A stretch of DNA of 64,000 nucleotides, taken from a candidate division LCP-89 bacterium B3_LCP. Its GTDB lineage: Bacteria; Electryoneota; B3-LCP. Shown piece by piece: positions 1-64,000 of this stretch (positions are counted from its first letter, which is position 1; every line of letters begins with the position of its first letter). The notes beneath the pieces are model-generated. The model made no database searches, was not told where the DNA came from, and saw only the letters and a list, made by a program, of their open reading frames with translations. The stretch lies in assembly GCA_005223185.1 (NCBI GenBank), contig NJBN01000001.1, positions 309,210 to 373,209 of the forward strand, written 5' to 3'. The position numbers and the translations under genes are program-made.

Positions 1-182
1 TCGGTTATTCGGATAGTCCTGAGGGAAATGACATTAATAGTTCAGGAACACAACCGAGAATCCTTGGTGACTATTTCCAATTACTTTTTGGATTCGGTGC
101 GAAAGCTGAAAAGACGTTTATTCTGCCTCCACCATTTCCACCACCGGATCAGGCCAATGAATTCACCGGGGCTGTTTCCACA

Positions 183-827
183 ATGGGCGGTTTACCGGAT
201 ATTGAGATTGACACCAGTAAAACTAACGTGCTGGCGAATCCACCCGGTCAACCTGATGGGACGCTGATAGACATTGATTGGTTCACTATCAGCGACGAAG
301 CACAATCCATATACATATACAATTCCATCACGGCGGATACGAATGCAACCAGTCAATACGTAAATGGAGATACTTCTGCCGTTCAGGAAAATGCGACACC
401 CGTTCAGTGCGTTGTTATGCCCCAGAACGATGGATTACTGGAAGTCTATCGTGTTGAGAATATCACCAAGGGGATAGTCGGCGAGGTTATCAGTTTCAAT
501 TCGACTTCAATTACAGTTTCGCAGCCATACGGCGCACCCTGGGATTCTACGGATTTCGTAGAGGTTGACTATAAATACGATCCTGTTTCCGAGTATCATT
601 TAAAACCGGTTGCCTCACGCTATGAAAATCAGCAGAGGACTTTAGTAACTGTAGAATTGACCCCAGGTGTCTTCATCTCCACGTATCAATATTCGCTGGG
701 GTATCGCAATGCAATTTTCACCTTCCCACTGTACTTCATGGAGAATGAAAACGGAGAGGTGGAGGATGTATTTAGGGAAATGCTGAACTGGTTCTTCTAT
801 CCCACCATACACTGGATTATCAACTGA
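183..827 (+). CDS. hypothetical protein (no recognisable domain; start uncertain near window edge)
   Basis: 214-aa ORF that ends just before the bidirectional hairpin terminator at 845-880. No motifs recognised. A different-frame ORF (28-267) overlaps the 5' end, so the true start is unclear. Confidence 0.4.
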   Translation: MGGLPDIEIDTSKTNVLANPPGQPDGTLIDIDWFTISDEAQSIYIYNSITADTNATSQYVNGDTSAVQENATPVQCVVMPQNDGLLEVYRVENITKGIVGEVISFNSTSITVSQPYGAPWDSTDFVEVDYKYDPVSEYHLKPVASRYENQQRTLVTVELTPGVFISTYQYSLGYRNAIFTFPLYFMENENGEVEDVFREMLNWFFYPTIHWIIN

Positions 828-844
828 TTTTTGGAATAGAGAAG

Positions 845-880
845 ATGAAAAAGCCGGATCTTAAGTCCGGCTTTTTTTAG
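845..880. terminator. bidirectional rho-independent terminator
   Basis: Hairpin agccgga-tcttaag-tccggct preceded by an A-run and followed by TTTTTTT. It lies between convergent genes ending at 827 (+) and 877 (-). Confidence 0.6.
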
Positions 881-2811
881 TCGAGCTGTCTTAACAGGTC
901 TATGGCTGGTTTATAATCAGGGTATAAAAGAAGGGTTTTCTCAAGTTGTTCTTTCGTTTCGTCTAAGTATCCTAATTTCCCCAGAGCTAAGGCGAAGTTG
1001 TAGTGATATAGAGCCTGGTAAGGGTCCAGTTCGCAGGCAGCGTTGAAGTGGGCTGCGGCTCTCTCCGTTTCACCTGCTTGGGCTCCTTGCAGTCCGATTC
1101 TAAAATAGCATTGAGCTAAGTTGATTACCGCGTCAGTGTAGTCGGGTTTCAATTCGAGAGCACGTTCGTAATGAATTTTCGCTTCGCCCCACTTATTCCG
1201 ATCAGAGAGGATTGCGCCGATGTTGTTGTGGGTTCTTGCATCTAATGGGTTGATTTCCAGCTCTTTCCTGTACAGGCTGTCGGCTTCTTCAAGATCACCC
1301 ATCCTGTAGGCGATAACCCCTAAATTGAGGTGAACCTGCCAATAGGTTGAGTCAGCGTTGAGTGCAGAATGGTATGATTTCCGGGCTTTATCCAAATTGC
1401 CCTTTTCCAGGTGAGCGTTCCCCAAACTGAAATAAGAATGTGCGGAGTTCTCTCTTTCGATGCCTGCAAAGTTTGAGTTCACCAACAGGAAAGCCAGTAT
1501 CAAGGCGATCAACGTTTTTCCCTTTTGCGCGCTCCAGAAAGTAGGTTTCGCCTGGAAAAGGAAGGCAACTACTATCGCACTGAATATGAGCAGAAAAGGT
1601 ATCATGGGGAGGCGAAAGCGTGCGGTTACAAAGAACGCTATAACGCTCAAGCCGTAAACGGGCAGGATCGCCAAAAACCACCCCGGCAATATTTTCTGGC
1701 GCCAGGTTATAATCCATCCAACCAGTCCCAACGGACCTATCACCCAGAACCCCAACATCCTCAATAGCGGCATGATCGGGGTTTCACCTTTAAAGAAATA
1801 GAGATCCCGGTTGTTGCTTACCTCCAGTCCATTCCCGAACGCGTACACCTTTTTAGCCATTAATTTCATCCAGGAAACGGGATTATCCCGTATGAATTCC
1901 AGCCCTTTCTTATAATAAAAACTGCTCACTTCTGAGGGCTTCAGAATGCGACCTTCCGTTTCGTAGGCTAATCTCGAAGTCGCGGGTACATCCCAGTTTG
2001 ATCCCAAACCGGGGAAACTGGAATGCAGACCGTCAGCTTCAACGTTATTACCAATATAAAAGTTGATTCCTCCCTGGTAGGCAACTGGAACAAAGTCACC
2101 GCCCTTTTGGACATTGTGCCAGGTTACCGGGATAATGGGAGTTAGACAGCCAACTATCAATATTAGAGAGCGCAACGCTCTTTTTTGCCACCTAAAATAT
2201 ATGCGTGTGAAAAATATGCCATCAAGCATAAATATCGGCAGGAGAATCAGGGCACTGGGTCTGGTGATTGCAGCCAGACCCAAAATCAAGCCCGGGAAAA
2301 ATGACCACCAAGAATTCATACTTCTTCTGGATAAAGCGTAAGTTAAACAAGCTGATAAAAACAGAAGCAGAAAGAGAGTTTCGACCAATAGTTCCCCGTC
2401 AAAATAGATAAGCAGGCCGTAGGCCGCAACGCCTAAACTGGACAAAACACAAATAGTTCTACTAAGCTTAAGCGACCGCGCCAGTATGTAGGTTATAACG
2501 GCGGTTCCGGTGCCCACGAATATTTGCACTATTCTGGCTGTTAGGTAACTACCTTCGCTGAAGTAGTAAACCAGAGCCAGAAAATAAGGATAAAGGGGTG
2601 CGCGAAAGAATACTCCCTCATGTCCAATTCCCTGGCGGATGATTTCCCGAGCCCAGGCATCGTGGTATTCCGCATCGATTATGGGCGCATCGAAGAAGAC
2701 TGTACTTTTTAGCTGGAGGATATATACCATTCGCAGCAAGAAGGCGATACCGGTAATTATGGTAATGTCTATCCAGATTGGTTTCTTGTCTGATTGAGAA
2801 TTGGGCATCAA
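877..2811 (-). CDS. GT-C fold glycosyltransferase (PMT_2/ArnT-like, GT39/GT83-like) with C-terminal TPR repeats
   Basis: The N-terminal ~480 aa are polytopic membrane (many hydrophobic helices). The DAEYHDAWAREI motif near the N-terminus is typical of PMT_2/ArnT-type transferases that use polyprenyl-phosphate sugars. The C-terminal ~170 aa carry repeated TPR-like signatures (AHSYFSLGNAHLEKGNLDKA, YWQVHLNLGVIAY, THNNIGAIL, YTDAVINLAQCY, ALYHYNFALALGKLG). Confidence 0.7.
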   Translation of the reverse strand: MMPNSQSDKKPIWIDITIITGIAFLLRMVYILQLKSTVFFDAPIIDAEYHDAWAREIIRQGIGHEGVFFRAPLYPYFLALVYYFSEGSYLTARIVQIFVGTGTAVITYILARSLKLSRTICVLSSLGVAAYGLLIYFDGELLVETLFLLLFLSACLTYALSRRSMNSWWSFFPGLILGLAAITRPSALILLPIFMLDGIFFTRIYFRWQKRALRSLILIVGCLTPIIPVTWHNVQKGGDFVPVAYQGGINFYIGNNVEADGLHSSFPGLGSNWDVPATSRLAYETEGRILKPSEVSSFYYKKGLEFIRDNPVSWMKLMAKKVYAFGNGLEVSNNRDLYFFKGETPIMPLLRMLGFWVIGPLGLVGWIITWRQKILPGWFLAILPVYGLSVIAFFVTARFRLPMIPFLLIFSAIVVAFLFQAKPTFWSAQKGKTLIALILAFLLVNSNFAGIERENSAHSYFSLGNAHLEKGNLDKARKSYHSALNADSTYWQVHLNLGVIAYRMGDLEEADSLYRKELEINPLDARTHNNIGAILSDRNKWGEAKIHYERALELKPDYTDAVINLAQCYFRIGLQGAQAGETERAAAHFNAACELDPYQALYHYNFALALGKLGYLDETKEQLEKTLLLYPDYKPAIDLLRQLD

Positions 2812-3723
2812 TCAACCTATTAATATTTTCTTTATCAACGGGATTACATCGGTTATGCGTTCCGGTTGGTTCTCATCAATGATTTCGGAATCGAAATTCC
2901 AGATGAAGGGAACCGAATTGCGGGTGTGCGTTTTTACACTTGAATCTTCGATATTTCCGTGATCTGAAGTGATTATTATCTTGATACCCTCCTCGTTTGC
3001 AAGCGTCAATGTTGAATGAATGAAATCGCTAAGTTGCCTAATTAGGGATAGAATAGCAGATTTATCACCCTTATGTCCCAGGATGTCGGTCATAAAATGC
3101 TCGTAAAGAGTGAAATGTTCCTTTTTTGCTATTCCAACAAGAATATCCGCGGCTTCTTGTGCTGAAAGAATTGGTATATCTCCCCATTTATCACCTAAGC
3201 TTCGGTTGGTAAAATCATGGTAAAGAGCTTCTCTTTTCTCGATCTGTTCTACGGATCGGAATGGCTGTCCGGAGGCTTTAAAAGCATGGCTGGTTACGGA
3301 CAGTCTGCTGAATGGAGTTATGTCTTCCGGGTGGCGGTAGGCATTGGCGAAAGTGGCATTATAACCGTTTCTGGTCAGGTGCACGAAGATACTCTCATTT
3401 TTGAGTAATTCAATCAACTTACGGCTGGGAAAGCCCTGAAGATGTTTACCTACAAGTTTCGGTGCATTGATCCCGGTCAGCAGCGCTGTCTGTCCAGTGG
3501 CGCTCTGGGGTAAGCCTTCTACCCCCAGACAGGCGTCGATGGGGATGTTTGACAAACCGTTGAAGTCAGGTTTGTGGTTTTTGGCAGGCCAGATATCAGG
3601 ATGGTGAAGCAGAGGATTAAGCCGGGGATCATCTTCGCCTATTCCTAATCCATCTATAAAAATCAACAGTATTTTGCGGGAAGCTTTCAGCATATTTAAT
3701 CTGTGTAAATAGTGTGATTTCAT
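2812..3723 (-). CDS. alkaline-phosphatase-superfamily metalloenzyme (ApgM/iPGM-like or phosphodiesterase-like)
   Basis: The N-terminal LLIFIDGLGIG and the C-terminal IIITSDHGN metal-binding motif are characteristic of the alkaline phosphatase core fold (cofactor-independent mutases, phosphodiesterases). It abuts the GT-C gene with no gap. Confidence 0.5.
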   Translation of the reverse strand: MKSHYLHRLNMLKASRKILLIFIDGLGIGEDDPRLNPLLHHPDIWPAKNHKPDFNGLSNIPIDACLGVEGLPQSATGQTALLTGINAPKLVGKHLQGFPSRKLIELLKNESIFVHLTRNGYNATFANAYRHPEDITPFSRLSVTSHAFKASGQPFRSVEQIEKREALYHDFTNRSLGDKWGDIPILSAQEAADILVGIAKKEHFTLYEHFMTDILGHKGDKSAILSLIRQLSDFIHSTLTLANEEGIKIIITSDHGNIEDSSVKTHTRNSVPFIWNFDSEIIDENQPERITDVIPLIKKILIG

Positions 3724-3909
3724 AAAATAATGCTTAATTACTGGAATTCCAAGTCAGTTTTTTCCTGAACTTTACCGTATGGCAGAATTTCAACATGAAA
3801 CTGTCAGTATCCCGCTCACCTTAAGCGTTTTCAGCACGATGCCGGGAAATTAGGCTTGCATAAAGCCCAAGGATTCGGTATATTAAGCAGATATTAATAT
3901 GTTTTAACC

Positions 3910-5037
3910 GTGATTAATTTGATAGAAACACTGCAGATTATAAGCCTGTCGGTTACTTTGATATTCATGCTATTTCTCTGGCTGGGACTTCGTAGAGAGA
4001 GAATCATATCGTCAAGCTGGCGTCCTACAGTTACTGTATTGGTGGCTGCGCGAAATGAAGAGAGGGATCTTCCCGGTTGTTTGGAAAGTCTAAATAAGCA
4101 GGATTACCCGAAAGATTTATGCGAGTTCATCATTATCGATGATGGATCGACGGACGCGACGGGCGAAATAGCTAAGGAATGGTCTGATAAGGATGCACGG
4201 TTCAGAGTGATTCGGCTTGAAGATGAACAGTCCAGATCGTTAGGTCCCAAGAAGAGAGCGCTTACTAAAGGCTTCGATGCGAGTTCCGGGGATGTTATTA
4301 TCTGCACCGATGCCGATAGTCATTTCGGTCTGGGGTGGTTATCGGGAATGATCGCCTGTTTCGATGAAAAAACCACTGCTGTTTGTGGTATGGTTAAGTT
4401 CGATCCATCCCGCAGTTTCTGGGGGAAATTGGCTGCTTTTGAAGGCTTGGTTGACAGCATATTGAATGCAGCAGTTATCGGCATCGGAGGCGCTCTGAGC
4501 TGTTTCGGAGCAAATTTCGCTTACAGGCGGAAGGTATTTAATGATGCGGGCGGATTTGACGTTGGGTCCGGTTCGCTTTCAGGTGATGACGATCTGCTCC
4601 TGCAGAGGATGCGTTCATCAGGAGGGAAGATTCGTTTCTGTGCCAATTCGCAATCAGTGGTAATGACTCAAAGTCCCCAGGATAGAAGATCATATTGGAA
4701 CCGCAAGCGGAGGCATCTATCTGCAGGGAAAAGATACGCATTTCACTGGATAATGCTGGCACTGGTGGTTTTCATAGCCTGTCTTACCACGGATTTACTG
4801 GCAGTTTTATGGTTTGCTGATTATCACTCGAATCTAAATTTTGCATATATGTGGGGGTTTTTCAGTCTTGCACTGTTCATCATATTTATAAGAGGAAAGA
4901 TGATAATGCTGCAGGAAGGTTACTGGATCTGGTCCTTGACAATATCTTTAGTCTTCCCTCTTTACTTTGTCGTTATTCAGCCACTTACCTTGCTTCCCGC
5001 ACCATCATGGAAAGGGCGTTCATCTAAGCATGAATGA
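3910..5037 (+). CDS. family 2 glycosyltransferase, membrane-bound (N-terminal TM plus C-terminal TM bundle)
   Basis: GT2 signature VTVLVAARNEERDLPGCLESL...FIIIDDGSTD and a DxD-like TDAD. A C-terminal polytopic region follows. GTG start at 3910 precedes the first TM helix. Confidence 0.8.
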   Translation: MINLIETLQIISLSVTLIFMLFLWLGLRRERIISSSWRPTVTVLVAARNEERDLPGCLESLNKQDYPKDLCEFIIIDDGSTDATGEIAKEWSDKDARFRVIRLEDEQSRSLGPKKRALTKGFDASSGDVIICTDADSHFGLGWLSGMIACFDEKTTAVCGMVKFDPSRSFWGKLAAFEGLVDSILNAAVIGIGGALSCFGANFAYRRKVFNDAGGFDVGSGSLSGDDDLLLQRMRSSGGKIRFCANSQSVVMTQSPQDRRSYWNRKRRHLSAGKRYAFHWIMLALVVFIACLTTDLLAVLWFADYHSNLNFAYMWGFFSLALFIIFIRGKMIMLQEGYWIWSLTISLVFPLYFVVIQPLTLLPAPSWKGRSSKHE

Positions 5038-6079
5038 TAATACGGTTACACAGGAGCGAGCGACTGATTTTTCACCAGCATTAACGCGAATTGGTGAAAA
5101 AAAAGGTAGATCAAAAGCAGTCCGCAAGCGGATAATCTTCTGGACGAAACTGCTCTTGACGCTTTCAGTGCTAATCCTTTTGATAATAACCATCAAGCCG
5201 CGTGAGATAACCAGCGCCTTCGAAGGGAGCCGCTTTCCTCTGCTGTTAATAAGTTTAGGGCTGGTTATTCCCAATATAGGTCTGCGAGCTATACAGTGGG
5301 GTTATCTTTTGAGGATGGTGAAACCGGAGGTGAAAGTCAGGGAGATACTTAATTCATTATTGGTAGGATCTACCTTTGCGGTCGTCACACCGGGACAATT
5401 AGGGGAATTCGGTCGAGCTTTCTTCATTTCCGGTCGCCCGCGCCTGGAATTGATCGGCATTTCCTTCATCGATAAGATGTACAGTCTGCTGCCTATTATT
5501 TTAAGCGGAAGTTTGGGGTTGCTATTTATGCCGGGGCTGGTTTTTGGCAGTAATTCATATATCTTCATCTCATCGGCGGTTCTTGTGGCGATACTGTGGT
5601 TGATACTTATCTCCATACTGCTGTCGCCGCGCTGGATTCGCGATCTTCTTTATGCGGTAAATGTCATGCTACCCTATCGCGACAAAGTGAAAGTGCTGCT
5701 GAGTGGTCTGGATCCCATCAAAATCAAGCAATCACTCGTTCTGACCGGATTGAGCAGCACTCATTACCTGCTCTATATTTTTCAGTTTTACCTGCTCATA
5801 ATATCCTTTCAACATGTGGGATTATTGGACATGTATCGCGCGGTTTCAGCGATTATCTTTGTCAAGGCTGCGCTGCCAATTTCCATAGGAGGGTTGGGAG
5901 TAGGAGAGACGGCATCAGTAGGTTTTTTGAGGGTTTTCGACGTTCAATTTGCTGCCGCTTTCAATAGTTCCGTTATTCTATTTACCATCAATATCTTATT
6001 TCCTGCTCTAGTGGGAGTTATAATTCTCCTGAAGCTGCGCTTATCTCCAGAGAACGGAAATGGTAAACCAGATGCTTGA
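5030..6079 (+). CDS. flippase-like polytopic membrane protein (UPF0104 / lysyl-PG synthase TM-domain-like)
   Basis: About 8 predicted TM helices, no soluble domain, and a position immediately after a GT2. The most plausible start is ATG at 5030, where ATGAATGA overlaps the stop of the upstream GT2 (translational coupling). The ORF track extends it to 4967. Confidence 0.5.
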   Translation: MNDNTVTQERATDFSPALTRIGEKKGRSKAVRKRIIFWTKLLLTLSVLILLIITIKPREITSAFEGSRFPLLLISLGLVIPNIGLRAIQWGYLLRMVKPEVKVREILNSLLVGSTFAVVTPGQLGEFGRAFFISGRPRLELIGISFIDKMYSLLPIILSGSLGLLFMPGLVFGSNSYIFISSAVLVAILWLILISILLSPRWIRDLLYAVNVMLPYRDKVKVLLSGLDPIKIKQSLVLTGLSSTHYLLYIFQFYLLIISFQHVGLLDMYRAVSAIIFVKAALPISIGGLGVGETASVGFLRVFDVQFAAAFNSSVILFTINILFPALVGVIILLKLRLSPENGNGKPDA

Positions 6080-7259
6080 ACCGTTATGGACAGTATTGTT
6101 AGCTGCTACAGGTCTGATTTACTTTGCCTTTCTGGAAGTGGTCAGAAGGGGATTGGGAAAACTCCGTGATGCTGAAGCTTATCGGGATAAAGCGGATGAG
6201 TATTTAGACGTCAGCGTTATAATTCCCTGCCGAAATGAAGCTGAACACATCGGTCATGCTTTAAATGACCTGATCGAACAAAATTATCCTGCTGATAAAA
6301 TGCAGATAATCGTGGTGAATGATCGTTCTACCGACGACACCGGAAAAGAAGTCAGTGATTATCTGTCCAGGATGCCACAACTTGAATTAGTAGAAATCAA
6401 CTTGTGTCCGGATGGAATCTCCCCTAAGCAGAACGCCCTTGTTGCGGGAATGCAAAAAGCAACCGGTGACATTATAATCACCACTGATGGCGACTGCCGT
6501 TTTCAAAAGGGCTGGGTGAGTGCCTTAGTGAACCAATTTAAAGGTGAAACCGGCGTGGTAACCGGATTAACTGTTTTCGACCGTGGACGTTCTGAACCTT
6601 TCTGGCAGAGGATGCAGCAACTTGATTATCTCTCTCATTCATTTTTCGCTGCCGGCGCCATCGGCGCGGGAATGGCGTTCAACTGTAATGGCAGCAACTT
6701 AGCGCTGCGACGTGAAGTATTCGATGAAGTGGGTGGCTACGGTGATCTTAAAGATGTGTCTGTAAGTGATGATACCGCTTTACTGCAGAGGATCAAACGG
6801 GATACAAAATGGGACATAGCTTTCAGCACGGATCCACAAAACAGAGTACATTCCTGGCCAGAAGAGACGCCTGCTGAAGTATTTAATCAACGGTTGCGCT
6901 GGGCTGCTGGAGGGGTGTCAAGCAATCCCAGAGTGCTGATGTTTGAACTGATTACTTTCATCTTTTTCATGGCGCTGTTCCTGTCTCCCTGGTTATGGCT
7001 GGGAGGGTTGATTTCGGGAAGCTGGGTGGTTTTATTCATTCTGAAGCTATTGCAGGAGTTGCGCGTTATGAGGTTGGGATGGAATATATTCAAAATAAAA
7101 CCGGATATGATATCCTTTTTGGCGATGGAATTGGTTCACATTCCGGCGATCTTGCTATTCAGTATCCTGGGAAATCTGTGGGGCTTCCGGTGGAAAGGAC
7201 AACACTACAAAGGGATTGGAAAAAAGGAAGACGCTCCATCGATGGTATCTGAACGATGA
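6060..7259 (+). CDS. family 2 glycosyltransferase, processive type (QxxRW motif), membrane-bound
   Basis: VSVIIPCRNEAEHIGHAL...IIVVNDRSTDDTG, then TDGD, then a Q-R-L-R-W motif (NQRLRWAAGG), then C-terminal TM helices. Confidence 0.8.
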   Translation: MVNQMLEPLWTVLLAATGLIYFAFLEVVRRGLGKLRDAEAYRDKADEYLDVSVIIPCRNEAEHIGHALNDLIEQNYPADKMQIIVVNDRSTDDTGKEVSDYLSRMPQLELVEINLCPDGISPKQNALVAGMQKATGDIIITTDGDCRFQKGWVSALVNQFKGETGVVTGLTVFDRGRSEPFWQRMQQLDYLSHSFFAAGAIGAGMAFNCNGSNLALRREVFDEVGGYGDLKDVSVSDDTALLQRIKRDTKWDIAFSTDPQNRVHSWPEETPAEVFNQRLRWAAGGVSSNPRVLMFELITFIFFMALFLSPWLWLGGLISGSWVVLFILKLLQELRVMRLGWNIFKIKPDMISFLAMELVHIPAILLFSILGNLWGFRWKGQHYKGIGKKEDAPSMVSER

Positions 7260-8245
7260 TAAGACTCCTGCCCACAGCAAAGATGCTGCAGGTTGCCCGC
7301 TGTCTGTATAAGAACCGGAAGAACGGTGCAGGGATCTATCCTTTTTACGCTTCTCTGAAGGTGACCGATCTGTGCGGCTTTCGATGTTCCTTTTGCAATG
7401 TCTGGCGCAATCCCGCGCCGGACCTGGATACTGAAGGAATTATTAAGGTGCTGCGCAATTTGGGGGATTCTTCCATCGTGTTAACGTCTATAGAAGGCGG
7501 CGAACCACTTCTTCGTAAGGATATCGAAATCATCTTAAAAGAAGCATCACAGCAGCCCTATTACCTTCTATTCACCACCAGCGTCAGGAACTTGCTCGAT
7601 TATCCCTTAGAGACGTACAGTAAATGGATCGATCTATTTCACGTATCAATCGATGAGGGACACGAAAACTTAGAACTGTTCGACATCTTGCCAGAGATTG
7701 TGGATCTACCCTGGATCGTCTGCGTTCAGACTGTCGTGCGGGATTGTGATATGGGATCGATGGCTGAAAAGGTAAAAACCTGTGCTGACAATGGCGCCAA
7801 GATACTAATCATGCCAGCGGTAGAATTGGACGATGCCAAACACAGCTTTCCCGACCCTGCCCGGTTCAGCCGTGAAGTCGCAGATTTGAAGAAACGGTTT
7901 CCCCGTACCGTACTCACGCCACGGCGTTACCTGGATGCAATAAATGGTGAATCGCATTGTTCTGCTGCGTCGATTATAATAGACAGCGATGGAGGTCTGT
8001 TTTATCCCTGTAGAACATTAAATGAGAAGCCGGTCAACCTGACCCAAACCGATCTGATGGGTTATCTGGAATCGCAAGATGCATCAGAGCGCCGTTCCGT
8101 GATGAAAACCTGCGACCGACTCTGCGGCTGGTATCAGTATTTTGCCATAGATTTCTTCACTCAGCCGGGGGAGGTTCTGGAATCGCTGGGACCGTATTGG
8201 GGAGATCTGATCGGTTGGCGTTCAAAGAAAGCGTCTCACGTCTGA
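7256..8245 (+). CDS. radical SAM protein with C-terminal SPASM/twitch-like Cys motifs
   Basis: CxxxCxxC (LCGFRCSFCNVW) at about residue 40, a SAM-binding GGEPLL motif, and C-terminal CSAASIIIDSDGGLFYPC ... CDRLCGW. Its start overlaps the upstream stop as ATGA. Confidence 0.75.
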   Translation: MIRLLPTAKMLQVARCLYKNRKNGAGIYPFYASLKVTDLCGFRCSFCNVWRNPAPDLDTEGIIKVLRNLGDSSIVLTSIEGGEPLLRKDIEIILKEASQQPYYLLFTTSVRNLLDYPLETYSKWIDLFHVSIDEGHENLELFDILPEIVDLPWIVCVQTVVRDCDMGSMAEKVKTCADNGAKILIMPAVELDDAKHSFPDPARFSREVADLKKRFPRTVLTPRRYLDAINGESHCSAASIIIDSDGGLFYPCRTLNEKPVNLTQTDLMGYLESQDASERRSVMKTCDRLCGWYQYFAIDFFTQPGEVLESLGPYWGDLIGWRSKKASHV

Positions 8246-8250
8246 AAATT

Positions 8251-9348
8251 ATGGATAGCTTAGTAGTAGTTATTGGTATTATTTATATTTTCATAGGACT
8301 GATTATATGGAAGGGTTTGGCAATCAGTCCCAAGAAAAGGGGAAAAGAAACGGTAGATTTCGCTTCTTTGATATTATGCGCCAGAAATGAAGAGAAGTGT
8401 TTAGAAGCCTGTCTCGAATCGGTTGAAAAGCTGGATGCTGATCCGGACTGCTTTGAGGTAATTTTAGTGAATGATGCATCTGATGACGCAACCGGCTCAA
8501 TAATGGATCAGTTTGCAGCCAGGTGTGATTACAAAGTGGAGGTAATACATCTTTCACCATTGCGAAGGGATGAACCAGGTGGTAAATGGCGCCCTTTAAA
8601 AGAGGGAGTAAAAGCTGCTTCGGGTGAAGTTATACTCATCACGGATGCCGATGCGATACTTCCGGTGAAATGGGTAGAAGAACACTTGACTATTCTGCAC
8701 GGAAGCGATATTTCAGCAGGTTATGCAATCAACCTCTATGGGAATGTATTTAACCGGATTTTGGGGTTGGATTGGCTGTTCATTCAAAGCGCTGGCGGAT
8801 CGCTGTCCAACTGGGGACGACCTCAATCGGTATTGGGGAAGAATCTGGGGTTTCGCCGTAATGCTTACGAAGATGTTGGTGGTTTGGAGGGGATCGGTTT
8901 CTCCTTGACTGAAGATCAGAGTTTGATGAGAACAGTAGTTGACAACGGCGGTAAAGTACAGTTCTCATCATCCCCTGATATGGCTGTCAGCGTTTGTAGT
9001 ACGCTGGGGGTTGGTGATTATTTAGAAAAGAAGCAACGCTGGGCAACAGGATTTTCTCTTTTAAGAAAGGAAGGAAAAGCCACGGTTTTAGCCGCGCAAT
9101 TACGAAATATTGCCATAATTATAGGTTTATTTACGTGTTTGCCAATTGCTCTATCCATCTGGATTATTACTTCTTTCGTAAACTACCTGGTATTGCGCAG
9201 GATTTTGACAAAATTGGGTGACATGATAGACATAAAGTTATTTATGCTGTGGGAAATTTTCAATACTCTGACGTCTCCTTTGCAGATAGCTCTTCACTTT
9301 GCCAGTCCTAAAGTCGAATGGAAAAAACGGCGACTGTCAAATCGCTGA
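8251..9348 (+). CDS. family 2 glycosyltransferase, membrane-bound (QRW motif)
   Basis: LILCARNEEKCLEACLESV...VILVNDASDDATG, then TDADA, then KKQRWATGF, then C-terminal TM helices. Start chosen at the ATG before the N-terminal TM helix. The ORF track allows 8197, which would overlap the preceding gene by 49 nt. Confidence 0.75.
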   Translation: MDSLVVVIGIIYIFIGLIIWKGLAISPKKRGKETVDFASLILCARNEEKCLEACLESVEKLDADPDCFEVILVNDASDDATGSIMDQFAARCDYKVEVIHLSPLRRDEPGGKWRPLKEGVKAASGEVILITDADAILPVKWVEEHLTILHGSDISAGYAINLYGNVFNRILGLDWLFIQSAGGSLSNWGRPQSVLGKNLGFRRNAYEDVGGLEGIGFSLTEDQSLMRTVVDNGGKVQFSSSPDMAVSVCSTLGVGDYLEKKQRWATGFSLLRKEGKATVLAAQLRNIAIIIGLFTCLPIALSIWIITSFVNYLVLRRILTKLGDMIDIKLFMLWEIFNTLTSPLQIALHFASPKVEWKKRRLSNR

Positions 9349-9379
9349 CTTAATACGCAATAAATGAATCTGAATATAT

Positions 9380-10348
9380 ATGCCCCTGGTCTGTAATTAT
9401 TATTTGACCTATCGCTGCAATGCTCGCTGCACATTCTGCGATTTATGGCAGCACGAAAACAGGGATTTGGCTGATGCTTCTGATGTACTGGATAATCTAA
9501 AAACACTTCGGGCAGCAGGTGTGCGCATCGTAGATTTCACCGGTGGAGAGCCCTTGATGCATCCAGAACTGCCCATGTTTTTACGAGTCGCCCGAAAACA
9601 TGGACTGATGACGACAGTTACCACCAACGGAATCCTCTACCCCAAGTTGGCTGCAGAACTGCACGGTCTCATAAGCATTCTTCATATTTCCATTGACAGC
9701 ATGGATCCCATCGTACACGATAAGCTACGTGGGATTTCCTGTTATGATTTGGCAATCAAATCGGTGGAGACAGCGCTGTCCTCAGGTGAAAAACCCGATT
9801 TGCTCTTCACCGCAGGCAGGGATAACTATAAGGATGTAGTACCACTATCCGGGTACGCCCGCAGTAAAAATTTAGTGCTGATAGTCAATCCCATGTTTGA
9901 GGTAAATGGTGGTGAAGGGGCTTTAGGGCACGATGAGTTAGTGGAGTTAGAGAGACTTTGCCGCAAACCCAATGTGTATTTAAACGGCGGCGTTATAAGG
10001 ATCATGTTGGAAGGTGGCAACAACACGTTGAAACCGCGCTGCCGAGCCGTCTCATCGAGTATAGTGATATCGCCGGATAACGAGTTACTCCTGCCCTGTT
10101 TTCACCGGGCACAGGGTGCAGTATCGATAAATGGAAGTTTGAATCGTGCTCTGGCGAGTGCAGAGCGAATGAAATGGTTGCATCTGCAGGGGCGGGAAGA
10201 TATATGCCGCAATTGTACCATTAACTGTTACTTAGCACCTTCCCTTCCGTACCGCCTGGACCGGTACTTCGCTTCCTTCATCCCCTGGGGGGTTAAATAT
10301 CTATATTACCGTAACTTCCGCCTGAAACCAGCCGAAAGCAACGCATGA
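9380..10348 (+). CDS. radical SAM protein (paralog of 7256-8245) with SPASM/twitch-like C-terminus
   Basis: CxxxCxxC (YRCNARCTFCDLW) at about residue 10, GGEPLM, and C-terminal CRAVSSSIVISPDNELLLPC ... CRNCTINC. It has the same architecture as the other radical SAM gene. Confidence 0.75.
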   Translation: MPLVCNYYLTYRCNARCTFCDLWQHENRDLADASDVLDNLKTLRAAGVRIVDFTGGEPLMHPELPMFLRVARKHGLMTTVTTNGILYPKLAAELHGLISILHISIDSMDPIVHDKLRGISCYDLAIKSVETALSSGEKPDLLFTAGRDNYKDVVPLSGYARSKNLVLIVNPMFEVNGGEGALGHDELVELERLCRKPNVYLNGGVIRIMLEGGNNTLKPRCRAVSSSIVISPDNELLLPCFHRAQGAVSINGSLNRALASAERMKWLHLQGREDICRNCTINCYLAPSLPYRLDRYFASFIPWGVKYLYYRNFRLKPAESNA

Positions 10349-11925
10349 CACCGGTTGATCTTCCTCCTGAAATTTTACCCTTAGTGGTGATGTATCCTGA
10401 AGTACATTATCGCTTTCGCGCTCTTCCCATCAGTAGGTATTTTATCAGGCAGCCTGAAATCATCGCTGATGCTCCCCACAGAATAGAACCAGGTCAGCCC
10501 CTGCCGGTACTGTTAGTGATAAAAGATGCTGATAGATTCCCGGTCCTCCTGCAAGGAGTCAATCTGGATATTCAGGGGAAGGATACCTACTACACTCACC
10601 ATGTGAATTTCGGTCAGGAAATGGTTTCCACGCACTGGTGGCATCACATAGAATGGGTTGATCTTCCCGACGAAGCGCCCTGCGAATGGACAATCACCCC
10701 GACCTGGCGTATTCAGCTTCGGGGTAAATATCGTGCGGTAGGAACGGATAACTTAGCAGGTCTATCGCATAAGCCGCTGCAGGTTTTTCAGGCAAGCGAT
10801 CCGTTGCCTCGCAAAGAAGGCTGGGTTTTCGGGGATTTTCATGTTCATACTGCCTATACTGAAGATCAGATAGAGTTCGGAGCGCCGCTTCCGGCATACC
10901 CGGCTTTGGGAAAAGCCATGGGGTTATCCTTCGTATTCGCGTCAGATCATTCTTACGATTTAGATGACGTGCCGGGTTCTTTCACCGAAGCTGATCCCAA
11001 TCTGATCAGGTTTAAACAGATGCAGAGAGAAATCGTACAACTGAATGCTGAGAAGAGCGGAGAATTTGTATTCATCCCCGGTTACGAACTGAGCGCGGCT
11101 AATTCAAGGGGCAAGAACGTTCATCTTTTGTTAGTTAATCAGAAGGATTTTCTGCCGGGTTCTGGAGATTCGGCAGAACGCTGGCTGCACAGGAAGGCAG
11201 AATTAACCATTTCCGAAGCGCTGGCGCAGATGAAGAAGGAAACTCTGGCTGTGGCTGCTCATCCAAAAATGAAAGCGCCATTATTGGAGAGGCTGCTATT
11301 AGGCAGGGGTCATTGGGGGAAGTCTGATTTGGAACATGAATCACTGTTCGGATTGCAAGTCTGGAACGGCGGCAGCGGTAAGGATTTTCAGAGAGGACTG
11401 AAGATCTGGACAAAAGGACTACTGGAAGGTAAGCGATGGAAACTGTTAGCAGGAAGTGACGCGCACGGAAATTTCAACCGGTATAGACAGGTCGGTATCC
11501 CCATGCTCTACCTGACTGAATCCGATCGACAGTTGTTCGGAAAAGTCCGCACCGGAATACGAATCAGGGAAAGGTTAGATTTAGCCGGAATCATGTCCGC
11601 TCTACGGGAAGACCTAAGTTTAGTAACGGATGGCCCTTTCGCTGAGTTATCCCTTAAGAGAATAAATAACAACTCAATTAGCGTCAATATTGCCGCATCG
11701 AGCAGCTCAGAATTCGGGGAACTGGAAGTGGTTAAACTGTTTTGGGGAGCTGAAGGAGAACCGCAGGAGCGGATTCACCTTTGTCATGAAGATGTAGGTG
11801 GATATGATTTTAGTATAGAAACGGAGATTCCCAAACCGAAGGGCTACGTACGTATAGAGGTACAAACCAACAAAGGATGCCTCTGTTTAACCAACCCGGA
11901 GTTTATCGAGGTTCAGTCACAGTAA
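10345..11925 (+). CDS. PHP-domain metal-dependent phosphoesterase with C-terminal extension
   Basis: FGDFHVHTAYTED ... FASDHSYD ... AAHP ... GSDAHG match the His/Asp metal-ligand pattern of the PHP (polymerase/histidinol phosphatase) fold. The start overlaps the previous stop as ATGA. Confidence 0.6.
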   Translation: MTPVDLPPEILPLVVMYPEVHYRFRALPISRYFIRQPEIIADAPHRIEPGQPLPVLLVIKDADRFPVLLQGVNLDIQGKDTYYTHHVNFGQEMVSTHWWHHIEWVDLPDEAPCEWTITPTWRIQLRGKYRAVGTDNLAGLSHKPLQVFQASDPLPRKEGWVFGDFHVHTAYTEDQIEFGAPLPAYPALGKAMGLSFVFASDHSYDLDDVPGSFTEADPNLIRFKQMQREIVQLNAEKSGEFVFIPGYELSAANSRGKNVHLLLVNQKDFLPGSGDSAERWLHRKAELTISEALAQMKKETLAVAAHPKMKAPLLERLLLGRGHWGKSDLEHESLFGLQVWNGGSGKDFQRGLKIWTKGLLEGKRWKLLAGSDAHGNFNRYRQVGIPMLYLTESDRQLFGKVRTGIRIRERLDLAGIMSALREDLSLVTDGPFAELSLKRINNNSISVNIAASSSSEFGELEVVKLFWGAEGEPQERIHLCHEDVGGYDFSIETEIPKPKGYVRIEVQTNKGCLCLTNPEFIEVQSQ

Positions 11926-12421
11926 CTTTACTCTGCACCACCCATGCACCCCGGTAACCTCGTTTGACCGCCACCTGACGCAGCTTGTTCGCTTCGGTGC
12001 GCGTTAAGCAATCGCCAATACGGATCTTATAAATTGGTGAATCGAATATCAAGTAAACATTTTGGTCGAATTCGATTAAAGCTTTCTCTTCCACCGAACG
12101 TGCTTCGAATTCAACGTTTGTAGTGAAGAGTTGCACGCGGTATCCCGAAACTTCTACGGTTTCAAATGATACAGCAGTATCCCTCTCGCTTTCATTTATA
12201 GAGGCAGACGTCGAAGGTTTTGACTGGAGTTCCGATGGTGGCAGTGTGATGGTTTCATCATCTGGAAACTCAAGCGGATCGAAGCTCTCATCCTGAGGGA
12301 CGCGATTTATATCCTGTGGTGGAGATTCTTCCAATGTGGGTGGTGGAGTTGGTGCGCATCCGGCTTGCAGTAAGATTACTGCTAAGATGAGGAGGAGAGA
12401 TATTGAGTTTATTGCTTTCAT
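11903..12421 (-). CDS. SPOR-domain lipoprotein (peptidoglycan-binding)
   Basis: Signal peptide with lipobox LLQAGC, a Pro/Ser-rich linker, and a C-terminal SPOR-like fold (YRVQLFTT...EANKLRQVAVKRGYRGAWVV). Confidence 0.6.
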   Translation of the reverse strand: MKAINSISLLLILAVILLQAGCAPTPPPTLEESPPQDINRVPQDESFDPLEFPDDETITLPPSELQSKPSTSASINESERDTAVSFETVEVSGYRVQLFTTNVEFEARSVEEKALIEFDQNVYLIFDSPIYKIRIGDCLTRTEANKLRQVAVKRGYRGAWVVQSKVTVTEPR

Positions 12422-12450
12422 TTCAACTCTGGAATTTCTTTAAACCTTAT

Positions 12451-13233
12451 CTATATAACTTCATAAGCTTCTTTTAGTATCCATCCTCGCTTGCCGTCAG
12501 CCAGCCTGATCTCAGACCATTGGGCAACTTCCCTGAGAATTTCCATCTTTACACCTTCATGCAGGGCGAACAGCTTGGTAGCCTCAGCTTCTGGTGCGCT
12601 GCGGATTTCAACGTCCTTTATCATCACAATTGCTTCGGTGAGATTGTCCTGGTAGATTTTCTGTTGAACGAAGAAGGCCCCTGAAAGGACGAACACGGCG
12701 CCGAAAAATAGGAATCCTGTCAGCAATATTTTTCGCCAGCGAATTCTACGCACAGAATGTAATGCGATGAGACATACAGCTACCAGCCATTCAGTTAATA
12801 TGAACAATATTGACCATTCCTTCACCGATAACATAGAAGCAGCTTTGTTGAATAGAGTAATTAAGAAGAAGCGCGGCATCGGCTCAATGCGGTCGAAAAT
12901 GCGCATGTTGGCTAATTTCAGGTTAACGTTCAAGTCCGGATCGTTTCCTAAGTAGCGGCGAGCTCTTTCATAGTTCAAGATGGTATGCCCGTATTCTCCC
13001 TGCTTGTAATAACAGTTACCTAAGTTATAGAGGATTTCACCGTTGATGAATCCTCCAGCGATGATATCCTCATAAACAGTAGCGGCGGTATTGTAGTCAT
13101 TTTCACGATAGCTCTCTTCAGCTTCCGCATAGGCTATGTCCAAGCCGTGGGTTTGCGCTTTCAGGCTGAGAATGAAGATACACAAAAAGAAAAACAGGGA
13201 TAGAATGACGGCTAATCCTCTTCGCACAATCAC
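12451..13233 (-). CDS. batE: BatE-like protein (TPR plus TM plus C-terminal bacterial SH3 domain)
   Basis: Two TPR units (YNTAATVYEDI..., YNLGNCYYKQGEYGHTILNYERA), two TM helices, and a C-terminal SH3b-like segment (KRGWILKEAYEVI). It is the last gene of the Bat operon. Confidence 0.65.
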   Translation of the reverse strand: MIVRRGLAVILSLFFFLCIFILSLKAQTHGLDIAYAEAEESYRENDYNTAATVYEDIIAGGFINGEILYNLGNCYYKQGEYGHTILNYERARRYLGNDPDLNVNLKLANMRIFDRIEPMPRFFLITLFNKAASMLSVKEWSILFILTEWLVAVCLIALHSVRRIRWRKILLTGFLFFGAVFVLSGAFFVQQKIYQDNLTEAIVMIKDVEIRSAPEAEATKLFALHEGVKMEILREVAQWSEIRLADGKRGWILKEAYEVI

Positions 13234-15140
13234 AGTTTGTTCCCCCAGGTTTTTTCAATGCGATCCAAAACTATGTCAACCCGTTTCAATAATCTTCTTA
13301 GAACATCTTGATCTGTAACTTCCATAGCGAAACGCGCTGCATTGCATTCGTTGAAAATATCGTTTAGTGTCGTCATGATATCTTCCGGGACGTCGCGCTT
13401 TTTCAATTCTTTTAGCACATCATCTTCCATCAGCCCCGAAGCAGGAATAGCGAGTTTAGTGCTGAGGAAGTTCAGCAAAGTGTTGTGGATAGCTCCATAG
13501 GTTGCAGAGGCATTTGTGTCAGACGTTCTCTTCACCAGGGATTTTAACTTATCTTTCGATTTATGATAAATCCTGTGCTGTTGGCGCCGAACCTGAAGTG
13601 TGGGAGCGCCCAGCAAGCGTGCAGCCCACCATAAAATAACAATAATAAGCGGTGGAAGGGCAACGCCAACCCAATAAGCAAACGGCAGGTTTTGAGCAGA
13701 CCCGACCGCATACAAACGACCCGGAGTTTTCAGGTAACGTACATCCTTTGCCAGGAGTTTCACTTCTTCGCGGGATATTCCTGAAGGAGAGCCGTAATCA
13801 CCATCACCTGAACGCGTAACGGAGATTTCAAAGCCTCTTTCTTTTATAGTCTGGTAAGTTCCAGAGGACGGATTGAAGTAAGCAAAATTAATGGAGGGGA
13901 TAGCGCTTTTCCCCGGAATACGCGGTATAAGGACGTATTCGAAAGTCTTGGATCCGAAGATTTTGGCGCCAGATTTATTTATCTTAATAGATTCCTTCGG
14001 TTCGTATGCTTCGAAATCTGGTGGTACTGAAAAATCGGGCTGCGGTAAAAGCTTGATGTTTCCGGTGCCATTGAAGCGAACTGACATGGTGATCGCTTCA
14101 TTGGTGCTGACCTCGTCTCGGTCAATTTTGACTTCCATACTAAAATTACCGACGGCTCCCGAAAAATTACGGGGTTTACCCTCATCCGGTAGAGGTAGAA
14201 CAGTCAGTTTCAAGGGGTCGGTTTGGATGAAACGCTCTTCGGTTCTGTAACGGCTGAAAGGGCTGTCGAACATCATATCGAAGGGATCCTGGCGCCTTCT
14301 TGATTGCCGCTGCACCTGTACCTGGCAGGTGACTTCTAATGGATCGATGATCATTTCGCCCGGATGCGTGGAAAAGAGCGCTACTCGTCTGATTACTGCT
14401 TTTTTATAGTGTCTCCCCCCGATAACTTCGTCCTGAACAGCGGGTTGTTTAGACGAATCAAACTCTTCAGTCCAGAAACCCGGTGTAGCGGGGAGATGGC
14501 TGATTTCGTAAGCATTTACCGAGACACGTGTGTAAATAATATATGTCAGGATTACCTGTTCATTCTGGAAGATACGGTTCTTATCGGCTGTAACTCTGAC
14601 GAACAGTTCCGATGATTCCTTATCTGTGGTTTGGGGTAGAGGAGTGGTTCTTTTCGCGCTTCCTGGTGTTGTGGTTACAGTTCGACTTCCTACCTGTAGG
14701 AAAATCGGTTCTGTACTATAGATCTTCCCTTTATGAGTCAACCGTACGCTTTCGATTGTCAGCGTACCAGTACGCTTTGGTTTAAGGACGTATGACCAGG
14801 ACTTGATCAGAGAATAGTTGGTGTTGATAATCTGAAAGGTACTCGATTCGTTAGGACCGGAGATTATGCGGAAATCAGACAGTTCCGGCAGTTTGGGGTC
14901 GGATACCCTGGATACTGAGCCTTCCACCTGAAGCGTGAGTGTGAAGGTATCGGTGACGTCCAGCGCAGTACGATCGACAACAGCGGTAAAGGTAATGTCC
15001 GCGGCACAAGTTATACCTACCAGCAGAGATAGAAGGACAGCGACGGAGATGAATATCATCAGACGTTTATCAACTGTCCGATATGAAACAGATCTGCTAT
15101 TAATTGATTCTATCATTAACTCTGTTGTTTTACTTACCAA
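13230..15140 (-). CDS. batD: BatD-like protein (signal peptide, C-terminal TM plus cytoplasmic tail)
   Basis: 636 aa, an operon position between BatC and BatE, an internal signal peptide (MIFISVAVLLSLLVGITCAA, possible start at about 15059) and a TM helix near residue 500. The 4-nt overlap with batE fits coupling. Confidence 0.65.
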   Translation of the reverse strand: MVSKTTELMIESINSRSVSYRTVDKRLMIFISVAVLLSLLVGITCAADITFTAVVDRTALDVTDTFTLTLQVEGSVSRVSDPKLPELSDFRIISGPNESSTFQIINTNYSLIKSWSYVLKPKRTGTLTIESVRLTHKGKIYSTEPIFLQVGSRTVTTTPGSAKRTTPLPQTTDKESSELFVRVTADKNRIFQNEQVILTYIIYTRVSVNAYEISHLPATPGFWTEEFDSSKQPAVQDEVIGGRHYKKAVIRRVALFSTHPGEMIIDPLEVTCQVQVQRQSRRRQDPFDMMFDSPFSRYRTEERFIQTDPLKLTVLPLPDEGKPRNFSGAVGNFSMEVKIDRDEVSTNEAITMSVRFNGTGNIKLLPQPDFSVPPDFEAYEPKESIKINKSGAKIFGSKTFEYVLIPRIPGKSAIPSINFAYFNPSSGTYQTIKERGFEISVTRSGDGDYGSPSGISREEVKLLAKDVRYLKTPGRLYAVGSAQNLPFAYWVGVALPPLIIVILWWAARLLGAPTLQVRRQQHRIYHKSKDKLKSLVKRTSDTNASATYGAIHNTLLNFLSTKLAIPASGLMEDDVLKELKKRDVPEDIMTTLNDIFNECNAARFAMEVTDQDVLRRLLKRVDIVLDRIEKTWGNKL

Positions 15141-15874
15141 TCCTTGCCCTTACCTGAAGCAGCTGCCGGTTGTCGATGCAGATTTTCCTGCACCTCTTTT
15201 TCATCGGACTGCAGTGCGTTGAGCAAACGTTCAGCATCTTCTTTACTCATGGTTTCAGGCTGTGGCTGTTCTTGCTGTTGTGTGTCCTGTTGTTCTTCCG
15301 GGGTCTGTTCCTGTTGTGACTGTTGATCCTGTTGTTGTTCTTGCTGGTCTTGTTGCTGTTGATCCTGCTGATCTTGTTGCTGTTGTTCGTTCTGATCCTG
15401 ATTTTGTTGATCGTTCTGATCCTGTTGCTGTTGTTGCTGGGGAGGTGGATTTTCCAGCATGTGTAAAGCTAATTCCAGGTTGTGCAGGTAATCCCGCTGT
15501 CCGGAATTTAGCTTTAGAGCGGATTTATAGGCTTCCACAGCTTCCTGAATTTGCTGTGACCCGATTAAGGCATTACCTAAATTGTAAAGTGCGTCCGCTC
15601 TGACCAGGTTGTCGGAGCTTATCAGCGAATTCTGGAATGCTTGACCGGCTTCCGGGAACTTCTCCTGCGCGTGGAGGATGTTACCCAATCCGAAACTTAT
15701 TCTGGTGGTATCACCTTCCTGGCTCAAGGCATCCAGGTACTCCACCAGCGCATCGTTGTACTGCCCCTTTTCGTAAAGCTTATCTCCGGCGCGTACTTTG
15801 GATCGCCAGTTAGCCTGGCATAAAGTGGGCAACAGCAATAGAAGAGCTACAATATTTAAGATTTTTCCGTTCAT
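15134..15874 (-). CDS. batC: BatC-like TPR protein with long Gln/Asp-rich low-complexity C-terminal tail
   Basis: Signal peptide, three TPR units, then about 60 aa of Q/D/E repeats (QQQQQDQNDQQNQDQNEQQQQDQQDQQQQDQQEQQQDQQSQQEQ). Confidence 0.7.
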   Translation of the reverse strand: MNGKILNIVALLLLLPTLCQANWRSKVRAGDKLYEKGQYNDALVEYLDALSQEGDTTRISFGLGNILHAQEKFPEAGQAFQNSLISSDNLVRADALYNLGNALIGSQQIQEAVEAYKSALKLNSGQRDYLHNLELALHMLENPPPQQQQQQDQNDQQNQDQNEQQQQDQQDQQQQDQQEQQQDQQSQQEQTPEEQQDTQQQEQPQPETMSKEDAERLLNALQSDEKEVQENLHRQPAAASGKGKDW

Positions 15875-16911
15875 TTCGATTTGTCAGTTGAAAGTATGCG
15901 TAAAAAGCGCGGCAGACGCACCTTGCGGTCAGAAAGCAGGTGCTCTATTATTATCAACAGGATTGCCAATAAGATTATAGGTTGATAGCGATGTTCGTAT
16001 TGCGTGAATTGTCTTGACCCAAGTTCACCTTTCTCCAGTCCGGATATGGCTCCGATTATGGCATCCCAGGCGTCTTGACCACTGGTGCAGCGTTGATAGA
16101 CGCCGCCAGTTTCATCAGCAATTTGTTGCAGCATGTCTTCGCCCAGTCGTGTTACCACGACATTCCCGTCGCGGTCTTTTTGGAATTCGCCACTTTTGTC
16201 ACCCAGAGGAATAGGAACGCCTTGTGGTGAACCTATACCAACGGTATGTATGACGATCCCCAATTCCTTTGCCTTATCCAGCGCCTCAGTTACTTTCGAT
16301 TTGTGATCTTCACCGTCGGTTATCAATACAATCGACTTACCGGCAGGGCTATCTTCCGAAAAAGCCTGCAGGGAGGTGTTAATGGCGGCGGAGATGGAAG
16401 TCCCGGGCATTGAAATTAAGTTCGGCTCCAGGATATCCAGGAAGATTTCCGCGGCGCCGTAATCGAGGGTCAAGGGGCATTCGATGACAGCCTTACCCGC
16501 AAAGGCAACCAGAGCTACCCGGTCGCCTTCAAGCCGGTTCAGGAGACGTCGCATTTCGTGTTTGGCTTTTTCCAATCGCGAAGGCGCGACGTCCAGTGCC
16601 AGCATGGATTTGGATACGTCCACCGCCACTACTATGTCAATTCCTTCTCGCTTGATCTCCTCTATCTTAGTGCCTACCTGCGGATCAGCCAGAGCGATTA
16701 CAGCCAGTGTAAAACTCCCCACCAGCAGGGCGTCTTTGACATATTTTCGCCGTATCGATAAGTTGGGTGCGATGACGGATAACAGCGCTGAAGAAGCAAA
16801 ACTCTTCCGAAGTTTTTGGCTGATTCTACCTCTGTAGTAGTAGAGAAAGGCTACTAGAAGAGGTATCAACAGCAACAGGTAGAGGGCTTCGACGTTTCCC
16901 CAGCGGATCAT
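15871..16911 (-). CDS. batB: vWA-domain protein BatB-like
   Basis: N-terminal TMs, a vWA domain with the MIDAS motif DVSKSM ... T ... D, and a C-terminal TM. Confidence 0.8.
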   Translation of the reverse strand: MIRWGNVEALYLLLLIPLLVAFLYYYRGRISQKLRKSFASSALLSVIAPNLSIRRKYVKDALLVGSFTLAVIALADPQVGTKIEEIKREGIDIVVAVDVSKSMLALDVAPSRLEKAKHEMRRLLNRLEGDRVALVAFAGKAVIECPLTLDYGAAEIFLDILEPNLISMPGTSISAAINTSLQAFSEDSPAGKSIVLITDGEDHKSKVTEALDKAKELGIVIHTVGIGSPQGVPIPLGDKSGEFQKDRDGNVVVTRLGEDMLQQIADETGGVYQRCTSGQDAWDAIIGAISGLEKGELGSRQFTQYEHRYQPIILLAILLIIIEHLLSDRKVRLPRFLRILSTDKSK

Positions 16912-17915
16912 GGCATAGTCCTCAGTCGTGTCGCGGATAGGATGATTTCTATCAGAAGAAACAGTACCGCCCAGCCAATATAGGAAGCGAACAGTTCCGC
17001 CTTTTGCCGGTACTGATGAACTCTGATCTTACTCTTTTCCAACTTGTCTATTTCAGTATAGACGCGCCGAAGCGCTTGTGCATCGGTAGCCCGGAAGTAC
17101 TTTCCACCAGTCTGGTCAGCGATCTGCCGCAACAGCTCTTCATCGATTTCGACCTGCACCTGCTGGTATGAGGTTCTCCCCCACTGATCGCGGACGGGGT
17201 AGGGAGCTAACCCTTGAGTTCCCACCCCTATGGTGTAAACACGGATTCCCAGCACTTGAGCGGCGGATGATGCGGTCAAGGGATCGATCTCACCTCGGTT
17301 GTTCTGCCCGTCAGTCAGCAATATGAGAATGCGGGATTTCGCCTGGGATGCCCGTAAACGGTTGACACCGTTACCTATAGCCATGCCTATAGCCGTGCCA
17401 TCCTCAATCATGCCTTCGGTGACCATCTCAATCCTGATACGCTCAAGAAGCTGCTTTAACAGATCATAATCGAGGGTAAGAGGGCACTGGGTAAAACTCT
17501 GCCCGGCGAAAACCACCAAACCGATCTGATCCGAAGTACGCCCGTCTATGAATTCGGAGGCTACCTTTTTGGCGGCTTCTAAACGGTTTTTGGGACGGAA
17601 ATCCTCGGCTAACATGCTGGTGGAAATATCAAGCGCCAGCATTATGTCAATGCCTTCGGTTTCCGTATGCCGGCTTTGCAGTAATTTCTGTGGTCTGGCT
17701 AAAGCAATTATCAGTAATATTACCGCGGCTGCTCGGAGGAACTTCAGGATGTGCCTGAGCTTAGCGCCTTTTCCTCCGCCGGTCTTCTTAATCACACTAA
17801 GGCTGGGGAAGCGCACCGGGATTTTCCTTTTCTTCCCCCAGAGCAGACCTGCAATAACTGCTGCAGGTATCAGCAGGAGAAGCAGCAGCCAGAGCGGATC
17901 GTGAAACTCCGTCAC
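16908..17915 (-). CDS. batA: vWA-domain protein BatA-like
   Basis: TM helix, then a vWA domain (LALDISTSM...), then a C-terminal TM. It overlaps both neighbours by 4 nt. Confidence 0.8.
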   Translation of the reverse strand: MTEFHDPLWLLLLLLIPAAVIAGLLWGKKRKIPVRFPSLSVIKKTGGGKGAKLRHILKFLRAAAVILLIIALARPQKLLQSRHTETEGIDIMLALDISTSMLAEDFRPKNRLEAAKKVASEFIDGRTSDQIGLVVFAGQSFTQCPLTLDYDLLKQLLERIRIEMVTEGMIEDGTAIGMAIGNGVNRLRASQAKSRILILLTDGQNNRGEIDPLTASSAAQVLGIRVYTIGVGTQGLAPYPVRDQWGRTSYQQVQVEIDEELLRQIADQTGGKYFRATDAQALRRVYTEIDKLEKSKIRVHQYRQKAELFASYIGWAVLFLLIEIILSATRLRTMP

Positions 17916-18889
17916 GCTGCCTCCTCACCAGAGAGAAGTGGTTCAGGCGCCGGTTTAGTTTTTTCCACTAATGAATAGCCACGTTCTAAGCCCTTTTGAC
18001 AGGTTAAAGCGTTCGGTTGGTGCTTGGCGAACTTAGCTAAGTCCGCATCGTTAAGCATTGTGCCAAGCGCGTCGTAAAGTTCCTGGTTACCTAAACGCGG
18101 CTCTATGTCGCGCAGAAGTTGAAAACTGGTTGATTCCATTGCCGGCACATCGAAATGCGCTTCGATGTAAATCCGGATTATCTCACTGAGTGCGCTGTAG
18201 TACTCCTTTATTCTGCCTTCCTGATATAAGCGTTTATCGCGTAGTTCATCTAATGCTTCCAGAGCGATTTCATGGGCGGGGCGGGGTGGAGGCCCGGCTT
18301 GAATCTCTTCGGTCTGCCGTTTCCTGCGGCGGAGTAACCAGCGTATGAAGAAGAATATAAATACAGCAGCTATGGCTGCTGCGATCCAGGGTGCGATTTC
18401 GGCAAAGCTGTAGCCTAATTTCCGGGATCGGTTGGGCTGAAGGAGATGATGAGGCTGAGCTGTAGTATCCGCCAGAGCTTTGATGGAATCGGGTACTATA
18501 CCCTGAACGAATATCTGGTATGGTCTGGTAAAGGCTGTATCCGCGCTAACATTATCGTCCGGTTGCCAGCGGAACTGGATAGGCTCTATGATCTGATTGC
18601 CACCGCTATAGCAGGTGGTTTCCCATTCTAAAATCCAGCGCTGAATATTATTTTCTCTAACAACAGATATGGTATCTATCGGTGAAAGCAATTCAAGAGG
18701 CGCCAGTGCCTGACTCCATTCCGGAAGGATGAGTTGACCTCCCGCAGGCGCTTCGATCGCTATATGCATCGTAACCGGATCACCCACAACGATGGAATCG
18801 GCACTAAAGCTTAAATCAGCTTCAAAGACGGCTGCATTTAATGCTGAAGAAATAACAAGAGTTGCAAGTATTGTGAATAATCGTTTCAT
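17912..18889 (-). CDS. hypothetical membrane protein of the Bat operon (DUF4381-like position)
   Basis: Signal peptide, a single TM (IAPWIAAAIAAVFIFFFIRWLL) and a basic cytoplasmic tail. It occupies the conserved slot between DUF58 and BatA. Confidence 0.5.
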   Translation of the reverse strand: MKRLFTILATLVISSALNAAVFEADLSFSADSIVVGDPVTMHIAIEAPAGGQLILPEWSQALAPLELLSPIDTISVVRENNIQRWILEWETTCYSGGNQIIEPIQFRWQPDDNVSADTAFTRPYQIFVQGIVPDSIKALADTTAQPHHLLQPNRSRKLGYSFAEIAPWIAAAIAAVFIFFFIRWLLRRRKRQTEEIQAGPPPRPAHEIALEALDELRDKRLYQEGRIKEYYSALSEIIRIYIEAHFDVPAMESTSFQLLRDIEPRLGNQELYDALGTMLNDADLAKFAKHQPNALTCQKGLERGYSLVEKTKPAPEPLLSGEEAA

Positions 18890-19763
18890 CGGCGTTTAGC
18901 CCGCAGGCGAAAAAAGCGTGATAACGGCAAGATGTAATCCTGATTTACCGGTAATTCAACGTGATCGATGTCGCTGGATCTCAGGAGTTTGTTTAGCTCA
19001 CGCTTTTTATCCTTTATGATTGTTTCGATTCCACTGGATACTTTGCGATCATAAGTGTCCAACCACAACTCTTCCCCTGTTTCAGCATCCTGCAGTTTCA
19101 GCAAGCCCACGGGGGGAATAGTCTCTTCGCGGGGATCACGTAGCGATAAAGCTATCAGGTCGTGTTTTTTACCCACTAAGCGCAGGTCGTCCTCGAATCC
19201 TTCATCCCAGAAATCGCTGATAAGGAAAGCTATCGATCTTTTTGACTGGACGCGCTGGAAATATTCCAAAGCCTGGCGAATATCCGTGCCGGCTCGTTCA
19301 GGTTGGAAGGAAATCAACTCCCGGAGAATGCGCAGAACATGGGTTTTTCCCTTCTTGGGGGGCACGTATTTCTCTATGGAATCGGTGAAAAGGAGCAACC
19401 CCACCTTGTCTTGATTCTTCAGGGCGGAAAACGCCAGCAGCGCCGCAACTTCGATGGCAACTTCGATTTTCAACTGCTTGACCGATCCGAAGTAACCCGA
19501 TGATGAGAAGTCGCAGAGAAGCATGACCGTCAGCTCGCGTTCCTCTTCAAACAGTTTAATGTAAGGATGTCCCATGCGCGCGGTGACGTTCCAATCTACC
19601 GAACGAATGTCATCGCCGGGCATGTATTCGCGGACTTCGGCGAATTCTATTCCTCGACCTTTGAAGACGGAATGGTATTCACCAGAGAAAATCTCTTCGA
19701 CGATTCCTCTGGTTTTTATCTCTACCTGACGGACTTTTTTTAGGACTTCGCGGGTTTCCATCG
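18886..19763 (-). CDS. DUF58 family protein (MoxR-associated, vWA-like)
   Basis: The N-terminus METREVLKKVRQVEIKTRGIVEEIFSGEYHSVFKGRGIEFAEVREYMPGDDIRSVDWNVTAR is the canonical DUF58 start. Start chosen at the internal Met (about 19763), which leaves a 12-nt gap to moxR. The ORF track extension to 19902 would overlap moxR by 128 nt. Confidence 0.75.
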
Positions 19764-19774
19764 ATGAATTATCT

Positions 19775-20779
19775 CTAAGGTACTTCCACCTTGTTGAATA
19801 TCTCCTGGATGATCTGTTCAGACCCGATTTCCTCTGCTTCTGCTTCGTATGTAACGGTAACACGATGGCGTAGCACGTCGGGACCGATTTCCTTGATATC
19901 ATCGGGGATTACGAAGCCGCGATGCCGCAGGAAGGCGTGGCATTTAGCCGCCTGCATGAGGTAAAGGGTAGCTCTGGGAGAAGCACCATAAGCAATGTAG
20001 TCCCGCAGATCACCCATATTGTAAGCATCCGGTTGTCTGGTTGCGAAGACTATATCGAGAATATAGTTCTCGATCTTCTCATCGGCGTAGATATTGGCCA
20101 CGGATTGTCTGGCTTCGGTGATCTGTTCTATCGCTGTAACCGGTTTAATATCCAAATCATGGATGACAGCATGGCGCTTCATGATCTGTCTCTCTTCTTC
20201 TCTCTGGGGGTAGTCTATCAGAACTTTGAGCATGAAGCGGTCAATTTGTGCTTCCGGAAGCGGGTATGTGCCTTCCTGTTCGATGGGATTCTGAGTGGCC
20301 AGAACCATGAAGGGTTCTTCCAGGCGAAAGGTATCTTCGCCGATGGTAACCTGGCGTTCCTGCATCGCTTCTAATAGAGCCGATTGAACTTTTGCGGGAG
20401 CACGGTTTATCTCATCCGCCAAGATAAAATTAGCGAAGATGGGACCCTGTTTAACCACGAAATCACCGCTCTTCTGGTGATAAACCAGGGTGCCTATTAA
20501 ATCAGCGGGTAGTAGATCGGGCGTAAATTGGATCCTCTGGAATTTCGCCTGAATAGCCATCGCCAGCGATTTAGCCGCCATCGTTTTTGCTAGACCGGGA
20601 ACGCCTTCCAGCAGGATATGTCCATCTGCAAGGAGTCCTATAAGCAGGCGTTCCACCATCTTTTTCTGACCTACGATTTCCTTTTGAATCTGTCCTAAGA
20701 GATCATCCACGAAGACTGATTTCTCTTCAATCTGCCTGGTGATCTCCTTAATGTCGGGAGCGTCTGAAGATATTGCCAA
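19775..20779 (-). CDS. moxR: MoxR-family AAA+ ATPase
   Basis: Walker A LLEGVPGLAKT, Walker B ILADEINRA, and the characteristic MoxR length and sequence (QFTPDLLPADLIGT). Confidence 0.9.
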   Translation of the reverse strand: MAISSDAPDIKEITRQIEEKSVFVDDLLGQIQKEIVGQKKMVERLLIGLLADGHILLEGVPGLAKTMAAKSLAMAIQAKFQRIQFTPDLLPADLIGTLVYHQKSGDFVVKQGPIFANFILADEINRAPAKVQSALLEAMQERQVTIGEDTFRLEEPFMVLATQNPIEQEGTYPLPEAQIDRFMLKVLIDYPQREEERQIMKRHAVIHDLDIKPVTAIEQITEARQSVANIYADEKIENYILDIVFATRQPDAYNMGDLRDYIAYGASPRATLYLMQAAKCHAFLRHRGFVIPDDIKEIGPDVLRHRVTVTYEAEAEEIGSEQIIQEIFNKVEVP

Positions 20780-21066
20780 GGTTCACCTCGGTGTCTTTAA
20801 AATGACACAGTTTGTATATCTTTAAATTACAGCACTTAGGTCGAGTTGTCCCGGAAGGGAACTCAATAATGCTATACCTGAAATCAAGCCAAAAAGTTCC
20901 TATCGTTAAGGTGATATTTCCCACAAGAGACGTTTAGACCAATGAGGTAAACGTAAGGTTAAAGCACCGGTCTAAATTTAGTTAATTTTCCTTGCAAGTA
21001 TTGCCTGCTATAGTTAATTTATCTCAGCAATCGGCATAAATTTCCTACTATCATTCCTTTAAATCT

Positions 21067-24000
21067 GTGAAACAACCCAGACCTTTGCTTAAAGCTTTTA
21101 GCTTTTGGACTTTAGCCCTAATTTGCACCGCCTTCGCCGCCAATTCTCTCCTGAGCGAATCCGCAGAACTCGCTCCGTTTGATAAGCCCGCAATATCTAT
21201 CATAGAGCGTAGCGAGGGGTCGTTAACCTTCCGCATCGATTTCCCGGAATTGAAAGCGCAAAATACTGAAGGTGAAGCGATTTTAAAAATGGGGAAGATG
21301 CCACGTCTTCCGGATGGAAACGGATTTATGGTGCCCGGGTATAGTATCATTCTGCCTGGACATTCGAACGATCTAAAGGTCAAGGTGGTTGACGTAAAAA
21401 CTGCTATATTCCCTCTGAATCATCCTCCCTGTAAAATAAAGGAAGATGAAACCCTGACCGCCGGGAAACCAGGTTCTATGTCAATATACTCCCGTAATGA
21501 AGATGATAGAAAGATCGGGAGAATAAAGGGAGCTATTAACAGTTCACGCTGGGTATCACATAGTGATTTGGGTCAGGTTAATCACATTCCTATATCCGTA
21601 TTAAAAGTAGCGCCGGTGCGCTGGCAGGAACGAGCTTCAGAGGTGAAGTACCTCACTTCACTTGCCGTCAAAATCGATTTTCCCAGCAGACCCAATAAAG
21701 GGCAGAAGCGGGTAACACTACCGAAATCTTTAAGAAGCCTATCAGCAGACCTGCCCCTGCCGGTTTTCTCGAATCCTCCCAACAATCCACCTCAGATCAG
21801 TTCCTCCACCAATCAGGAACGTCTCAAGATCTTCATCTCTCAGGAAGGGATTTGTCATCTGGAATCGGCGGATCTGGCAAGCTGGGGAGTCAGCCTGTCG
21901 GGCGAGGATCCTCGCACAATTCGCCTGGAGAATAAGGGACAGGAACTTCCCATTTACGTTTACGGGGAAGCTGATGGACGCTTCGATGAGAATGACTATA
22001 TCGAGTTCTGGGGGGAAGGATTACACAGCACCTATATCGATCAGAACCCGGAAATATACAGCGATCTCTATACCGACGTTAACGTGTATTGGCTGTCCTG
22101 GGGGGGACCTTTGGGGGCTCGCCTGGTGGAGGAATCCGGGGAAGTTGTGGAAGTGAATGAATTGAATATGTTCAGAGCTACCTCCTATCCATACTTTTTG
22201 CACAAGGAAGATAACGTTTATTACAACCGTCTGTCGCAGGTCGATCCGGATTCCTTGAAGGAACACTGGTATTACGATGGTGGTGTATCAGCTTCTGAGA
22301 CGAGGGATTACAATGTTTTCCTGCCCTACCCGGATCAAAATTCTTTGGTTAATACCAGCGTGCGCGTTTCGTTGCAGGGATTGACTTATCCGGATGCCTA
22401 CGGACAGGGCGGGCAGCACCATGCTTACGTCAGTCTGCAGGATCAGAATTCAGCAGCATTGGAAGCTGGTTCTTCGGGCGCATCGTGGTGGCTGGGGCAG
22501 ACAGGCGTAATATTGGATGCTCAGGGTGATCAAGGCATCAATCCCAGCGAACTTATACATGGGAACAATCAACTGTCCATCTTCGTGCCGGTTGACACCG
22601 AAGCAGGTCCCAACGATACGATTTTACTGAATTGGTTCCAAATAACCTATCACAGGTTATATCAGGCTCATGCGGATTTCATATTTTTCTCTCCACCTGA
22701 AGCTGCGATGGATACATTGGTGGATTTTCGTATAGAAGGATTCAATTCGCCTCAAATCAGCATTTTCAAGTTAGGACAATCCAAGATTATCAATGCGGAA
22801 GTTATCCCTTATCAGGTGAATGATGAGACCTACTACAAGCTTCACTTCCAGGACAGACCCTATGGTTTTCGTGATTATATAGCTTTCACACCGGCTGCCA
22901 GGTTGTTACCAGATTCAACTCAGTTTGATGAGGGTTCAGATATTTCCACACAGTTGACTACTGGTGCACCGGTTGAACTTTTAGTAATCGCCAACCGCGA
23001 TTTTGAAAATCATCCGGGATTGCTGGAGTATATAGGGCGAAAAATTCTGTTAGTTGGCAGGACTGACTTAGTCTTCATAGATGACGTATTCGATGAATTT
23101 TCAGACGGAATATATTCACCTCAGGCTATTAAAGATCTCCTGCTCTTTCTCCCAACGACGCCAAAATACTTAACTCTTGTGGGTGACGGTTCCTACGATA
23201 CTCGCAATACTTACGGCTATGGCGGCAACCTGATGCCCGCTCATTATATACAGACGAAAGCCTACGGTGCGGTGGCGAGTGATTACTGGTACAGTCTCTT
23301 GACCGATGATCTGATGCCGGACTTGGCGGTGGGACGAATTTCCGCTCGAACTGAAGAGGAGTTGACCGATTTCTTAGATAAACTGGAAAAATATGAGACC
23401 GATCCTGAATCAGGAGCATGGCATAGCACACACCTTTTCGTCAGTGGGACTGGCGGCGTGGCGGGTACCTCCTTCCTCTCCATGAGTCAGGACGTCATCA
23501 GCCGGTTGGAAACTGACGTCATGGTGGAACGTTTGGCGACCGATCCGGTGACGAGTCCGTTTTACGGCGGCACCGGCGATCTGATCGAACTGTTCGATAA
23601 AGGCGCACTGGTGGTGGATTACAACGGTCACGGTGCGGGAGCAGTTTGGTCGGATAATTCACTGTTCCGCCTGGAAAACCTGCCAATGCTTTCCAATCAG
23701 GGGAAATACCCCTTTGTAACCAACTTTACCTGTTTCATCGGCGCTTTCGATGCTCCCCAGCAGAACTTAATTTTAGGCGAAGAGTTCATCTTCGAACCTC
23801 AGAAGGGCGCCATCGGAGTGCTGGGATCGACGGGACTGGGATGGTTCATCAACGGCGGCTGGCTGCAGGAAGAATTGGTAAATCTGTTGTATGACAACCC
23901 GGATTTAAGTTTAGGTGAGCTGATAAATGCAGCTAAGATCGCCTATTACGCATATTATGGATTAGGCGGTTCGGAGGAATCGTTCGATACCATGCATTTA

Positions 24001-26097
24001 ATGAATCTATTGGGTGATCCTTCGTTGTTTTTAGCTTTTGCCGACGTTCCCGCAATTGTCCCTGAGATAACGCCTGAGTTCGTTTCCTATGGCGATTCCG
24101 TGGAGATACATTTAGATGGGAATTACGGCGATTATCAGGGCAAATTGAGGATATATGACGAGTATAATTACCCTGCATTACAATATAGTCTGCCCTTTGA
24201 AGTCCCGCTGATTCCGTCCGTTTCCGGGATGGATGCGAGTTTCATCTTGCCGGCTCTGGGTGATTCTGTCTCGCTTAGCGGAGGAACGTATCGTTTCAGC
24301 TTCTGGGAAACAAGCGGGGAAGAGTCAAACCGTTTAGCTGCGCCGTTGTACCTGCTTAGCGCTTATTCTGGCAGCACGGTTGTGGACTCGCTTAACCCCA
24401 ATCCCAATCCGGTTTACGCTTCCGATGAGTTTAGAATTGAGGCAAAGCTCCTGGACGCTCAGGGGATTGACACCGCCTGGGTGCACGTCCTGATAGAGAC
24501 CAATGAAGGGATATTTATCGCAGAAGATGATCTGGGGTTAGCACCAGCCAGCATGGCTAATTGGTATCAGTCTGAAGCAGTTATTGACTCTTCATTTTAT
24601 GGCTATAATGTGCAAGACAGGGTGGTCCTTCAGGTTCATGCCGTTGACGCTGAAAGCGATACTACGCTCAGTGACGAAGTCATATTCTATATTCTGGACA
24701 GCCGACCTGATCCTGAATGGGTGGCAGGAAGCCTCACTACAGGGATGCGTGAAACCTTAGCGGTTTTATTGGTGGAAGTGGAGAACTTGGGACAGAGCAG
24801 CATAGATTCTGTGGATGTTGCCTTCTACTATGAAGGTGTACTTCCGGCGATTGGAAGCGCGGTGATTTATGATTTAGATGCAGGAATGATCACCGAAGCG
24901 TATATCCCTTCAGATTTCAGCCAACCCGGTAGTTACGACATAGAAGTTGAGGTAAACGGCGAAGGGTGGATAGATGACGCCAACCCGACAGATCCGTACG
25001 CTGCATCGCTGATTGCTGATCACTTTACCATAACGTCCGCTATTGGCACAGGGGACACGTTAAGCATCGACGACACTTTCCACGCGTACATACCGCCGGG
25101 TGGAATCACCAACCCGCAGGGGGTGATCGTCTTTCGCCAGTTAGATGATTTAGTTATCCCCAGTATGCAAAATGGGTTGTCTTTTGTACTGCAGGATACA
25201 TTGGGATACTTTGAAGGGATGGGGTTCGAATTTGACCTGTTAGGCGGCGCGGAGATTATTGCGGATTCTCTGAAGTTAATAATAGACATTGACCAGGAGT
25301 ACGATTCACTATTGACCAGCAATGATCTGGCTATTCACGTTCAACGCTCCGGTCAACCTTATTGGCAGCTTTTAGCTGGTGAAGTGCAAACTGTCTCCTA
25401 CCCGCCCAATCCGAGTTATCGTGTAACAGCTAATCATAATTCGGTGGGCTATTTCACGCTGCTGCTGAATCAAGATCACCAGGGACCGGTGGTGGAAATT
25501 TCAGTCGAAGGACAGATCTACACTGACGGCGGTTACGTTCCCAGCCAGCCCAAGATTTCTGCTCTGGTGCAAGATCCCAGTGGGGTGAACAGTGATTTGG
25601 GCACATACTGGATCACTGTAGATGGGGCAGCTGTGGATTCCAATTTGGTTTCGGTGGCGACCGACAACAGCGGACAGGTGATGACCCTCTCCATCAACCC
25701 GGTTTTTAACGTCGGCAGCCATTCGGTTTCAGTCTGGGCAGAGGATTTTTCCGGCAATCAGGGTTCAGCATCCATACAATTCGAAGTAATGGGGGAATTC
25801 AGGCTGGATTTTATAGGCAACTACCCCAACCCCTTCAAGGATAAGACCTACTTCGCCTATAGATTGACAGAACAGACAACAGAGCCAGTGGCGATTAGAA
25901 TCTATACCGTATCCGGACGGTTGATTCGCACGCTCTACAGCTCATCACCCGATGAGATCAACTATTCGGAAATCTACTGGGATGGGAGAGACGATGACGG
26001 TTCCAATATAGCTAATGGAGTATATTTCTACAAGATAACGGCAAAGCGCGGCGATCAGGAAATCGAACGGACGATGAAAATGGCTAAACTGCGCTAA
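21067..26097 (+). CDS. porU: PorU-like type IX secretion C-terminal signal peptidase (peptidase C25 fold), unusually long, with T9SS C-terminal domain
   Basis: C25/gingipain-like catalytic region (DYNGHGAGAVW ... FVTNFTCFIGAFD ... GVLGSTGLGW). A C-terminal CTD (NPFKDKTYFAYRL...NGVYFYKITAKRG). GTG start with a signal peptide. The next gene is porV. Confidence 0.7.
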   Translation: MKQPRPLLKAFSFWTLALICTAFAANSLLSESAELAPFDKPAISIIERSEGSLTFRIDFPELKAQNTEGEAILKMGKMPRLPDGNGFMVPGYSIILPGHSNDLKVKVVDVKTAIFPLNHPPCKIKEDETLTAGKPGSMSIYSRNEDDRKIGRIKGAINSSRWVSHSDLGQVNHIPISVLKVAPVRWQERASEVKYLTSLAVKIDFPSRPNKGQKRVTLPKSLRSLSADLPLPVFSNPPNNPPQISSSTNQERLKIFISQEGICHLESADLASWGVSLSGEDPRTIRLENKGQELPIYVYGEADGRFDENDYIEFWGEGLHSTYIDQNPEIYSDLYTDVNVYWLSWGGPLGARLVEESGEVVEVNELNMFRATSYPYFLHKEDNVYYNRLSQVDPDSLKEHWYYDGGVSASETRDYNVFLPYPDQNSLVNTSVRVSLQGLTYPDAYGQGGQHHAYVSLQDQNSAALEAGSSGASWWLGQTGVILDAQGDQGINPSELIHGNNQLSIFVPVDTEAGPNDTILLNWFQITYHRLYQAHADFIFFSPPEAAMDTLVDFRIEGFNSPQISIFKLGQSKIINAEVIPYQVNDETYYKLHFQDRPYGFRDYIAFTPAARLLPDSTQFDEGSDISTQLTTGAPVELLVIANRDFENHPGLLEYIGRKILLVGRTDLVFIDDVFDEFSDGIYSPQAIKDLLLFLPTTPKYLTLVGDGSYDTRNTYGYGGNLMPAHYIQTKAYGAVASDYWYSLLTDDLMPDLAVGRISARTEEELTDFLDKLEKYETDPESGAWHSTHLFVSGTGGVAGTSFLSMSQDVISRLETDVMVERLATDPVTSPFYGGTGDLIELFDKGALVVDYNGHGAGAVWSDNSLFRLENLPMLSNQGKYPFVTNFTCFIGAFDAPQQNLILGEEFIFEPQKGAIGVLGSTGLGWFINGGWLQEELVNLLYDNPDLSLGELINAAKIAYYAYYGLGGSEESFDTMHLMNLLGDPSLFLAFADVPAIVPEITPEFVSYGDSVEIHLDGNYGDYQGKLRIYDEYNYPALQYSLPFEVPLIPSVSGMDASFILPALGDSVSLSGGTYRFSFWETSGEESNRLAAPLYLLSAYSGSTVVDSLNPNPNPVYASDEFRIEAKLLDAQGIDTAWVHVLIETNEGIFIAEDDLGLAPASMANWYQSEAVIDSSFYGYNVQDRVVLQVHAVDAESDTTLSDEVIFYILDSRPDPEWVAGSLTTGMRETLAVLLVEVENLGQSSIDSVDVAFYYEGVLPAIGSAVIYDLDAGMITEAYIPSDFSQPGSYDIEVEVNGEGWIDDANPTDPYAASLIADHFTITSAIGTGDTLSIDDTFHAYIPPGGITNPQGVIVFRQLDDLVIPSMQNGLSFVLQDTLGYFEGMGFEFDLLGGAEIIADSLKLIIDIDQEYDSLLTSNDLAIHVQRSGQPYWQLLAGEVQTVSYPPNPSYRVTANHNSVGYFTLLLNQDHQGPVVEISVEGQIYTDGGYVPSQPKISALVQDPSGVNSDLGTYWITVDGAAVDSNLVSVATDNSGQVMTLSINPVFNVGSHSVSVWAEDFSGNQGSASIQFEVMGEFRLDFIGNYPNPFKDKTYFAYRLTEQTTEPVAIRIYTVSGRLIRTLYSSSPDEINYSEIYWDGRDDDGSNIANGVYFYKITAKRGDQEIERTMKMAKLR

Positions 26098-26109
26098 AAG
26101 GAAAGATAG

Positions 26110-27183
26110 GTGAATTTGAGAATAAGTAAAGCGACATTAGTTACGGCGTTATTTTCCCTGTTGTTAATCCCATTCGCGGATGCGAACGGAACGCGCTATG
26201 CGGGTGAATTCTTAGAGATCGGTGTGGGAGGACGAGCTCTGGGGATGGGTGGCGCTTACTGTGCGCTTGCCGATGATCCTTCATCCTTCTATTGGAATCC
26301 AGCGGGGCTTGCCAGGGTTCCAAGTATTTCCATCTGGGGTATGTATTCGAATCAGTTCGGTGAACTGGGTGATCCTTTAGCCAGCTATTCGGTTTTGGGT
26401 GCTGTCATCCCTGTAACCGGGGCGGCTCTTGGAATTCACTGGGTGCGCCTGGCGGTTGATCAGATCCCCATTTTTCCTGATTATTCAGAAGATGCAGGTT
26501 ATTCATTGGAACAGAGGAAACAGTTCATAAATGGTATCCCTACCGGTTATTTCGGTGATTCGGAAGATGCGCTATTTATAAGTTTTGCCAAGATGATAAA
26601 ATTCAACCTGGATTTAGGTTGGGCTTTCTTCGTGATTCCGGTTGAGATTCCCTACGGCGTCAACCTCAAGATGGTTCGTCAGAAGCTGTACGATCAGGAG
26701 GCTTTCGGGATCGGTGCTGATGCGGGTCTGCAGATAAAGTTCGCTCTTTCGGATATGTTCGGTAAGAAATACTTAGGTGATTTTCTCATAGGAATGACCT
26801 ATCAGGACTTCTCTAAAACCGGAATTGACTGGGGTGAGGGCAATGCGGACGTTATCACGCAGAATTTCCGTTTCGGGATTGCTTATCATCAGGAAATTCC
26901 CAAACTGAATAGTGAGTTTAACATAGAGCGAGTTTCCAACACACGCTATCCTTACGAGGGGCGCTTCGGCATGGAATATACCTGGGATAAGATGCTTTCC
27001 TTGCGGTTTGGGTTTTCCCGCCTGGATTGGGGAGAGTTGACAACAGGGCGCTGGGACGACATAGATTTCGGAGTGTGGAACGCTGGCGCTGGTATCAGGT
27101 TTTGGCACATGACCTGCGATTACGCCTTTTTAAAGGCGGAACTGGGAAATGCACACAGGTTGTCCATCATTTATCAATTTTAG
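26110..27183 (+). CDS. porV: PorV (LptO) type IX secretion outer-membrane beta-barrel
   Basis: Signal peptide, then the PorV signature GEFLEIGVGGRALGMGGAYCALADDPSSFYWNPAGLA. About 357 aa, adjacent to porU. Confidence 0.8.
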   Translation: MNLRISKATLVTALFSLLLIPFADANGTRYAGEFLEIGVGGRALGMGGAYCALADDPSSFYWNPAGLARVPSISIWGMYSNQFGELGDPLASYSVLGAVIPVTGAALGIHWVRLAVDQIPIFPDYSEDAGYSLEQRKQFINGIPTGYFGDSEDALFISFAKMIKFNLDLGWAFFVIPVEIPYGVNLKMVRQKLYDQEAFGIGADAGLQIKFALSDMFGKKYLGDFLIGMTYQDFSKTGIDWGEGNADVITQNFRFGIAYHQEIPKLNSEFNIERVSNTRYPYEGRFGMEYTWDKMLSLRFGFSRLDWGELTTGRWDDIDFGVWNAGAGIRFWHMTCDYAFLKAELGNAHRLSIIYQF

Positions 27184-27186
27184 AAA

Positions 27187-27969
27187 ATGAGTAATATCCA
27201 TAAATTAATAGAGAGTAGCACTAATCAGGTTAGTCTGCCTGTCAAAATCACAGGCTGTCTATGCTTGCTAATTAGCTGTCTGGTTATTCTGGTGGGATGC
27301 GGACGTGAGGAGATAGCTGCTGATCTGATTCCACCGGAAGATGTTTTATTAACAGTGCGCAGCGCGGATACCTCACTGGTGGAAGAGGGAATCGATGCGG
27401 TTCCAGGTGGGCATTATATTTACCTGAGCTGGCTGGCATCGCCTGCCGATGATCTGGCAGGATATCGGGTATTTCGGCAAACACAGGATTCGGCGGACTT
27501 CGACATGGTCGATGAAGTGGATGCTTTTATTACCGAATATGAAGATCACGATCCTATCCTGGCGCCCAATCAAATCACCGGTCTCACACTGGGATTTTCT
27601 TATTGGGTAGTGGCTTTTGATGAGGCTGGTAATGTCAGTAATTTATCCGATGAAGCGACCTACAGATTGATGCCAACGCCGGTGCTGTCGCCGCCGGTCG
27701 TACAAGGTGACAGCCTGGTTTTCTCCTGGAGTTACAATCAGTATGATCCGCTGGATTTCAGTTTTTACGTAATCAGATTGTTTCAGCAGCAGGGATCTGA
27801 TTGGATTCCGATCTGGATATATGTCCATAACGTGCCCTTCCCGCTGGAAGCGGCTTATTATTCAGTATTTCTTTCAGCAGGAACGTATAAATACCAGGTG
27901 GACGTTGTAGGGGCGCCGTTAGATCTTCCTGCAGGCAGCGAGGCGGATCTGGAATTCGCTTTCCCTTAA
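27187..27969 (+). CDS. hypothetical lipoprotein with FN3-like beta-sandwich motifs
   Basis: Lipobox ILVGCG. LSWLASPADDLAGYRVFRQ resembles an FN3-type fold. It starts 4 nt after the porV stop. Confidence 0.45.
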   Translation: MSNIHKLIESSTNQVSLPVKITGCLCLLISCLVILVGCGREEIAADLIPPEDVLLTVRSADTSLVEEGIDAVPGGHYIYLSWLASPADDLAGYRVFRQTQDSADFDMVDEVDAFITEYEDHDPILAPNQITGLTLGFSYWVVAFDEAGNVSNLSDEATYRLMPTPVLSPPVVQGDSLVFSWSYNQYDPLDFSFYVIRLFQQQGSDWIPIWIYVHNVPFPLEAAYYSVFLSAGTYKYQVDVVGAPLDLPAGSEADLEFAFP

Positions 27970-28014
27970 AAATGTAAATTTGAAACCAATAAGTATAAAG
28001 TTCGGGTCTTACAA

Positions 28015-28506
28015 ATGATAAAGAAACCACTTCTGATATTAGCTTTTGGTCTGTTTATAGCTGCACAGGCTAAAGCAGCGGATGAACGGTCTGTTACCGT
28101 ACCTAAGCAGGTTGAGTCAGGGGCGCAGTATTTCATCGGAGATGAGAACCAGCTTCTCATGCAGGTGAACGTCTGGGGCAGAGTAGAAATGCCGGGACAG
28201 TATTTCGTGCCTTCGGATACGGATCTGATCACTCTGATATCGGTTGCAGGCGGACCGGCGGATAAGAGCCGTCTGGATAACGTACGCATCGTGCGCGGCG
28301 CCAGTGCGGGTTCAGAAGTTATCCAGGTGAACATCAAGAAATACCTGAAGACAGGCGACAGAACGCTGATTCCTGATTTAAAACCTGAAGACACCATTAT
28401 CGTATCAGGTTCCATGTGGTTTGTGATGTCGACGGTTATCTCCGTGGTGGCGCAATTAGCTATAGTAGCTAATGTTTACTATTTAGCCGCGCTGGCGAGC
28501 AGGTAA
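28015..28506 (+). CDS. small SLBB-domain (Wza-like polysaccharide-export family) protein with C-terminal TM helix
   Basis: Signal peptide, an SLBB/beta-grasp pattern (VNVWGRVEMPGQYFVPSDTDLITLISVAGGP...VRIVRG) and a C-terminal hydrophobic helix. Confidence 0.55.
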   Translation: MIKKPLLILAFGLFIAAQAKAADERSVTVPKQVESGAQYFIGDENQLLMQVNVWGRVEMPGQYFVPSDTDLITLISVAGGPADKSRLDNVRIVRGASAGSEVIQVNIKKYLKTGDRTLIPDLKPEDTIIVSGSMWFVMSTVISVVAQLAIVANVYYLAALASR

Positions 28507-28614
28507 CTTTTGATGATTCATTCGCGTATGAGAATGAAGCACGGAACGTCAACCGGGACTAATTAGCGAACACCGATAGATGTACAGGGAACGTTTCATT
28601 CCGGTTTTGAGTAT

Positions 28615-28661
28615 AAACGGGCAAAACAAGTCGAAGTTTTGCCCGTTTTGTTTTGTGTTTT
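28615..28661 (+). terminator. rho-independent terminator
   Basis: aaacgggcaaaac-aagtcgaa-gttttgcccgttt followed by tgttttgtgtttt. Confidence 0.6.
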
Positions 28662-28701
28662 ATCCAAGTTAATGCCCTAAAAAAATACATCTGAGGCGAA
28701 G

Positions 28702-29841
28702 ATGAAGCCGATAATTTCGATAGTAACCATCCTGTTGCTGTTGTCAGCCGTTTGGGCTCAGGATAGTCCGGTTGAGACAGTTACAGTACGCGGGGAAGCC
28801 ACAATTTATGAAGGTGACATCCCTGCCGCTCGTGATGAAGCATTAGTGGACGCTCAGCGAAACGCCCTTGAACAGGTTATGGGTGTGCAGATCAAATCCG
28901 AAACTGCCATACAGGATTTTATGCTTGCTGACGACACCATTTTATCGATGATTTCAGGTCATGTCAAGGACAGCAGGATCACGTCCGAGAAGCAGGAGAT
29001 GGAGTACCTGGTACTGGAAGTCGAATGTGATGTAGTGAAGGAATTGAGTCCTGAAGAAGCACAGAAACTGATGCGGAATTTTTCCTGTGTTGTTGGTTTC
29101 ACCACGGAAATAGATGGTGGCGTCGTTGATGATAATCGCATAGGGAATAAGTTAATCTCCGATCTAGTCAAAGCCGACTTTGACGTACGGGATATATCAC
29201 AAATGTTATCCTTGGAAGGATATCAAGCGCAATTCAGGAAAGCAGTTGATAATCAGGATATTGCAGCCGCACGCTGGATTGGCAGGCAGCTTCTCTCTAA
29301 TGTGGTCATTGTGGGGAAGGCTAAGCTGGAAATGAAGGAGAAAAAGGAAGTTACCGGTTTTGCCGGGGTGGTTGGCGTATATGTTTACGACTGCTGGCTG
29401 GAAGCTCGTGCAATAGAGGCGGAGAGCGGTCAGATCATCGCTCAATATGCATCAGAATTTGAAGGCGTGCAGGGAACGGGTAACACTCCCCAGAAAGCCG
29501 TCACCATGGCTATGACCAGGGCGGAGAGAGCATTTAGCAAGGATCTGCTTTCGCAGTTAACCGAATACGGAGGCAAGAAGAGTCGCCCCATAACGGTGGA
29601 AGTGGAAGGAATTCCGACGTATGAATCGTTCCAGAAAGTGAAGCAATTCTTAAGCAATGTACGCTTCCGGGATTCAGAAGTATCTGATCTGGGCTTCGCG
29701 GCGGGGGAAAAATCCACTTTCAGGTTTAACTATTCCGAAAAGATCAATTTGATCGCTATTAAACTGGATCATCTGCCCAATCTTTCCGTAATGGACCGGT
29801 CTGAAGTAAAAGTAATCTGCCGATACTCGTCCATTCAGTAA
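28702..29841 (+). CDS. hypothetical secreted protein with LPP20/FlgT-like segments
   Basis: Signal peptide (LLLSAVWA/QD). The segment ARDEALVDAQRNALEQVMGVQIKS resembles the LPP20/FlgT_N helix motif. A second similar segment lies near residue 255. Good RBS (gagg). Confidence 0.45.
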   Translation: MKPIISIVTILLLLSAVWAQDSPVETVTVRGEATIYEGDIPAARDEALVDAQRNALEQVMGVQIKSETAIQDFMLADDTILSMISGHVKDSRITSEKQEMEYLVLEVECDVVKELSPEEAQKLMRNFSCVVGFTTEIDGGVVDDNRIGNKLISDLVKADFDVRDISQMLSLEGYQAQFRKAVDNQDIAAARWIGRQLLSNVVIVGKAKLEMKEKKEVTGFAGVVGVYVYDCWLEARAIEAESGQIIAQYASEFEGVQGTGNTPQKAVTMAMTRAERAFSKDLLSQLTEYGGKKSRPITVEVEGIPTYESFQKVKQFLSNVRFRDSEVSDLGFAAGEKSTFRFNYSEKINLIAIKLDHLPNLSVMDRSEVKVICRYSSIQ

Positions 29842-29926
29842 ATATGATATGGGTAGTATAATCTGAAAGTTACTAATTTAATAGTAATTAGCTAATTATA
29901 TAAACATAATAGAGCGAGAAGATTTT

Positions 29927-31612
29927 ATGAGAACAACTGGTTGTGTCAGCATTTTTCTTATTGCATTTGCTCTGGTTTTGAACTTAGGAACAACATCCGC
30001 ATTTGCTCAGGACACACAGGAAAAATATCAGCGTAAGTCCATATCCTACGTGGATGCTGTGTTGAAGCTTGGGAATGCTTCAGATCTAATGCCCAAGCAG
30101 GAAAGGACTCTTCTGGAAGTTATCAGGCGTGAAATTGAAATGCCCCGCTTTGATTATAATGCTCTTCCCAGTGAGATAGTCGATGCATTTAAACGCGATG
30201 CTTTAAGGCGTGGAGTGCAGGACATTGACGCTTTGACGGAAGCGATGAACGAGGTATTAGTTCCTGAAATCTTGCGAATAGTAGATATAGCCAAGGAGAT
30301 GCGTGCTCAGGACTTAGTCAGTGAAGCCGCGCAGCATTCGTTTGTGGTGGAGAAAGCCAAAGAGACGGGGATTACGGCAGAAGACTTAGAAGCGATCATG
30401 AATTCTGCTTATATCTATTTACCGGTGCTGACCCAGGTAAAGGTTCATGATTCCAAAGCGACAAATACCGTTAATTACGATCTGCGTGGTGGGATTATAT
30501 GGTTTGCCGTGAGAACAGATGAGGCAGGAACCAGAGTCGAATTATTAATCAAAGATGAGGCGGTGGGAAAGGGCGCTGCCAGGCGTGATGCTAAATTTAA
30601 ATATAAAGGTCGACGTGTCAATGGACCTGAATACGCTTTCATCACTGCTGCGGAAGTGCTGGCGCAGAATCTAAAAATCGCCGCACAGAAGATACCGGAT
30701 TTCCAACTCACTAACCCTTTGGCAGATACTGGTCCCGGTTGGGTGGAATTCCCCATGGGGAAGAGAGAAGGATTGGGTGTAGATGATAAGTTCATCATTG
30801 CGGAATTCTACGAAGAGGGGGACGGATCACTGAAACGACAGGAATTGGGTATGGTGCGCGTTGCCAGGGTAGCCGATAATGTCGAAAAGAAAGCCAATTC
30901 GCGCGCCCGGACGGTTATCGGTGGTGGCTATGAACGGGGCATGCTGGCGCTGGAACATCCCCGTCTGCCGATAGATTTATCCTTTCGTTTCGGAGTCTTG
31001 CCGGTGAGCGTGAAAGACGGATACGGCTGGTTCGATGATGAGATAACCAGTAATTTCTATACGGGACAGTTATGGTTTAACTACAACCTTGCGCAGACGA
31101 CCAATATTTCTCAATTCTTCGCTTCTGTTTATGGTGAATTGGGAAGTGGAACACTCAAAGGATGGGAGATGTGGGGCGAAAATGTGCCTGCAGGTTTGTA
31201 TTGGGGCGTAGGTGGTGGACTGGTGAAGAAGTTTTACGTAAACAGGCTTCACATAGGGTTGGAAGCGCTGATTTCTTTCGCTGATTACAGTTTCAGCGGA
31301 ACCGGTACTGATCCAATTTTTAACAAAGATTGGAATTGGGAAACGTCCAGCCTTGGGTTCACCTTCAATGGGGATATAGAGTTAGCCTTAAGTTATGATT
31401 GGAACTTAGGCGCAGGCGTGTCTTATCGCTTGTTCGCTCCCACTAAAGATTGGACTTACCACTACGACAATGAAAAGATAGATTTGTCGGGTATCACCGA
31501 TCTGCCGGAGTTGGATTTCAGTGGATTGGGATACCAGATTTATCTGACCTGGTCTCTGCCTTCACTGGGATATGATCCGGTGAAGATGGCGCGGGGAGCT
31601 ATTGGTCATTAA
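29927..31612 (+). CDS. hypothetical secreted protein, C-terminal half Gly/aromatic-rich (possible outer-membrane beta-barrel)
   Basis: Signal peptide ending SAFAQD. The C-terminal ~250 aa have alternating aromatic/Gly-rich beta-strand-like segments (LYWGVGGGL, GFTFNGDIELALSYDWNLGAGVSYRLF). Confidence 0.45.
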   Translation: MRTTGCVSIFLIAFALVLNLGTTSAFAQDTQEKYQRKSISYVDAVLKLGNASDLMPKQERTLLEVIRREIEMPRFDYNALPSEIVDAFKRDALRRGVQDIDALTEAMNEVLVPEILRIVDIAKEMRAQDLVSEAAQHSFVVEKAKETGITAEDLEAIMNSAYIYLPVLTQVKVHDSKATNTVNYDLRGGIIWFAVRTDEAGTRVELLIKDEAVGKGAARRDAKFKYKGRRVNGPEYAFITAAEVLAQNLKIAAQKIPDFQLTNPLADTGPGWVEFPMGKREGLGVDDKFIIAEFYEEGDGSLKRQELGMVRVARVADNVEKKANSRARTVIGGGYERGMLALEHPRLPIDLSFRFGVLPVSVKDGYGWFDDEITSNFYTGQLWFNYNLAQTTNISQFFASVYGELGSGTLKGWEMWGENVPAGLYWGVGGGLVKKFYVNRLHIGLEALISFADYSFSGTGTDPIFNKDWNWETSSLGFTFNGDIELALSYDWNLGAGVSYRLFAPTKDWTYHYDNEKIDLSGITDLPELDFSGLGYQIYLTWSLPSLGYDPVKMARGAIGH

Positions 31613-31695
31613 TCAATGGTTGAAAAAGAAAATAGCATCAATTTCATAGAATACAATAACTGAACAATTTCAAGCCATAACGGTCCGGAGGACTT

Positions 31696-32967
31696 ATGCG
31701 CTTCGCATTAAAGACTATCTTGCTGCTGATTCTGGCTTCTTTTTTAACAGCAGCGCCACTCTTCGCGCAGGGGAATTTACCTAAGCTGAAACAAGCCAGC
31801 TTTGTCGAATCATATTCACCAGCAGAATGGATGGTCAAGGCTGCCGGTGTGGGTGGCGGGAAGAAGAAATACCGCGAGAAAAACGCCATCGAAGATGCGC
31901 GCAAAAGCGCTGTCTATTTCTGTCTGTACCTGGGAACTGATCCGTTGTTCAATACAGCAGAAGAAAAGAGCCGGTTTGCCTTTATTGAACAGGATTTCTT
32001 CGATATCAACAACGTAAACAAGTACGTCTCCTGGGAATCGGCGGAATTTACCCTGCGTGTGAAGATTTCTGGCGGGAAGGAACTCAAAATTGAGAAGGTC
32101 TTTCGCATCAACGTGGGGATATTAAAGGAGGATCTGATAAACCAGGGAGTATTGATGGCGACTGCTGATTTAGTCGCTGAGATTGGTCTGCCGCAGATTC
32201 TGGTTCTTCCGGAAGTTCCCAAGGGCGGGAATCCATTGGAAGCGATGCAAAACCGCAGTGAACTGAAACATGCCTCTCGTTCCATCGAATCCTACCTGAC
32301 TGCCCAGAAGTACGAAGTCATCGTTCCTGAACAGCAGGATTTCCTGAATAATTATACTGAAACGATGCACCTGGTCGAAGGGACTGGTGAGGATATGTCC
32401 TACAAGATCGCGCTGGCGATCGGTTCGGACGTCTATATCACCTATTCGGTTTACATCGAACGGCGCATGGTGGGGTCGACAGAAAACAAGAAGGCTTCAG
32501 TTTCAGTCAGGGCGTATGAGACCACCACTGCCCGCCTGCTGGGCACCGAAACGGGGTATTCTTACGAACGACCTTCACCGGATGAAGTGGTTGTGGAAGA
32601 AGCCATCCATGATGCCATTGATAAAGTGCTGTCCCGTGTAAACGCTTATTGGAAAGAGGACCTGCAGCGGGGCGTGCAGTATAAGATCATCTTCAGCATC
32701 ACCGGTATGTTCGATGAAGATGAAGTCGAAGACATTCAGTTCGCTCTGTCGGACGTGATAGACGCTTTTGCTACCCGGTCGAAGGAGAATATCGTAACTG
32801 ATCAGACTATGGATTACCAGGTATGGGTGAAACCCTCTGAATATGATAAAGCCAGGGATCTGTACCGTGACATTAAGGATGATTTCGCCGCAGAGATCAG
32901 CGGCGCCAAGGTGAGACGCCAGCAGATTAACAGGAAGCTGCTGCTGTTGGAAGTGGTGAATGATTAG
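31696..32967 (+). CDS. hypothetical secreted protein
   Basis: Signal peptide LFAQG. No recognisable motifs. Same strand and tight spacing with the preceding genes. Confidence 0.45.
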   Translation: MRFALKTILLLILASFLTAAPLFAQGNLPKLKQASFVESYSPAEWMVKAAGVGGGKKKYREKNAIEDARKSAVYFCLYLGTDPLFNTAEEKSRFAFIEQDFFDINNVNKYVSWESAEFTLRVKISGGKELKIEKVFRINVGILKEDLINQGVLMATADLVAEIGLPQILVLPEVPKGGNPLEAMQNRSELKHASRSIESYLTAQKYEVIVPEQQDFLNNYTETMHLVEGTGEDMSYKIALAIGSDVYITYSVYIERRMVGSTENKKASVSVRAYETTTARLLGTETGYSYERPSPDEVVVEEAIHDAIDKVLSRVNAYWKEDLQRGVQYKIIFSITGMFDEDEVEDIQFALSDVIDAFATRSKENIVTDQTMDYQVWVKPSEYDKARDLYRDIKDDFAAEISGAKVRRQQINRKLLLLEVVND

Positions 32968-33146
32968 GGGGAGGCTTATTTGTAGGGTAGACTAAGTCCG
33001 TTGGCTAACGGATGCAGTCTACCATCTCCTTTCGGTAGCCTGTGTTTCGGCTATGCCTGCACTTAGCCTACCCTACTAACTGGATTCCGGCTTGCGCTCT
33101 GAAGAGCTTGCCGGAATGACAAGGCGGACAGTCTAAATTAATAAGG

Positions 33147-33172
33147 GCAGGAATTTAACTTCCTGCCCTTTA
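33147..33172. terminator. hairpin, probable bidirectional terminator between convergent genes
   Basis: Perfect 11-bp stem aagggcaggaa-tttaac-ttcctgccctt. Confidence 0.4.
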
Positions 33173-33186
33173 GATTTATGTACTTT

Positions 33187-35277
33187 TTACTTCATCAGTA
33201 TGAGTTTTTGTACGAATGTCTGGCCACCACTTTCCAATCTGGCTAAGTAGATACCGGAAGGGAGACTTGCAGCGTTGAAGGTAATTTCGTGCGAACCCGC
33301 CTGGCGGTAGCCGTCCACTAGTGAGGTAACAACTGCACCTCGAATATCGTAGATGGACAGGTTCACATTTGCCGTAGCGGGCAGTGTATATGTGATGGTT
33401 GTAGTGGGGTTGAAGGGATTGGGGTGGGCGCCAGATATTTCGTATACTTCAGGGATAGTTGAAACATTCTTAGCTTCATCGAACCACGGTTCTCCGTAAC
33501 AACTCCAATCCGCAATAACTGCTCCATCGCCATAACTGAGTTTGGTTATTTCAAAGTAATCGTCATCCCAGATATCACTGGGATAGTCACCGACATATAT
33601 CCAGTATTTATAAGTACCAGTTGGAGCCAGCGCCGGTACGTTTTGAGTTTTATCCGAACTAGTGAACAAAACGCCCGGCCCGATATTTACGTAAAGTGGT
33701 CCTATCAACGGATTGGTGAAACCTCCGGCGGGTTTCTCAGCCAGACTCCATATATCGAAGGGAACAGTTGAAGTGGAGTAGTTTTCCAACGTGACGTAAA
33801 AGTCGAAACTTCCACCTGCCGCAGGGACAGTGATGTAACTTGATTCGGGATGAAGGCTAACCTCCAATCCATACGTGCTCTGTTGATACTTAATGGTGGC
33901 ATAATCAGCCCCGGTGCCTATGCCTTCACTATAGCCAGTTACATATATATCATTGCCATCCACTGCCAGCCCTGCGAGAACATCATCTCCTGATGCTGGG
34001 CCATCATATGTGACTTCGAAATCCCTTATTCCAGTATTATCATACTTAATCAGAATGTAATCGGAACCTGCTGTAGCGGTTTCAACCGTGCCAGCTATGT
34101 AAGCGTTGCCATCTGTATCAGTAACTATTTCAGTGGCACTGCAGGACGTGCCAGCTTCATGCCAGCGTGCATAGCTTAGCGATCCGCTGCTAGTGTATCT
34201 AACTGTCTGAAATCTATAATTCCCGGAGTTTGCACTTTCACCCGTAACAATGATATTTCCAGACGGATCTCCGGCTATATCATAAGCATAATCTGGGGGA
34301 CTGCCAGGACCATCGAATCTCTCAGTCCAATATAATGTTCCCAAAGGTGAATACTTCAGCGTAGCATAATCCATACTGCTGCTACCTTGACTCCATCCAG
34401 TCACATATACCTGCCCTGAATTATTCATGTACATCGCAGAGGCTTTATCATCGCCATCACCTGGTCCATTATAAACATGATCCCACATCTCAACCCCCAG
34501 TGAGCTAAATTTCACTGTTCCATAATCATACTCGTGCTCTCCAGGAATGACGGCCTGATCCAAGTAACCGGTAACACATACGCACCCGAAATTATCTACA
34601 CAAATATCTGTTGGCATATCCCAATTTTCCCCAGAGGTTCCATAATCGGCAGTCCAAAGAAGGAGACCGTCTGTGCTATATTTCAATACCAGGTAATTAT
34701 AATCGTATACGGGTCCTGATTCCCAGTCGCTCTTTGCCGCGACATATACATTTCCGCTGTTGTCAGCCGCTATAGCTACACCCTCATCGGTATCCTGATA
34801 TGCATTTGGATTGGTATATTCTACGTGCCAGAGTAAGCTGCCAACTGGAGAATACTTCAGGGTAATCACATTGTGATGATCGTAACTTGGACCCTGTGCT
34901 GTGACATATCCTGTAATATATATGTTACCATCAGCACCTATCGTCATATCGGCTGGTCTATCAAATCCATCGCCAGAACCATTATAGGTGCGAATCCATT
35001 GTTGAATACCATAAGAATCGTACTTTATGGTTGTTATATTACCGAGTGTACTATATGAGGTCGTATAACCAGTAACATATACATTGCCATCATCGTCGAC
35101 CACACAGTCTACTGCTCGGTCAGCATCTTCATAGGTGCTGGTATAGCGCGCCTCCCAGTCTTCTACGAGATACGGCTGTGCGAAAGTTAAACTGTAACTA
35201 CAAAGGAGCGCTATTAACGCTAAGCAAAACTTATTCATACTTATCGGTTTCATCGAAATATCCTTCCTGTTTGCCAT
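33187..35277 (-). CDS. secreted beta-propeller-repeat (SBBP-like) protein with T9SS C-terminal sorting domain
   Basis: Signal peptide. About 8 repeats of the D..GN.Y(V/I)TG(Y/E) motif (GNVYVTGYTTS, GNIYITGYVTA, GNVYVAAKS, ...). C-terminal HPNPFNPTTTITY...GIYLARLESGGQTFVQKLILMK matches the type-A T9SS CTD. Confidence 0.7.
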   Translation of the reverse strand: MANRKDISMKPISMNKFCLALIALLCSYSLTFAQPYLVEDWEARYTSTYEDADRAVDCVVDDDGNVYVTGYTTSYSTLGNITTIKYDSYGIQQWIRTYNGSGDGFDRPADMTIGADGNIYITGYVTAQGPSYDHHNVITLKYSPVGSLLWHVEYTNPNAYQDTDEGVAIAADNSGNVYVAAKSDWESGPVYDYNYLVLKYSTDGLLLWTADYGTSGENWDMPTDICVDNFGCVCVTGYLDQAVIPGEHEYDYGTVKFSSLGVEMWDHVYNGPGDGDDKASAMYMNNSGQVYVTGWSQGSSSMDYATLKYSPLGTLYWTERFDGPGSPPDYAYDIAGDPSGNIIVTGESANSGNYRFQTVRYTSSGSLSYARWHEAGTSCSATEIVTDTDGNAYIAGTVETATAGSDYILIKYDNTGIRDFEVTYDGPASGDDVLAGLAVDGNDIYVTGYSEGIGTGADYATIKYQQSTYGLEVSLHPESSYITVPAAGGSFDFYVTLENYSTSTVPFDIWSLAEKPAGGFTNPLIGPLYVNIGPGVLFTSSDKTQNVPALAPTGTYKYWIYVGDYPSDIWDDDYFEITKLSYGDGAVIADWSCYGEPWFDEAKNVSTIPEVYEISGAHPNPFNPTTTITYTLPATANVNLSIYDIRGAVVTSLVDGYRQAGSHEITFNAASLPSGIYLARLESGGQTFVQKLILMK

Positions 35278-35370
35278 TGTTATGATTTGCTAAATATACA
35301 AAATTAAACATACAATGTCAATAGATTTAACAAAATAGTTGAAATATTTTATAGTTGTCATTAATCCAGA

Positions 35371-35400
35371 TACAAAAACTGCCCTCTCAAGGGCAGTTCA
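35371..35400 (-). terminator. rho-independent terminator for the 35423-37636 gene
   Basis: ctgccct-ctcaa-gggcag with a T-run on the minus strand (plus strand shows acaaaaactgccctctcaagggcagtt). Confidence 0.5.
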
Positions 35401-35422
35401 TAATAAAGTACTCGATTCAGAC

Positions 35423-37636
35423 CTATTTTATGAGTACAAGCTTCTGTACGGACTTCTGACCACCGCTTTCCAATCTGGCTAAGTAGATACCGGAAGGGAG
35501 ACTTGCAGCGTTGAAGGTAATTTCGTGCGAACCCGCCTGGCGGAAGCCGTCCACTAATGAGGTAACAACTGCACCTCGAATATCGTAGATGGACAGCTTC
35601 ACTTTTGCCTCAGTGGGTAGTGAGTAGGAAATGGTTGTAGTGGGGTTGAAGGGATTGGGGTGGGCAGGATGGAATTCAAATGTTGACGGCGTTAGAATCA
35701 TCGCTTCCAATTCCTCGCTGAAGATGACGTTAGGTGTACCCAGCGGAATCACACCAGCGGCGACAGTCTGTGCCTGATTCAGTGTCTCGGCAATATCTTT
35801 TGCCAGTTCATCATCGACACCCAGTAGGTCCTGGATATAAACTATTGCCTGGGATACTGTTGCGCCATCATCAGAGGCATCCATGTATTGCCCCAGTTTA
35901 TCCGATACCACGTTTAGTAGCAGTGCTAGATATTGCTGACAAGCCCTCTCATACATGCTGCTTCCGCCCTGATTGATGTTAAGTATGTATTCCAGATCGT
36001 CCATAGTCAAAGCAGTGACAGGTGTGCCGACATAGGTGACTCCATCAACTTCGATAGAATTCACCGTGTTCGAGTAGAAGTGATCGAAGATTTCCTGAGA
36101 AAAACCTAACAGTTCATCTTCGGAGTACTGAGGATTTCCTTTGCCCGATTGATTAGCCTTAACCTGATGCTTCCAGAAACCTTTGGAGCGGGCGTCGTTG
36201 GTGGTTACAAGCGGAGTAAGAACGAAATCAACTGTGTCGGTTTCACCGGCATCCAGCTCAACGGGTACATCATTCTGATTCACAGCAAAGCCTAACGGTT
36301 CTACCAATTCGACGATGTAGTCACCGGGATCTATGTCAGGAAAGGAATACTCGCCGTTTTCATCCGTTAAGGTGGATTCGAGGAGTTGACTTCCATCATC
36401 CAAAAGGTCGATGGTAACACCCTGATAGGGTGGGGTGACGGTGCCAGCGATGTGGGCTATTGGCGGTACAGGTCCCTCTATCTTTAACAGCCAAAAATCT
36501 CTTGAACCTGCACCGAAAGAGTAAGAATTACCGAGTACTAGAATATTTCCATCTTCAGCGTGAACCGCAACTCCAGTAGTTTCTTGATTTGGACCGCCGT
36601 AAGTTGTGTCCCATATGGTCGTACCTACCGAGTCTACTTTCATTAACCAATAATCGTAGCTCCCAGCCCCTTTTGAATTTGTATATCCGGTTAACAGATA
36701 ACCACCATCTCCTGAGGCGATAACAGAACGGCAATCGTCCTCTCCCGATCCTTCATAACTTTTCGACCAGATAGAATCACCATTTGCATTGACGCAGAAC
36801 AACCACATATCATAGTTCCCAGTCTTTTGGGTTAGTCCGCCCATAAGGAAATTTCCGTCACCTTTTGGCAAGATAGTATAGAATCCATCCGAACTGGATG
36901 TTCCATAATGCTTCGACCAGAGCGAATCACCTTCTGCATCAACTTTTAGCAAATACCCGCGATCCGGCGAAGATCCGAAAGGATCAGAAAATCCCGCTAA
37001 TAAAAATCCGCCGTCGCCTGCGGGAATAATGGAGGATGCAGCATCAGTAGCTGTAAGACCATAGGTTTTCGACCATAGGGTGTTACCCAGGGAGTCCACT
37101 TTCACGAGCCATATATCTTCATCTCCTGCACCGAAGGATTTAGTGTTTCCCGTAAGCAGGAAACCACCATCACCGGAAGAGACCATCGCGTTCAAATTAT
37201 CATCTGCCGATCCGCCGTAGGTGTGAGACCAAACAGTGTGACCTGTGGCATCAATCTTCAAAACATACCAATCATATCCTCCAGCACCGTAAGACTTGGT
37301 ACGACCACCTAAAAGGTAGTTCCCATCTCCAGCGGAAATAATGGAAGTCGCATATTCGTTACCACTACCACCATATGTAGAATCCCAGACTTGATTACCA
37401 AAATTGTCCACCATGATAAGCCACATATCCCCATCGCCTACTCCGAACGAGTGTGTTCCTCCGGCCAAGAGGAAATTGCCATCGCTTGTTTGGATAATAT
37501 CCGTTGCTACTTCTGAGTTACTACCCCCATATGTCTGGGTCCACAACACTTCTGGCGCTTGCGCAAAAGCAACCGCTCCAGTTAGCACTACCAGTACAAC
37601 CACTACTACAAAACCTTTAACATGACTGTTCTTCAT
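35423..37636 (-). CDS. secreted repeat protein (about 9 tandem ~45-aa beta-propeller-like repeats) with T9SS C-terminal sorting domain
   Basis: Repeats of GGS..D.A.S(I/V)....DGG(Y/F)LL.G.T.S(F/Y)GAG..D.WL.K.D..G...W..TYG. The C-terminal ~90 aa are near-identical to the CTD of the upstream gene. Start chosen at the internal Met before the signal peptide (MKNSHVKGFVVVVVLVVLTGAVAFAQA). Confidence 0.7.
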   Translation of the reverse strand: MKNSHVKGFVVVVVLVVLTGAVAFAQAPEVLWTQTYGGSNSEVATDIIQTSDGNFLLAGGTHSFGVGDGDMWLIMVDNFGNQVWDSTYGGSGNEYATSIISAGDGNYLLGGRTKSYGAGGYDWYVLKIDATGHTVWSHTYGGSADDNLNAMVSSGDGGFLLTGNTKSFGAGDEDIWLVKVDSLGNTLWSKTYGLTATDAASSIIPAGDGGFLLAGFSDPFGSSPDRGYLLKVDAEGDSLWSKHYGTSSSDGFYTILPKGDGNFLMGGLTQKTGNYDMWLFCVNANGDSIWSKSYEGSGEDDCRSVIASGDGGYLLTGYTNSKGAGSYDYWLMKVDSVGTTIWDTTYGGPNQETTGVAVHAEDGNILVLGNSYSFGAGSRDFWLLKIEGPVPPIAHIAGTVTPPYQGVTIDLLDDGSQLLESTLTDENGEYSFPDIDPGDYIVELVEPLGFAVNQNDVPVELDAGETDTVDFVLTPLVTTNDARSKGFWKHQVKANQSGKGNPQYSEDELLGFSQEIFDHFYSNTVNSIEVDGVTYVGTPVTALTMDDLEYILNINQGGSSMYERACQQYLALLLNVVSDKLGQYMDASDDGATVSQAIVYIQDLLGVDDELAKDIAETLNQAQTVAAGVIPLGTPNVIFSEELEAMILTPSTFEFHPAHPNPFNPTTTISYSLPTEAKVKLSIYDIRGAVVTSLVDGFRQAGSHEITFNAASLPSGIYLARLESGGQKSVQKLVLIK

Positions 37637-37789
37637 TTTTCTCTCCTTGTTAATTTGATATTTTTCCTTTTCGATCTTGCATATCGATGTGATTTGTATT
37701 ATAATAACCACGACCTGAATTTCAAAATGATAAATTGTACCTTAATGGGCAATTGATAGGCATTTCAGACACAATCCCGTATCTCCAGC

Positions 37790-38650
37790 ATGAACCACAA
37801 CCTCACCTCCGAACAGATCACTTTTCTAGTCAACACCCGAATCAGGAAAAATGTGGCGCGTAAGGAGCTTTGCTACAATGCTGGTATTGCCTACCGGACT
37901 TTGAGTAGTATAGAACGCGGCGACCGGTCTATCGTGCGTCACGATACGATTGTGAAATGGTGCCAGGTACTGGAAATTGAGCCACAGAAGTTTCTGGATG
38001 GCAGATTCACAGATTACAAAGAAAGTGCTGATTTAAAGGAAGCAAGTCATGAACAAGTACTGAATCTCAAAATCCGTGATGAAACCTTTAATCGAGAAAT
38101 GCTTCACAGAATGAACCGCCGCGTCTGGATCGCCATCATTTTAAGCTGTTTGGTGTTAGTTGTCCTGATTTTTGGAGTGCTGAGACTAACGATTTTCACC
38201 GAAAAACGCAAAGATTATATCAACCCCTATTGGAAAAACTACTGGATAAATGTCGGGCGCGATGTCTCCGCTACTCCTGAAAGAAAGCGAGTCCTGAACT
38301 ATTTGAGCATGAAGAACGTTGTTCAACCGGGAGAGGAGATTTGTGCTGAACTGAAGTGGTCTTATTGTTATAGGAATGGAATTCCAGAGATATTCGTCAG
38401 CGCCTACGCTGAGTGGGAACCAGATACGGAAATTAGATTGTTCAATGGTGACTTAATCGGCGAGGGCAGCGAGATCAATCGCTTCTCTGTCATTGCTCCA
38501 GTAAAAGCAGGACTGTACCGCTTGAGAATTTTCAATGCTTCGGCTCACGGTCCGGTTATCAGTTTTTATGGTAGTCCCCCTCCCTCTGATCAATTCCGCC
38601 CTGTTACTGTCCCCTATCACGAAATCGAAATCCTGGTCCTCCCCGAATAA
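37790..38650 (+). CDS. membrane-anchored HTH (XRE-family) DNA-binding protein with extracytoplasmic C-terminal domain
   Basis: N-terminal HTH (ELCYNAGIAYRTLSSIERGDRSIVRHDTIVKWCQVLEI), a single TM (WIAIILSCLVLVVLIFGVL) and a ~130-aa C-terminal domain. Confidence 0.6.
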   Translation: MNHNLTSEQITFLVNTRIRKNVARKELCYNAGIAYRTLSSIERGDRSIVRHDTIVKWCQVLEIEPQKFLDGRFTDYKESADLKEASHEQVLNLKIRDETFNREMLHRMNRRVWIAIILSCLVLVVLIFGVLRLTIFTEKRKDYINPYWKNYWINVGRDVSATPERKRVLNYLSMKNVVQPGEEICAELKWSYCYRNGIPEIFVSAYAEWEPDTEIRLFNGDLIGEGSEINRFSVIAPVKAGLYRLRIFNASAHGPVISFYGSPPPSDQFRPVTVPYHEIEILVLPE

Positions 38651-38654
38651 AAAA

Positions 38655-38690
38655 AAGAGCCAGATCATATTCTGGCTCTTGTATTTACCC
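38655..38690. terminator. bidirectional rho-independent terminator
   Basis: aaaaaaaag-agccaga-tcatat-tctggct-cttgtattt, an A-tract/hairpin/T-tract between convergent genes. Confidence 0.55.
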
Positions 38691-38740
38691 ATCGCGTTGT
38701 TCCCCCTCGTGCAATGGGTTCTAAGTGTCTGAAAGTAGAT

Positions 38741-39445
38741 TTACTCCACTTCAACCTCGGTGGAAACTCGCTTGTAAACCTGCTCGGAAACGTCCAGGTT
38801 ATTCTGTTTCATCTCGTATTCGCGCCGCTTCAGGCGAGACATCATGAAGGCGCGCCTCAATTTTCCCACGCCTAATGTCTTGAGAAGTGCTTGTGTTTCT
38901 TCGCCATCTTCACCCTGTGAATAAGCCATCAGCAGTCGGCGCCGGGCGCGGTGGATGCGTCCTTCCTTCATGTGCAGCTTGCCTAAGAGAAAGTTCGCCT
39001 TAGCCCGGTGCTGCCGGGGATTGGATCCACCGGTGACCTTAGTAGCAATCCTCAAGGACGCTAAGGCTTCGTCAACCCGGCTGCATGCCGCCAGCGCTTC
39101 AGCTAACCCGCAATGATAGCGGACATTATCAGTTTCAATTTCACATGCGGATTGCAGGTGGCGTACTGCTTTATCGGGGCGTTTGTGTTTCAACAGCGCC
39201 ATACCGAACTTATACTTCTGTTCCGCCCGCCGCAGTAACTGGTCACAGCGGATTTCTTCGGAAATGCCGGTCTCTTCTTGTTCCAGCAGCAGTTCCAACA
39301 GGGGATCGAAGTAGGAAGGGTCGGTATCCATAGACTGGCGAAATTCCTGCTCAGCTTCTAAAAGGTAACCTTCCCTTTTAAGCTGCAAGCCCTTCTTGTA
39401 ATGTTCCTGCGCCGTAGCTCGACGCTCAAATAACGTTTCAACCAT
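38741..39445 (-). CDS. TPR-repeat protein
   Basis: Several TPR-like helices (EHYKKGLQLKREGYLLEAEQEF, YKFGMALLKHKRPDKAV, YHCGLAEALAACSRVDEA, ANFLLGKLHMKEGRIHRA). Confidence 0.55.
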   Translation of the reverse strand: MVETLFERRATAQEHYKKGLQLKREGYLLEAEQEFRQSMDTDPSYFDPLLELLLEQEETGISEEIRCDQLLRRAEQKYKFGMALLKHKRPDKAVRHLQSACEIETDNVRYHCGLAEALAACSRVDEALASLRIATKVTGGSNPRQHRAKANFLLGKLHMKEGRIHRARRRLLMAYSQGEDGEETQALLKTLGVGKLRRAFMMSRLKRREYEMKQNNLDVSEQVYKRVSTEVEVE

Positions 39446-39681
39446 GCTTAAACCTGTAATTTAACAAATTGCAGATGAGCTTAATGCAATATGGGTGCCG
39501 GAAACGGGGCGTAGAGCTTTAATTTTTCTAAATCAGCGAAATATATGAAGAGAACGAGGCATTGATTTAGATGCGTTCCGAAATTACTATTTGATATTCA
39601 TTTGAAAAGCGGCTATTTTTAGCCAGTTGGGATACTTTGCGGATCCTTATTGCCAGCGTTGCGAAATCAAAAGCAAAGGGG

Positions 39682-39710
39682 TTGACATTACCAATCCATT
39701 ATGTTATTTT
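39682..39710 (+). promoter_or_regulatory. sigma70-like promoter (TTGACA-17nt-TATTTT) for tRNA-Ala
   Basis: TTGACA at 39682-39687, a 17-nt spacer, TATTTT at 39705-39710. The tRNA 5' end lies about 24 nt downstream. Confidence 0.4.
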
Positions 39711-39733
39711 ATTTACTCGCGGAATGTTTGGAA

Positions 39734-39806
39734 GGGGCTGTAGCTCAGCTGGGAGAGCGATACGTTCGCAACGTATAGGTCGGCGGTTCGATCCCGCTCA
39801 GCTCCA
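39734..39806 (+). tRNA. tRNA-Ala (anticodon CGC)
   Basis: Cloverleaf folds by hand. Acceptor ggggctg/cagctcc includes the G3:U70 Ala identity pair. D-arm gctc-agctggg-agagc. Anticodon stem atacg/cgtat with loop ttCGCaa. T-arm ggcgg-ttcgatc-ccgct. Discriminator A. CCA is not encoded. Confidence 0.9.
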
Positions 39807-39812
39807 CATTTT

Positions 39813-39839
39813 AAATTATGAATTATGAATTATGAATTG
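39813..39839. repeat. (AATTATG)n tandem heptamer, copy 1 of a 27-nt direct repeat flanking the SRP RNA
   Basis: aaattatgaattatgaattatgaattg is identical to the copy at 40141-40167. Confidence 0.8.
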
Positions 39840-39867
39840 CAGGTTCGGTTTTTATCCTTTATTTTAT

Positions 39868-40136
39868 GCTGTGCTAGGCGGGGAGTTAGCGGTGCCCTGT
39901 AGCCCGAAATCCGCTCATGCGGGGCCGAATACCCACGATTGAGGTCTTTTTGCTTCCGGACCCTGTAAGGCACGTGATGTAGAAGGTCAAGTCCCGCGCA
40001 ATGGGATGTCGCCCAACCCCGTCAGGCCCGGAAGGGAGCAGCGGTAAGTGATAATTGCATGTGCCGCGGGGCAGCTTGGCTGGAATCGGCGACCTTCAGG
40101 TGAAACGATAGCGAAAGTTCGAAGGTGGGGCACAGC
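39868..40136 (+). ncRNA. ffs: signal recognition particle RNA, long form with Alu domain (Bacillus scRNA-like)
   Basis: Domain IV motif GUCAGGCCCGGAAGGGAGCAGC at about 40022-40043. The 5' Alu-domain consensus GUGCUAGGCGGGGAG.UAGCGGUGCCCUGUA...GGGCCGAAU is present. The 5' gcugug pairs with the 3' cacagc. Length about 269 nt. It sits immediately upstream of dnaX-ybaB-recR as in Bacillus. Confidence 0.8.
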
Positions 40137-40140
40137 TTTG

Positions 40141-40167
40141 AAATTATGAATTATGAATTATGAATTG
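40141..40167. repeat. (AATTATG)n tandem heptamer, copy 2 of the 27-nt direct repeat
   Basis: Identical to 39813-39839. Confidence 0.8.
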
Positions 40168-40207
40168 TCTGGTTTAAGCCCTAGGTCATAGTCCTTAAGG
40201 TGAATTA

Positions 40208-41830
40208 GTGTCGTTTTTAGTTACAGCCAGGAAATGGCGTCCTCAGAAGTTCGAGGAAGTGGTGGGTCAGGATGGAGTATCCAGAACCCTGCAGAACGCC
40301 ATCAAAGCGGGCAGGATAGCACATTCCTATATCTTCGCCGGACCGCGGGGTATCGGTAAAACTACCACTGCCCGGCTGTTGGCTAAAGCTATAAACTGCT
40401 CTAAAGGACCCACCCCCGATCCTTGTGGCCAATGCGTTCCCTGCAAGGAAATCCCTGATGGCCGGTGTATGGACGTTCTGGAGATAGACGGGGCTTCCAA
40501 CCGCGGTGTTGGTGAAATCAGAAACCTGCGGGACAACATTCATTTCAATCCCGCATCCTGCAGGAAGAAGATATACATCATCGATGAAGTTCACATGCTC
40601 ACTATCGAGGCTTTCAATGCACTTCTGAAAACACTGGAAGAGCCCCCTGCGCACGCCCTGTTCATCTTTGCCACAACCGAAATTAACCGGGTTCCGGCGA
40701 CCATTTTATCGAGATGCCAACGCTTCGATTTCCGGCGGCTGGCTACCGCGGAGATAAGTGGTCATCTGAGACATATTGCAGACCAGGAGGGACTAAAGGC
40801 GACTGATGAAGCGATAGGTCTGATCGCTCGCCGGGCAGACGGTGCCATGAGGGATGCACAGAGTTTGTTAGATCAAATGGCGACATTTTCCCCGGAAGGG
40901 ATCACTGCTGAAGAGGTGCGCACAGCATTGGGGATCGTACCGGAGGAGCTTTACTTTAAGGTGTCGGACTTAGTAAAAGATAATCGTACTCAGGACGTTT
41001 TCACCATAGTTGAGGACTTCGATACACGCGGCTTAAGCCCCGGTGAGTTGCTGCGGGGGCTATGTGATCATTTCCTGAATTTGATGAAGGCTGCAGAACC
41101 CAGCGGCGTCGAATACATTGAAGCGCCGGATGAAGTCAGGAATCAGTATCGGCAGGAAGCGCCCAAGTTCAAGCAAAATGACCTGCTGCGTATCCTGGCA
41201 ATCTTGCAGGAGGCTTTCAGTGAAATCCGCAGGCATCCTCAACCGCGCCTGAAGCTGGAATTGACCCTGCTGCGGCTGGCGTCCCTGGAACGAACCGCCA
41301 GTATTGAGGAACTTATCGATTCGCTTCAAGGGAATAAGCCGCCCCAGCCACCTGGCGGAGGTGATGAACCCAAAGTTACCACGCCGGATAAAAGCAGATC
41401 GTCAACTCCACCGGAACCGCCTCCTGAACCTGTCAGTACGCGAATCAAGGAACCGCCCACTACTGAAACGCTGCCTCTGGATATGGCTGTTATCAAGTCA
41501 CGCTGGTCAAGCGTGGTTGAACGTATCTGTGCTGGGAATGTTCCTTTGGTGAGTCAGTTGAAATTAGGGATGCCCCGAAAGTTGGAAGATGATATCCTGA
41601 CGGTAGGTTTCGGGCTGGATTTTCACGATATGCAGATAGAGAGGCTACAGAAGGTTGCTGCTTCAGGGAACCTTGACGATGGCATAAAGCAGGTTTTTGC
41701 AAGTCCGCTTAGGATTCGATTTGAACGGCTGTCAAAAGCGGAGATGGAAGAAGTAGCGAAGTCAGTTGAAGATGAGGATCCTCTGGAGACTGAATTAATT
41801 CGTTGTTTGGGTGCGAAACGCATTGCCTGA
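40208..41830 (+). CDS. dnaX: DNA polymerase III subunit gamma/tau
   Basis: Walker A GPRGIGKTT, Zn-module CGQCVPC, DEVHML and a SRC sensor. GTG start with RBS aaggtga. Confidence 0.9.
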   Translation: MSFLVTARKWRPQKFEEVVGQDGVSRTLQNAIKAGRIAHSYIFAGPRGIGKTTTARLLAKAINCSKGPTPDPCGQCVPCKEIPDGRCMDVLEIDGASNRGVGEIRNLRDNIHFNPASCRKKIYIIDEVHMLTIEAFNALLKTLEEPPAHALFIFATTEINRVPATILSRCQRFDFRRLATAEISGHLRHIADQEGLKATDEAIGLIARRADGAMRDAQSLLDQMATFSPEGITAEEVRTALGIVPEELYFKVSDLVKDNRTQDVFTIVEDFDTRGLSPGELLRGLCDHFLNLMKAAEPSGVEYIEAPDEVRNQYRQEAPKFKQNDLLRILAILQEAFSEIRRHPQPRLKLELTLLRLASLERTASIEELIDSLQGNKPPQPPGGGDEPKVTTPDKSRSSTPPEPPPEPVSTRIKEPPTTETLPLDMAVIKSRWSSVVERICAGNVPLVSQLKLGMPRKLEDDILTVGFGLDFHDMQIERLQKVAASGNLDDGIKQVFASPLRIRFERLSKAEMEEVAKSVEDEDPLETELIRCLGAKRIA

Positions 41831-41859
41831 ATACAATAAAAAGAAAATAGAGGTATATA

Positions 41860-42198
41860 ATGAAGCGATCCGGTATGGGAGGACTGCTTAAGCAGGCGCA
41901 GAAGCTTCAGGAAGACATGGCTAAAGCGCAGGCTGAATTGGAAACCATCGAAGTTGAAGGAAGCGCCGGTGGAGGCGTAGTAACGGTGCGGGCGTCCGGG
42001 AAACAGGAAATACTGGAGATCAAGATCGATCGGGACGTCATCGATCCTGAAGACTCCGAAATGCTTGAGGACCTAATCGTCGCTGCCGTCAACCAGGCGC
42101 TGCAGAACGCTAAAGCGGCTGGTGAAGAGAAGATGTCATCGGTAACTTCCGGTTTGATGGGTGGGCTACCACCGGGATTGAAACTGCCGGGTATGTAG
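41860..42198 (+). CDS. ybaB: YbaB/EbfC nucleoid-associated protein
   Basis: 112 aa. MGGLLKQAQKLQEDMAKAQAELE...VEGSAGGGVVTV is the canonical YbaB sequence, in the conserved position between dnaX and recR. Confidence 0.85.
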   Translation: MKRSGMGGLLKQAQKLQEDMAKAQAELETIEVEGSAGGGVVTVRASGKQEILEIKIDRDVIDPEDSEMLEDLIVAAVNQALQNAKAAGEEKMSSVTSGLMGGLPPGLKLPGM

Positions 42199-42212
42199 GA
42201 GCGGGTGAATTT

Positions 42213-42812
42213 ATGTCTTCTATACCAACATCACTTCAGAACTTGATCGATGAATTCGCTAAGCTTCCGGGAGTGGGGAAAAAGTCCGCCGGGCGCATGG
42301 CAATTTACGTGCTGAAGAATTCTTCTGATAAAGCGCGGCAGTTAGCCGATGCTCTGGTAGCTCTGAAGGAAAAAGTGGTTATCTGCCGCACCTGTTATAA
42401 CATAGCTGAAGGCGAACAGTGTCCTATCTGTTCCGATCCCAAACGGGATCGGGTGACAATCTGCGTGGTGGAACAGGCTTCTGACATACTGCCGGTAGAG
42501 AAATCCGGGGCGTACTTCGGTCTCTATCACGTGCTGGGTGGAGTTCTCTCGCCCTTGGATCATCAGAACGAAGAGCAACTCCATATTGGCAGCCTGATCA
42601 AACGGATCGAACGGGATGGAACGAAGGAAGTAATTGTCGCCACTAATCCCACCACTGAGGGTGAAACTACGGCGATGCTGTTAGCTCAGCGGTTGCAGCA
42701 TCTGGACGTGAAGGTTACCAGGATCGCACGGGGTCTGCCGGTGGGATCGGAATTGGAATTTGCGGATGAGGCGACGCTGACGCGGGCACTGCAAGGGAGA
42801 GGAGAGCTTTAG
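42213..42812 (+). CDS. recR: recombination protein RecR
   Basis: HhH motif LIDEFAKLPGVGKKSAGRMA, C4 zinc finger CRTCYNIAEGEQCPIC and a Toprim domain. Confidence 0.9.
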   Translation: MSSIPTSLQNLIDEFAKLPGVGKKSAGRMAIYVLKNSSDKARQLADALVALKEKVVICRTCYNIAEGEQCPICSDPKRDRVTICVVEQASDILPVEKSGAYFGLYHVLGGVLSPLDHQNEEQLHIGSLIKRIERDGTKEVIVATNPTTEGETTAMLLAQRLQHLDVKVTRIARGLPVGSELEFADEATLTRALQGRGEL

Positions 42813-42821
42813 CGCGGTGCT

Positions 42822-42862
42822 CATTGCAGATTGCAGAATGCAAATTGGAAATTTTAAATATA
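42822..42862. repeat. about 40-nt repeat (copy A), candidate promoter/regulatory element upstream of the rhodanese gene
   Basis: cattgcagattgcagaatgcaaattggaaattttaaat is about 85% identical to 43888-43928. Confidence 0.6.
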
Positions 42863-42875
42863 ATGGAAATGAGCC

Positions 42876-43907
42876 ATGACTACAGGGAATAAGATATACT
42901 TCTCATTGATTATTATTTTCAGTATCCTGATAGTTGGCTGCGGGAAGAGTAAACAGGAGACGGCCCAGCAGGTACAGGAGAAAGATTTCTACACTGAAAT
43001 CGCTCAGTTGGGCAGCGAGTATTTCAGTTCCAAGACGAAGAACATTCTAGCAAAAGACCTTTGGGCGGAAATTCAAGCGGGGGATAGTCCCTTCATCATC
43101 GATATGCGCAAACCAGGTCTTTTCGATTCTTTGGGGCATATTGATGGCGCCGTCAACTGGACCAAGAATCAGGTGATGGATAACTTGGATCGCATCCCTA
43201 AAGATGCCAAAGTGGTCTGCGTCTGCAAAGCTGGTTTAATGAGTTCGCAATTGACTTCCATCTTGAGGTTGTTGGGATACGATGCCTATAGCCTCAAATG
43301 GGGCATGTGCGGTTGGACTTCGAATCATACTATGAATTTAGGTGTATGGGGTAACCAGAAGCCGGGAAATCAGACGCTGGAAACTACACCAGTATCTACG
43401 AATGATGTATATAATCCGCCTCAAGCTATGTGCGAAGCTGTGGGTGTCAGAGAGGCGATAATTAAGCTGACCGATGCCTATTTCGAATCGGCTGATGAGC
43501 ATTTGAACGTCATTAAAGCGGAAGAGTTATACGCTTTGCTGGAAGATGATGATGCGGATAACGACCCCTTCGTGGTCAGCTATCAGCCGGAGGCTAATTA
43601 CAGCGCGGGGCATATTCCGGGTGGGCATCTGTTTCCGTTCGGTACATTCGGACCGGAACGGTTGAGACAGCTTCCCACCGACCGTCTTATCGTGGTGCAC
43701 TGTTACAGCGGGCAGACTACCGGGCAGTTGGCTTCCTACTTAAGCATTTTGGGTTACCAGGTTCGCAACCTGAAATTCGGCATTAACGCCATTACCGATG
43801 ACCCGGCGATTTTGAAGCACTGGAAGAAAGACAAACTCTGTAAGTATAAAGCGCCGAAGAAAGATTTGCCGGTGGTGGCGCTACACGCATTGCAGCTTAC
43901 AGATTGA
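42876..43907 (+). CDS. tandem-rhodanese-domain lipoprotein (sulfurtransferase-like)
   Basis: Lipobox ILIVGCG. Two rhodanese modules with active-site-like Cys loops (VVCVCKAGLMSSQ, VVHCYSGQTTGQ). Confidence 0.65.
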   Translation: MTTGNKIYFSLIIIFSILIVGCGKSKQETAQQVQEKDFYTEIAQLGSEYFSSKTKNILAKDLWAEIQAGDSPFIIDMRKPGLFDSLGHIDGAVNWTKNQVMDNLDRIPKDAKVVCVCKAGLMSSQLTSILRLLGYDAYSLKWGMCGWTSNHTMNLGVWGNQKPGNQTLETTPVSTNDVYNPPQAMCEAVGVREAIIKLTDAYFESADEHLNVIKAEELYALLEDDDADNDPFVVSYQPEANYSAGHIPGGHLFPFGTFGPERLRQLPTDRLIVVHCYSGQTTGQLASYLSILGYQVRNLKFGINAITDDPAILKHWKKDKLCKYKAPKKDLPVVALHALQLTD

Positions 43908-43928
43908 AAATTGGAAATTTTAAATTTG
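43888..43928. repeat. about 40-nt repeat (copy B), overlapping the last 7 codons of the rhodanese gene and preceding the low-GC ORF
   Basis: cattgcagcttacagattgaaaattggaaattttaaat followed by ttg, forming a TAAATTTG element (Bacteroidetes-type -7 motif TAnnTTTG). Confidence 0.6.
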
Positions 43929-43932
43929 ATCT

Positions 43933-44424
43933 ATGACGACGGAGATAGGCGAATACATTGTTGGGGCGTATCTGCAATTGATAAAGGACTGTGATGTTGT
44001 GGATTATAACGTTAGACCGCCAGAAAGAGGTCTAAAGGGATTGAATGAGTTTGATGTGCTTGGTTTTAACTTTAAAGAAAATATTGTATATCTTTGTGAA
44101 GTAAAAACTCATATCACTGGATTGCATTATAAACACTGCGAAAAAATAAAATCTAAATATAATAGCCAACGGGAATACGCCAGGAAATATCTTAATACTT
44201 TCGATGAGCACATCTATATGTTCTGGTCACCGGTTGTTCCAGAAGGGCGATTAACGAAAGAGTTGAGGAATATTCGGGGATTGGAACTTAAGATTAATGA
44301 TATCTATACCAATTGTATAAATCAATTAGCACAGGTTGCGAAGAGCAGAAATATCGATATAGGCAATCCGTTTTTTCGTTCGCTTCAAATAATTCAACAC
44401 CTACGCGGTTCAAAGGAATTTTGA
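43933..44424 (+). CDS. hypothetical protein, possible PD-(D/E)xK nuclease fold; low-GC (about 37%) gene
   Basis: 163 aa. The spacing E(GEYIVGAYL)...D(EFDVLGF)...E-V-K(YLCEVKT) fits the PD-(D/E)xK motif I-II-III. Its AT-rich composition contrasts with about 50% GC neighbours. Confidence 0.4.
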   Translation: MTTEIGEYIVGAYLQLIKDCDVVDYNVRPPERGLKGLNEFDVLGFNFKENIVYLCEVKTHITGLHYKHCEKIKSKYNSQREYARKYLNTFDEHIYMFWSPVVPEGRLTKELRNIRGLELKINDIYTNCINQLAQVAKSRNIDIGNPFFRSLQIIQHLRGSKEF

Positions 44425-44506
44425 AATTTACATTATAACCTAAACTGAAAGAATAACCAACTTACCATAAGAATAAAGATCGGCTTTAAAATACAAAGGA
44501 ACCCAC

Positions 44507-45091
44507 ATGACCGACACAGGAAAAAAGATGCTGGAGATACGCTGGCATGGGCGCGGAGGGCAGGGAGCCGTTACCGCATCCAAGGTGCTGGCGGAATCAG
44601 CTATGTCGTTGGGTAAGCAAATACAGGCGTTTCCCGAATACGGTAGCGAACGCCAGGGTGCGCCGGTGAAAGCGTTCACGCGCATCGCTGACCAGCGCAT
44701 CAGACAGCACAACCAGGTAACCGAACCGGACGTAGTGATCGTCCTGGACCCGACCCTGCTGGATGCGGTGGACGTTACCGAAGGGCTGATGGAAAACGGC
44801 ACCTTAATTATCAACACGGAGAGTTCACCAGCAGAAATTCGTCAACAGATGGGCTTGAAAGGGCGTACACTATATACAGTTGACGCCACCGGCATTTCAC
44901 TGCGTAATTTAGGCAAAGCTATTCCCAATACTCCCATGATAGGGGCTTTAGTAGGCGCTATGAAGCTGTTAGATCCCAAACTGGTAGCGGAGGACTTCCG
45001 GGTGAAATTTCAGGGCAAGTTCAAGGATGAAATAATCGAAGGCAACGTTCAGAGCATACTGGACGCTTCGAAGGAGGTCAGGGCAGAATGA
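44507..45091 (+). CDS. porG: 2-oxoacid (pyruvate/ketoisovalerate):ferredoxin oxidoreductase gamma subunit
   Basis: MLEIRWHGRGGQGAVTASKVLAE is the canonical PorG N-terminus. About 194 aa. Confidence 0.85.
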   Translation: MTDTGKKMLEIRWHGRGGQGAVTASKVLAESAMSLGKQIQAFPEYGSERQGAPVKAFTRIADQRIRQHNQVTEPDVVIVLDPTLLDAVDVTEGLMENGTLIINTESSPAEIRQQMGLKGRTLYTVDATGISLRNLGKAIPNTPMIGALVGAMKLLDPKLVAEDFRVKFQGKFKDEIIEGNVQSILDASKEVRAE

Positions 45092-45381
45092 AGAAGTATT
45101 TTGAAGCGACCTACGACAAACTTCCGCTGGCTGGTGTGATCGAAGAGGCGGGAAACGCCCAGGGTTACGAAACCGGCAGTTGGGGGACTTTCCGGCCGGT
45201 GTTTCATGAGGAAATCTGCATACACTGCATGTTCTGCTGGGTTTACTGCCCGGACACCGCCATTCAGGTCGAAGACGGCAAGGTGGTGGGGATAGATTAT
45301 GTCCACTGCAAGGGCTGTGAAATCTGTTCTGTGGAATGCCCCACAAAACCGGAAAAAGCGATCACAATGGAGAAGAAATAG
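45088..45381 (+). CDS. porD: 2-oxoacid:ferredoxin oxidoreductase delta subunit (2x[4Fe-4S] ferredoxin)
   Basis: Two CxxCxxCxxxCP motifs (CIHCMFCWVYCP, CKGCEICSVECP). ATGA overlap with porG. Confidence 0.85.
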   Translation: MKKYFEATYDKLPLAGVIEEAGNAQGYETGSWGTFRPVFHEEICIHCMFCWVYCPDTAIQVEDGKVVGIDYVHCKGCEICSVECPTKPEKAITMEKK

Positions 45382-45444
45382 AAGGATTGTAGCCCAGTCC
45401 TTTGAATAATTCACAACGATAATTACGTACACGAGGAATATAAA

Positions 45445-46632
45445 ATGCCAGAACAATTGGCTTTAACCGGGAATGAGGCTGTAGCTCACGCCATGAGGCA
45501 GATAAACCCGGACGTGGTGGCAGCTTACCCGATCACTCCCCAAACGTCCATGATGCAGAAGTTCGCTGATTTCGTGGCTGACGGATTGGTGGATAGCGAA
45601 CTGGTATTGGTGGAATCGGAACATTCAGCCATGTCTGCTACGGTGGGATCGCAGGCATCGGGAGCCAGATCGATGACGGCGACTGCGGCTTGCGGTTTGG
45701 CGCTGATGTGGGAGATCCTGGGTATAGCTTCGGCATACCGGCTGCCCATAGTGATGCCGGTAGTGAACCGGGCACTGTCCGGCCCCATCAACATTCAGGG
45801 AGATCATTCTGATAGCATGGGTACTCGCGACTGCGGCTGGATTCACATCTTCAGTGAGAATGCGCAGGAAGCGTACGAAAACACCATTATGGCGATGCGC
45901 ATAGCGGAACATCCCGACGTGTTGACGCCAGCGATGGTGTGTCTGGACGGATTTATAATCAGCCATGGCGTGGAAAGCGTCACCATTTATAAAGATAACC
46001 TGGTGAAGAAGTTCGTGGGAGAATATCAGCCTCACTACACTCTGCTCGACGCCAAACATCCGATTACTTTGGGCGCAATGGATTTTTCCGATTTCTACTT
46101 TGAGCATAAAGTGTCCCAGCTTGATGGTTACAACAATTCACATTCGGTAATACTGGACGTCGGCAGCGAATTCAAAAAGACCTTCGGTGGAGGGGAATGC
46201 TACGAATTCTTCGAAGCTCACAAGATGGATGACGCCGAATATGCTGTTGTGGTCTTGGGATCAACCGCGGGCTCTACTAGAATGGTTGTCGATGATCTGC
46301 GTGCGCAGGGCGTTAAAGCGGGGATGCTGAAGATCCGCGTCTTCCGACCTTTCCCGTATGAAGAAATTGCCAGACTGTTAGCACCTCTTAAAGGGTGCGC
46401 TGTACTGGATCGTTCCATCGCTTACGGCGGAGACGGCGGGCCTGTACACATCGAGGTGCGTTCGGCGTTGTACGGGCAAAGTCCCGTGCCGGTGATGCTG
46501 AATTACATCTACGGTCTGGGCGGCAAACCTATAGAACCGGAACACATACATTCCGCTTTCAAAGATATACAGGAAGCGGTGGCAACAGGTAATGTTAAGA
46601 GACGTGTAGGTTACTTGAACTTGACTGAGTAG
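45445..46632 (+). CDS. porA: 2-oxoacid:ferredoxin oxidoreductase alpha subunit
   Basis: MPEQLALTGNEAVAHAMRQINPDVVAAYPITPQT is the typical PorA start. About 395 aa. Confidence 0.85.
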   Translation: MPEQLALTGNEAVAHAMRQINPDVVAAYPITPQTSMMQKFADFVADGLVDSELVLVESEHSAMSATVGSQASGARSMTATAACGLALMWEILGIASAYRLPIVMPVVNRALSGPINIQGDHSDSMGTRDCGWIHIFSENAQEAYENTIMAMRIAEHPDVLTPAMVCLDGFIISHGVESVTIYKDNLVKKFVGEYQPHYTLLDAKHPITLGAMDFSDFYFEHKVSQLDGYNNSHSVILDVGSEFKKTFGGGECYEFFEAHKMDDAEYAVVVLGSTAGSTRMVVDDLRAQGVKAGMLKIRVFRPFPYEEIARLLAPLKGCAVLDRSIAYGGDGGPVHIEVRSALYGQSPVPVMLNYIYGLGGKPIEPEHIHSAFKDIQEAVATGNVKRRVGYLNLTE

Positions 46633-46696
46633 AAAATCCTGAAAAGAGTAGTTTTTTTTAGGATGAAATAATGACATAGAGAATCCTGGAGATACA

Positions 46697-47620
46697 ATGG
46701 CAAAACTTAAGGACTTATCACTTAAACCCGAACGGTTGACCGGTGGACACCGGCTCTGTCCCGGGTGCGGTGTACCGGCAGTAGCACGGATGGCGCTTTT
46801 GGCAACGGATGCTCACTTAGTTGTGGGTGCTTCGACCGGTTGCCTGGAAGTGTCCACCACCATATATCCATATACAGCCTGGCAGTGCAGTTTTATACAC
46901 AACGCTTTCGAGAACGTAGCTGCTACCATTTCAGGCGTGGAAGCCGCTTATAAAGCGTTGAAGAAGCGTGGCAAAATCAAGGATGAATTCAAGTTTATTG
47001 CCTTTGGCGGCGACGGCGGTACTTACGATATAGGCATCCAGTCGCTTTCGGGAGCGATGGAACGGGGCCATGACATGGTCTATATCTGCTACGACAACGA
47101 AGCATATCAGAACACGGGCAACCAACGTTCTTCCTCAACGCCGATGGGATCGAATACTACCACCACTCCGGTGGGGAAGGAATCTTACGGCAGCGTGGGC
47201 AGACGCAAGGATCTGACCGCTATCATGGCGGCGCATCATATTCCTTATGTTGCTCAGACGACTTCCGATAACTGGAAGGACTTAAACCGTAAATTAGCGC
47301 GGGCTCTGGAAGTGGAAGGCCCCGCCTTTCTCAACATACTCACACCTTGTGTGCCCGGCTGGAAGTATGATGGGAAAGATACCATAAATCTATCCCGCCT
47401 GGCAGCTAAAACCTGTTTCTGGCCTAGCTATGAAGTTGACCACGGTAAGTGGAAACTTAATTACACACCCAAAGAGAAACTCCCGGTAGTGGATTTCCTG
47501 AAGCCTCAGGGACGTTTCCGGCACCTTTTCAGCCCGGAAAACCAGCATGTCATCGACGAACTGCAAAGGGAAGTTGATGATCAGTGGGAGGAATTGCTGG
47601 TGCGCTGCGGGAAGAAGTAG
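46697..47620 (+). CDS. porB: 2-oxoacid:ferredoxin oxidoreductase beta subunit (TPP-binding)
   Basis: CPGCG Cys motif, and TPP motif GGDGGTYDIG...N. Confidence 0.85.
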   Translation: MAKLKDLSLKPERLTGGHRLCPGCGVPAVARMALLATDAHLVVGASTGCLEVSTTIYPYTAWQCSFIHNAFENVAATISGVEAAYKALKKRGKIKDEFKFIAFGGDGGTYDIGIQSLSGAMERGHDMVYICYDNEAYQNTGNQRSSSTPMGSNTTTTPVGKESYGSVGRRKDLTAIMAAHHIPYVAQTTSDNWKDLNRKLARALEVEGPAFLNILTPCVPGWKYDGKDTINLSRLAAKTCFWPSYEVDHGKWKLNYTPKEKLPVVDFLKPQGRFRHLFSPENQHVIDELQREVDDQWEELLVRCGKK

Positions 47621-47643
47621 GAAAACTCTGCATAAGATAGGAT

Positions 47644-48264
47644 ATGAAGAACATACTGACCATACCGAATTTACTGACAGTACTGCGTTTCATCCTGGTT
47701 CCGCTGTTCCTGTTCTGTTTTCTATCGGACCGGATGGCGTTGCAGATACTGGGCACTTTTTTATTTATCTTGGCGGCTCTGACGGATCACTACGATGGCC
47801 GCATCGCCCGCCGCTATCGCCAGGTTACTCAGTTCGGCAAATTTGCTGATCCTCTAGCGGATAAACTGCTGACATTAGCAGGTTTTGTCGCCATAGTCTT
47901 ACGTGATGAATTTGCGGCTGTGGCGGTTTATCTGGCGGTGATGGTAGGGATAATCGCTGTGCGCGAAATTGGTATCACCGTGCTGCGTATCTGGGCGATT
48001 ATGCGGGAGACACCGGTCATCACCAGCATGTGGGGTAAAGTCAAGACTACAGCGCAGCTATTCACCATAATCTTTACTCTGGTAATCCTGAATTTCAGAC
48101 AAATCACTCTGAAGGTGCCAGAGAGTGCCACCTATTACCCGGGCGATCAGGTAGTAACCTACGTTGTTAACGCGCTGATTTTCATCTGCATGATAATTAC
48201 CGTCATTTCAGGTATCCTTTACCTGAGCAGAAATCGTCTTGAACCCAATAATTCTGCTGCATGA
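47644..48264 (+). CDS. pgsA: CDP-diacylglycerol--glycerol-3-phosphate 3-phosphatidyltransferase
   Basis: CDP-alcohol phosphotransferase motif DHYDGRIARRYRQVTQFGKFADPLADK. Multi-TM. Confidence 0.8.
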   Translation: MKNILTIPNLLTVLRFILVPLFLFCFLSDRMALQILGTFLFILAALTDHYDGRIARRYRQVTQFGKFADPLADKLLTLAGFVAIVLRDEFAAVAVYLAVMVGIIAVREIGITVLRIWAIMRETPVITSMWGKVKTTAQLFTIIFTLVILNFRQITLKVPESATYYPGDQVVTYVVNALIFICMIITVISGILYLSRNRLEPNNSAA

Positions 48265-48736
48265 ACATTTTAAAGTAAACCTGGAACCCCCCTTGAAATT
48301 CCTCACCCTACTATTAGGTTCCGGACTCGGTTCGGGATATTTCCCCATAGCTTCAGGCACTGCCGGGAGTTTTGTGGCACTCCTGATATGGCTGGTTCTG
48401 CCAGAAATGACCCCTTTAGTACAGATTACATTTATCATCATCGCCTTTCTAATAGGCATTCCCATCTGTACGGTGATGGAAAACCGCTATGGACACGATC
48501 CCAAACAGGCGGTCTGGGATGAATTCGCGGGCCAGTGGACGGCGCTCTTACTACTTCCTAAAACTTTCCCGATCATAGCGGCATCGTTCTTGATCTTTCG
48601 TGTTTTAGATATATGGAAACCGTATCCCGCTCGAGCATCGCAGGATCTCCCCGGTGGGTGGGGAATCATGGTCGATGATTTAATTGTGGGAATATATACC
48701 TGCCTGTTGCTGCATTTATATCTGTATATATTTTAA
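48239..48736 (+). CDS. pgpA: phosphatidylglycerophosphatase A
   Basis: LGSGLGSGYFPIASGTAGS ... DEFAGQW ... VLDIWKPYPA ... VDDLIVGIYT are PgpA signatures. Start uncertain (ATG at 48239 overlaps pgsA by 26 nt, alternative TTG at about 48293). Confidence 0.7.
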   Translation: MNPIILLHEHFKVNLEPPLKFLTLLLGSGLGSGYFPIASGTAGSFVALLIWLVLPEMTPLVQITFIIIAFLIGIPICTVMENRYGHDPKQAVWDEFAGQWTALLLLPKTFPIIAASFLIFRVLDIWKPYPARASQDLPGGWGIMVDDLIVGIYTCLLLHLYLYIF

Positions 48737-48767
48737 ATCAGGATACATCAGTTCCGAGGTGAAACGA

Positions 48768-49868
48768 ATGGATTTTAAGCCTGCTCTGTACATGGAGTAC
48801 ATGAAATCCCAGGATTTCTCCCAAATTGAATGCAATCTGGCGATGTCTGACATTGATTGTCCTTACTCGTTGGCTGAATTGGGAATAACAGCTCGTGTGC
48901 TGGAAACAGGAGAATATCACTCCTATGGAAACCCGGAACTAAAGGAAGTTATCGCCGAACAGTACGGAGTCGATCCAGAACAGGTTCTGATACCCGGGGG
49001 CGGGTCTTCGCTGTGTAATTTCCTGGTGGCAGCAACGCTGTTAGGTCACAAAGATCAGGCTCTCGTAGAACGACCGACCTATGAACCGTTACGGTCAACG
49101 ATAGAATCGACAGGTGCTGAAATCCTTAATTTGCCCAGATCGTACCATAATTCCTTCAATGTAGATTTGGATGAATTGAACCATCTGATGAATCCTAAGG
49201 TTAAGTTGGTTGTGTTAACCCGCCTGCATAACCCATCCGGAAGGGATATGGAGCTAGATACTCTTCTAAAAATAGGCGAAAAAGCTGCTGAAACAGGTGC
49301 CTATGTGCTGGTAGATGAAGTGTATCTGGATTTCTTACCTGAGAATATCAGGAAGCCATCAACCAGTATTCATCCTCGCTTGATTGTGACGTCAAGCTTC
49401 ACCAAGGTGTACGGTCTGGGAACTTTAAGAATGGGTTGGGCGGTGGCGCCGAAAGATCTGGTGGAACAGTGCTGTCGGATAAACAACGTGCTGGGAGTAG
49501 TTCCGCCTATGGTTCCAGAGCAGATATCCCTGCAACTATTTCAAAGTGGCGGGATAAGTAGAATAGGGGCTTATGCCAGGCGTGGGGCAGGGGAGAATAT
49601 TGCGAGCGTTGCAAAATTCATCGCCAGCCAACCGCAGTTAGAATGGGTAGAGCCCTCGGCGGGAATTATTGGATTCATCCGGGTGAAGAGTATGGAAAAT
49701 ACCGATCCACTGGCTGAGAAGCTGCGTATGAAATTCCGTACGATGGTTATTCCTGGGAGTCATTTTGACATGCCGGATGGATTCAGATTGGGATTCGGCT
49801 GTGATCCATCGGAATTGAAAGAAGGACTGCGCAGGATCAGCTTAGCGCTGAATGAAACGGATTCATAG
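48768..49868 (+). CDS. class I/II PLP-dependent aminotransferase
   Basis: Aminotransferase I/II-like pattern with the PLP-lysine region SSFTKVYGLGTLRMGW. Start at the ATG after RBS gaggtga. Confidence 0.65.
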   Translation: MDFKPALYMEYMKSQDFSQIECNLAMSDIDCPYSLAELGITARVLETGEYHSYGNPELKEVIAEQYGVDPEQVLIPGGGSSLCNFLVAATLLGHKDQALVERPTYEPLRSTIESTGAEILNLPRSYHNSFNVDLDELNHLMNPKVKLVVLTRLHNPSGRDMELDTLLKIGEKAAETGAYVLVDEVYLDFLPENIRKPSTSIHPRLIVTSSFTKVYGLGTLRMGWAVAPKDLVEQCCRINNVLGVVPPMVPEQISLQLFQSGGISRIGAYARRGAGENIASVAKFIASQPQLEWVEPSAGIIGFIRVKSMENTDPLAEKLRMKFRTMVIPGSHFDMPDGFRLGFGCDPSELKEGLRRISLALNETDS

Positions 49869-50008
49869 AGTTGCGAAATGAAGCTCTTTCTGCGTTAAAC
49901 AGGCCATCCTAATCCAGATTTCAGCAGGAAAACCCATCATTACTTAAGGCATGGTATTTGTAAATCTCTCTGTGAGCAGGTTTGAAATATGTTAAAAATG
50001 AGATATTG

Positions 50009-51232
50009 ATGCTGATTTTAGAATCGATACGCATGGCGCTCTCCGCCATCATAACCCACAAACTGAGATCATTCCTGACTTTGTTAGGGGTTATAATTGG
50101 CGTAATGACCATTATCGGTATGATGACCGTAATACGTGGGCTGCAATTACAGATCGAAAAACAGATGACTCAGCTTACCACGGATGTCTTCCAACTGCAG
50201 CGGTTCGACAGCGGGATATCTTTTGACGGAGATAGACGGGATCGCACCAGACCCAAGCTCACCCTGGAAGAGGCGGAAGCGATAGCAGAGCATTGTCCAT
50301 CAGTTTCCTTGGTGGGACCGGAGGTGTGGAAGTTCGGACAATGGGTTACTCGCGGCAAGGAAAGGACCAACCCCAACATGGTAATCGCCGGCGGTTATCC
50401 TGAATTTGCTCCTAATAACGGGTATAGCATAGATAAGGGTCGTTTCATTTCCTATGACGACGTTGAACATTCCCGCCGCATAGTAGTGATTGGGAGCGAT
50501 TTGGTGAAGAAGCTGTTTCCGTTCGATGATCCTTTGGATAAGCAGATACGCCTGGGAACAGGGCGATTCCGTGTTGTAGGGGTCTTTGAGGAGATGGGCA
50601 GCAGTTTCGGGAATACCAGGGATAACAGAGTGGTGATGCCCTTTTCAACGTTTCAGAATTTGTATGGCAAGCGCAGGTCTATAAACGTCACTGTGAAGGC
50701 TAAATCATCTGAGGTATTCGAGCAGGCGAAGGAAGAAGTCATCGCGCTGATGCGCAACATGCGTGGACTTAAATCGCACGAACCCAATAACTTCGCTATA
50801 TGGTCTCCTGACAACTTGATCGATGATTTCAACCAGATGACTTTCTGGGTCAAAGTGGCGGCAATAGGAATTTGTGCGATTTCCCTTTTGGTTGCCGGAA
50901 TAGGCATTATGAACATTATGCTGGTTTCGGTTACGGAGCGCACACGTGAAATCGGCGTTCGCATGGCAATCGGCGCTAAAAAAGTGAATATCCTCTGGCA
51001 GTTTTTAGTTGAAGCTGTCATTTTATCTGAAGTTGGTGGTATTATTGGGGTTGTAATAGGGATAATTCTGCCGATATGGGCGGGTAAGGCTTTTAACATA
51101 CCGGCGGCGGTGCCATTATGGGCTATCGTTTTAGGGCTGGTCTTCTGTTCATTTGTGGGGATAGTTTTCGGGCTGTGGCCGGCTTTAAGAGCGGCTAAGT
51201 TGGATCCTGTGGAGGCGCTGCGGTGTGAATGA
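50009..51232 (+). CDS. ABC transporter permease, FtsX/MacB family
   Basis: N-terminal TM with KLRSFLTLLGVIIGV, a large periplasmic loop, and three C-terminal TMs ending ...PALRAAKLDPVEALRCE (canonical MacB/FtsX C-terminus). Confidence 0.7.
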   Translation: MLILESIRMALSAIITHKLRSFLTLLGVIIGVMTIIGMMTVIRGLQLQIEKQMTQLTTDVFQLQRFDSGISFDGDRRDRTRPKLTLEEAEAIAEHCPSVSLVGPEVWKFGQWVTRGKERTNPNMVIAGGYPEFAPNNGYSIDKGRFISYDDVEHSRRIVVIGSDLVKKLFPFDDPLDKQIRLGTGRFRVVGVFEEMGSSFGNTRDNRVVMPFSTFQNLYGKRRSINVTVKAKSSEVFEQAKEEVIALMRNMRGLKSHEPNNFAIWSPDNLIDDFNQMTFWVKVAAIGICAISLLVAGIGIMNIMLVSVTERTREIGVRMAIGAKKVNILWQFLVEAVILSEVGGIIGVVIGIILPIWAGKAFNIPAAVPLWAIVLGLVFCSFVGIVFGLWPALRAAKLDPVEALRCE

Positions 51233-51238
51233 GTTGTA

Positions 51239-52396
51239 CTAATCTGTTATCTCTGCATTTGTCACTTCAATAATCGTTACTTCCGGCGGCGCCAGGAAAC
51301 GTATCGGTGGTCCCCAGCTTCCCGTGCCCCTGCTCACATAGAGATGAGCGCCATCAGCTAACTCGTGATATCCTGAATTGGCTATGAAGAAGAGACTCGT
51401 CAAGAGGTTGAAGGGGAAGATCTGACCTTTGTGAGTGTGCCCGGACAACTGCAGGTCGAAGGGGATAGTTAGATTATCCGCCACAGGTTGATGTTTCAGT
51501 AGAAGAACGAAGAGGCTATCGGGGTTATTCACCGATAGCGTTTTACTTTCAGGGGTGCGCCCGGGTTTCATCTGTCTTCCGGTGGGATCATCGACACCGG
51601 CTATAATCATCACGCCAGGTATTTTGAAAGATTCTCCCCGCAGCATAAGAAAACCCGCTTCCTCAGTAAACCGCAAGGCGTTTTCCAAACCGGCGTAGAA
51701 CTCATGGTTGCCCGTTACTGCGAATTTGCCGTAAATCGGATTTATTTCCTTTAAGACGTCAGTCAACTCGCTGATTGAATGCAAACTTCCATCCACTAAA
51801 TCCCCGGTTGATACGATTATATCCGGTTTCTCTTCTTTTAGTATGCTTGCTATCCTTTTAAGCCGGGTCTTTCCCTGCGTCAATCCTAAGTGAACGTCGG
51901 AAACTTGAGCGATTTTAATGGTACCTGCTGAGGTGGGTATTTTAGGTGAGCGTATCGTTAGTCTCTCTATAAGTAACAACCGCGCTTCGAAGAAACCGTA
52001 ACAGGTTATGAACAGAGCCAGAGTCATTGGTATCATAAACACCAATCGAGATTTAAGGGTCAATCGGGAGACGTCGATATGGAAGAATCTATCTAATGCG
52101 TACAATACAAGTCTGTAAATATCAATCTCCAGCGAAAGCCAGAGGAACAGGAGCAGCAATGCCATCCAACTGAAACCGATATATGCCAGGATGCGAGCGG
52201 TCAAGATGTGTCCCGATCTATCCGATATCTGCACCAGGATCGGCGCTGCCAGCATGGTTGCCAGGAAGGCTATCAGGATCAACCGCGAGAGGTCATCTAA
52301 AGTGAAGGCAGAGTTAAACCTCAGGTAGAAGAGAAGGTGGAAAGACCCATATACTATGAGAAAGATTGAAAGAAAAATTAACATAATGCCTTGCAA
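51239..52396 (-). CDS. membrane-anchored calcineurin-like metallophosphoesterase
   Basis: About 5 N-terminal TM helices, then IAQVSDVHLG ... STGDLVDG ... GNHEF ... GHTH, the phosphoesterase motifs. Confidence 0.7.
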   Translation of the reverse strand: MQGIMLIFLSIFLIVYGSFHLLFYLRFNSAFTLDDLSRLILIAFLATMLAAPILVQISDRSGHILTARILAYIGFSWMALLLLFLWLSLEIDIYRLVLYALDRFFHIDVSRLTLKSRLVFMIPMTLALFITCYGFFEARLLLIERLTIRSPKIPTSAGTIKIAQVSDVHLGLTQGKTRLKRIASILKEEKPDIIVSTGDLVDGSLHSISELTDVLKEINPIYGKFAVTGNHEFYAGLENALRFTEEAGFLMLRGESFKIPGVMIIAGVDDPTGRQMKPGRTPESKTLSVNNPDSLFVLLLKHQPVADNLTIPFDLQLSGHTHKGQIFPFNLLTSLFFIANSGYHELADGAHLYVSRGTGSWGPPIRFLAPPEVTIIEVTNAEITD

Positions 52397-52556
52397 GTGT
52401 TAATTTTTTATATTATAATACGCACTAAATTAAAATGATACAACCGATTTATGTCTTAAATTGGGAAATGATTCACTATGAGTCTATAAAAATTTAGGAT
52501 TAACTGATCCAGAATTCGTTATATAACCAATAATCCAAAAAGAGGCGGAGGAACCC

Positions 52557-53783
52557 ATGAAAAAAATCATCATCGGAACTTTAGTGCTGTTGATGGTAAT
52601 CAGCACTATCGCTTTCAGTGCCGACGAGCTTACAGTAACTGCGCAGTTGCGTCACAGGTTTGAAATGAGTAACAAGGATTTCAACAGTGGAACTGCTTTC
52701 AACGATGTTAACCTTCTGAGAACGAGGTTGGGCGTCAAGTTCGCACCTTCAGACGATCTGTTCGCTTTCGTTCAGATGCAGGATTCCCGTAAATTCGGGG
52801 AAGAAAGAGGCACGTTAGCCGATGACACATTACAAAATGGCATGCCCGATGATCTGGATCTGCATCAGGCTTATTTTCTAGTTAAGGATCTCTTCGATCT
52901 TCCCCTGGATGTGAAGATCGGTAGAATGGAAGTCGTTTACGGTCCTCAGAGGTTGATCGGATCTGTCGGCTGGCATAACATAGGGCGCAGCTTTGACGGT
53001 TTCATCTTCAAATTGCACTTCGACAAATTCTCTGTCGATCTCTTCAACTTGAAAGAGGTTGAAGCGAGTATGAACGGCGATTTAGGTGATAAAAACATCT
53101 TCGGTGCCTACGCGGATTTCGACTTGATCGAATCACACAAAACGCAGGCATTCCTGATCTGGCAGCAGGAGCGTCCCGTGGAGCTTTTGGATCGCTATAC
53201 AGCCGGGATATACGCTAAGGGAAATTTGAACGGCTTCCATCATGAAACGGAATTTGCCATTCAAGGCGGAGCTAAAGACAATGATACTACCAGTGTATCG
53301 GCTATGATGTTCGCTCTGAACGTAGGTTACAAGTTCAAAGACGTCGGTTTCAAGCCTGATCTCACGGTGGGTGTCGATTACCTGAGTGGCGACGATGATC
53401 CTAATGATAACACCTGCAAAACGTTCGATACCATGTACGCCACTAATCACAAGTACTACGGTTACATGGATTATTTTCCGGCTAATATGATGGATTTGGG
53501 ACTGATGGACATGCATGCCAAGGTAGCTATCAAGCCTACAGCGGAATGCACCATGAAATTAGCCTATCACATGTTCCAGGCTAATCAGAACTACATTCTG
53601 TTAGATGGATCAGAATCAAAGAACTTCGGAAGTGAAATTGACCTGACCATGAAGAGGAAGTACAATGATCATGTCTCCTTCGTACTAGGTGCGTCTCTGT
53701 TCACTCCTGGTGAGATCTTCAAGGAGACCATGGGTGACAAAACTTCCACCTGGTTCTACCTGATGACGCTGGTGAATCTATAG
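52557..53783 (+). CDS. outer-membrane beta-barrel protein (alginate-export/porin-like)
   Basis: Signal peptide (AFSADE) and amphipathic beta-strand-rich sequence throughout. Confidence 0.45.
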   Translation: MKKIIIGTLVLLMVISTIAFSADELTVTAQLRHRFEMSNKDFNSGTAFNDVNLLRTRLGVKFAPSDDLFAFVQMQDSRKFGEERGTLADDTLQNGMPDDLDLHQAYFLVKDLFDLPLDVKIGRMEVVYGPQRLIGSVGWHNIGRSFDGFIFKLHFDKFSVDLFNLKEVEASMNGDLGDKNIFGAYADFDLIESHKTQAFLIWQQERPVELLDRYTAGIYAKGNLNGFHHETEFAIQGGAKDNDTTSVSAMMFALNVGYKFKDVGFKPDLTVGVDYLSGDDDPNDNTCKTFDTMYATNHKYYGYMDYFPANMMDLGLMDMHAKVAIKPTAECTMKLAYHMFQANQNYILLDGSESKNFGSEIDLTMKRKYNDHVSFVLGASLFTPGEIFKETMGDKTSTWFYLMTLVNL

Positions 53784-53808
53784 AAGAATTGAGAACCTTC
53801 AACCAGTG

Positions 53809-53841
53809 TAAAAACCCCGGTCGTACAGATCGGGGTTTTTC
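53809..53841 (+). terminator. rho-independent terminator
   Basis: aaaaaccccgg-tcgtacagatc-ggggttttt. Confidence 0.65.
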
Positions 53842-53868
53842 TTATGCTGTTTTGTAAGGCAATGAAAA

Positions 53869-54001
53869 TGGGGCTATCCCCAAAGTGTCACTCTGAGCGA
53901 AGCGAAGAGTCTCTTTAATACGTAAATTGCAGAATGGCAAGAGATTCTTCGCTACACCTTCGGCTTGCTCAGAATGACTTTAACACTTTTGAGATAGCCC
54001 C
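53869..54001. repeat. about 130-nt imperfect palindrome (long inverted repeat) between convergent genes
   Basis: Left arm ggggctatccccaaagtgtcactctgagcgaagcgaagagtctc. Right arm gagattcttcgctacaccttcggcttgctcagaatgactttaacacttttgagatagcccc. The arms are reverse complements with a few indels. Confidence 0.5.
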
Positions 54002-54024
54002 TTAGGGATCATTCTATTTTTAGA

Positions 54025-54858
54025 TTATTCCAATTCCTTCAGTCTCTCCTCAGCCTGAGAGGCTTCCGGAGTTGCAGGGTGGTTCTGGATTAACTCTCCG
54101 AAGGTGGCTTTCGCTTCTTCTACCTGTTTTAGAGTAATCTGGCACAAACCAACTTTGAAAAGTGCGGCGGGAAGCTTATTGCCGTTGGGGTATTTTTCAC
54201 ATATCTGTGCGAAGATATCCTTGGCTCTTTCGTAATTATGGTTGACATATTCAGTTTCACCCAACCAGTAAAGAGCATTGTCCGCCAGTTCCGTATCGGG
54301 GTAGATTTTAAGGTATTCACTGAAGCCACTTTTTGCCAGATCATAGTTACCCCGAGTCAGATCGAAGTAGGCTTGATCGTAAAGCTGGCGAAGTTCAGGA
54401 TTTATTATTATAGTTGCTTCCAGTGAATCGGTGGGTATGGTTCTCGGTGTCTGGTATTTCATCTCATCCACACTTTGAGCCACACCGGTCAAGCGCTGTG
54501 ATAGATCGTTAATCTGCGCTGACAGCATCAGTCCCTGCCCCTCATAATCATCAAGACGGCTGCCCATGTAAGCCTTGAATTGACGAACGTCAGATTGAGT
54601 AGCCATATCCTCGACCAAACGATCCTGACGCATCTGCACGGCATCCACCTGCATGCGCAGATTCTGCAAGTTGAGATTGACCGTATCCAGTTTGGTACGG
54701 ATGTATTCGGAGTTCTCCTTAAAAGAGAGGATCTCACTCCTCGATGCACACCCGTTGAATCCAATTGCAGATACGAAGAAGAAGAGACACATAATGGGGA
54801 ATCCATAACTACCGACCGCAGATTTGAATTCCCCATTTGACTTTACACCTGAAATCAT
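54025..54858 (-). CDS. cpoB: Tol-Pal system protein YbgF/CpoB (coiled-coil plus TPR)
   Basis: Signal/TM, a coiled-coil segment, C-terminal TPRs (YDQAYFDLTRGNYDLAKSGFSEYLKIYPDT...ALYWLGETEY). Last gene after pal. Confidence 0.7.
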   Translation of the reverse strand: MISGVKSNGEFKSAVGSYGFPIMCLFFFVSAIGFNGCASRSEILSFKENSEYIRTKLDTVNLNLQNLRMQVDAVQMRQDRLVEDMATQSDVRQFKAYMGSRLDDYEGQGLMLSAQINDLSQRLTGVAQSVDEMKYQTPRTIPTDSLEATIIINPELRQLYDQAYFDLTRGNYDLAKSGFSEYLKIYPDTELADNALYWLGETEYVNHNYERAKDIFAQICEKYPNGNKLPAALFKVGLCQITLKQVEEAKATFGELIQNHPATPEASQAEERLKELE

Positions 54859-55457
54859 CTGATTACCAGAACGGCACGGCGGTTCTGGGACCAGGCATCC
54901 TCACCATGTCCCATGGTGGCGGGACGCTCTTCACCGTAACTGACTGTAGTGAAACGAGGTGCATCAAGCCCGTAGTTGATGAAGAAGTCCTTGACGGTAT
55001 TCGCTCGGCGTTCTCCCAGAGCCAAGTTGTACTCGTCTGTGCCTCTTTCATCGCAGTGCCCTTCGATCAGGACCTGCCAGTCACCGTACTTAGAAAGTAC
55101 GCCTGCGTCGAAATCAGCAGCCGTACGCGCATCACTGCGGAGGTTGTATCTGTCAAAGTCGAAGAAGATAACCTGCAGTGAAGATTTAGCAGCCTGCTCT
55201 GCCGCTAAAAGTGCTTGTTCGGCTTCCATCGCTGCCTTTTTTGCCGCTGCTTGTTGTGCAGCTAACATGGCTTCTTCTGCAGCTTGGATGCTGTCCTGTC
55301 GCGCTTGTTCGAGTTCCTCTGGAGTAGGTCCTGGCGGTTCTACCACAGGCTCTGGCTTCTGAGCACAGCCTGCAATTAAGAGACCTATCAACAGAACTAT
55401 GCCTGCCCAAAGGATAATTCGTGATAAATTTTTGTTTTTCATTGGATTTCCTTTCAA
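54855..55457 (-). CDS. pal: peptidoglycan-associated lipoprotein Pal (OmpA-family)
   Basis: Lipobox LIAGCAQ, an Ala/Gln-rich linker, and the OmpA C-like domain (FDFDRYNLR...LIEGHCDERGTDEYNLALGERRA). Confidence 0.85.
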   Translation of the reverse strand: MKGNPMKNKNLSRIILWAGIVLLIGLLIAGCAQKPEPVVEPPGPTPEELEQARQDSIQAAEEAMLAAQQAAAKKAAMEAEQALLAAEQAAKSSLQVIFFDFDRYNLRSDARTAADFDAGVLSKYGDWQVLIEGHCDERGTDEYNLALGERRANTVKDFFINYGLDAPRFTTVSYGEERPATMGHGEDAWSQNRRAVLVIR

Positions 55458-55475
55458 ATAATGGTGTTATTTTGT

Positions 55476-56801
55476 TTATTGTTCTGTCGTTATCGATTTT
55501 TCAGTTTCTACGTTTAGAACCGGTGACCAGGTCGGATTGGAACAGGACATTCTTAAGTTTGTGAGTCTCTCCTCGTTGTGCCCGAAGACGTCCATCGTGT
55601 AAATCTGCTTGGTGCCGATTCTATTAGAAGTAAAAGCTATTCGTAGTCCGTCCGGTGACCAGGTGGGGCCCAGGTTATCACCCGGTCCTGAAGTCAGTTT
55701 CACGTGGTTTTCGCCCTTGGGATCAGTGACGAAGATCTGGAAACCGTCATCGCATCTGCGGACATAAGCTATCAGATCGCCTTTGGGTGACCATGCCGGA
55801 GAATCGTTATATTCGCCTTCGGTGGTCAGACGCCTCTGGTTGGCTCCATCCGCATCCATTATGAAGACTTGAGGTCTTCCCAATCGATCAGACGTGAAAG
55901 CCAGTTCATGTCCAGTAGGTGACCAACTTGGTGAAGTCTCTATTGCCCAGCTATAGGTCAGCCTGCGGATTTCCGTCCCATCGATCCGGCAGACGTATAT
56001 TTCAGAATTGCCATCAGCAGAAGAACTGAAGGCGATCCTTTGGTTATCCTGAGACCAGTCTGGAGCTTGATCGACTCCAGGCGCTGAAATCAGCGGAGTT
56101 ACACTGCCTTCATCCAGACTCAAAACATATAGATCAGCTTGATCCCGCAAGAAGCTGGTGAATGCAATCTTGGTGCCATCCGGTGACCAGGCAGGCGACA
56201 GGATTGTGTTCTCTTCGTGCGTGTGTTTGAACAGTTCAAAACCGTCAAACGTAGTGGAGAATACTTCCTTTATACCTCCGGCATAACCAATGAAGGCTAT
56301 ACGGGTTTGGGTAACCGAAGGTTCCCCTGTCATCATGCGGATGACGTCCGCTGAAATTCGATGAGCAACAGCTCGTGATCGTTCAGGTCGGAAATCATAG
56401 TTCTCCTTCCAGAACGATTCATCCGTAAGCTGGCTGCGCAATAGCATACTTACCCGGCAGGAATCAGAATCAGAAGCAAATTCACCTTCCAAATAGGTCA
56501 TTCGCTCTTCCATCTGACCTCCAATACTGGTATCCGGCGGAAGATTAGGAAGGCGAAGATTGAACATACCGCTCAAGGTCAGGTCTCTGACGAGAACTCT
56601 TTCTAAGGTATCCTGCGCACTTGCTTTCAGGCTGTCTGCCGGTTTCGTTCCTAAGTAATGCAGTGGTATGCGATTGGTTAAGGCTACCCTGCTGCTTAGA
56701 AACACCTCCCAGAGTTTTGATCCTGCTTTCTGTTCCGGATTATGCTGAGCGTTTGCAGTAACGCAGAAGCAACATATTAGAAGCCAGAAAGTATATTTCA
56801 T
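55476..56801 (-). CDS. tolB: Tol-Pal system beta-propeller protein TolB
   Basis: Signal peptide. Repeated TolB propeller blades (SPAWSPDG..IAF, PDWSQDNQRIAFSS..GNSEIYV, SPSWSPTGHELAFTSDR). Confidence 0.85.
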   Translation of the reverse strand: MKYTFWLLICCFCVTANAQHNPEQKAGSKLWEVFLSSRVALTNRIPLHYLGTKPADSLKASAQDTLERVLVRDLTLSGMFNLRLPNLPPDTSIGGQMEERMTYLEGEFASDSDSCRVSMLLRSQLTDESFWKENYDFRPERSRAVAHRISADVIRMMTGEPSVTQTRIAFIGYAGGIKEVFSTTFDGFELFKHTHEENTILSPAWSPDGTKIAFTSFLRDQADLYVLSLDEGSVTPLISAPGVDQAPDWSQDNQRIAFSSSADGNSEIYVCRIDGTEIRRLTYSWAIETSPSWSPTGHELAFTSDRLGRPQVFIMDADGANQRRLTTEGEYNDSPAWSPKGDLIAYVRRCDDGFQIFVTDPKGENHVKLTSGPGDNLGPTWSPDGLRIAFTSNRIGTKQIYTMDVFGHNEERLTNLRMSCSNPTWSPVLNVETEKSITTEQ

Positions 56802-56808
56802 AAGCCGG

Positions 56809-57438
56809 TTAATCCGACCCGACAAATTCAAAGTGTACCCCCAGACGATCCGTTGCAAATGCCGGTGGCAGTGCTGGTAGTGGATTTGACCTTAATACCG
56901 CTCGTTGTGCTTCCTGATCGAAGAGAAAATGCCCGGACTTTCCTTCCAGCTTGACGTCGGATATTCTGCCCCTTCGGTCGATTTGGAAGTAAACGACAGC
57001 TTTCAGTCCTTTTGCTTCCTTGGAACTGATAATCGGCTTGAAGTTCGTCAATATCTTTATCTGAATATTGCTTAAATAATAAGGGTAAGGAAAATCGGCG
57101 CCTTCCAGTCGTAACTGGTTCGAGCCTCCACCGACTGTCGGTTCGGATGGGGTGTTCTTTTCAGCTTTCTGCTCTGCTTTCCCCGTTAACGTTTTCTTTG
57201 CAATACTCTTCTGAACCGGTTTTGCCTTGGGTTTGGCTTCAGTTTTCGCTTGTTTAGGCTGCTCTGCCGCTTTGACAAGCGTCGGTTCAGGTTTTCCGGG
57301 AACGGCAACCAACTTTACGGGACGATACCTTAACAGTTGCTTTGGCATCGAAGCAGGGAACCTGGCTGAAATGAGAATCAATCCAATAACTGCCAGATGA
57401 AGTACCCCTGATAATATATAGGCATTGCGCACTGCCAT
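56809..57438 (-). CDS. tolA: TolA/TonB-family energy transducer (short, TonB-C-like C-terminus)
   Basis: N-terminal TM, a Lys/Ala/Pro-rich linker, and a C-terminal TonB_C-like domain. Position between tolR and tolB. Confidence 0.6.
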   Translation of the reverse strand: MAVRNAYILSGVLHLAVIGLILISARFPASMPKQLLRYRPVKLVAVPGKPEPTLVKAAEQPKQAKTEAKPKAKPVQKSIAKKTLTGKAEQKAEKNTPSEPTVGGGSNQLRLEGADFPYPYYLSNIQIKILTNFKPIISSKEAKGLKAVVYFQIDRRGRISDVKLEGKSGHFLFDQEAQRAVLRSNPLPALPPAFATDRLGVHFEFVGSD

Positions 57439-57441
57439 AAT

Positions 57442-57849
57442 CTATTTAGGACCCGAAGGTACGGTAACTAACCCAACGTCCACAGCGCCAGCTTTCCTTA
57501 GAATATCCAGCGCCGATACAATTTCCTGATAGGGAAGTTCACCATCAGCGCGTACGAAAACCGGTCGGGGATTTTCCGGTGAAAAGATCTGCCTGAAGGC
57601 GCTGGTGAAGTCTTCCTTAGTGACCTGACTGGCATCTATGAAATAAATGCCGTTCTTGCCCAGAGTTATTTCGATGCCTTCCTGCGACCGTGGCTGGGCG
57701 CGTGTCGAAGTCGGGAGACTGATATCATATACGCTCTTCAACATTGGTGCGCTGATCATAAAGATAATCAGCAAAACCAGGAAGACGTCTACTAAAGGAG
57801 TGACGTTGATGTCAGCCATGCGCGACTGTTCGAACTGCACCTGATTCAT
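57442..57849 (-). CDS. tolR: TolR/ExbD biopolymer transport protein
   Basis: INVTPLVDVFLVLLIIFM signature. Confidence 0.8.
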   Translation of the reverse strand: MNQVQFEQSRMADINVTPLVDVFLVLLIIFMISAPMLKSVYDISLPTSTRAQPRSQEGIEITLGKNGIYFIDASQVTKEDFTSAFRQIFSPENPRPVFVRADGELPYQEIVSALDILRKAGAVDVGLVTVPSGPK

Positions 57850-58553
57850 CCCAGGGTGCCTCCCGCTGCTGTTTCAGGTTGGGAAAGAACAGAGTTGGTC
57901 CGGTTCAAACGCATGCGTTCAGCCAGGATTAAATCAGTGGAAAAATCTTCTAACGCCCTGGATTCGTTCTTTAAACTACCTAAAAAGTGGTTATAGGCAA
58001 CAACCGCCGGTATTGCTGCGGCTAAACCTGCGGCAGTAGCGATCAATGCTTCGGCAATGCCGGGGGCGACAACGGCTAAGGAAGTAGAACCCCAGGTGCC
58101 GATATTCATAAAGGAACGCATCACCCCCCATACAGTTCCAAAGAGCCCGATGAAAGGGCTGGCAGATCCCACAGAAGCCAGTATCCCCAAACGGTTCTCT
58201 AATCTGGATAACTGTATGCTGCCCTGTTTCTGCAGCAGGCGAGACATGGCATCTTCGTCCCCTTCTAACCTGCTGACAGAATAATATTCCAGGTATATCT
58301 GTTGGAAGACGCGAGCTACGGTTGAATGCGGGAACCGGTCTAACATCTTACGCAGGTTTTCAGGATCGAATTGATCCCAAGATATCTTGGCGAAATACCG
58401 GCGTGCCCGCCGTTCTCTGGAGAAAATCCAGGCTTTTTCAAGGATAATTCCCCAGGTAATTATGGAAAGGATCAGCAATAGACCCAATACCGCCAGCGCT
58501 AAACCGGAAGCCGAACGAACCAGGGAAACCAAATCTAAGGTGAAATTATCCAT
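57846..58553 (-). CDS. tolQ: TolQ/ExbB/MotA proton-channel protein
   Basis: Three TMs and the MotA/TolQ/ExbB motif ASVGSASPFIGLFGTVWGVM. Confidence 0.8.
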   Translation of the reverse strand: MDNFTLDLVSLVRSASGLALAVLGLLLILSIITWGIILEKAWIFSRERRARRYFAKISWDQFDPENLRKMLDRFPHSTVARVFQQIYLEYYSVSRLEGDEDAMSRLLQKQGSIQLSRLENRLGILASVGSASPFIGLFGTVWGVMRSFMNIGTWGSTSLAVVAPGIAEALIATAAGLAAAIPAVVAYNHFLGSLKNESRALEDFSTDLILAERMRLNRTNSVLSQPETAAGGTLG

Positions 58554-58749
58554 GAATCATCAACATAAATAACATCTTCAACATCAAATCCAATAAGTTC
58601 ATTCTGCAGACAAGGCAATCAGCGCCAATGGCAGATCGTTTATCGCAACATGAAGCAAAGGAAACTCTTGAATATATATTAACTTATCAAGAAAGGCAAG
58701 AGAATTCTGTAATTCTCCTTAAATGGTTTTTTGTATAAGTCTTTAAATA

Positions 58750-59157
58750 TTATAAATCAAAGAATGCCTTTCTAAAGCTATTCGCTACCCCGGTAGGCTG
58801 CTTGGTTTGCCGGTCGAGAAAGACAGCCACGAACCTACCTTTGCTTACCAGTTCCCCGGATGGCATCTTTCGCATTTCCTGTCTTAGCGTTACTGAAGAT
58901 TCGCCAGTATCCTCTATTTTGCCAGTTATTTCAATAATATCTGCAGAACACAGCGGTTTGATATAATCCACTTCAGCTCTTACAATGACGAAGATATAGC
59001 CTTCCTTAAGCAGCGAACCGAAGGAGAGTTCCCGTTGCTCTAAAAACTCGACCCTCGCCTGTTCGTAGTAGTGGAGAAACACCGCATGATTTACATGTCC
59101 GTAGCCGTCCAGTTCGTAGGATCGCACTTTAAGTTGGCAGGATAGTTTCTGTTTCAT
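58750..59157 (-). CDS. ybgC: YbgC-like hotdog-fold acyl-CoA thioesterase
   Basis: VRSYELDGYGHVNHAVFLHYYEQAR is the 4HBT/YbgC motif. Position upstream of tolQ. Confidence 0.7.
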   Translation of the reverse strand: MKQKLSCQLKVRSYELDGYGHVNHAVFLHYYEQARVEFLEQRELSFGSLLKEGYIFVIVRAEVDYIKPLCSADIIEITGKIEDTGESSVTLRQEMRKMPSGELVSKGRFVAVFLDRQTKQPTGVANSFRKAFFDL

Positions 59158-59165
59158 ACCTTAGA

Positions 59166-61466
59166 TTATTTCTGCTCTTTCGCTTTCAATGCATTTAAGA
59201 CTTTTTCAGGTGTGATCGGCAGCGATTTGATTCTCACACCGGTAGCATTGTAAACGGCATTGGCTATAGCGGCGGCAGTAGGAACCATGGTTATTTCACC
59301 CATGCCCTTCGCTCCGAAAGGACCTTCGGGATCGTTTGTTTCCACGAAGATGGGAACGACTTCTGGGATATCCATGGTCGTGGGGATTTTATAGTCGGTG
59401 AAGTTAGGATTAAGCATGCGTCCGGAATCAAGCTGGATCTGTTCGGTGAGTGCATAACCCAACCCCATGGCTACCCCGCCGTGAACCTGCCCTTCCGCGC
59501 CGACAGGATTAATGACTCTGCCTACGTCATGAGCGGCAGCCACCTTATGAACCTTGATTTTTCCCGTTTCCCGGTCAACTTCGACGTCAACCGCATGCGC
59601 GCCAAATCCGTAGGTGGCGGATATATTACCTCGCCACTCTTTGTCTTGATGTACCGTAGGCGGGTCATAATAATATTCACCGGATATTACGCTTCCACCC
59701 TGGCGGAAATGTTTTGAACGAATGGCTTTGCCAAGGGGAAGTTTCTTTTCCGGGTTCTCTATAGAGATAATTTCACCGTTTTTTATGGTTAGCTTACCGG
59801 GCTTCTCTTTTAGTATCTCTGCCGCCGTTTCGAGGATTTTCTCCTTAACTTCTCTGGCTGCTTTTAGAGCGGCATTGCCAGCTATGAAGGTGGTTCGTGA
59901 TGCATGCACGCCCACATCCCAGGGACGCACGTCAGTATCAGTATTGACGACGTTAATCCAGTCAACAGGTACGCCCAATTCTTCAGCTACAATCTGGGTT
60001 AATATGGTATCTGAGCCCTGACCGATTTCTGTTGAACCGCTGATGATGGAAACCTTGCCAAAGTCGTTTATACGAACGATAACTCCGCAACCATCGGAAG
60101 GATAGATTCTTGCCCCACCGCCAACATGAATCGCAGAGGCGATGCCCACGCCTCTGTCTGATCCTACCTCTGTCATTCTTTTCTTGTAATCAACCTCTTC
60201 GGCTGATTTATTAAGACAGTCGGATAAACCGCAGGTGGTGATTTTCATGCCTGCTAAGTTGGTTTCACCGGGTTGGTTGGCATTGAGCAGACGAAATTCC
60301 AGAGGATCCATCCCGCAGATTTCAGCCAACTCCTCAATCTGCTGTTCAATAGCGAATGTGAGTTCCGGATTCCCGAACCCCCGCATAGCGCCACCGTAGG
60401 GATTATTCGTGTAAATAATGCGGCAATAGAAGTGAACGTGAGGCACTCTGTACAAAGCGGACGCAGTCTGCATGGAGACTAATGGTGTAACTGCTCCCCA
60501 GCTATTGTAGGCACCGTTGTCCGACCAGATATCGGCGACACGAACCGTGAGCTGACCGTCCTTGGTGCAGCCGGTCTTCACGTCCATGACCATAGGGCTG
60601 CGCACGGGGCTGTAGAGGAATTCTTCCTGCCGGTCGTATTCAATCTTCACCGGTCGCGCAGCTTTCTTAGCCAAGAGAGCGGCAATGACTTCGTAAGGAT
60701 AAAGATCCAATTTGGAACCAAATCCTCCACCGATGTAAGGCTGTTCGACACATACTTGAGAACCGGCGATACCTAACACATCTGCCATATCCCGTTGATA
60801 GAGGAACGGTACTTGAGTGGGAGTTTTCATCAACAATGTGCCATCGGTCTGCCATTCGGCGATGGAAGCACAGGGTCCCAGGCAAGAATGCGCGATGAAC
60901 TGAACGTCGAATCGTCCTTCTACCAGATGATCAGATTCATCTAACCCCTGATCGATGTTACCGTGCACATAATCGAAAACCATGGAAAGGTTGTCAGCCC
61001 TCTGTTCGTGAATCAAGGGAGCATCTTCCTTCAAGGCTTCAAATGGATCCGTCACTTCCCTTAGCGGTTCGTATTCAACTTCGATCAATTCCAGAGCTTC
61101 TGCGGCGATTTCGGGTGTGCGGGCGGCTACCGCAGCAACTTCATCCATCAGAGAACGCACTTTCCCGAATTTTAAGGGCAAATTATCCTTGCCGAAACCG
61201 TAGGCGATCTTAGGCGTATCTTCGGCTGTAATCACGCAGATAACGCCGGGCAGCCTTTGAGCTCTGCTGGTATCGATATTTTTGATTTTCGCGTGGATTT
61301 GTTTCGACCGCAGGATCTTGCCGTAAAGCATCCTCGGCACAACTAAGTCGGTGGCATAAAGCGCCCTACCGGTTGCTTTATCACGTGCATCGGGTTTGGT
61401 TACTCTTTTACCTATGGTGGAAAATTCCGTTTCAGTTGACATTCTATCTCCCTGCAGGGAATTCAA
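59166..61466 (-). CDS. xanthine dehydrogenase/CoxL-family molybdopterin-binding large subunit
   Basis: About 766 aa with aldehyde oxidase/XDH a/b-hammerhead and MoCo-binding signatures (GGGFG, GQG...AHD). Confidence 0.8.
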   Translation of the reverse strand: MNSLQGDRMSTETEFSTIGKRVTKPDARDKATGRALYATDLVVPRMLYGKILRSKQIHAKIKNIDTSRAQRLPGVICVITAEDTPKIAYGFGKDNLPLKFGKVRSLMDEVAAVAARTPEIAAEALELIEVEYEPLREVTDPFEALKEDAPLIHEQRADNLSMVFDYVHGNIDQGLDESDHLVEGRFDVQFIAHSCLGPCASIAEWQTDGTLLMKTPTQVPFLYQRDMADVLGIAGSQVCVEQPYIGGGFGSKLDLYPYEVIAALLAKKAARPVKIEYDRQEEFLYSPVRSPMVMDVKTGCTKDGQLTVRVADIWSDNGAYNSWGAVTPLVSMQTASALYRVPHVHFYCRIIYTNNPYGGAMRGFGNPELTFAIEQQIEELAEICGMDPLEFRLLNANQPGETNLAGMKITTCGLSDCLNKSAEEVDYKKRMTEVGSDRGVGIASAIHVGGGARIYPSDGCGVIVRINDFGKVSIISGSTEIGQGSDTILTQIVAEELGVPVDWINVVNTDTDVRPWDVGVHASRTTFIAGNAALKAAREVKEKILETAAEILKEKPGKLTIKNGEIISIENPEKKLPLGKAIRSKHFRQGGSVISGEYYYDPPTVHQDKEWRGNISATYGFGAHAVDVEVDRETGKIKVHKVAAAHDVGRVINPVGAEGQVHGGVAMGLGYALTEQIQLDSGRMLNPNFTDYKIPTTMDIPEVVPIFVETNDPEGPFGAKGMGEITMVPTAAAIANAVYNATGVRIKSLPITPEKVLNALKAKEQK

Positions 61467-61492
61467 AAGGGGGTAATAGTGATTCCGAGAGT

Positions 61493-61984
61493 CTATTCTG
61501 CTATAGAGTCGGTCTGGTTGAGTAATTTAGAGGATACAGCCTTAACAGCGCTTACAATCTTCTCATATCCAGTACATCTGCAGAGATTGCCAGCGAGCGT
61601 TCTGCGAATCACTTCTTCCGATGGATCAGCATGTTTATCCAAAAGAGCTTTGGAAGTCATGATCATGCCGGGTGTACAGAATCCACATTGAATAGCTCCC
61701 ACTTCGATGAACGCTTCTTGAATAGGGTGAAGAATATCGCCATCAGCCAGACCTTCAATAGTCTGGATTTCACAGCCGTTAGCCTCAACCGCCAGCATCA
61801 GGCAGGAACTAACCGCCTGCCCGTTTACGAGAACGGTACACGCACCGCAGTCTCCTTCACCGCAGCCTTCATGGGTGCCTGTCATGCTTAAATCCCGGCG
61901 CAGGACGTCTATCAACCGCCAGTTAGCCGGGATGTCAAGTTTTATAAATTCACCATTGATGGTCAGTTCTATTGGATACGTCAT
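61493..61984 (-). CDS. (2Fe-2S)-binding small subunit of molybdo-hydroxylase (CoxS-like)
   Basis: CGEGDCGACTV and CGFCTPGMIM, the two [2Fe-2S] cluster motifs. Confidence 0.85.
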   Translation of the reverse strand: MTYPIELTINGEFIKLDIPANWRLIDVLRRDLSMTGTHEGCGEGDCGACTVLVNGQAVSSCLMLAVEANGCEIQTIEGLADGDILHPIQEAFIEVGAIQCGFCTPGMIMTSKALLDKHADPSEEVIRRTLAGNLCRCTGYEKIVSAVKAVSSKLLNQTDSIAE

Positions 61985-61997
61985 GGTTTAATCCTGT

Positions 61998-62825
61998 TTA
62001 CCTCGCGAAGACGGCATAAGAAGCTCTTTTAACTAATGGATAGATTACATCTTTTCTATATGAGGCGCTGGCGCGCACATCATCTATCGGTCTGGCAGCG
62101 TCCACTGCTGCTGCACAAGCTTCCTCGATTTTACCCTCAGATAAAAACTGCTCCGCGGCAGGCACTCGTATCGGAGTAGGAGCAACGGCGCCCAGCACTA
62201 CCCGCGGATCAGGTGCGCCTTGGGTCTTCCGGGAGACGCAAACGCCCACCCCGGCGATGTCCATAGCTTCACGGAGGGTATGCTTGATATAATGCGCCTT
62301 GCGGGCGGTATCTGGTATTAGAATGGCAGTTAATATCTCATTTTCCTGTAAGACTGTCTCACCCGGGGCTGTGAAGAACTCACCAATTGGTACTCTTTTA
62401 ATATCTTCATCAGCGAAAATCTCCAATTCGGCGTCAAATGCCATTAAAGGGGGAACTGTATCTGCCGCAGGCGAAGCATTGGCAACATTCCCACCGATAG
62501 TGGCGCGGTTGCGTACTTGAACACAAGCCATGCTCAGGGCAGCAGCAGAGAGTACCGGACATCTGTTTCTGATGAGATCGTTCTCAACTAATTCTGTTAA
62601 TGTCGTTAACGCGCCTATGCGCAGACCATTCTGTTCTATAGATGAAATGCCGTGTAGTTCAGTGATACTCTTAATGTCCACCAGCATAGCAGGCTGGATC
62701 ATGCCTTGTTTGATTCGCACCAGAATATCCGTGCCGCCAGCAAGCAGTACGGCCTCCGGGTTGTTGCGCAGAATCGAAGTGGTTTCCATAAGACTGCCGG
62801 GGCAGCCGTATTCAAATTGAATCAT
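61998..62825 (-). CDS. FAD-binding medium subunit of molybdo-hydroxylase (CoxM-like)
   Basis: FAD_binding_5-like LLAGGTDILV...; about 275 aa. 4-nt overlap with the upstream gene. Confidence 0.8.
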   Translation of the reverse strand: MIQFEYGCPGSLMETTSILRNNPEAVLLAGGTDILVRIKQGMIQPAMLVDIKSITELHGISSIEQNGLRIGALTTLTELVENDLIRNRCPVLSAAALSMACVQVRNRATIGGNVANASPAADTVPPLMAFDAELEIFADEDIKRVPIGEFFTAPGETVLQENEILTAILIPDTARKAHYIKHTLREAMDIAGVGVCVSRKTQGAPDPRVVLGAVAPTPIRVPAAEQFLSEGKIEEACAAAVDAARPIDDVRASASYRKDVIYPLVKRASYAVFAR

Positions 62826-63385
62826 AATTCTTCAAGTATATGTTTTCCCAGGCCTATGTGGAAGGCTTTTAAGTTCATTTCCTTAAATTTTACGGGTGAA
62901 ACAGAGGTGATAACTTCAACCAAATCTTCTTCGCTTATGAGGAAATCTTCGTGGCGCGCTGCGAAGCCTATGAGAATGAGATTTAAGACTAAAGGCGCTT
63001 TCATTTTCATAGCTTGTACAGAAGCATCCATATGATGAATAGTCATACCTTTTTCATCCAGAAGGGAAAGTACATTCTTGGGGATAAAATCCAGGTCCGG
63101 TGCATCTATGTAGATTGTACCGCCCGGTTTTAAGAAAGTGAGATTCCCGAAAATCTCTCCCTTTTCAAAGCAGAATATCACATCGGCATCGCCACGCCTT
63201 ATTAGGGGACCGCGATAATCCCCGACTTTCATATGTGAAGTAACGGAACCGCCGCGTTGACTCATGCCATGCGTTTCGGAACCGATCACCTGCTGCCCCG
63301 AACGCATGGCAGCTTCTGATAGAATGCGTGTGGCGAAGAGGATTCCCTGACCGCCAACACCGCAGAGTAATACCTGTAAGTCCAT
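62822..63385 (-). CDS. 2-oxoacid:ferredoxin oxidoreductase gamma-like / IorB-like subunit fused into the molybdoenzyme operon
   Basis: LLCGVGGQGILFATRILSEAAM...GSETHGMSQRGGSV is the pyruvate/indolepyruvate oxidoreductase gamma (POR_N-type) fold. About 187 aa. First gene of the 4-gene operon. Confidence 0.55.
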   Translation of the reverse strand: MDLQVLLCGVGGQGILFATRILSEAAMRSGQQVIGSETHGMSQRGGSVTSHMKVGDYRGPLIRRGDADVIFCFEKGEIFGNLTFLKPGGTIYIDAPDLDFIPKNVLSLLDEKGMTIHHMDASVQAMKMKAPLVLNLILIGFAARHEDFLISEEDLVEVITSVSPVKFKEMNLKAFHIGLGKHILEEL

Positions 63386-63720
63386 TATTTACTGATAATT
63401 CAAGTTATTTATTACAATTGATTTGCAGCTATATTTTTTGCTGACATAATTTAAAGAAAAAAGTATGAAATATCAACCTAAAAATCCATTATCAGAGAAA
63501 GGGAAAAAGGGCACTATTATTGCCTTTTAGATTCACACATTCCTTCTATAATCAAGTGTATTGTCTGTCACAGACATAACTATCAATATATTAATTAGTT
63601 ACAAAGTACAAAATCCTCCATCTCAAGAGGTATCAAGGAAATATTTACCCTGATGGGGGGATTACATTTCCTGATGATGGATACGTCTGTCGTTTTCCGG
63701 GAGTAAAAATATGGATTTAA

Positions 63721-64000
63721 AAGCCAGCGTTGTCATACCGGTTCGAAATAAATTAGAATTTACGCGCCAGTGTTTAGAATCAATCGCTGAGGCTCCGCCA
63801 AAACTGAGTTATGAAATCATCGTAGTAGATAACGCTTCCGACGATGGGACCTATGAGTTTTTAAAGGAAAAACAGGATAGGGGAGAGCTGCGATTGATCC
63901 ACAACGATCCGCCCAATCCTTTCGCTATTTCATGCAACCAGGGCGCCATGGCTGCCAAAGGGGAATACATAGTCTTTCTAAACAACGACACCAAGGCTTA
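63721..64000 (+). CDS. family 2 glycosyltransferase (3'-truncated by window end)
   Basis: SVVIPVRNKLEFTRQCLESI...EIIVVDNASDDGT. Confidence 0.7.

Follow-up and report, generated by a model that had tools for sequence, protein, structure and literature searches.

A conserved gene cluster of candidate division LCP-89 with two radical SAM enzymes and a putative role in membrane glycoconjugate synthesis

Two described operons, HexSDF of Clostridioides difficile (PMC10128005) and GpgSDF of Pseudomonas aeruginosa (PMC12713373), each combine a synthase, a deacetylase and a UPF0104 protein to yield an aminoglycolipid; HexD is annotated as a polysaccharide deacetylase (PMC10128005), and the soluble enzymes of GpgSDF are cytoplasmic by prediction (PMC12713373). 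In the hopanoid pathway, the GT2 enzyme HpnI adds GlcNAc to a lipid alcohol, HpnK deacetylates it, and the radical SAM (rSAM) enzyme HpnJ then contracts the sugar ring, giving a cyclitol ether (PMC13459092). Cds, the calditol synthase of Sulfolobus acidocaldarius, is an rSAM enzyme proposed to act on a lipid-attached hexose, producing a carbocyclic head group (PMC13459092). HpnI-K-J is the clearest described case of an rSAM enzyme interleaved with a lipid GT2. Encoded alongside hpnI-K-J is HpnL, a PF03706-family, MprF-like membrane protein. Three-component periplasmic glycosylation joins a GtrB/CsbB-type GT2 to a GtrA flippase and a GT-C enzyme (GtrC, YfhO or ArnT), and TPR-bearing GT-C O-mannosyltransferases constitute the TMTC type. 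By analogy, the locus described here would stand nearest to the synthase-deacetylase-flippase logic of aminoglycolipid synthesis (HexSDF, GpgSDF), and next to hopanoid HpnI/K/J/L and archaeal calditol synthesis.

The locus occupies positions 877-11925 of the window, that is, of the whole 64,000-nucleotide stretch of DNA analysed, from the uncultured candidate division LCP-89 bacterium B3_LCP. The ORFs and domains that a first-pass annotation had assigned to it were confirmed. The features of the locus are:

848..876, minus strand: intrinsic-terminator-like hairpin, ending the two-gene minus-strand unit directly after the GT-C stop codon
877..2811, minus strand: polytopic GT-C-like glycosyltransferase of 644 aa whose C-terminal part carries TPR repeats (hydrophobic segments, TPR, PMT-like); translation more likely starts at ATG 2808
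2812..3723, minus strand: soluble alkaline-phosphatase-superfamily (AP-fold) metalloenzyme, 303 aa, PF01676; first gene of the minus-strand pair
3856..3884, plus strand: promoter-like element TTGCAT-N17-TATATT, 5' of GT2a, hexamers conserved in alignment
3910..5037, plus strand: GT2a, membrane-embedded family-2 glycosyltransferase, 375 aa, PF00535 and PF13506
5030..6079, plus strand: MprF-like/UPF0104 flippase-like polytopic protein, 349 aa from ATG 5030 (listed ORF begins 4967)
6060..7259, plus strand: GT2b, membrane-embedded GT2/GT21-like glycosyltransferase, 399 aa, PF00535 and PF13506
7256..8245, plus strand: rSAM1, 329 aa, PF04055 39.4 bits; its C-terminal cysteine motif is twitch-like
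8251..9348, plus strand: GT2c, membrane-embedded GT2, 365 aa from ATG 8251 (listed ORF begins TTG 8197)
9380..10348, plus strand: rSAM2, 322 aa, PF04055 82 bits; its C-terminal cysteine motif is twitch-like
10345..11925, plus strand: PHP-fold metal-dependent hydrolase, 526 aa, with beta-sandwich domains on both the N-terminal and the C-terminal side of the fold

The plus-strand genes form one operon (3910-11925) in the order GT2a, MprF-like protein (PF03706), GT2b, rSAM1, GT2c, rSAM2 and PHP-fold hydrolase. The minus-strand pair had been described as convergent with this operon; the two units are in fact divergent, with a promoter-bearing intergenic region of 186 bp (3724-3909) common to both. 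Aligned with four close relatives (L003, L004, L008 and L009), this region has a mean column identity of 45%, the main conserved blocks being the two promoter-like hexamers, TTGCAT and TATATT, which are kept in the window and in all four; a consensus scan missed the element because its first hexamer fits the consensus at only 3/6 positions. Inspection of the junctions upheld the translational coupling proposed for the plus-strand unit: the GT2a and flippase-like genes meet in a ATGAATGA overlap, the flippase-like and GT2b genes overlap by 20 nt, GT2b/rSAM1 and rSAM2/PHP share ATGA overlaps, and gaps of 5 nt and 31 nt follow the rSAM1 stop and GT2c, respectively. With gaps of at most 31 nt, the operon has no room for a precursor-peptide gene, and the upstream intergenic region holds only three small ORFs of 20-37 aa. 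The soluble enzymes are cytoplasmic, having neither signal peptides nor hydrophobic segments.

Our best, though tentative, account is that the plus-strand operon makes a glycolipid anchored in the membrane, or some other short lipid-linked glycan, that is moved to the outer leaflet. We infer assembly on a lipid acceptor at the cytoplasmic face of the inner membrane, where each of the three GT21-like integral-membrane GT2s would add one sugar; one or more of these sugars would probably be an N-acetylhexosamine, which a cytoplasmic CE4 enzyme would have N-deacetylated in the ancestral cluster. The product would be translocated by the MprF/UPF0104-like membrane protein, and the PHP-fold hydrolase, whose part in this scheme is a guess, may cut a phosphoester or similar bond during acceptor preparation or product trimming. 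Two twitch-type rSAMs, distant paralogs of each other and apparently inserted after GT2b and after GT2c in the LCP-89 lineage, would tailor the lipid-linked sugars via hydrogen-atom abstraction, with epimerisation, oxidation, dehydration, decarboxylation or ring contraction as candidate outcomes.

The gene arrangement is not due to chance. Within a comparison set of about 170 related loci, the whole cluster was found again in L003, L004, L008, L009, L091 and L092, and sub-modules occur in dozens of other contigs; related genomes keep the gene order. Of the PHP-seeded loci, 63 have upstream sequence spanning at least 1.5 kb; in these, a same-strand GT2 lies upstream of PHP in 49, a CE4 gene in 24, the flippase-like protein in 20, rSAM2 in 15 and rSAM1 in 4. 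The most frequent long architecture, GT2-flippase-like-GT2-CE4-GT2-PHP (10 loci), equals the operon minus its rSAMs. The widespread core consists of one or more GT2s plus PHP, often with CE4 and the flippase-like protein, and the rSAM genes are optional inserts, modularly gained and lost, that most versions of the core lack. The PHP-fold hydrolase is the signature gene of the module and the steadiest partner of the GT2s. As an internal control, we considered 69 rSAM2-seeded loci (mostly Bacteroidota) with no GT2 or PHP adjoining the rSAM; only 1 of them has a same-subfamily GT2 within 10 kb.

The common, rSAM-less form of the module contains all three functions of HexSDF and GpgSDF, combining a lipid glycosyltransferase with a deacetylase and with an MprF-like/UPF0104 membrane protein (PF03706/COG0392) that stands alone. 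The flippase-like protein of the window, with about 8 hydrophobic segments, matches PF03706 LPG_synthase_TM, the MprF flippase family, at 84.8 bits (cut-off 33.4) and TIGR00374 at 30.6 bits, under its cut-off; it is of the MprF/UPF0104 type, not GtrA. CE4 orthologs in the relatives lack signal peptides, which also favours the glycolipid reading. Several differences are nevertheless apparent. HexS is GT28-like and GpgS a GT4 enzyme, whereas the enzymes here are membrane-embedded, GT2/GT21-like and up to three in number, which counts against a glycolipid product. The PHP-fold hydrolase, a constant partner here, is missing from both operons; CehA and McbA, the named members of its NCBIfam family, are carbamate hydrolases and not phosphoesterases. 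This lineage also differs in its two rSAMs and in the missing deacetylase: the CE4 gene sits at the rSAM1/GT2c junction in relatives and is absent there in the window, which has lost a gene kept by its closest relatives, so the presence of an amino sugar in its product is uncertain, a further point against the glycolipid reading. Peptidoglycan-related neighbours (SPOR, SLT/LysM, Mur ligase) in three lineages could mean a cell-wall target instead, and they likewise weigh against it. Lipid-synthesis genes (acyltransferase, squalene-hopene cyclase, carotenoid, ceramide) were found neither in the window proteins scanned nor in the related loci examined, another point against a glycolipid.

The three GT2s are paralogs with pairwise identities of 27-31%, each with a single hydrophobic segment at the N-terminus and two or three at the C-terminus (three in GT2a). 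GT2a, GT2b and GT2c match PF00535 at 94, 87.5 and 68.9 bits and PF13506 (Glyco_transf_21) at 46.5, 68.3 and 40 bits; all three thereby exceed the PF13506 (GT21) threshold, which argues for a glycolipid. PDB sequence matches of GT2b include PcManGT (6yv7) and a ceramide glucosyltransferase (26qf, aligned over residues 20-308). Two of the enzymes had been credited with processive-type QxxRW/QRW motifs; the canonical QxxRW occurs only in GT2b (QRLRW at residue 277, with TDGD at 142), GT2c having TDAD and KKQRW, and GT2a TDAD at residue 133 and RKRRH in place of QxxRW. The (Q/R)xxRW motif is found in non-processive GT21 lipid glycosyltransferases too. Judged from sequence, the GT2 topology is that of lipid glycosyltransferases and not of channel-forming synthases, again favouring a glycolipid, and the enzymes resemble the GT21/ceramide-glucosyltransferase type more than the GtrB/DPMS polyprenyl-phosphate type.

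The rSAMs had been called paralogs with SPASM/twitch-like C-termini. Profile comparison supports full-length homology (hhalign probability 99.6, E 9e-25, 262 columns), but the relationship is distant, BLASTP giving only 28% identity over 109 residues. A Pfam scan (E <= 0.01) matched both proteins to the radical SAM core and rSAM2 also to Fer4_12, and listed nothing further, neither SPASM nor a B12-binding domain; the C-terminal cysteines are nonetheless invariant in each family (C40/C44/C47 with C235, C252, C286 and C290 in 21 members of the rSAM1 family; C13/C17/C20 with C221, C240, C276, C279 and C283 in that of rSAM2). Neither protein falls within any characterised family, and in particular not within a well-characterised one of unrelated function: TIGR03961 (PTO1314 family), itself uncharacterised, is the top NCBIfam model, at 59 and 88 bits where the cut-off is 306. 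The 1134 homologs of rSAM1 include Thermoplasmata MAGs at 50-55% identity. Cultured Cytophagales carry rSAM2 homologs (42-47% identity) as solitary genes, so the rSAM2 family is not tied to GT2/PHP partners and its substrate may be soluble, which counts against the glycolipid reading.

The structures nearest the AF2 model of rSAM2 (pLDDT 87) are BlsE, MoaA, SuiB, anSME and viperin, with AbmM and SkfB also among its neighbours. With BlsE (cytosylglucuronate decarboxylase), viperin and MoaA, small rSAMs that act on sugars or nucleotides, rSAM2 has a partial TIM barrel in common (E 7e-12 by sequence; Foldseek E 7e-13, TM 0.63), and MoaA has a C-terminal auxiliary-cluster region; however, identity is only 14-20%, NCBIfam scores lie far under the cut-offs (BlsE 52 against 400, viperin 69 against 180, MoaA 63 against 284), and the substrates of these enzymes are unrelated to the present membrane context. 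On the predicted model, the closeness of the sugar- or nucleotide-modifying BlsE, viperin, MoaA and AbmM would favour glycolipid tailoring. By analogy, so would HpnJ and Cds, as precedents for rSAM remodelling of lipid-linked sugars. HpnK is YdjC-like, whereas the present module uses a CE4 deacetylase; HpnJ is a larger, B12-type enzyme, whereas the rSAMs here are small and twitch-type; and no hopanoid core gene lies near the present locus. Cds is archaeal and concerns tetraether lipids, and is likened to rSAM1 and rSAM2 by description, not by sequence. The first-pass statement that interleaved rSAMs belong to no described pathway of this type was too strong, since rSAM remodelling of a lipid-linked sugar is described for hopanoid (HpnI, HpnK, then HpnJ) and calditol (Cds) synthesis (PMC13459092).

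The first-pass annotation had also read the locus by a GT2, flippase and GT-C polyprenyl-phosphate logic, which we consider unlikely: the GT2s would make polyprenyl-phosphate sugars or a lipid-linked oligosaccharide, to be flipped and transferred in the periplasm by the GT-C/TPR protein to proteins or envelope glycans, with the AP-fold enzyme and rSAMs as accessories. As in three-component glycosylation and TMTC systems, a GT2, a flippase-like protein and a TPR-bearing GT-C do lie side by side in the window. The GT-C protein has about 11 hydrophobic segments within residues 14-451, an acidic DAPIIDAEYH motif in its first loop and TPR families at E 1e-22 (Pfam scan); PF02366 PMT scores 19.4 bits, under the cut-off of 22.7, and PF13231 PMT_2 is present in its L003 and L004 orthologs. 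The AP-fold enzyme, in which no hydrophobic segment was found, matches PF01676 Metalloenzyme at 47.1 bits (cut-off 24.3) and, weakly, cofactor-independent phosphoglycerate mutase and phosphopentomutase. The pair, which ends at a hairpin with an 11-bp stem and 5 G-C pairs (AAAAAGCCGGA...TCCGGCTTTTT), is divergently adjacent to the operon and kept, AP-fold ortholog with GT-C gene, in L003, L004, L008 and L009. In the distant L170, a PMT_2/TPR gene lies 4 kb from rSAM1-CE4-GT2-rSAM2-PHP, coupled to a 281-aa PF02811 PHP protein that takes the place of the AP-fold gene. The GT2s also weakly match archaeal dolichyl-phosphate GT2s (AglG 33-45 bits; AglJ 21 bits for GT2b). The linkage, however, is confined to the close relatives and this one further lineage: no GT-C N-domain homolog occurs near the module in any other locus (a set with about 85 PHP-seeded members), including L092, which has the full operon yet superoxide dismutase and restriction-modification genes upstream. 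The close relatives share the downstream Bat operon too, so relatedness accounts for their synteny no less than function does. Moreover, the GT2s score only 17-31 bits against GtrB/ArnC/DPMS-type models (cut-offs 529 and similar) and have a GT21-type (Q/R)xxRW region with a C-terminal transmembrane bundle, and a GtrA-family flippase is absent.

It is rather improbable that the GT2s make a secreted N-acetylglucosamine oligo- or polysaccharide in the manner of PgaC/PgaB (poly-beta-1,6-GlcNAc) or NodC/NodB (chito-oligosaccharides), partly deacetylated by CE4 and modified by the rSAMs. PgaC/IcaA is the best NCBIfam match (GT2b 96 and GT2c 55 bits) and NodC matches reach 18-42 bits, but these scores fall far under the cut-offs (422 and 550). 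Although GT2b has QRLRW, relatives have a CE4 deacetylase (NodB is a cytoplasmic CE4) and several lineages have peptidoglycan-related neighbours, three small GT2s with 3-4 hydrophobic segments each are unlike a channel-forming synthase, no locus contains PgaA/PgaD, BcsB/C, PilZ, Wza or another export partner, and a NodA-like acyltransferase is absent.

We give still less credence to a divergent hopanoid side-chain pathway (HpnI/HpnK/HpnJ/HpnL) or CruG function that glycosylates a polycyclic or polyene lipid and then alters, for example contracts, the sugar ring. The set of GT2, deacetylase, rSAM and flippase-like protein parallels hpnI-K-J-L; yet matches to HpnI (35-88 bits), HpnB (46-84) and CruG (31-61) are well under the equivalog cut-offs (310, 379 and 600), HpnL (TIGR03476), HpnJ and HpnK models are absent among the NCBIfam matches listed, and the rSAMs, at about 325 aa, lack a B12-binding domain. 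No squalene-hopene cyclase or carotenoid gene appeared in 20 of the 30 window ORFs of at least 200 aa at 17-64 kb, or in the Pfam tables of related loci. Maturation of a peptide or cofactor by the rSAMs, its product glycosylated by the GT2s (as with mycofactocin MftC and the GT2 MftF, or sactipeptides), is very improbable despite GT2 matches to the MftF model (52-83 bits), weak rSAM matches to SPASM peptide-maturase models and the structural neighbours SuiB, SkfB and anSME, given the lack of space for a precursor gene, of an RRE/PqqD peptide-recognition domain (CxxxCxxC begins at residue 13 in rSAM2 and 40 in rSAM1), of a protease and ABC exporter, and of any rSAM in most module versions.

The first-pass view of a conserved, undescribed membrane glycoconjugate locus is therefore sustained. 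Its unusual feature is the addition of two uncharacterised rSAMs and an uncharacterised metal hydrolase to a familiar synthase/deacetylase/flippase scheme.

The locus consists of two units that diverge from a 186-bp intergenic region, and its ORF and domain calls at 877-11925 agree with those of the first-pass annotation, which had wrongly titled the units convergent. The + strand unit holds seven genes, encoding GT2a, a PF03706 MprF-like membrane protein, GT2b, rSAM1, GT2c, rSAM2 and a 526-aa protein (GT2, family-2 glycosyltransferase; rSAM, radical SAM enzyme), joined in order by ATGAATGA, a 20-nt overlap, ATGA, a 5-nt gap, a 31-nt gap and ATGA. Since an overlap or short gap is found at all six junctions, the translational coupling read from the sequence at first pass is real. 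Three of the products (rSAM1, rSAM2 and the 526-aa protein) match proteins of the candidate division LCP-89 bacterium B3_LCP assembly, on a 636-kb contig, at 100% identity.

Features of the locus in the window
848-876, strong terminator-like hairpin closing the - strand two-gene unit
877-2811, - strand, GT-C/TPR gene
2812-3723, - strand, alkaline-phosphatase-fold gene
3856-3884, TTGCAT-N17-TATATT element in the 186-bp intergenic region
3910-11925, + strand, seven-gene operon
8245-8251, rSAM1/GT2c junction, site of CE4 absence (clean loss)

Both hexamers of the TTGCAT-N17-TATATT element are conserved in four relatives, and the element was revealed only by aligning these relatives: a sigma-70 consensus scan gave counts equal to the shuffled expectation and no match in the shared intergenic region. 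Rfam models detected no RNA element, riboswitches included, ahead of the operon within 1-12600. Just beyond the GT-C terminator lies a 214-aa ORF (183-827, + strand) with no Pfam or NCBIfam match.

Three sets of related loci were compared. The first was made up of contigs that encode homologs, whether close or distant; the second, of 80 loci from genomes, used the rSAM2 profile as seed; the third, of 80 metagenome loci, was seeded with the profile of the 526-aa protein (hereafter PHP), and 63 of these had enough upstream sequence for counting upstream genes. Gene order, whose conservation the first-pass annotation had left to be checked, is maintained in related genomes, with the complete operon present in L003, L004, L008, L009, L091 and L092 and part of it in L007 and L089. 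All of these loci carry a gene for a cytoplasmic CE4 polysaccharide deacetylase between rSAM1 and GT2c, and tblastn found no CE4 homolog in the whole 64 kb of the window. The window's copy of the operon has thus lost a gene kept by all close relatives.

CE4 gene in close relatives
L004, 8199-8855
L003, 8250-8867
L008, 8231-8842
L009, 8038-8637

Across the PHP-seeded loci the operon breaks down into recurring modules, one of which, GT2-flippase-like-GT2-CE4-GT2-PHP, corresponds to the window's operon minus its rSAM genes.

Gene content and commonest architectures of PHP-seeded loci (upstream of the PHP gene, same strand)
GT2, 49/63 loci
CE4, 24/63 loci
Flippase-like protein, 20/63 loci
rSAM2, 15/63 loci
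rSAM1, 4/63 loci
GT2-GT2-PHP, 12 loci
GT2-flippase-like-GT2-CE4-GT2-PHP, 10 loci
(DUF3108-)GT2-rSAM2-PHP, 8 loci

Several loci of this rSAM-less type keep the positional order GT2a, GT2b, GT2c by best-match labels. The rSAM genes are therefore lineage-specific inserts into an older core of GT2, CE4, flippase-like and PHP genes. As a background control, a GT2 of this subfamily lay within 10 kb in only 1 of the 69 rSAM2-seeded loci that have no adjacent GT2 or PHP gene, mostly from Bacteroidota. One genome holds two DUF3108-GT2-rSAM2-PHP copies (L005 and L142; GCA_900174595.1, FWPV01), and in L142 a third, very divergent rSAM gene (27 bits to rSAM2) follows a GT2 pair.

GT2a, GT2b and GT2c are paralogs (27-31% identity), each with a DxD motif, one N-terminal hydrophobic segment and two or three C-terminal ones. 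Each scores above the Pfam threshold for Glyco_transf_21 (PF13506; 40-68 bits), and they are GT21-like and non-homologous to HexS and GpgS; by sequence, the solved proteins closest to GT2b are PcManGT, a membrane mannosyltransferase, and ceramide glucosyltransferase (the latter aligned over residues 20-308). Every NCBIfam equivalog considered for them (PgaC, HpnI, HpnB, MftF, CruG, NodC, AglG and ArnC) scores far below its cut-off. The flippase-like protein is a stand-alone MprF-like/UPF0104 protein encoded with a glycosyltransferase (PF03706, 84.8 bits vs a cut-off of 33.4). The 526-aa protein has no Pfam match and falls near the CehA/McbA metallohydrolases in NCBIfam (72.4 bits vs a cut-off of 80), with a PHP barrel fold in which the HxH ... 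E ... H ... H ... DxH metal ligands are present. Its family forms 525 clusters at 50% identity (E <= 1e-30), and among the 120 best matches the organisms, where named, are all uncultured (KSB1, Latescibacteria, Zhuqueibacterota and MAGs labelled "Bacteroidetes bacterium" or "bacterium").

Operons for aminoglycolipids that combine a lipid glycosyltransferase, a deacetylase and a stand-alone MprF-like/UPF0104 protein have been characterised in two cases (PMC10128005, PMC12713373): HexSDF of C. difficile makes aminohexosyl-hexosyl-diradylglycerol (PMC10128005), and GpgSDF of P. aeruginosa, whose soluble enzymes are predicted to be cytoplasmic, makes glucosaminyl-phosphatidylglycerol (PMC12713373). 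The core described here fits this synthase-deacetylase-flippase scheme, and the window likewise places a PF03706 MprF-like/UPF0104 protein beside a glycosyltransferase. It differs in using another glycosyltransferase family and more sugar-adding steps, and in that the window's own operon is without the deacetylase, a CE4 being present in its relatives. Radical SAM chemistry on lipid-linked sugars also has precedent: in the hopanoid pathway lipid-linked GlcNAc becomes a cyclitol ether through the action of HpnI (a GT2), HpnK (a deacetylase) and HpnJ (a radical SAM enzyme), and for archaeal Cds a contraction of lipid-linked glucose to calditol has been proposed (PMC13459092). HpnJ and Cds are the closest functional precedent for the rSAM inserts. 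Because both kinds of pathway are already known, the locus is less exotic than the first-pass annotation suggested; it is real and conserved, and represents an as yet undescribed version of a familiar type of pathway. Our literature search returned no described module of GT2, twitch rSAM and PHP, and nothing relevant on lipids of KSB1 or LCP-89.

We tentatively favour, at somewhat short of even odds, a reading in which the operon encodes a cytoplasmic-face pathway for a glycolipid or lipid-linked short glycan. Its product would be translocated by the MprF-like protein, the PHP-fold hydrolase would perform an obligate step within the pathway, and rSAM1 and rSAM2 would contribute two radical tailoring steps added in the window's lineage; the deacetylation step would have been lost from the window's copy. 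We infer, rather than observe, which lipid is the acceptor, which sugars are added, which bond the PHP protein cuts and what the radical chemistry is.

An alternative, close to the GT2-flippase-GT-C logic invoked at first pass, is that the GT2s supply a polyprenyl-linked donor for the neighbouring GT-C enzyme. The - strand pair encodes a 303-aa soluble protein of the alkaline phosphatase superfamily (PF01676, 47 bits) and a 644-aa protein that combines about 11 hydrophobic segments with TPR repeats at its C-terminus and that falls just under the Pfam threshold for PMT and whose orthologs carry PMT_2. PDB matches to GtrB (5ekp) and DPMS (5mlz) reach no further than the first ~120-140 catalytic-domain residues (E about 1e-6), and assignment to GtrB/ArnC/DPMS-type polyprenyl-phosphate enzymes was rejected, the ArnC model giving 17-31 bits vs a cut-off of 529. 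Outside the window, homologs of the GT-C N-domain next to the module are confined to the four closest relatives (L003, L004, L008 and L009) and L170, and are absent from L092 and all other module loci; in L092 the full operon is preceded by genes for superoxide dismutase and restriction-modification. As the SPOR gene and Bat operon downstream are likewise common to the window and its close relatives, their synteny of the GT-C/AP pair may reflect mere relatedness. In L170 (928-3547, - strand) translational coupling joins the PMT_2/TPR gene to the gene for a 281-aa PF02811 PHP protein in place of the AP-fold protein; there the GT-C is paired with a phosphoesterase that is not orthologous, which hints that it needs some such partner. 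A link between the GT-C/AP pair and the GT2 operon is no more than plausible, and we consider the donor-supply reading unlikely.

Less likely again is a secreted GlcNAc oligomer or polymer. The first-pass annotation had seen processive-type motifs in two of the GT2s; a canonical QxxRW is present in GT2b only, and PgaC and NodC are among the models that the GT2s fall far short of.

Both radical SAM enzymes exceed the PF04055 cut-off and have an invariant CxxxCxxC motif (C40/C44/C47 in rSAM1, C13/C17/C20 in rSAM2), and the C-terminal cysteines invariant in each family (C235, C252, C286 and C290 in rSAM1; C221, C240, C276, C279 and C283 in rSAM2) align with each other. These cysteines may bind one or two auxiliary [4Fe-4S] clusters. 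The C-termini were noted at first pass as SPASM/twitch-like; neither protein matches Pfam SPASM at E <= 0.01. By BLASTP the two proteins seem unrelated past the first 109 residues; their family profiles align over 262 columns, C-terminal cysteines included (probability 99.6%, E 9e-25). The two are therefore distant paralogs, both with an auxiliary region of twitch-like type. In NCBIfam both score best against TIGR03961 (the uncharacterised PTO1314 family), which matches only the N-terminal part of rSAM1 (58.7 bits) and nearly the full length of rSAM2 (87.7 bits); at a cut-off of 306, membership was rejected. In an AlphaFold model of rSAM2 (pLDDT 87) the closest structures are BlsE, MoaA, SuiB, anSME, viperin and AbmM, BlsE also being its best PDB sequence match; the PDB sequence matches of rSAM1 are marginal. 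Neither enzyme belongs to a characterised family: NCBIfam scores are far below the cut-offs for anaerobic sulfatase maturase, PqqE, MoaA, viperin and BlsE, and equally for HpnH (31-39 bits vs 225), Tes, NirJ and mycofactocin MftC.

A divergent hopanoid or carotenoid side-chain route, which would share its GT2, deacetylase and radical SAM ingredients with the HpnI-HpnK-HpnJ pathway, is improbable. The GT2s were rejected as HpnI (TIGR03472, 35-88 bits vs 310) and HpnB (TIGR03469, 46-84 vs 379) equivalogs, models for HpnJ, HpnK and HpnL are not among the NCBIfam matches listed (for rSAM2, the best 25 of 59), and no protein reached family level for Hpn proteins, GtrB-type enzymes or characterised rSAMs. 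That the locus is a system for maturing a peptide or cofactor is barely credible.

Solitary rSAM2 homologs (42-47% identity) occur in many cultured Cytophagales and Rhodothermales, as in the L013-L085 set and others (Marivirga tractuosa, L022; Hymenobacter arizonensis, L047; Thermonema lapsum, L002). In cultured Bacteroidota (Marivirga, Thermonema, Hymenobacter and others) these genes have no GT2 or PHP partner within 10 kb and show loose synteny only with accD, often a few kb away; such culturable hosts could serve to find the substrate of the rSAM2 family. Zixibacteria, Delongbacteria and MAGs of Thermoplasmata archaea carry homologs of rSAM1 (50-55% identity), which suggests inter-domain transfer between bacteria and Thermoplasmata. 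Thermoplasmata members include L169 8001-8993, from an archaeon MAG, and the proteins P0275, P0278, P0282 and P0338; in L169 the gene adjoins one for a 1021-aa GxGYxYP protein, with no GT2, a context uninformative on function. A bolder proposal, to which we give little credence, is that rSAM1 and rSAM2 form a new class of small B12-independent twitch-type enzymes that remodel a lipid-attached hexose or hexosamine, the rSAM1 family being shared with Thermoplasmata by horizontal transfer. Such remodelling might be ring contraction to a cyclitol, or inversion or removal of a carbon substituent.

Several neighbouring genes were recorded. Peptidoglycan-related genes (SPOR-domain protein, SLT/LysM lytic transglycosylase, Mur ligase) flank the module in three lineages, and in L170 a C25 peptidase gene lies directly upstream of rSAM1. 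The Bat-type aerotolerance operon directly downstream in the window is syntenic in close relatives and encodes an SH3/TPR protein, BatD, a TPR BatC-like protein, two VWA BatA/B proteins, a DUF58 protein and a MoxR ATPase. The Peptidase_C25/FlgD_ig protein and the Por_Secre_tail proteins indicate a type IX secretion system.

Neighbouring features
Window 11903-12421, - strand, SPOR-domain gene, 3' end overlapping the PHP gene by 23 nt
L005 14240-16282, L087 12693-14762 and L110 7083-8489, further peptidoglycan-related flanks
Window 12451-20779, - strand, Bat-type operon
Window 15134-15874, - strand, BatC-like TPR protein with a C-terminal low-complexity tract of ~70 residues, almost all Q, D and E
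Window 21067-26097, + strand, 1676-aa Peptidase_C25 protein with FlgD_ig C-terminus
Window 33187-35277 and 35423-37711, - strand, two proteins with Por_Secre_tail sorting domains
Window 39734-39807, + strand, tRNA-Ala(CGC)
Window 39869-40135, + strand, large bacterial, Alu-domain-containing SRP RNA (RF01854, 165.9 bits), just upstream of dnaX

The locus merits experiment because nature already supplies versions with and without rSAM genes, on which function can be tested directly: operons with none, one or two rSAM genes, with or without the deacetylase, are a ready construct set for heterologous lipidomics, in which gene functions could be read from mass shifts across the series. Were the new-class proposal for the rSAMs true, uncultured bacteria of the FCB group (LCP-89, Zixibacteria, KSB1, Latescibacterota) would possess a head-group chemistry for which hopanoid cyclitol ethers and archaeal calditol lipids are at present the only known cases. 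If the glycolipid pathway that we favour is correct, a large group of uncultured sediment bacteria would make a previously undescribed family of membrane glycolipids, whose sugar some lineages, including that of the window, would further alter by radical chemistry. Such lipids would be new candidate environmental biomarkers, and two families of >1000 sequences each would join the short list of lipid-modifying radical SAM enzymes.

Follow-up and report, generated by a model that had tools for sequence, protein, structure and literature searches.

A candidate division LCP-89 operon combining membrane glycosyltransferases, a flippase-like protein, and two uncharacterized radical SAM enzymes: a possible route to a tailored glycolipid

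In the aminoglycolipid operons gpgSDF (PMC12713373) and hexSDF (PMC10128005), the third gene encodes a flippase-like protein of family PF03706, for which a flippase role has been predicted. A member of this family is also encoded in a seven-gene operon (positions 3910-11925) of a candidate division LCP-89 bacterium, here together with two radical SAM enzymes, rSAM1 and rSAM2, whose families are both uncharacterized. The operon lies in a 64,000-nt stretch of contig NJBN01000001.1 (the window). HpnL of hopanoid clusters belongs to the same flippase-like family. All seven genes lie on the same strand, in the order GT2a, flippase-like gene, GT2b, rSAM1, GT2c, rSAM2, and PHP/CehA-like metallohydrolase, and neighboring genes either overlap by 4 to 20 nt or are separated by no more than 32 nt. 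The rSAM1 start overlaps the GT2b end by 4 nt, as the start of the PHP-like gene does the rSAM2 stop. Two open reading frames begin upstream of the likelier start codon: that of GT2c (8197-9348) opens at TTG 8197, with the likely start at ATG 8251, 6 nt past the rSAM1 stop, and that of the flippase-like protein opens at TTG 4967, with ATG 5030 as the likelier start. The features are as follows.

877..2811, minus strand: polytopic membrane protein, PMT/ArnT-like (GT-C-type), with a C-terminal TPR domain (weak Pfam PMT, strong TPR)
2812..3723, minus strand: cytoplasmic enzyme of the alkaline-phosphatase/"Metalloenzyme" superfamily, 303 aa (PF01676, 47.1 bits)
3910..5037, plus strand: GT2a, integral-membrane family-2 glycosyltransferase, first operon gene (PF00535, 94 bits)
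5030..6079, plus strand: flippase-like membrane protein, LPG_synthase_TM/MprF flippase-domain family, UPF0104 (PF03706, 84.8 bits)
6060..7259, plus strand: GT2b, integral-membrane GT2 of the ceramide-glucosyltransferase/HpnI-like type (PF00535, 87.5 bits)
7256..8245, plus strand: rSAM1, soluble, putatively twitch-type radical SAM enzyme, 329 aa, TKJ42337.1 (PF04055, 39.4 bits)
7373..7396, plus strand: rSAM1 motif C40-x3-C44-x2-C47, radical SAM [4Fe-4S] ligands (sequence motif)
7958..8125, plus strand: rSAM1 putative auxiliary-cluster cysteines C235, C252, C286, and C290 (conservation)
8251..9348, plus strand: GT2c, integral-membrane GT2 (PF00535, 68.9 bits)
9380..10348, plus strand: rSAM2, soluble, putatively twitch-type radical SAM enzyme, 322 aa, TKJ42339.1 (PF04055, 82 bits)
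9416..9439, plus strand: rSAM2 motif C13-x3-C17-x2-C20 (sequence motif)
10040..10228, plus strand: rSAM2 C-terminal cysteines C221, C240, C276, C279, and C283 (conservation)
10345..11925, plus strand: PHP-superfamily (CehA/McbA-like) metallohydrolase, 526 aa, TKJ42340.1, CEE37_01270 (NF038032, 72.4 bits)
11903..12421, minus strand: SPOR-domain lipoprotein, convergent with the operon end (PF05036 SPOR)

The initial annotation of this DNA had described two consecutive, duplicated modules, each a membrane GT2 followed by a radical SAM enzyme of about 320 to 330 aa with CxxxCxxC and GGEPL motifs. This arrangement is indeed present (GT2b 6060-7259 before rSAM1 7256-8245; GT2c 8251-9348 before rSAM2 9380-10348), although the range given for it, 7256-10348, covers rSAM1, GT2c, and rSAM2 and leaves the first GT2, GT2b, just upstream. 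Both motifs occur in both enzymes, with GGEPL at residue 81 in rSAM1 and residue 55 in rSAM2. The flippase-like gene, the PHP hydrolase, GT2a, and the deacetylase of related clusters had been left out of that annotation. As for duplication, rSAM1 and rSAM2 share 28% identity over 109 aa of the N-terminal third (BLASTP, E 1e-12), and their profiles align over 279 columns (probability 99.7%, E 2e-25); the GT2s share 34% (a/b), 28% (a/c), and 24% (b/c) identity. Paralogy is thus upheld but a recent tandem duplication is not: because the identities are only 24 to 28%, the rSAM pair and the GT2 genes are best regarded, from their sequences, as ancient paralogues.

The CxxxCxxC motif is kept in 118/118 rSAM1 homologues and in 116/117 rSAM2 homologues. 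Toward the C terminus, C235, C252, C286, and C290 are invariant in all 118 rSAM1 homologues, and C221, C240, C276, C279, and C283 in all 117 rSAM2 homologues. In a superfamily alignment of 79 diverse representatives of 50%-identity clusters, the four positions common to both enzymes are cysteine in 76 to 78 sequences, while the fifth, rSAM2-subfamily-specific C283 is present in 41. The C-terminal cysteines pointed out earlier are therefore conserved, yet they do not amount to a SPASM domain: four to five conserved cysteines per enzyme, instead of seven, fit a domain of the twitch type that holds a single auxiliary cluster. AlphaFold2 models of rSAM1 (pLDDT 86) and rSAM2 (pLDDT 91) place a predicted beta-hairpin between C235 and C252 (strands 239-242 and 247-249) and between C221 and C240 (227-230/235-238), respectively, so that the putative auxiliary cysteines would flank a hairpin, as in twitch domains. 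The two are not simple activating enzymes: both proteins measure 320 to 330 aa, their C-terminal domain is rich in cysteine, and the neighborhood encodes no glycyl-radical enzyme. C-methylation, one of the modifications first envisaged, is unlikely because the rSAMs contain neither a cobalamin-binding nor a HemN-like domain.

TIGR03961, the curated model that comes closest, is hypothetical as well, and its score lies far under the cutoff. Among solved structures, SuiB, SkfB, PqqE, and BlsE are closest to rSAM1 (query-normalized TM 0.57-0.67), and the sugar-modifying twitch enzyme BlsE (7vob; TM 0.66, 19% identity) is closest to rSAM2; the structural neighbors of the two are only moderately similar (query-normalized TM 0.57-0.68) and include peptide- and nucleotide-modifying enzymes. 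SuiB, SkfB, CteB, and PqqE being top structural neighbors, and the mycofactocin glycosyltransferase MftF the best NCBIfam match of GT2a, SPASM/twitch enzymes might cross-link a RiPP or mycofactocin-like precursor that a GT2 then glycosylates. We consider this highly improbable: MftF reaches 83 bits (cutoff 280) and MftC 42 (cutoff 265); no RRE domain, peptidase, or exporter accompanies the rSAMs; and the intra-operon gaps are too short for a precursor gene. Upstream of the operon, the 187-nt spacer contains just ORFs of 20 to 37 aa, none of them supported, and the ORFs tabulated for related loci, all of at least 80 aa, included no conserved small one.

The GT2s and the flippase-like protein point toward membrane lipids. 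GT2a (Glyco_transf_21, 46.5 bits) has DAD at residue 134; GT2b (68.3 bits) has DGD143 and QRLRW277, with one N-terminal and two C-terminal predicted helices, and matches structures of ceramide glucosyltransferase over almost its whole length (E 2e-9); GT2c carries DAD150 and KKQRW278. With N- and C-terminal transmembrane helices predicted and weak matches to HpnI, HpnB, CruG, and PgaC, the GT2s appear to be lipid-glycosyltransferase-like. The flippase-like protein has seven predicted transmembrane helices and scores well above the PF03706 cutoff of 33.4 bits; TIGR00374 ("flippase-like") stays under cutoff at 30.6 bits, and the GlcN-PG flippase model gave no match in the NCBIfam search. The PHP-like protein falls short of the NF038032 cutoff of 80 bits but has the metal motifs HVH166, DH201, E248, H306, and DAH372; it has 655 homologues, and all those listed come from uncultured FCB lineages. 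Its gene adjoins rSAM2 homologues in loci L002, L005, L007-L013, and L089-L092. A NodB-like deacetylase is absent from the window, whereas a Polysacc_deac_1 protein without signal peptide, whose best match is NodB, is encoded in L003, L005, L008-L010, L044, L087-L093, L099, L113, L127, L137, L145, and L152, completing a synthase-deacetylase-flippase set. The rSAMs, the PHP-like protein, and these deacetylases have neither predicted transmembrane helices nor signal peptides and are therefore predicted to be cytoplasmic.

A GT2 gene lies beside an rSAM gene in at least 25 independent loci, which span several phyla, and this exceeds chance. In a neighbor-joining tree, a- and b-type GT2s stand beside rSAM1 and c-type GT2s beside rSAM2 in several lineages; GT2c itself falls in a clade of GT2s adjoining rSAM2 homologues in other phyla. 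The pairing thus recurs without being obligatory, since both rSAMs can share one GT2, as in DAC-GT2-rSAM1-rSAM2 (L113/L137) and rSAM1-DAC-GT2-rSAM2-PHP (L005/L091/L092/L099); in L094/L096/L135 the two rSAMs lie directly side by side. The rSAM1 profile retrieved 80 metagenome loci, and in 54 of them the rSAM adjoins genes of a glycosyltransferase cluster: 17 are bacterial GT2/deacetylase clusters, and 37 are archaeal, with the rSAM and a GT4 on one strand between a flippase-like gene and the genes for a 619-aa transmembrane protein and a GT1/28 on the other. Eight rSAM1-family loci show a LigT/MutL-like context without any glycosyltransferase. Homologues of rSAM1 in Thermoplasmata (46-49% identity) sit between the flippase-like gene and GT4, for which GlcN-PG flippase and GlcNAc-PG synthase, respectively, are the best or second-best NCBIfam matches. 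Given the single-GT2 clusters and the archaeal GT4, the conserved unit, found across two domains, is not a repeated GT2 plus rSAM but a flippase-like protein, a glycosyltransferase, and one or two rSAMs, often with a deacetylase and a PHP hydrolase. In the rSAM2 family tree, GT2- and PHP-linked members are paraphyletic throughout. Because both rSAM families are repeatedly linked to glycosyltransferases, radical tailoring within a glycosylation pathway, as proposed initially apart from C-methylation, is the most reasonable reading.

What is glycosylated can be read in several ways. PgaC/IcaA is the best NCBIfam match of GT2b, which has a QxxRW motif; together with the NodB match of the relatives' deacetylase and the TPR-containing membrane protein encoded next door, this could indicate a secreted or surface glycan of the PNAG/chitin-oligomer type, made by a processive GT2 and a NodB/PgaB-like deacetylase, exported via the TPR protein, and modified as a polymer by the rSAMs. 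Such a product is improbable: GT2b reaches 96 bits with PgaC, whose cutoff is 422; a PgaA-like porin, PgaD, Wza, and an ABC exporter are all missing; the deacetylase is predicted to be cytoplasmic; the MprF-type protein points to a lipid cargo; and the archaeal versions use GT4 beside isoprenoid-lipid genes.

These last genes (IPK, IDI2, and GGPP synthase), a few kb from the rSAM1 cluster in a named Thermoplasmata MAG, raise the idea that the rSAMs target the lipid's hydrocarbon portion, by C-C coupling, cyclization, or similar (cf. Tes, Mss, and Grs), and not the sugar. Compatible with this, the rSAM2 homologue overlaps the accD end in many Cytophagales, and GDGT-MAS is among the distant fold and sequence matches. 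The tail-modifying rSAMs known so far are larger than rSAM1 and rSAM2 and possess lipid-binding domains or additional clusters (PMC13459092), the score with the Tes model is only 18 bits, and the strongest and most widespread neighbors are glycosyltransferases and the deacetylase, not acyl- or isoprenoid-chain enzymes, which makes tail modification decidedly improbable.

A more serious alternative, though still an unlikely one, is that the rSAMs act before transfer, their substrate being a soluble nucleotide-sugar donor or some other phosphorylated small metabolite; the neighboring GT2 would then transfer the unusual activated sugar that each rSAM makes, and the PHP hydrolase would process a sugar-phosphate or nucleotide intermediate. 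Both rSAMs are predicted to be soluble, and among the solved folds nearest to them are BlsE (nucleoside-sugar), DesII (TDP-sugar), viperin (CTP), and MoaA (GTP). This alternative would account for the way GT2(a/b) genes recur next to rSAM1 and GT2(c) genes next to rSAM2. It would also explain the stand-alone rSAM2 homologues of Cytophagales, which could feed a glycosyltransferase encoded elsewhere. About 65 Cytophagales and Rhodothermales genomes carry such an rSAM2 homologue (41-47% identity), often directly after accD, in a neighborhood that lacks GT2, flippase, and PHP genes; the rSAM substrate therefore need not be a product of the present GT2s. Against soluble donors, genes for a nucleotidyltransferase, an NDP-sugar dehydratase, or an aminotransferase are absent from the cluster, and where two rSAMs accompany a single GT2, successive tailoring of one product fits at least as well. 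NodB-like deacetylases are known mainly to act on oligosaccharides or polymers, and ArnD on a lipid-linked substrate, rather than on free nucleotide sugars, which counts further against it.

We tentatively favor a glycolipid pathway of the synthase-(deacetylase)-flippase kind, similar to HexSDF/GpgSDF and HpnI/K/J/L, in which the radical SAM enzymes tailor the sugar; the cluster would then most likely make a chemically remodeled membrane sugar-lipid through uncharacterized enzymes. Several observations speak against this reading: the deacetylase missing from the window, the rSAM1- and rSAM2-family loci without neighboring glycosyltransferase genes, the moderate similarity of structural neighbors that include enzymes acting on peptides and nucleotides, and the sub-cutoff TIGR00374 score of the flippase-like protein, which the GlcN-PG flippase model did not match. 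At the cytoplasmic membrane face, the GT2s may add a hexose or N-acetylhexosamine to a membrane lipid and extend it, and in most related clusters the NodB-like deacetylase would expose an amine. Each rSAM, probably with a SAM cluster and one fully Cys-ligated auxiliary [4Fe-4S] cluster, might abstract a hydrogen from an unactivated sugar carbon, with a redox change or rearrangement as the outcome: by analogy with BtrN, NeoN, Cds, or HpnJ, an oxidation, epimerization, or ring contraction. The PHP/CehA-like metallohydrolase could remove a phosphate or ester group, and the MprF-flippase-like protein could carry the product, a tailored glycolipid or short lipid-anchored glycan, to the outer leaflet, the order of these steps being presumptive.

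This product may in turn be used or extended by the PMT-like GT-C/TPR protein (877..2811), whose gene is divergent to the operon. It has at least nine transmembrane helices, its L002 orthologue is annotated PF13231 PMT_2, and its gene is co-conserved in L002, L009, L010, and L087. Kept beside it in full clusters is the gene at 2812..3723, whose product has no transmembrane helix or signal peptide and is weakly similar to iPGM and alkaline phosphatase. It is uncertain whether the SPOR lipoprotein (11903..12421), with its lipobox-like N terminus, belongs to the system; the synteny is conserved, its gene following the PHP-like gene in L002, L009, L010, L089, and L090.

The genes for the two radical SAM enzymes belong to a tight operon of seven plus-strand genes (positions 3910-11925 of the window), in which neighbors overlap by 4 to 20 nt or are separated by gaps of at most 32 nt.

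Features of the operon and of the divergent genes upstream of it (positions in the window)
877-2811, divergent, upstream of the operon: PMT-like polytopic membrane protein carrying TPR repeats
2812-3723, divergent, upstream of the operon: cytoplasmic protein of the "Metalloenzyme" superfamily
3910-5037, + strand, operon gene 1: membrane family-2 glycosyltransferase GT2a
ORF opening at 4967, likely start ATG at 5030, end 6079, + strand, operon gene 2: flippase-like protein of the LPG_synthase_TM family
6060-7259, + strand, operon gene 3: membrane glycosyltransferase GT2b
7256-8245, + strand: radical SAM enzyme rSAM1, 100% identical to TKJ42337.1
ORF opening at 8197, likely start ATG at 8251, end 9348, + strand, operon gene 5: membrane glycosyltransferase GT2c
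9380-10348, + strand: radical SAM enzyme rSAM2, 100% identical to TKJ42339.1
10345-11925, + strand: PHP-superfamily hydrolase of 526 aa (PHP-like protein), 100% identical to TKJ42340.1

No Rfam elements, riboswitches included, were found at positions 1-13000, and promoter and terminator scans gave results no better than those on shuffled sequence. Immediately downstream, the minus strand carries a Bat/MoxR aerotolerance-type operon (12451-20779; BatD, TPR/SH3 and VWA proteins, DUF58, and MoxR AAA). The genes at 21067-26097, 33187-35277, and 35423-37711 encode large cargo proteins of the T9SS that bear Por_Secre_tail sorting domains; one of them is a 1676-aa C25 (gingipain-family) peptidase. 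The Bat/MoxR operon holds the same position in three related loci (L002, L009, and L010), which probably reflects synteny rather than function, and a C25 peptidase gene lies directly upstream of the cluster in another (L005). The downstream Bat/MoxR operon and T9SS cargo genes are housekeeping context, unrelated to the cluster.

Both enzymes exceed the PF04055 cutoff of 29.5 bits (39.4 bits for rSAM1 and 82 bits for rSAM2) and are members of the radical SAM superfamily. The features from which the initial annotation had described two GT2-radical SAM modules are all present in the window sequence, with the CxxxCxxC motif formed by C40/44/47 in rSAM1 and C13/17/20 in rSAM2 and GGEPL located at residues 81 and 55, respectively. 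We compared the cysteines in an alignment of 79 sequences, namely, rSAM1, rSAM2, and 77 diverse full-length relatives retrieved when 1.84 billion representatives of 50%-identity clusters were searched by profile. The cysteines of the SAM cluster, three in number, occur in 79/79 sequences and four C-terminal cysteines common to both enzymes (C235/C221, C252/C240, C286/C276, and C290/C279 in rSAM1/rSAM2) in 76 to 78 of the 79; a fifth cysteine of rSAM2, C283, is found in 41/79. The C-terminal cysteines are also invariant in 118 rSAM1 and 117 rSAM2 homologs. Since they are conserved, the doubt that the initial annotation had attached to its own reading, namely, that these residues might vary among homologs, falls away.

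The same annotation had left a choice between a SPASM domain with seven cysteines and a twitch domain with fewer. Because only four (rSAM1) or five (rSAM2) C-terminal cysteines are conserved and no SPASM domain was matched in Pfam at an E value of ≤0.01, the enzymes do not qualify for the SPASM class, with its seven-cysteine motif (CX9-15GX4C...CX2CX5CX3C...C) and two auxiliary clusters; the data point instead to a twitch-like domain with one predicted auxiliary cluster. The cysteines are spaced C-x16/18-C ... C-x2/3-C, and AlphaFold models (pLDDT of 91 for rSAM2 and 86 for rSAM1) predict a beta-hairpin between the first two, a placement that matches twitch domains. As modeled, both enzymes probably belong to the twitch structural class, with one putative auxiliary cluster; NF033640, the twitch model of NCBIfam, gave no match to either. 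Among solved structures, rSAM2 is closest in fold to BlsE, a twitch enzyme that modifies sugars; the similarity is modest (TM score, 0.66), and peptide maturases score nearly as high. Sequence searches of the PDB and Foldseek searches with both enzymes returned generic SPASM/twitch neighbors and no close structure, and the PHP-like protein had no solved relative by sequence search.

BtrN, BlsE, NeoN, AprD4, and DesII share with the window enzymes a size of about 250 to 330 aa (twitch enzymes), the N-terminal CxxxCxxC motif, and a C-terminal domain with a Cys-ligated auxiliary cluster whose cysteines flank a beta-hairpin, the latter being predicted for the window proteins. However, they are only 16 to 19% identical to them (TM about 0.6), and the match to the BlsE model of NCBIfam reaches 52 bits where the cutoff is 400. 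The substrates of these five enzymes are soluble intermediates of antibiotic pathways in actinomycetes or Bacillus, whereas the window enzymes are encoded in a membrane GT2/flippase operon. The best curated match of both, and also of their archaeal and Bacteroidota relatives, is TIGR03961 ("PTO1314 family radical SAM protein"), a hypothetical equivalog of the Picrophilus torridus type. Although it aligns to rSAM2 over nearly the full length, Cys-rich C terminus included, the scores (58.7 bits for rSAM1 and 87.7 bits for rSAM2) fall short of its cutoff of 306. In our literature searches, no paper mentioned PTO1314 or TIGR03961, none was found on the rSAM1/rSAM2 family, and nothing was found on radical SAM enzymes together with LPG_synthase_TM. 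Judged by these scores, rSAM1 and rSAM2 fall outside every curated functional family.

Several other assignments were considered and rejected. Mycofactocin models score far below cutoff (MftC, 41.9 versus 265; MftF, 83.3 versus 280), and there is no gene for a small precursor or an RRE, so that a RiPP reading was discarded along with it. A role as viperin or in defense was dismissed as well (NCBIfam viperin, 68.8 versus 180; PADLOC pVip matches end about 110 positions into a profile of 257), as was that of a glycyl-radical activase.

The clear paralogy proposed in the initial annotation proved to be ancient in the case of the radical SAM pair. BLASTP aligned the N-terminal third alone (28% identity; E value, 1e-12), whereas in a profile-profile comparison the alignment spans 279 columns and takes in the Cys-rich domain (E value, 2e-25; probability, 99.7%), and by this comparison rSAM1 and rSAM2 are ancient, full-length paralogs. 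Among the glycosyltransferases, pairwise identity is 34% for GT2a/GT2b, 28% for GT2a/GT2c, and 24% for GT2b/GT2c. A neighbor-joining tree places GT2a and GT2b in sister clades and groups GT2c with GT2s located beside rSAM2 homologs of other phyla. In one cluster of the same composition (L013), the rSAM1 position (5130-6140) is held by another radical SAM family, whose best match is a tungsten-cofactor oxidoreductase maturase-like model (138 bits), indicating that the two slots need not hold paralogs.

All three GT2s pass PF00535 and PF13506 and carry DxD and (Q/K)xxRW motifs and TM helices. They show Glyco_transf_21 matches together with weak HpnI/HpnB/CruG matches, and almost the whole of GT2b aligns to structures of ceramide glucosyltransferase; the three are thus predicted to be of the membrane lipid-GT type (Glyco_transf_21/ceramide GlcT-like). 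The flippase-like protein passes PF03706 (84.8 bits; cutoff, 33.4) and gave no match to the NCBIfam GlcN-PG flippase model. In nearly all bacterial relatives with the cluster, a Polysacc_deac_1 gene lies between rSAM1 and GT2c, as in the close relatives L003 (8325-8876), L009 (8225-8845), L010 (8005-8658), L089, and L090. In the window, only 5 nt separate the end of rSAM1 (8245) from the start of GT2c (8251), and the absence of the deacetylase is a real difference. Another genomic locus may supply the missing enzyme; alternatively, a different pathway may operate here. The relatives' deacetylase matches NodB best in NCBIfam and has no signal peptide. An exopolysaccharide product (PNAG/Nod-like) is a possible but less likely reading of the cluster.

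Lipid glycosyltransferase, GlcNAc deacetylase (in the cluster's relatives), and MprF-flippase-domain/UPF0104 protein are also encoded together in the synthase-deacetylase-flippase operons gpgSDF of Pseudomonas aeruginosa, which yields GlcN-phosphatidylglycerol (PMC12713373), and hexSDF of Clostridioides difficile, which yields aminohexosyl-hexosyl-diradylglycerol (PMC10128005). In both systems, cytoplasmic synthesis is followed by proposed flipping, and archaeal cousins of the cluster match the GlcNAc-PG synthase and GlcN-PG flippase models. In contrast to the one soluble GT4 or MGDG-synthase-like enzyme of these operons, the window encodes three membrane GT2s; it lacks the deacetylase, encodes a PHP hydrolase and a pair of radical SAM enzymes that these operons do not have, and yields model scores that all lie far under the equivalog cutoffs. 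Of the three components, only the flippase-domain protein is found in the window, with neither the deacetylase nor a GpgS/HexS-type synthase (no match to NF053787, the GpgS/HexS-type GlcNAc-transferase model, is listed for the window GT2s).

Two other known systems involve radical SAM enzymes. In the Hpn pathway to the BHT cyclitol ether (HpnI/HpnK/HpnJ), remodeling of a lipid-linked sugar is attributed to such an enzyme (PMC13459092, PMC9385802). The parts are alike (GT2s HpnI and HpnB, deacetylase HpnK, radical SAM enzymes HpnH and HpnJ, and the LPG_synthase_TM-type protein HpnL), and so is the logic, in which GlcNAc is transferred onto a lipid and deacetylated before the radical SAM enzyme acts on the sugar. 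However, HpnJ is larger and contains a B12-binding-type domain, and HpnK is a deacetylase of another family (YdjC), which sets both apart from the window cluster and its relatives. No squalene-hopene cyclase or other hpn genes were found among the annotated ORFs of the window, and the Hpn models remain far under their cutoffs (HpnI, 87.8/310; HpnB, 83.8/379; HpnH, 30.8 and 39.4/225 for the two radical SAM enzymes); we rejected a hopanoid origin for the lack of a cyclase and because of these scores. The calditol synthase Cds of Sulfolobus acidocaldarius (Saci_1489) is proposed to act between two glycosyl transfers (GT, Cds, GT), remodeling a hexose that is attached to a lipid, and its homologs are reported from Crenarchaeota, Korarchaeota, Marsarchaeota, and acidic sites (PMC9385802, PMC13459092). 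The window likewise alternates GT-rSAM-GT, a likeness of logic; the acceptor of the Cds pathway is a GDGT, and the window family, unlike the reported Cds homologs, occurs in FCB bacteria and sediment Thermoplasmata. By analogy, the window cluster would work like a synthase-deacetylase-flippase or Hpn-type head-group pathway but belongs to neither, given that the synthase families differ, the deacetylase is missing from the window, and the scores are far under the cutoffs.

Because the GT2s are lipid-GT-like, because the radical SAM enzymes, the PHP-like protein, and the relatives' deacetylases are predicted to be cytoplasmic, and because BlsE is the nearest fold to rSAM2, the window cluster most likely encodes a pathway for a radical SAM-tailored glycolipid or short lipid-anchored glycan. 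Such a product would be assembled at the cytoplasmic face, its sugar would be tailored by the radical SAM enzymes, and it would then be flipped; the PMT-like GT-C protein possibly uses the flipped product. Gene content and its conservation are observed, whereas the acceptor, the sugar involved, the type of reaction, and the sequence of steps in this scheme are inferred. Candidate reactions are oxidation, epimerization, ring contraction, decarboxylation, and dehydration. C-methylation, which the initial annotation had listed as an option, is unlikely because neither a B12-binding nor a HemN-type domain was found in the enzymes.

The rSAM2 family is widespread, with at least 568 matching genome stretches confirmed in a profile scan of one genome per species. 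All ten genes of the arrangement, beginning with that for the PMT-TPR protein and ending with one for a SPOR lipoprotein, also occur together in a MAG of the Calditrichaeota and in MAGs of unclassified FCB bacteria (L002/L003, L009, and L010), and partial versions are found in KSB1, Latescibacterota, and others; in the KSB1 loci L011 (164-1024) and L072 (7917-8711), a gene for a DUF3108 protein lies directly upstream of the GT2/rSAM2 genes. In many lineages, the gene on the 3′ side of rSAM2 encodes either the PHP-like protein or a short canonical PHP protein, and the 655 homologs detected for the PHP-like family come, among the matches listed, from uncultured FCB groups alone. About 65 genomes of Cytophagales and Rhodothermales (e.g., Hymenobacter, Pontibacter, Dyadobacter, and Marivirga) carry stand-alone rSAM2 homologs with 41 to 47% identity and none of the cluster partners. 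In the family tree, these form one derived clade, around which the GT2/PHP-linked members are paraphyletic.

The stand-alone genes bear on the strongest rival reading, in which the radical SAM enzymes make unusual nucleotide-sugar donors for the neighboring GT2s. This reading would account for them as well as for the solubility of the enzymes and their nucleotide-binding structural neighbors. The stand-alone homolog frequently overlaps the final part of accD, the gene for the beta subunit of acetyl-CoA carboxylase, and in many Cytophagales its start falls 2 to 14 nt to either side of the accD end (L017, L023, L033, L036, L042, L052, L064, L068, L069, and L086; start at about 10001 in most). 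This suggests cotranscription with a fatty acid synthesis gene; modification of the lipid tail by the radical SAM enzymes is possible but less likely. In Marivirga, an NqrF-like gene lies 3′ of the homolog. The Cytophagales neighbors (accD, NqrF, Nth-like, and an LbH protein) gave no clear functional clue.

For the rSAM1 family, 499 metagenome stretches were confirmed, and 80 loci from the rSAM1-profile scan were sorted as 17 bacterial GT2/deacetylase clusters, 37 archaeal, 8 LigT/MutL-like, and 18 uninformative. Some of the 17 combine a single GT2 with both radical SAM enzymes, in the order deacetylase-GT2-rSAM1-rSAM2 (L113 and L137) or rSAM1-deacetylase-GT2-rSAM2-PHP (L091, L092, and L099). 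In L094, L096, and L135, which are not among the 17, the two radical SAM genes directly adjoin each other, and the stretch examined contains neither a GT2 nor a deacetylase gene. The archaeal loci (within L110-L166, e.g., L119, L146, and L157; L167, 5741-12348) have a fixed order: divergent LPG_synthase_TM, radical SAM enzyme, GT4, a polytopic membrane protein of 619 aa (619 to 626 aa, no family match), and an MJ1255-like GT1/28. Their rSAM1 homologs, from sediment Thermoplasmata, are 46 to 49% identical, and in a named Thermoplasmata MAG, the block adjoins genes for isopentenyl-phosphate kinase (IPK), IDI2, and GGPP synthase. The archaeal GT4 matches GlcNAc-phosphatidylglycerol synthase best in NCBIfam, below cutoff (NF053787, 124 bits versus 480), and the archaeal flippase-like protein matches the GlcN-PG flippase model, also below cutoff. 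By BLASTP, the 619-aa protein of the archaea showed no similarity to the PMT-TPR protein of the bacteria, and the flippase-like proteins of the two groups likewise showed none to each other, having only their Pfam family in common. Altogether, the rSAM1 family is tied to glycosyltransferase-cluster genes in 54/80 loci, with a flippase-like gene near most, and this link holds across two domains of life and different GT families.

Archaeal and bacterial family members are 46 to 55% identical, which suggests interdomain transfer of a membrane-tailoring function. Taken further, rSAM1 and rSAM2 might found a new twitch radical SAM family that remodels the still lipid-linked sugar head groups of membrane glycolipids (e.g., glucosamine to an epimerized, oxidized, or carbocyclic, cyclitol-like head group), serves as a functional analog of Cds and HpnJ while being unrelated to them as a family, and has been exchanged between sediment Thermoplasmata and FCB-superphylum bacteria, a conjunction of claims that we consider rather unlikely. 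Radical SAM chemistry on lipid head groups is known from only two cases, HpnJ and Cds, which are genetically defined but mechanistically untested (PMC13459092). If the lipid-head-group reading were true, the family would add a third, unrelated and much more widespread (at least 568 genome and 499 metagenome stretches), and since its members are small, soluble, and easily expressed, they could make this chemistry testable. It would also predict undescribed polar lipid head groups in abundant uncultured sediment lineages, both FCB (LCP-89, KSB1, Calditrichota, Latescibacterota, and Zixibacteria) and Thermoplasmata, with a bearing on how lipid biomarkers are interpreted. If the substrates were nucleotide sugars instead, the enzymes would still be new sugar-tailoring enzymes. 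They are a widespread, uncharacterized, and experimentally tractable family with a coherent but unproven role.

Two further contexts were observed for rSAM1. In eight of the 80 loci (L098, L101-L105, L107, and L112), which contain no glycosyltransferase, a gene of the LigT-like 2′,5′-RNA-ligase family lies upstream, and the genes downstream comprise one for a PF13941 "MutL" (hydantoinase-like) protein and two conserved, uncharacterized ones. In two bacterial loci (L145 and L152), an MJ1255-like GT1/28 of the same BLAST family as the archaeal one is found beside rSAM1, the deacetylase, GT2, and a PHP-like gene; rSAM2 was detected in neither, and L145 has a flippase-like gene too.

Follow-up and report, generated by a model that had tools for sequence, protein, structure and literature searches.

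The five open reading frames G1 to G5, which lie on the same strand at positions 27187-32967 of a 64,000-nucleotide stretch (the window) from candidate division LCP-89 bacterium B3_LCP, probably belong to two independent transcription units that are neighbours in the LCP-89 lineage and in close relatives, and the second of these units would encode an outer-membrane-anchored scaffold. We assign this reading a probability of roughly 0.6. The first unit, module A, comprises a PorU-like gene, a PorV-like gene, G1 and G2; module B consists of G3, G4 and G5.

A terminator separates two probable transcription units

An earlier note had described G1 to G5 as a compact block of genes for secreted and envelope proteins. 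The positions and the common strand were confirmed, and each product carries an N-terminal hydrophobic segment of the signal type. AXA-like cleavage sites could be read in G2 (AKA↓A), G3 (VWA↓Q), G4 (AFA↓Q) and G5 (LFA↓Q), and G1 is the only one of the five with a lipobox (LVGC). The intergenic distances are 12, 3 and 45 bp in module A and 85 and 83 bp in module B. The spacer between G2 and G3 is 195 bp long and holds a strong intrinsic terminator at the end of module A (about 28615-28658, plus strand), consisting of a 13-bp stem followed by a T-run. Because this terminator splits the block, the description as a single unit does not hold. A hairpin with a T-run, differing in stem sequence, is also present in the G2-G3 spacers of the related contigs L005, L006/L086, L009, L010 and L094.

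Analysis of related genomes revealed that six other contigs (L003/L011, L005, L008, L009, L010 and L094) carry the complete seven-gene block. Each module was also found alone: L088 and L089 contain PorU-PorV-G1-G2 without G3-G5, with alternative complex III genes coming next, and L092 and L093 contain G3-G4-G5 without porUV. L093 shares the dnaX-ybaB-recR-POR synteny downstream of the block in the window, and porUV is absent upstream.

The adjacency of modules A and B, counted in at least six contigs, could reflect a clade-specific functional link.

Module A resembles a porU-porV operon with two additional genes

The first gene of module A (21067-26097, plus strand) encodes a PorU-like C25 peptidase of 1676 amino acids with a T9SS C-terminal domain (CTD). 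It matched Pfam Peptidase_C25 with E = 6.4e-66 and the NCBIfam PorU sortase model with E = 1.6e-92, the score of 310.9 bits being below the cut-off of 420. Its tail reached 25.6 bits with Por_Secre_tail (cut-off 27) and 30.7 bits with NCBIfam TIGR04183 (cut-off 23). PorU of P. gingivalis is much shorter. The second gene (26110-27183, plus strand) starts 12 bp past PorU and encodes a PorV/PorQ-family outer-membrane barrel of 357 amino acids, with 86.1 bits for NCBIfam PorV_fam (cut-off 90) and E = 1.3e-26 for PorV2. The earlier placement of the five genes right after porUV can be kept in so far as PorU and PorV/PorQ are the best matches of the upstream pair, but with the qualification that both stay below the NCBIfam cut-offs.

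A PorU-like sortase of the C25 type, itself bearing a CTD, is followed by a PorV/PorQ-family barrel, as in the porU-porV operon of Bacteroidota, and CTD cargo genes near porU and porV of the window are a further likeness to a T9SS attachment complex operon. In contrast to the Bacteroidota operon, the PorU-like and PorV-like proteins both score below the cut-offs, and no described T9SS part corresponds to the co-transcribed G1 and G2. Searches with T9SS models gave zero matches for G1 to G5, in agreement with the earlier statement that none of them is a described component.

G1 (27187-27969, plus strand; 260 amino acids) starts 3 bp past porV; the start in the NCBI annotation is located 26 codons further in, at 27265. 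It had been described as an FN3-like lipoprotein. The lipoprotein part is borne out by the invariant lipobox Gly37-Cys38, with Cys38 kept in 13 homologues. The two FN3-like beta domains are weakly backed: FN3-type motifs are visible and the UniRef name is fibronectin-like, but Pfam gave zero matches and the best fibronectin match in the PDB was weak (E = 0.016). A search of 5.8 billion clusters yielded only 11 homologues, and G1 is confined to the clade of LCP-89 and its close relatives.

G2 (28015-28506, plus strand; 163 amino acids) consists, as had been proposed, of a signal peptide, a single SLBB domain (Pfam SLBB, 29.2 bits; cut-off 27) and a C-terminal transmembrane anchor ending in Arg/Lys. 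The motif QLAIVANVYYLA of the C-terminal helix is invariant in 7 homologues. This helix is uniformly hydrophobic (Kyte-Doolittle mean 2.06, helical hydrophobic moment muH at most 0.22), whereas the outer-membrane helix of E. coli Wza is amphipathic, with a muH of up to 0.56 and a Kyte-Doolittle value below 0.4. Weak NCBIfam matches were obtained to the C-terminal parts of EpsE, EpsY and PEP-CTERM export proteins. An assignment of G2 to the Wza/OPX proteins, with which it shares one SLBB domain, was rejected, as four of five tested features are absent. The SLBB domain of G2 is single, the protein is not lipidated, and its C-terminal helix has the character of a hydrophobic membrane anchor. Genes for Wzc, Wzx or Wzy were not found in the G2 operon. 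The suggestion of a secretin/Wza-like pore is not supported, because G2 has no Poly_export domain, lipobox or amphipathic helix and the sole barrel among the five proteins, that of G4, is eight-stranded.

Module B combines ring-type domains with a small barrel

G3 (28702-29841, plus strand; 379 amino acids), the first gene of module B, encodes a secreted, non-lipidated protein of the FlgT_N/FlgP type (SHS2). The predicted LPP20/FlgT-like helices were confirmed by a match to Pfam FlgT_N above the cut-off (37.3 bits against 28.8; E = 4e-9). Its length is similar to that of FlgT (PDB chains of 352-356 residues). The profile of the N-terminal domain aligned gap-free to residues 87-160 of FlgP from the C. 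jejuni basal disk (9hmf_C; E = 4.7e-6), a region with an SHS2 fold and a beta-hairpin insert tied to ring formation (PMC12222027). FlgP and H. pylori Lpp20 (FlgP/LPP20 family, IPR024952; PDB 9hmf) are small lipoproteins, whereas G3 has extra domains and no lipobox. The G3 family comprises 1222 clusters, and FlgT_N was detected in 45 of 59 sampled members. In other lineages, family members occur in unrelated contexts, beside FHA, kinase and PP2C genes.

G4 (29927-31612, plus strand; 561 amino acids) is composed of a FlgT-like periplasmic region (residues about 35-345) and an eight-stranded OmpA-like barrel (about 349-543). In the AlphaFold2 model (pLDDT 89.8, pTM 0.83) the C-terminal 200 residues form this barrel, which matched OmpA, NspA, OmpW and Ail in Foldseek (target-normalised TM-scores 0.46-0.73) and thus substantiates the barrel-like C-terminus noted before; the Pfam OMP_b-brl_2 score of 20.1 bits is below the threshold of 27. 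Unlike OmpA, G4 has no OmpA_C peptidoglycan-binding domain, and a FlgT-like body of about 310 residues precedes the barrel. Judged from the model, the eight strands are those of an anchor and not of a channel.

G5 (31696-32967, plus strand; 423 amino acids), previously listed as one more secreted protein, has the expected signal segment and belongs to Pfam DUF6175 (29.3 bits; cut-off 23). Its AlphaFold2 model (pLDDT 85.8) shows three alpha/beta domains, and Foldseek returned FlgT (3.7e-9), CsgG (2.6e-5) and PelC (1.3e-4), the FlgT alignments covering about 303-305 columns with values of up to 1.5e-8. The middle domain matched the alpha/beta lipoprotein folds of the CsgG/PelC/GNA1162/HpaA group, several members of which form 9- to 12-mer rings beneath the outer membrane.

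FlgT (PDB 3w1e; 8z5n, LPHT ring) is the best structural match of both G4 and G5. For G4 the values were E = 5.2e-10 for 8z5n, the matched chain of which we presume to be FlgT, and E = 2.8e-9 for 3w1e, over about 342-350 aligned columns. This likeness rests on predicted models; the low TM-scores (0.19-0.30) and the rmsd of 12-19 Å are consistent with shared domains that are arranged differently. At the sequence level no similarity to FlgT was found for G4 and G5, nor any PDB match for G4. FlgT of Vibrio, a protein of the flagellar H-ring, resides in the periplasm, associates with the outer membrane and forms rings (PMC7693769, PMC12222027). Of the periplasmic ring-building lipoproteins postulated earlier, the FlgT/LPP20-type domains are present, but neither G3 nor G5 is a lipoprotein.

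The G4-G5 pair is conserved across the FCB superphylum

Among 67 informative loci, 59 have G4 directly 5' of G5, and the gap between the two genes has a median of 55 bp. The loci span about ten FCB phyla: LCP-89, Zixibacteria, Latescibacterota, Kryptoniota and Marinimicrobia, together with Calditrichota, Ignavibacteria, Bacteroidota, Fibrobacterota and Gemmatimonadota MAGs. This core pair is conserved across the superphylum. LPP20 paralogues follow it in 69 loci, and in most phyla two or three LPP20-family genes come after the core; homology between G3 and these LPP20 proteins was not detected (hhalign probability 11%). The G4-G5 pair was never followed by porUV, and in many phyla it occurs with no porUV close by.

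Other roles for module B

Module B, and hence the block, might be a T9SS accessory structure, such as a periplasmic ring or brace for the PorU/PorV complex or the translocon in FCB phyla other than Bacteroidota. Module B adjoins porUV in the LCP-89/Zixibacteria clade, G4-G5 occurs in FCB-group phyla, where T9SS is found (T9SS reviews such as PMC12398890), and CTD cargo genes flank module B in the window as well as in L092 and Marinimicrobia loci. We nevertheless regard this role as unlikely. In about 70 other G4-G5 loci, neither PorU nor PorV nor any further T9SS core gene lies within 10 kb; the only PorU matches are CTD-only, and there is one distant PorV. Since these genomes are very rich in CTD cargo genes, flanking by them is hardly informative, and vertical descent explains the FCB-restricted distribution equally well. 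None of the papers searched connects T9SS with SLBB, LPP20 or FlgT.

A role of module B in the outer-membrane export of an amyloid or a polysaccharide, as an aid of the CsgG/PelC type with G5 as an analogue of the ring lipoprotein, is quite improbable. The fold matches of the G5 middle domain and a CsgG-like gene in the Kryptonia versions of the cluster point in this direction. However, G5 has neither a lipobox nor a Pfam CsgG match, its residues 246-275 form a long hairpin that is charged and not membrane-like, and the conserved core encodes no substrate, polymerase or large barrel, the barrel of G4 having only eight strands.

That module B is a flagellar outer-ring component of the H-ring or basal-disk type in flagellated FCB bacteria, a counterpart of FlgT/FlgP/FlgO, is suggested by the FlgT_N and FlgP matches of G3 and the structural matches of G4 and G5. 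Many phyla with module B, among them Kryptoniota, Ignavibacteria, Calditrichota and Latescibacterota, include flagellated members. We consider this very improbable, since no homologues of FlgB, C, E, F, G, H, I or K (E < 1e-3) were found in the window and 98 loci (1.47 Mb), and FlgT_M and FlgT_C were absent (Pfam) from G3-G5 and the 59 sampled G3-family members. Module B also occurs in MAGs with the (unverified) labels Chitinophagaceae, Cloacimonadota and Fibrobacterota, groups that are not known to be flagellated, and there is no known case of FlgT fused to an OmpA-like barrel.

The envelope-spanning assembly of all five proteins proposed earlier, one export or surface-structure machine with G2 as pore, FlgT/LPP20-type rings and the G4 barrel, is highly improbable: the genes are adjacent on one strand, the full block is shared by related contigs, and SLBB, ring-type domains and barrel are all present, but the recurring terminator, the separate occurrence of the halves in similarly related genomes, the lack of G1, G2 and porUV with G4-G5 outside the clade, the features missing from G2 and the size of the barrel stand against it.

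Proposed organization

Module A would represent an operon for the processing and attachment of T9SS cargo to which two lineage-specific accessories have been added, with G1 as an outer-membrane lipoprotein with FN3-like domains and G2 as a periplasmic SLBB domain held at the inner membrane, probably by its C-terminal stop-transfer helix. Their co-transcription suggests that both may have a role at the PorU/PorV complex. Module B would be the local version of an FCB-wide gene cluster with the core G4 then G5, accompanied by G3 here and by LPP20-family proteins elsewhere. A structural or scaffolding role is likelier than export, because the eight-stranded barrel of G4 is too small for a pore. 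Taken together, we propose that G4 would anchor the complex in the outer membrane and that the soluble, non-lipidated G3 and G5 would assemble on its periplasmic part via SHS2 and TolB-N/CsgG-type domains, and the three proteins may form an oligomeric plate, possibly a ring, under the outer membrane, as do FlgT, FlgP, CsgG and PelC.

Organization of the gene block and its conservation

In the FCB-group bacterium from which the window originates, five genes for secreted proteins (G1 to G5) are located directly downstream of a porU-like gene (21067-26097, 1676 aa) and a porV-like gene (26110-27183, 357 aa). G1 (27187-27969, 260 aa), G2 (28015-28506, 163 aa), G3 (28702-29841, 379 aa), G4 (29927-31612, 561 aa) and G5 (31696-32967, 423 aa) are all encoded, like the two por genes, on the + strand, and G4 and G5 are identical to CEE37_01345 and CEE37_01350. 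The successive intergenic gaps from the porU-like gene through G5 amount to 12, 3, 45, 195, 85 and 83 bp. An earlier note, made by a model, had assigned signal peptides to all five proteins, and indeed each of them starts with a hydrophobic signal-type segment, followed in G2 to G5 by AXA-like sites. Its assignment of lipoproteins holds for G1, which has the sole lipobox among the five, but not for G3 and G5, which have none.

The compact single block that the note had described is interrupted by a terminator between G2 and G3. The 195-bp spacer contains at 28615-28648 a 13-bp stem followed by a T-run, which is the strongest terminator-like site of the region. A scan for sigma-70 promoters gave no excess of sites (18, compared with 18.6 expected from shuffled sequence), and an Rfam search of 20.5-33.4 kb gave no match. 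Directly 3' of the G5 stop codon, at 32964-33080, nested hairpins closed by GUAGGGUAG...CUACCCUAC make up a structured element with a length of about 115 nt. This element has a minimum free energy of -52.5 kcal/mol (z = -2.85 compared with shuffled sequences) and is without Rfam match; it could act as a terminator or be of the REP type.

A comparison with homologous loci from other genomes (designated by L-numbers) gave a divided answer to the question of synteny. The complete seven-gene order is kept in six other contigs (L003/L011, L005, L008, L009, L010 and L094), which derive from LCP-89, one MAG labelled Zixibacteria and unclassified MAGs; the truncated contigs L006 and L086 are both compatible with this order. 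In contrast, the two halves are separated in four contigs which are similarly related to those with the full block. L088 and L089 contain PorU-PorV-G1-G2 followed by genes for alternative complex III, and G3-G5 were not found within 10 kb, whereas L092 and L093 contain G3-G4-G5 without PorU, PorV, G1 or G2. As L093 shares the downstream neighbourhood dnaX-ybaB-recR-POR with the window, the adjacency of the two halves looks like a local rearrangement. The G2-G3 spacer contains a hairpin with a T-run in most contigs with the block. The stem sequences differ between these contigs while hairpin and T-run persist, and this points to selection for termination. Taken together, it is well supported that the block consists of two modules and not one: module A with the PorU-like protein, the PorV-like protein, G1 and G2, and module B with G3, G4 and G5.

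Module A: the porUV operon and its putative partners

Both Por proteins remain below the NCBIfam cut-offs. The PorU-like protein reached 310.9 bits (cut-off 420) with PorU as best match, and the PorV-like protein reached 86.1 bits with PorV_fam (cut-off 90), with PorV/PorQ as best match. The PorU-like protein contains a C25 domain, and its T9SS C-terminal domain (CTD) is supported by TIGR04183. Membership in PorU2/PorV2 was rejected, as the scores were far below the cut-offs. Beyond these two genes no other T9SS core gene is present in the window. Two large beta-propeller-repeat proteins, encoded on the - strand at 33187-37711 and converging on G5, have nearly identical CTDs (Por_Secre_tail, E about 2e-11), which indicates that the organism uses T9SS cargo. 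Divergent from porU, a complete aerotolerance operon of the Bat/MoxR type is located at 12451-20779 (- strand), comprising MoxR AAA_3, DUF58, VWA BatA/BatB, TPR, BatD and SH3/TPR genes; the same juxtaposition of MoxR and porU is found in L094.

None of the proteins G1 to G5 matched a T9SS family in NCBIfam at E <= 1, in agreement with the view that none is a described T9SS part. For G1, which had been named an FN3-like lipoprotein, the lipobox could be established and its Cys38 is invariant in 13 homologues. The FN3 assignment is based on motifs, a UniRef name and weak PDB matches to fibronectin (E = 0.016), and there is no Pfam match. Among 5.8 billion clusters, 11 homologues of G1 were found in total.

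The SLBB domain predicted for G2 is present in a single copy at residues 51-105 and scores above the Pfam gathering threshold (PF10531, 29.2 bits, cut-off 27), and the C-terminal hydrophobic helix was found as well. The proposal of a Wza-like pore, on the other hand, failed on three features of Wza/OPX proteins. A Pfam scan at E <= 1 recovered SLBB and SLBB_2 only, and the Poly_export (PES) domain PF02563 is absent. In place of a lipoprotein signal, G2 has an SPI-type site (AKA|A) without a lipobox Cys. The tail helix of E. coli Wza is amphipathic and spans the outer membrane (hydrophobic moment up to 0.56, Kyte-Doolittle hydropathy < 0.4), whereas that of G2 is uniformly hydrophobic (moment <= 0.22, mean hydropathy 2.06). 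The genomic context differs too: Wza/OPX genes form operons with genes for polysaccharide synthesis or PCP (Wzc) genes, and the operon of G2 is PorU-PorV-G1-G2. The GT2 genes of the window are about 18 kb away, past the divergently oriented Bat operon. They belong to a cluster at 3910-11925 which encodes, besides the three GT2 glycosyltransferases, two radical-SAM enzymes, an LPG_synthase_TM-like protein and a protein of 526 aa without Pfam match. This cluster may constitute a pathway for a glycolipid or polysaccharide and has no link to G2. Apart from the SLBB domain, G2 is not Wza-like.

The C-terminal helix of G2 ends in Arg/Lys and resembles a stop-transfer anchor of the inner membrane. 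The motif QLAIVANVYYLA of this helix is invariant in the homologues, and this conservation hints at a specific helix-helix contact. A metagenome scan with the G2 alignment gave only 7 matches, all of them close relatives. In G2, a tether to a membrane, most likely the inner membrane, would hold the SLBB domain in the periplasm, and G1 would be an outer-membrane lipoprotein. Module A can then be understood as a porUV operon to which two partners specific to the clade have been added, the role of G1 and G2 together with PorU and PorV being inferred from co-transcription only. An operon porUV-G1-G2 is not described within the literature searched, and a search for T9SS in combination with SLBB, LPP20 or FlgT yielded nothing relevant.

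Module B: the G4-G5 pair across phyla

Using the G5 alignment, 80 loci from species-representative genomes were retrieved, labelled LCP-89, Zixibacteria, Latescibacterota, Kryptoniota, Neomarinimicrobiota, Calditrichota, Cloacimonadota, Ignavibacteria, Bacteroidota, Fibrobacterota and Gemmatimonadota. The identity of G5 across phyla is 43-52%. Of the 67 loci that extend far enough upstream of G5, 59 have G4 directly before it in the same orientation (median gap 55 bp), and in 69 loci paralogous genes of the LPP20 family (about 450, 190 and 250-320 aa) follow the pair. The G4-G5 core is ancient. In these loci, homologues of PorU, PorV, G1, G2 and G3 were detected beside the pair only in the LCP-89-like clade. 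That module B serves as an accessory of the T9SS, as the earlier note had considered for the five genes together, is improbable; such a role is conceivable in this clade, but finds no support in the approximately 70 other G4-G5 loci.

Several of these loci contain additional genes. In Kryptoniota (L041 11207-19154 of Ca. Kryptonium thompsonii, and L001/L021) the cluster is extended by three LPP20 genes and DUF454, and further by genes for a CsgG-like protein that carries a Glucodextran_B domain, for a protein combining LPP20 with DUF4384 and for a fusion of a caspase (Peptidase_C14) with an outer-membrane beta-barrel; a literature search for LPP20 with DUF4384 gave nothing relevant. MAGs labelled Bacteroidota or Chitinophagaceae have a gene for a Big_5 Ig-like lipoprotein between G5 and the LPP20 genes (L050 6642-7736; its family f12 also occurs in L023, L036, L046, L049 and L077), and this lipoprotein bears a loose analogy to G1 with its FN3-like character. 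The small-LPP20 profile also gave a match within the window itself (54855-55457, E = 2e-4), which was rejected, as it corresponds to Pal of a Tol-Pal operon. This operon (54025-58553, - strand) encodes TolQ-like, TonB_C/TolA-like, TolB (PD40), Pal (OmpA) and CpoB/YbgF (TPR) proteins and adjoins an AlgE-type 'Alginate_exp' barrel at 52557-53783.

G3 and the FlgT_N and FlgP families

The LPP20/FlgT-like helices noticed earlier agree with G3, which matches Pfam FlgT_N with 37.3 bits (cut-off 28.8); G4 and G5 have no such match. An SHS2-like fold is common to FlgP, Lpp20 and FlgT, and ring formation has been linked to a segment inserted behind the SHS2 helix (Drobnic et al., PMC12222027). In Vibrio, FlgT, FlgO and FlgP form the H-ring beneath the outer membrane (PMC7693769). 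G3 shares with FlgP/LPP20 the SHS2 domain including the ring-linked hairpin region: residues 38-111 align to residues 87-160 of C. jejuni FlgP (9hmf_C) in the profile comparison with E = 4.7e-6, and as this alignment is gapless it suggests that G3 retains the ring-linked region. FlgP and LPP20 are, however, small outer-membrane lipoproteins, whereas G3 comprises 379 aa and lacks a lipobox. Comparison of G3 with the LPP20 proteins following G5 in other phyla gave profile-profile probabilities of 2.5-11%, which are not significant, and we do not claim orthology.

The G3 family of FlgT_N proteins is large (1222 clusters, protein length about 375 aa), and the contexts inspected in three other lineages are unrelated to that of the window. 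Full-length relatives in L095-L098 are located beside FHA-domain proteins, Ser/Thr kinases, a PP2C phosphatase and FGE-sulfatase fragments, and also adjoin LpoB-like and FlgO/CsgG-like proteins. These loci may represent a signalling-linked envelope module distinct from that of the window.

Predicted structures of G4 and G5

The AlphaFold2 model of G4 (pLDDT 89.8, pTM 0.83) consists of an alpha/beta region, in which the beta-hairpins are very long, a small beta domain and a C-terminal barrel. It bears out the barrel-like C-terminus that had been suspected: eight long strands are predicted between residues 349 and 543, and the barrel resembles OmpA, NspA, OmpW and Ail with target-normalised TM-scores of 0.46-0.73. 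By sequence, the barrel gave one Pfam match only, which is below threshold. In a Foldseek search the top entries were 8z5n (Vibrio LPHT ring entry, 5e-10) and 3w1e (Vibrio FlgT, 2.8e-9) with about 350 aligned columns, followed by the four eight-stranded barrels. The model of G5 (pLDDT 85.8) also retrieved FlgT first (3.7e-9), and then CsgG, PelC, HpaA, GNA1162 and LptE-type lipoprotein folds. Compared with FlgT 3w1e both models had a probability of 1.00, but TM-scores of 0.19-0.30 and rmsd values of 12-19 Å, as expected if the domains are differently arranged in the predicted models. Profile searches of PDB sequences with G4 and G5 gave no match; as judged from the models, the FlgT likeness of both proteins is structural only.

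G5 belongs to DUF6175 (PF19672, 29.3 bits, gathering cut-off 23). The same family is given in the precomputed Pfam column for nearly all listed G5 homologues, several of which are named DUF6175 in their source, and a full-text literature search for DUF6175 found no paper mentioning it. CsgG is characterized by its Pfam domain, lipidation and transmembrane hairpins, whereas G5 has neither a Pfam CsgG match nor a lipobox, and its modelled likeness to CsgG appears limited to the fold of the middle domain. An export function of the CsgG/PelC type, to which these structural matches could point, would have to operate without pore, lipidation or substrate, and we consider it quite unlikely. A flagellar function is disfavoured and still less probable: many phyla carrying G4-G5 have flagellated members, but the 1.47 Mb of window and loci contain no homologue of Flg rod, hook, L-ring or P-ring, and FlgT_M and FlgT_C sequence matches are absent from G3-G5 and from 59 G3-family members.

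Proposed role of module B and implications

The simplest reading of module B is a periplasmic scaffold anchored in the outer membrane. G4 would provide a FlgT-like body together with the anchor in the membrane, and G3 and G5, both soluble, would contribute SHS2 and TolB-N/CsgG-type domains, the kind which oligomerises into rings in FlgT, FlgP, CsgG and PelC. As a barrel of eight strands does not form a conduit, a structural role is favoured over export. Assembly and geometry of the module are inferred. One specific form of this scaffold, to which we give a probability of roughly one in five, is a previously unseen non-flagellar ring or disk, anchored in the outer membrane and built in the periplasm from G4, G5 and SHS2 partners (G3 here, LPP20 elsewhere). 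It would be ancestral to the FCB group, would be related to the flagellar H-ring and basal disk (FlgT/FlgP/FlgO) but stand free of a flagellum, and might brace or bush another envelope machine, for example the T9SS in the LCP-89 clade beside porUV.

All domains concerned are catalogued and DUF6175 is already a Pfam family, but neither the G4-G5-SHS2 cluster as a unit nor a FlgT-like body fused to an OmpA-like barrel is described within the literature searched. The unified export machine is largely refuted; what remains is a broadly conserved, uncharacterised envelope module, and in annotation it is wrong to treat G1-G5 as one system. Module A indicates that porUV operons outside Bacteroidota can include lineage-specific partners, and G1 and G2 are candidates for a mode of cargo attachment where chemistry of the A-LPS/PorZ type may differ. 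If module B does form a ring or plate beneath the outer membrane, the FCB group would possess an envelope structure that is widely conserved and as yet wholly uncharacterised, spanning Marinimicrobia, Kryptoniota, Ignavibacteria, Latescibacterota, Zixibacteria, part of Bacteroidota and others. Such a structure would also be a non-flagellar setting for the FlgT/FlgP fold, with a bearing on the recruitment of flagellar outer disks.
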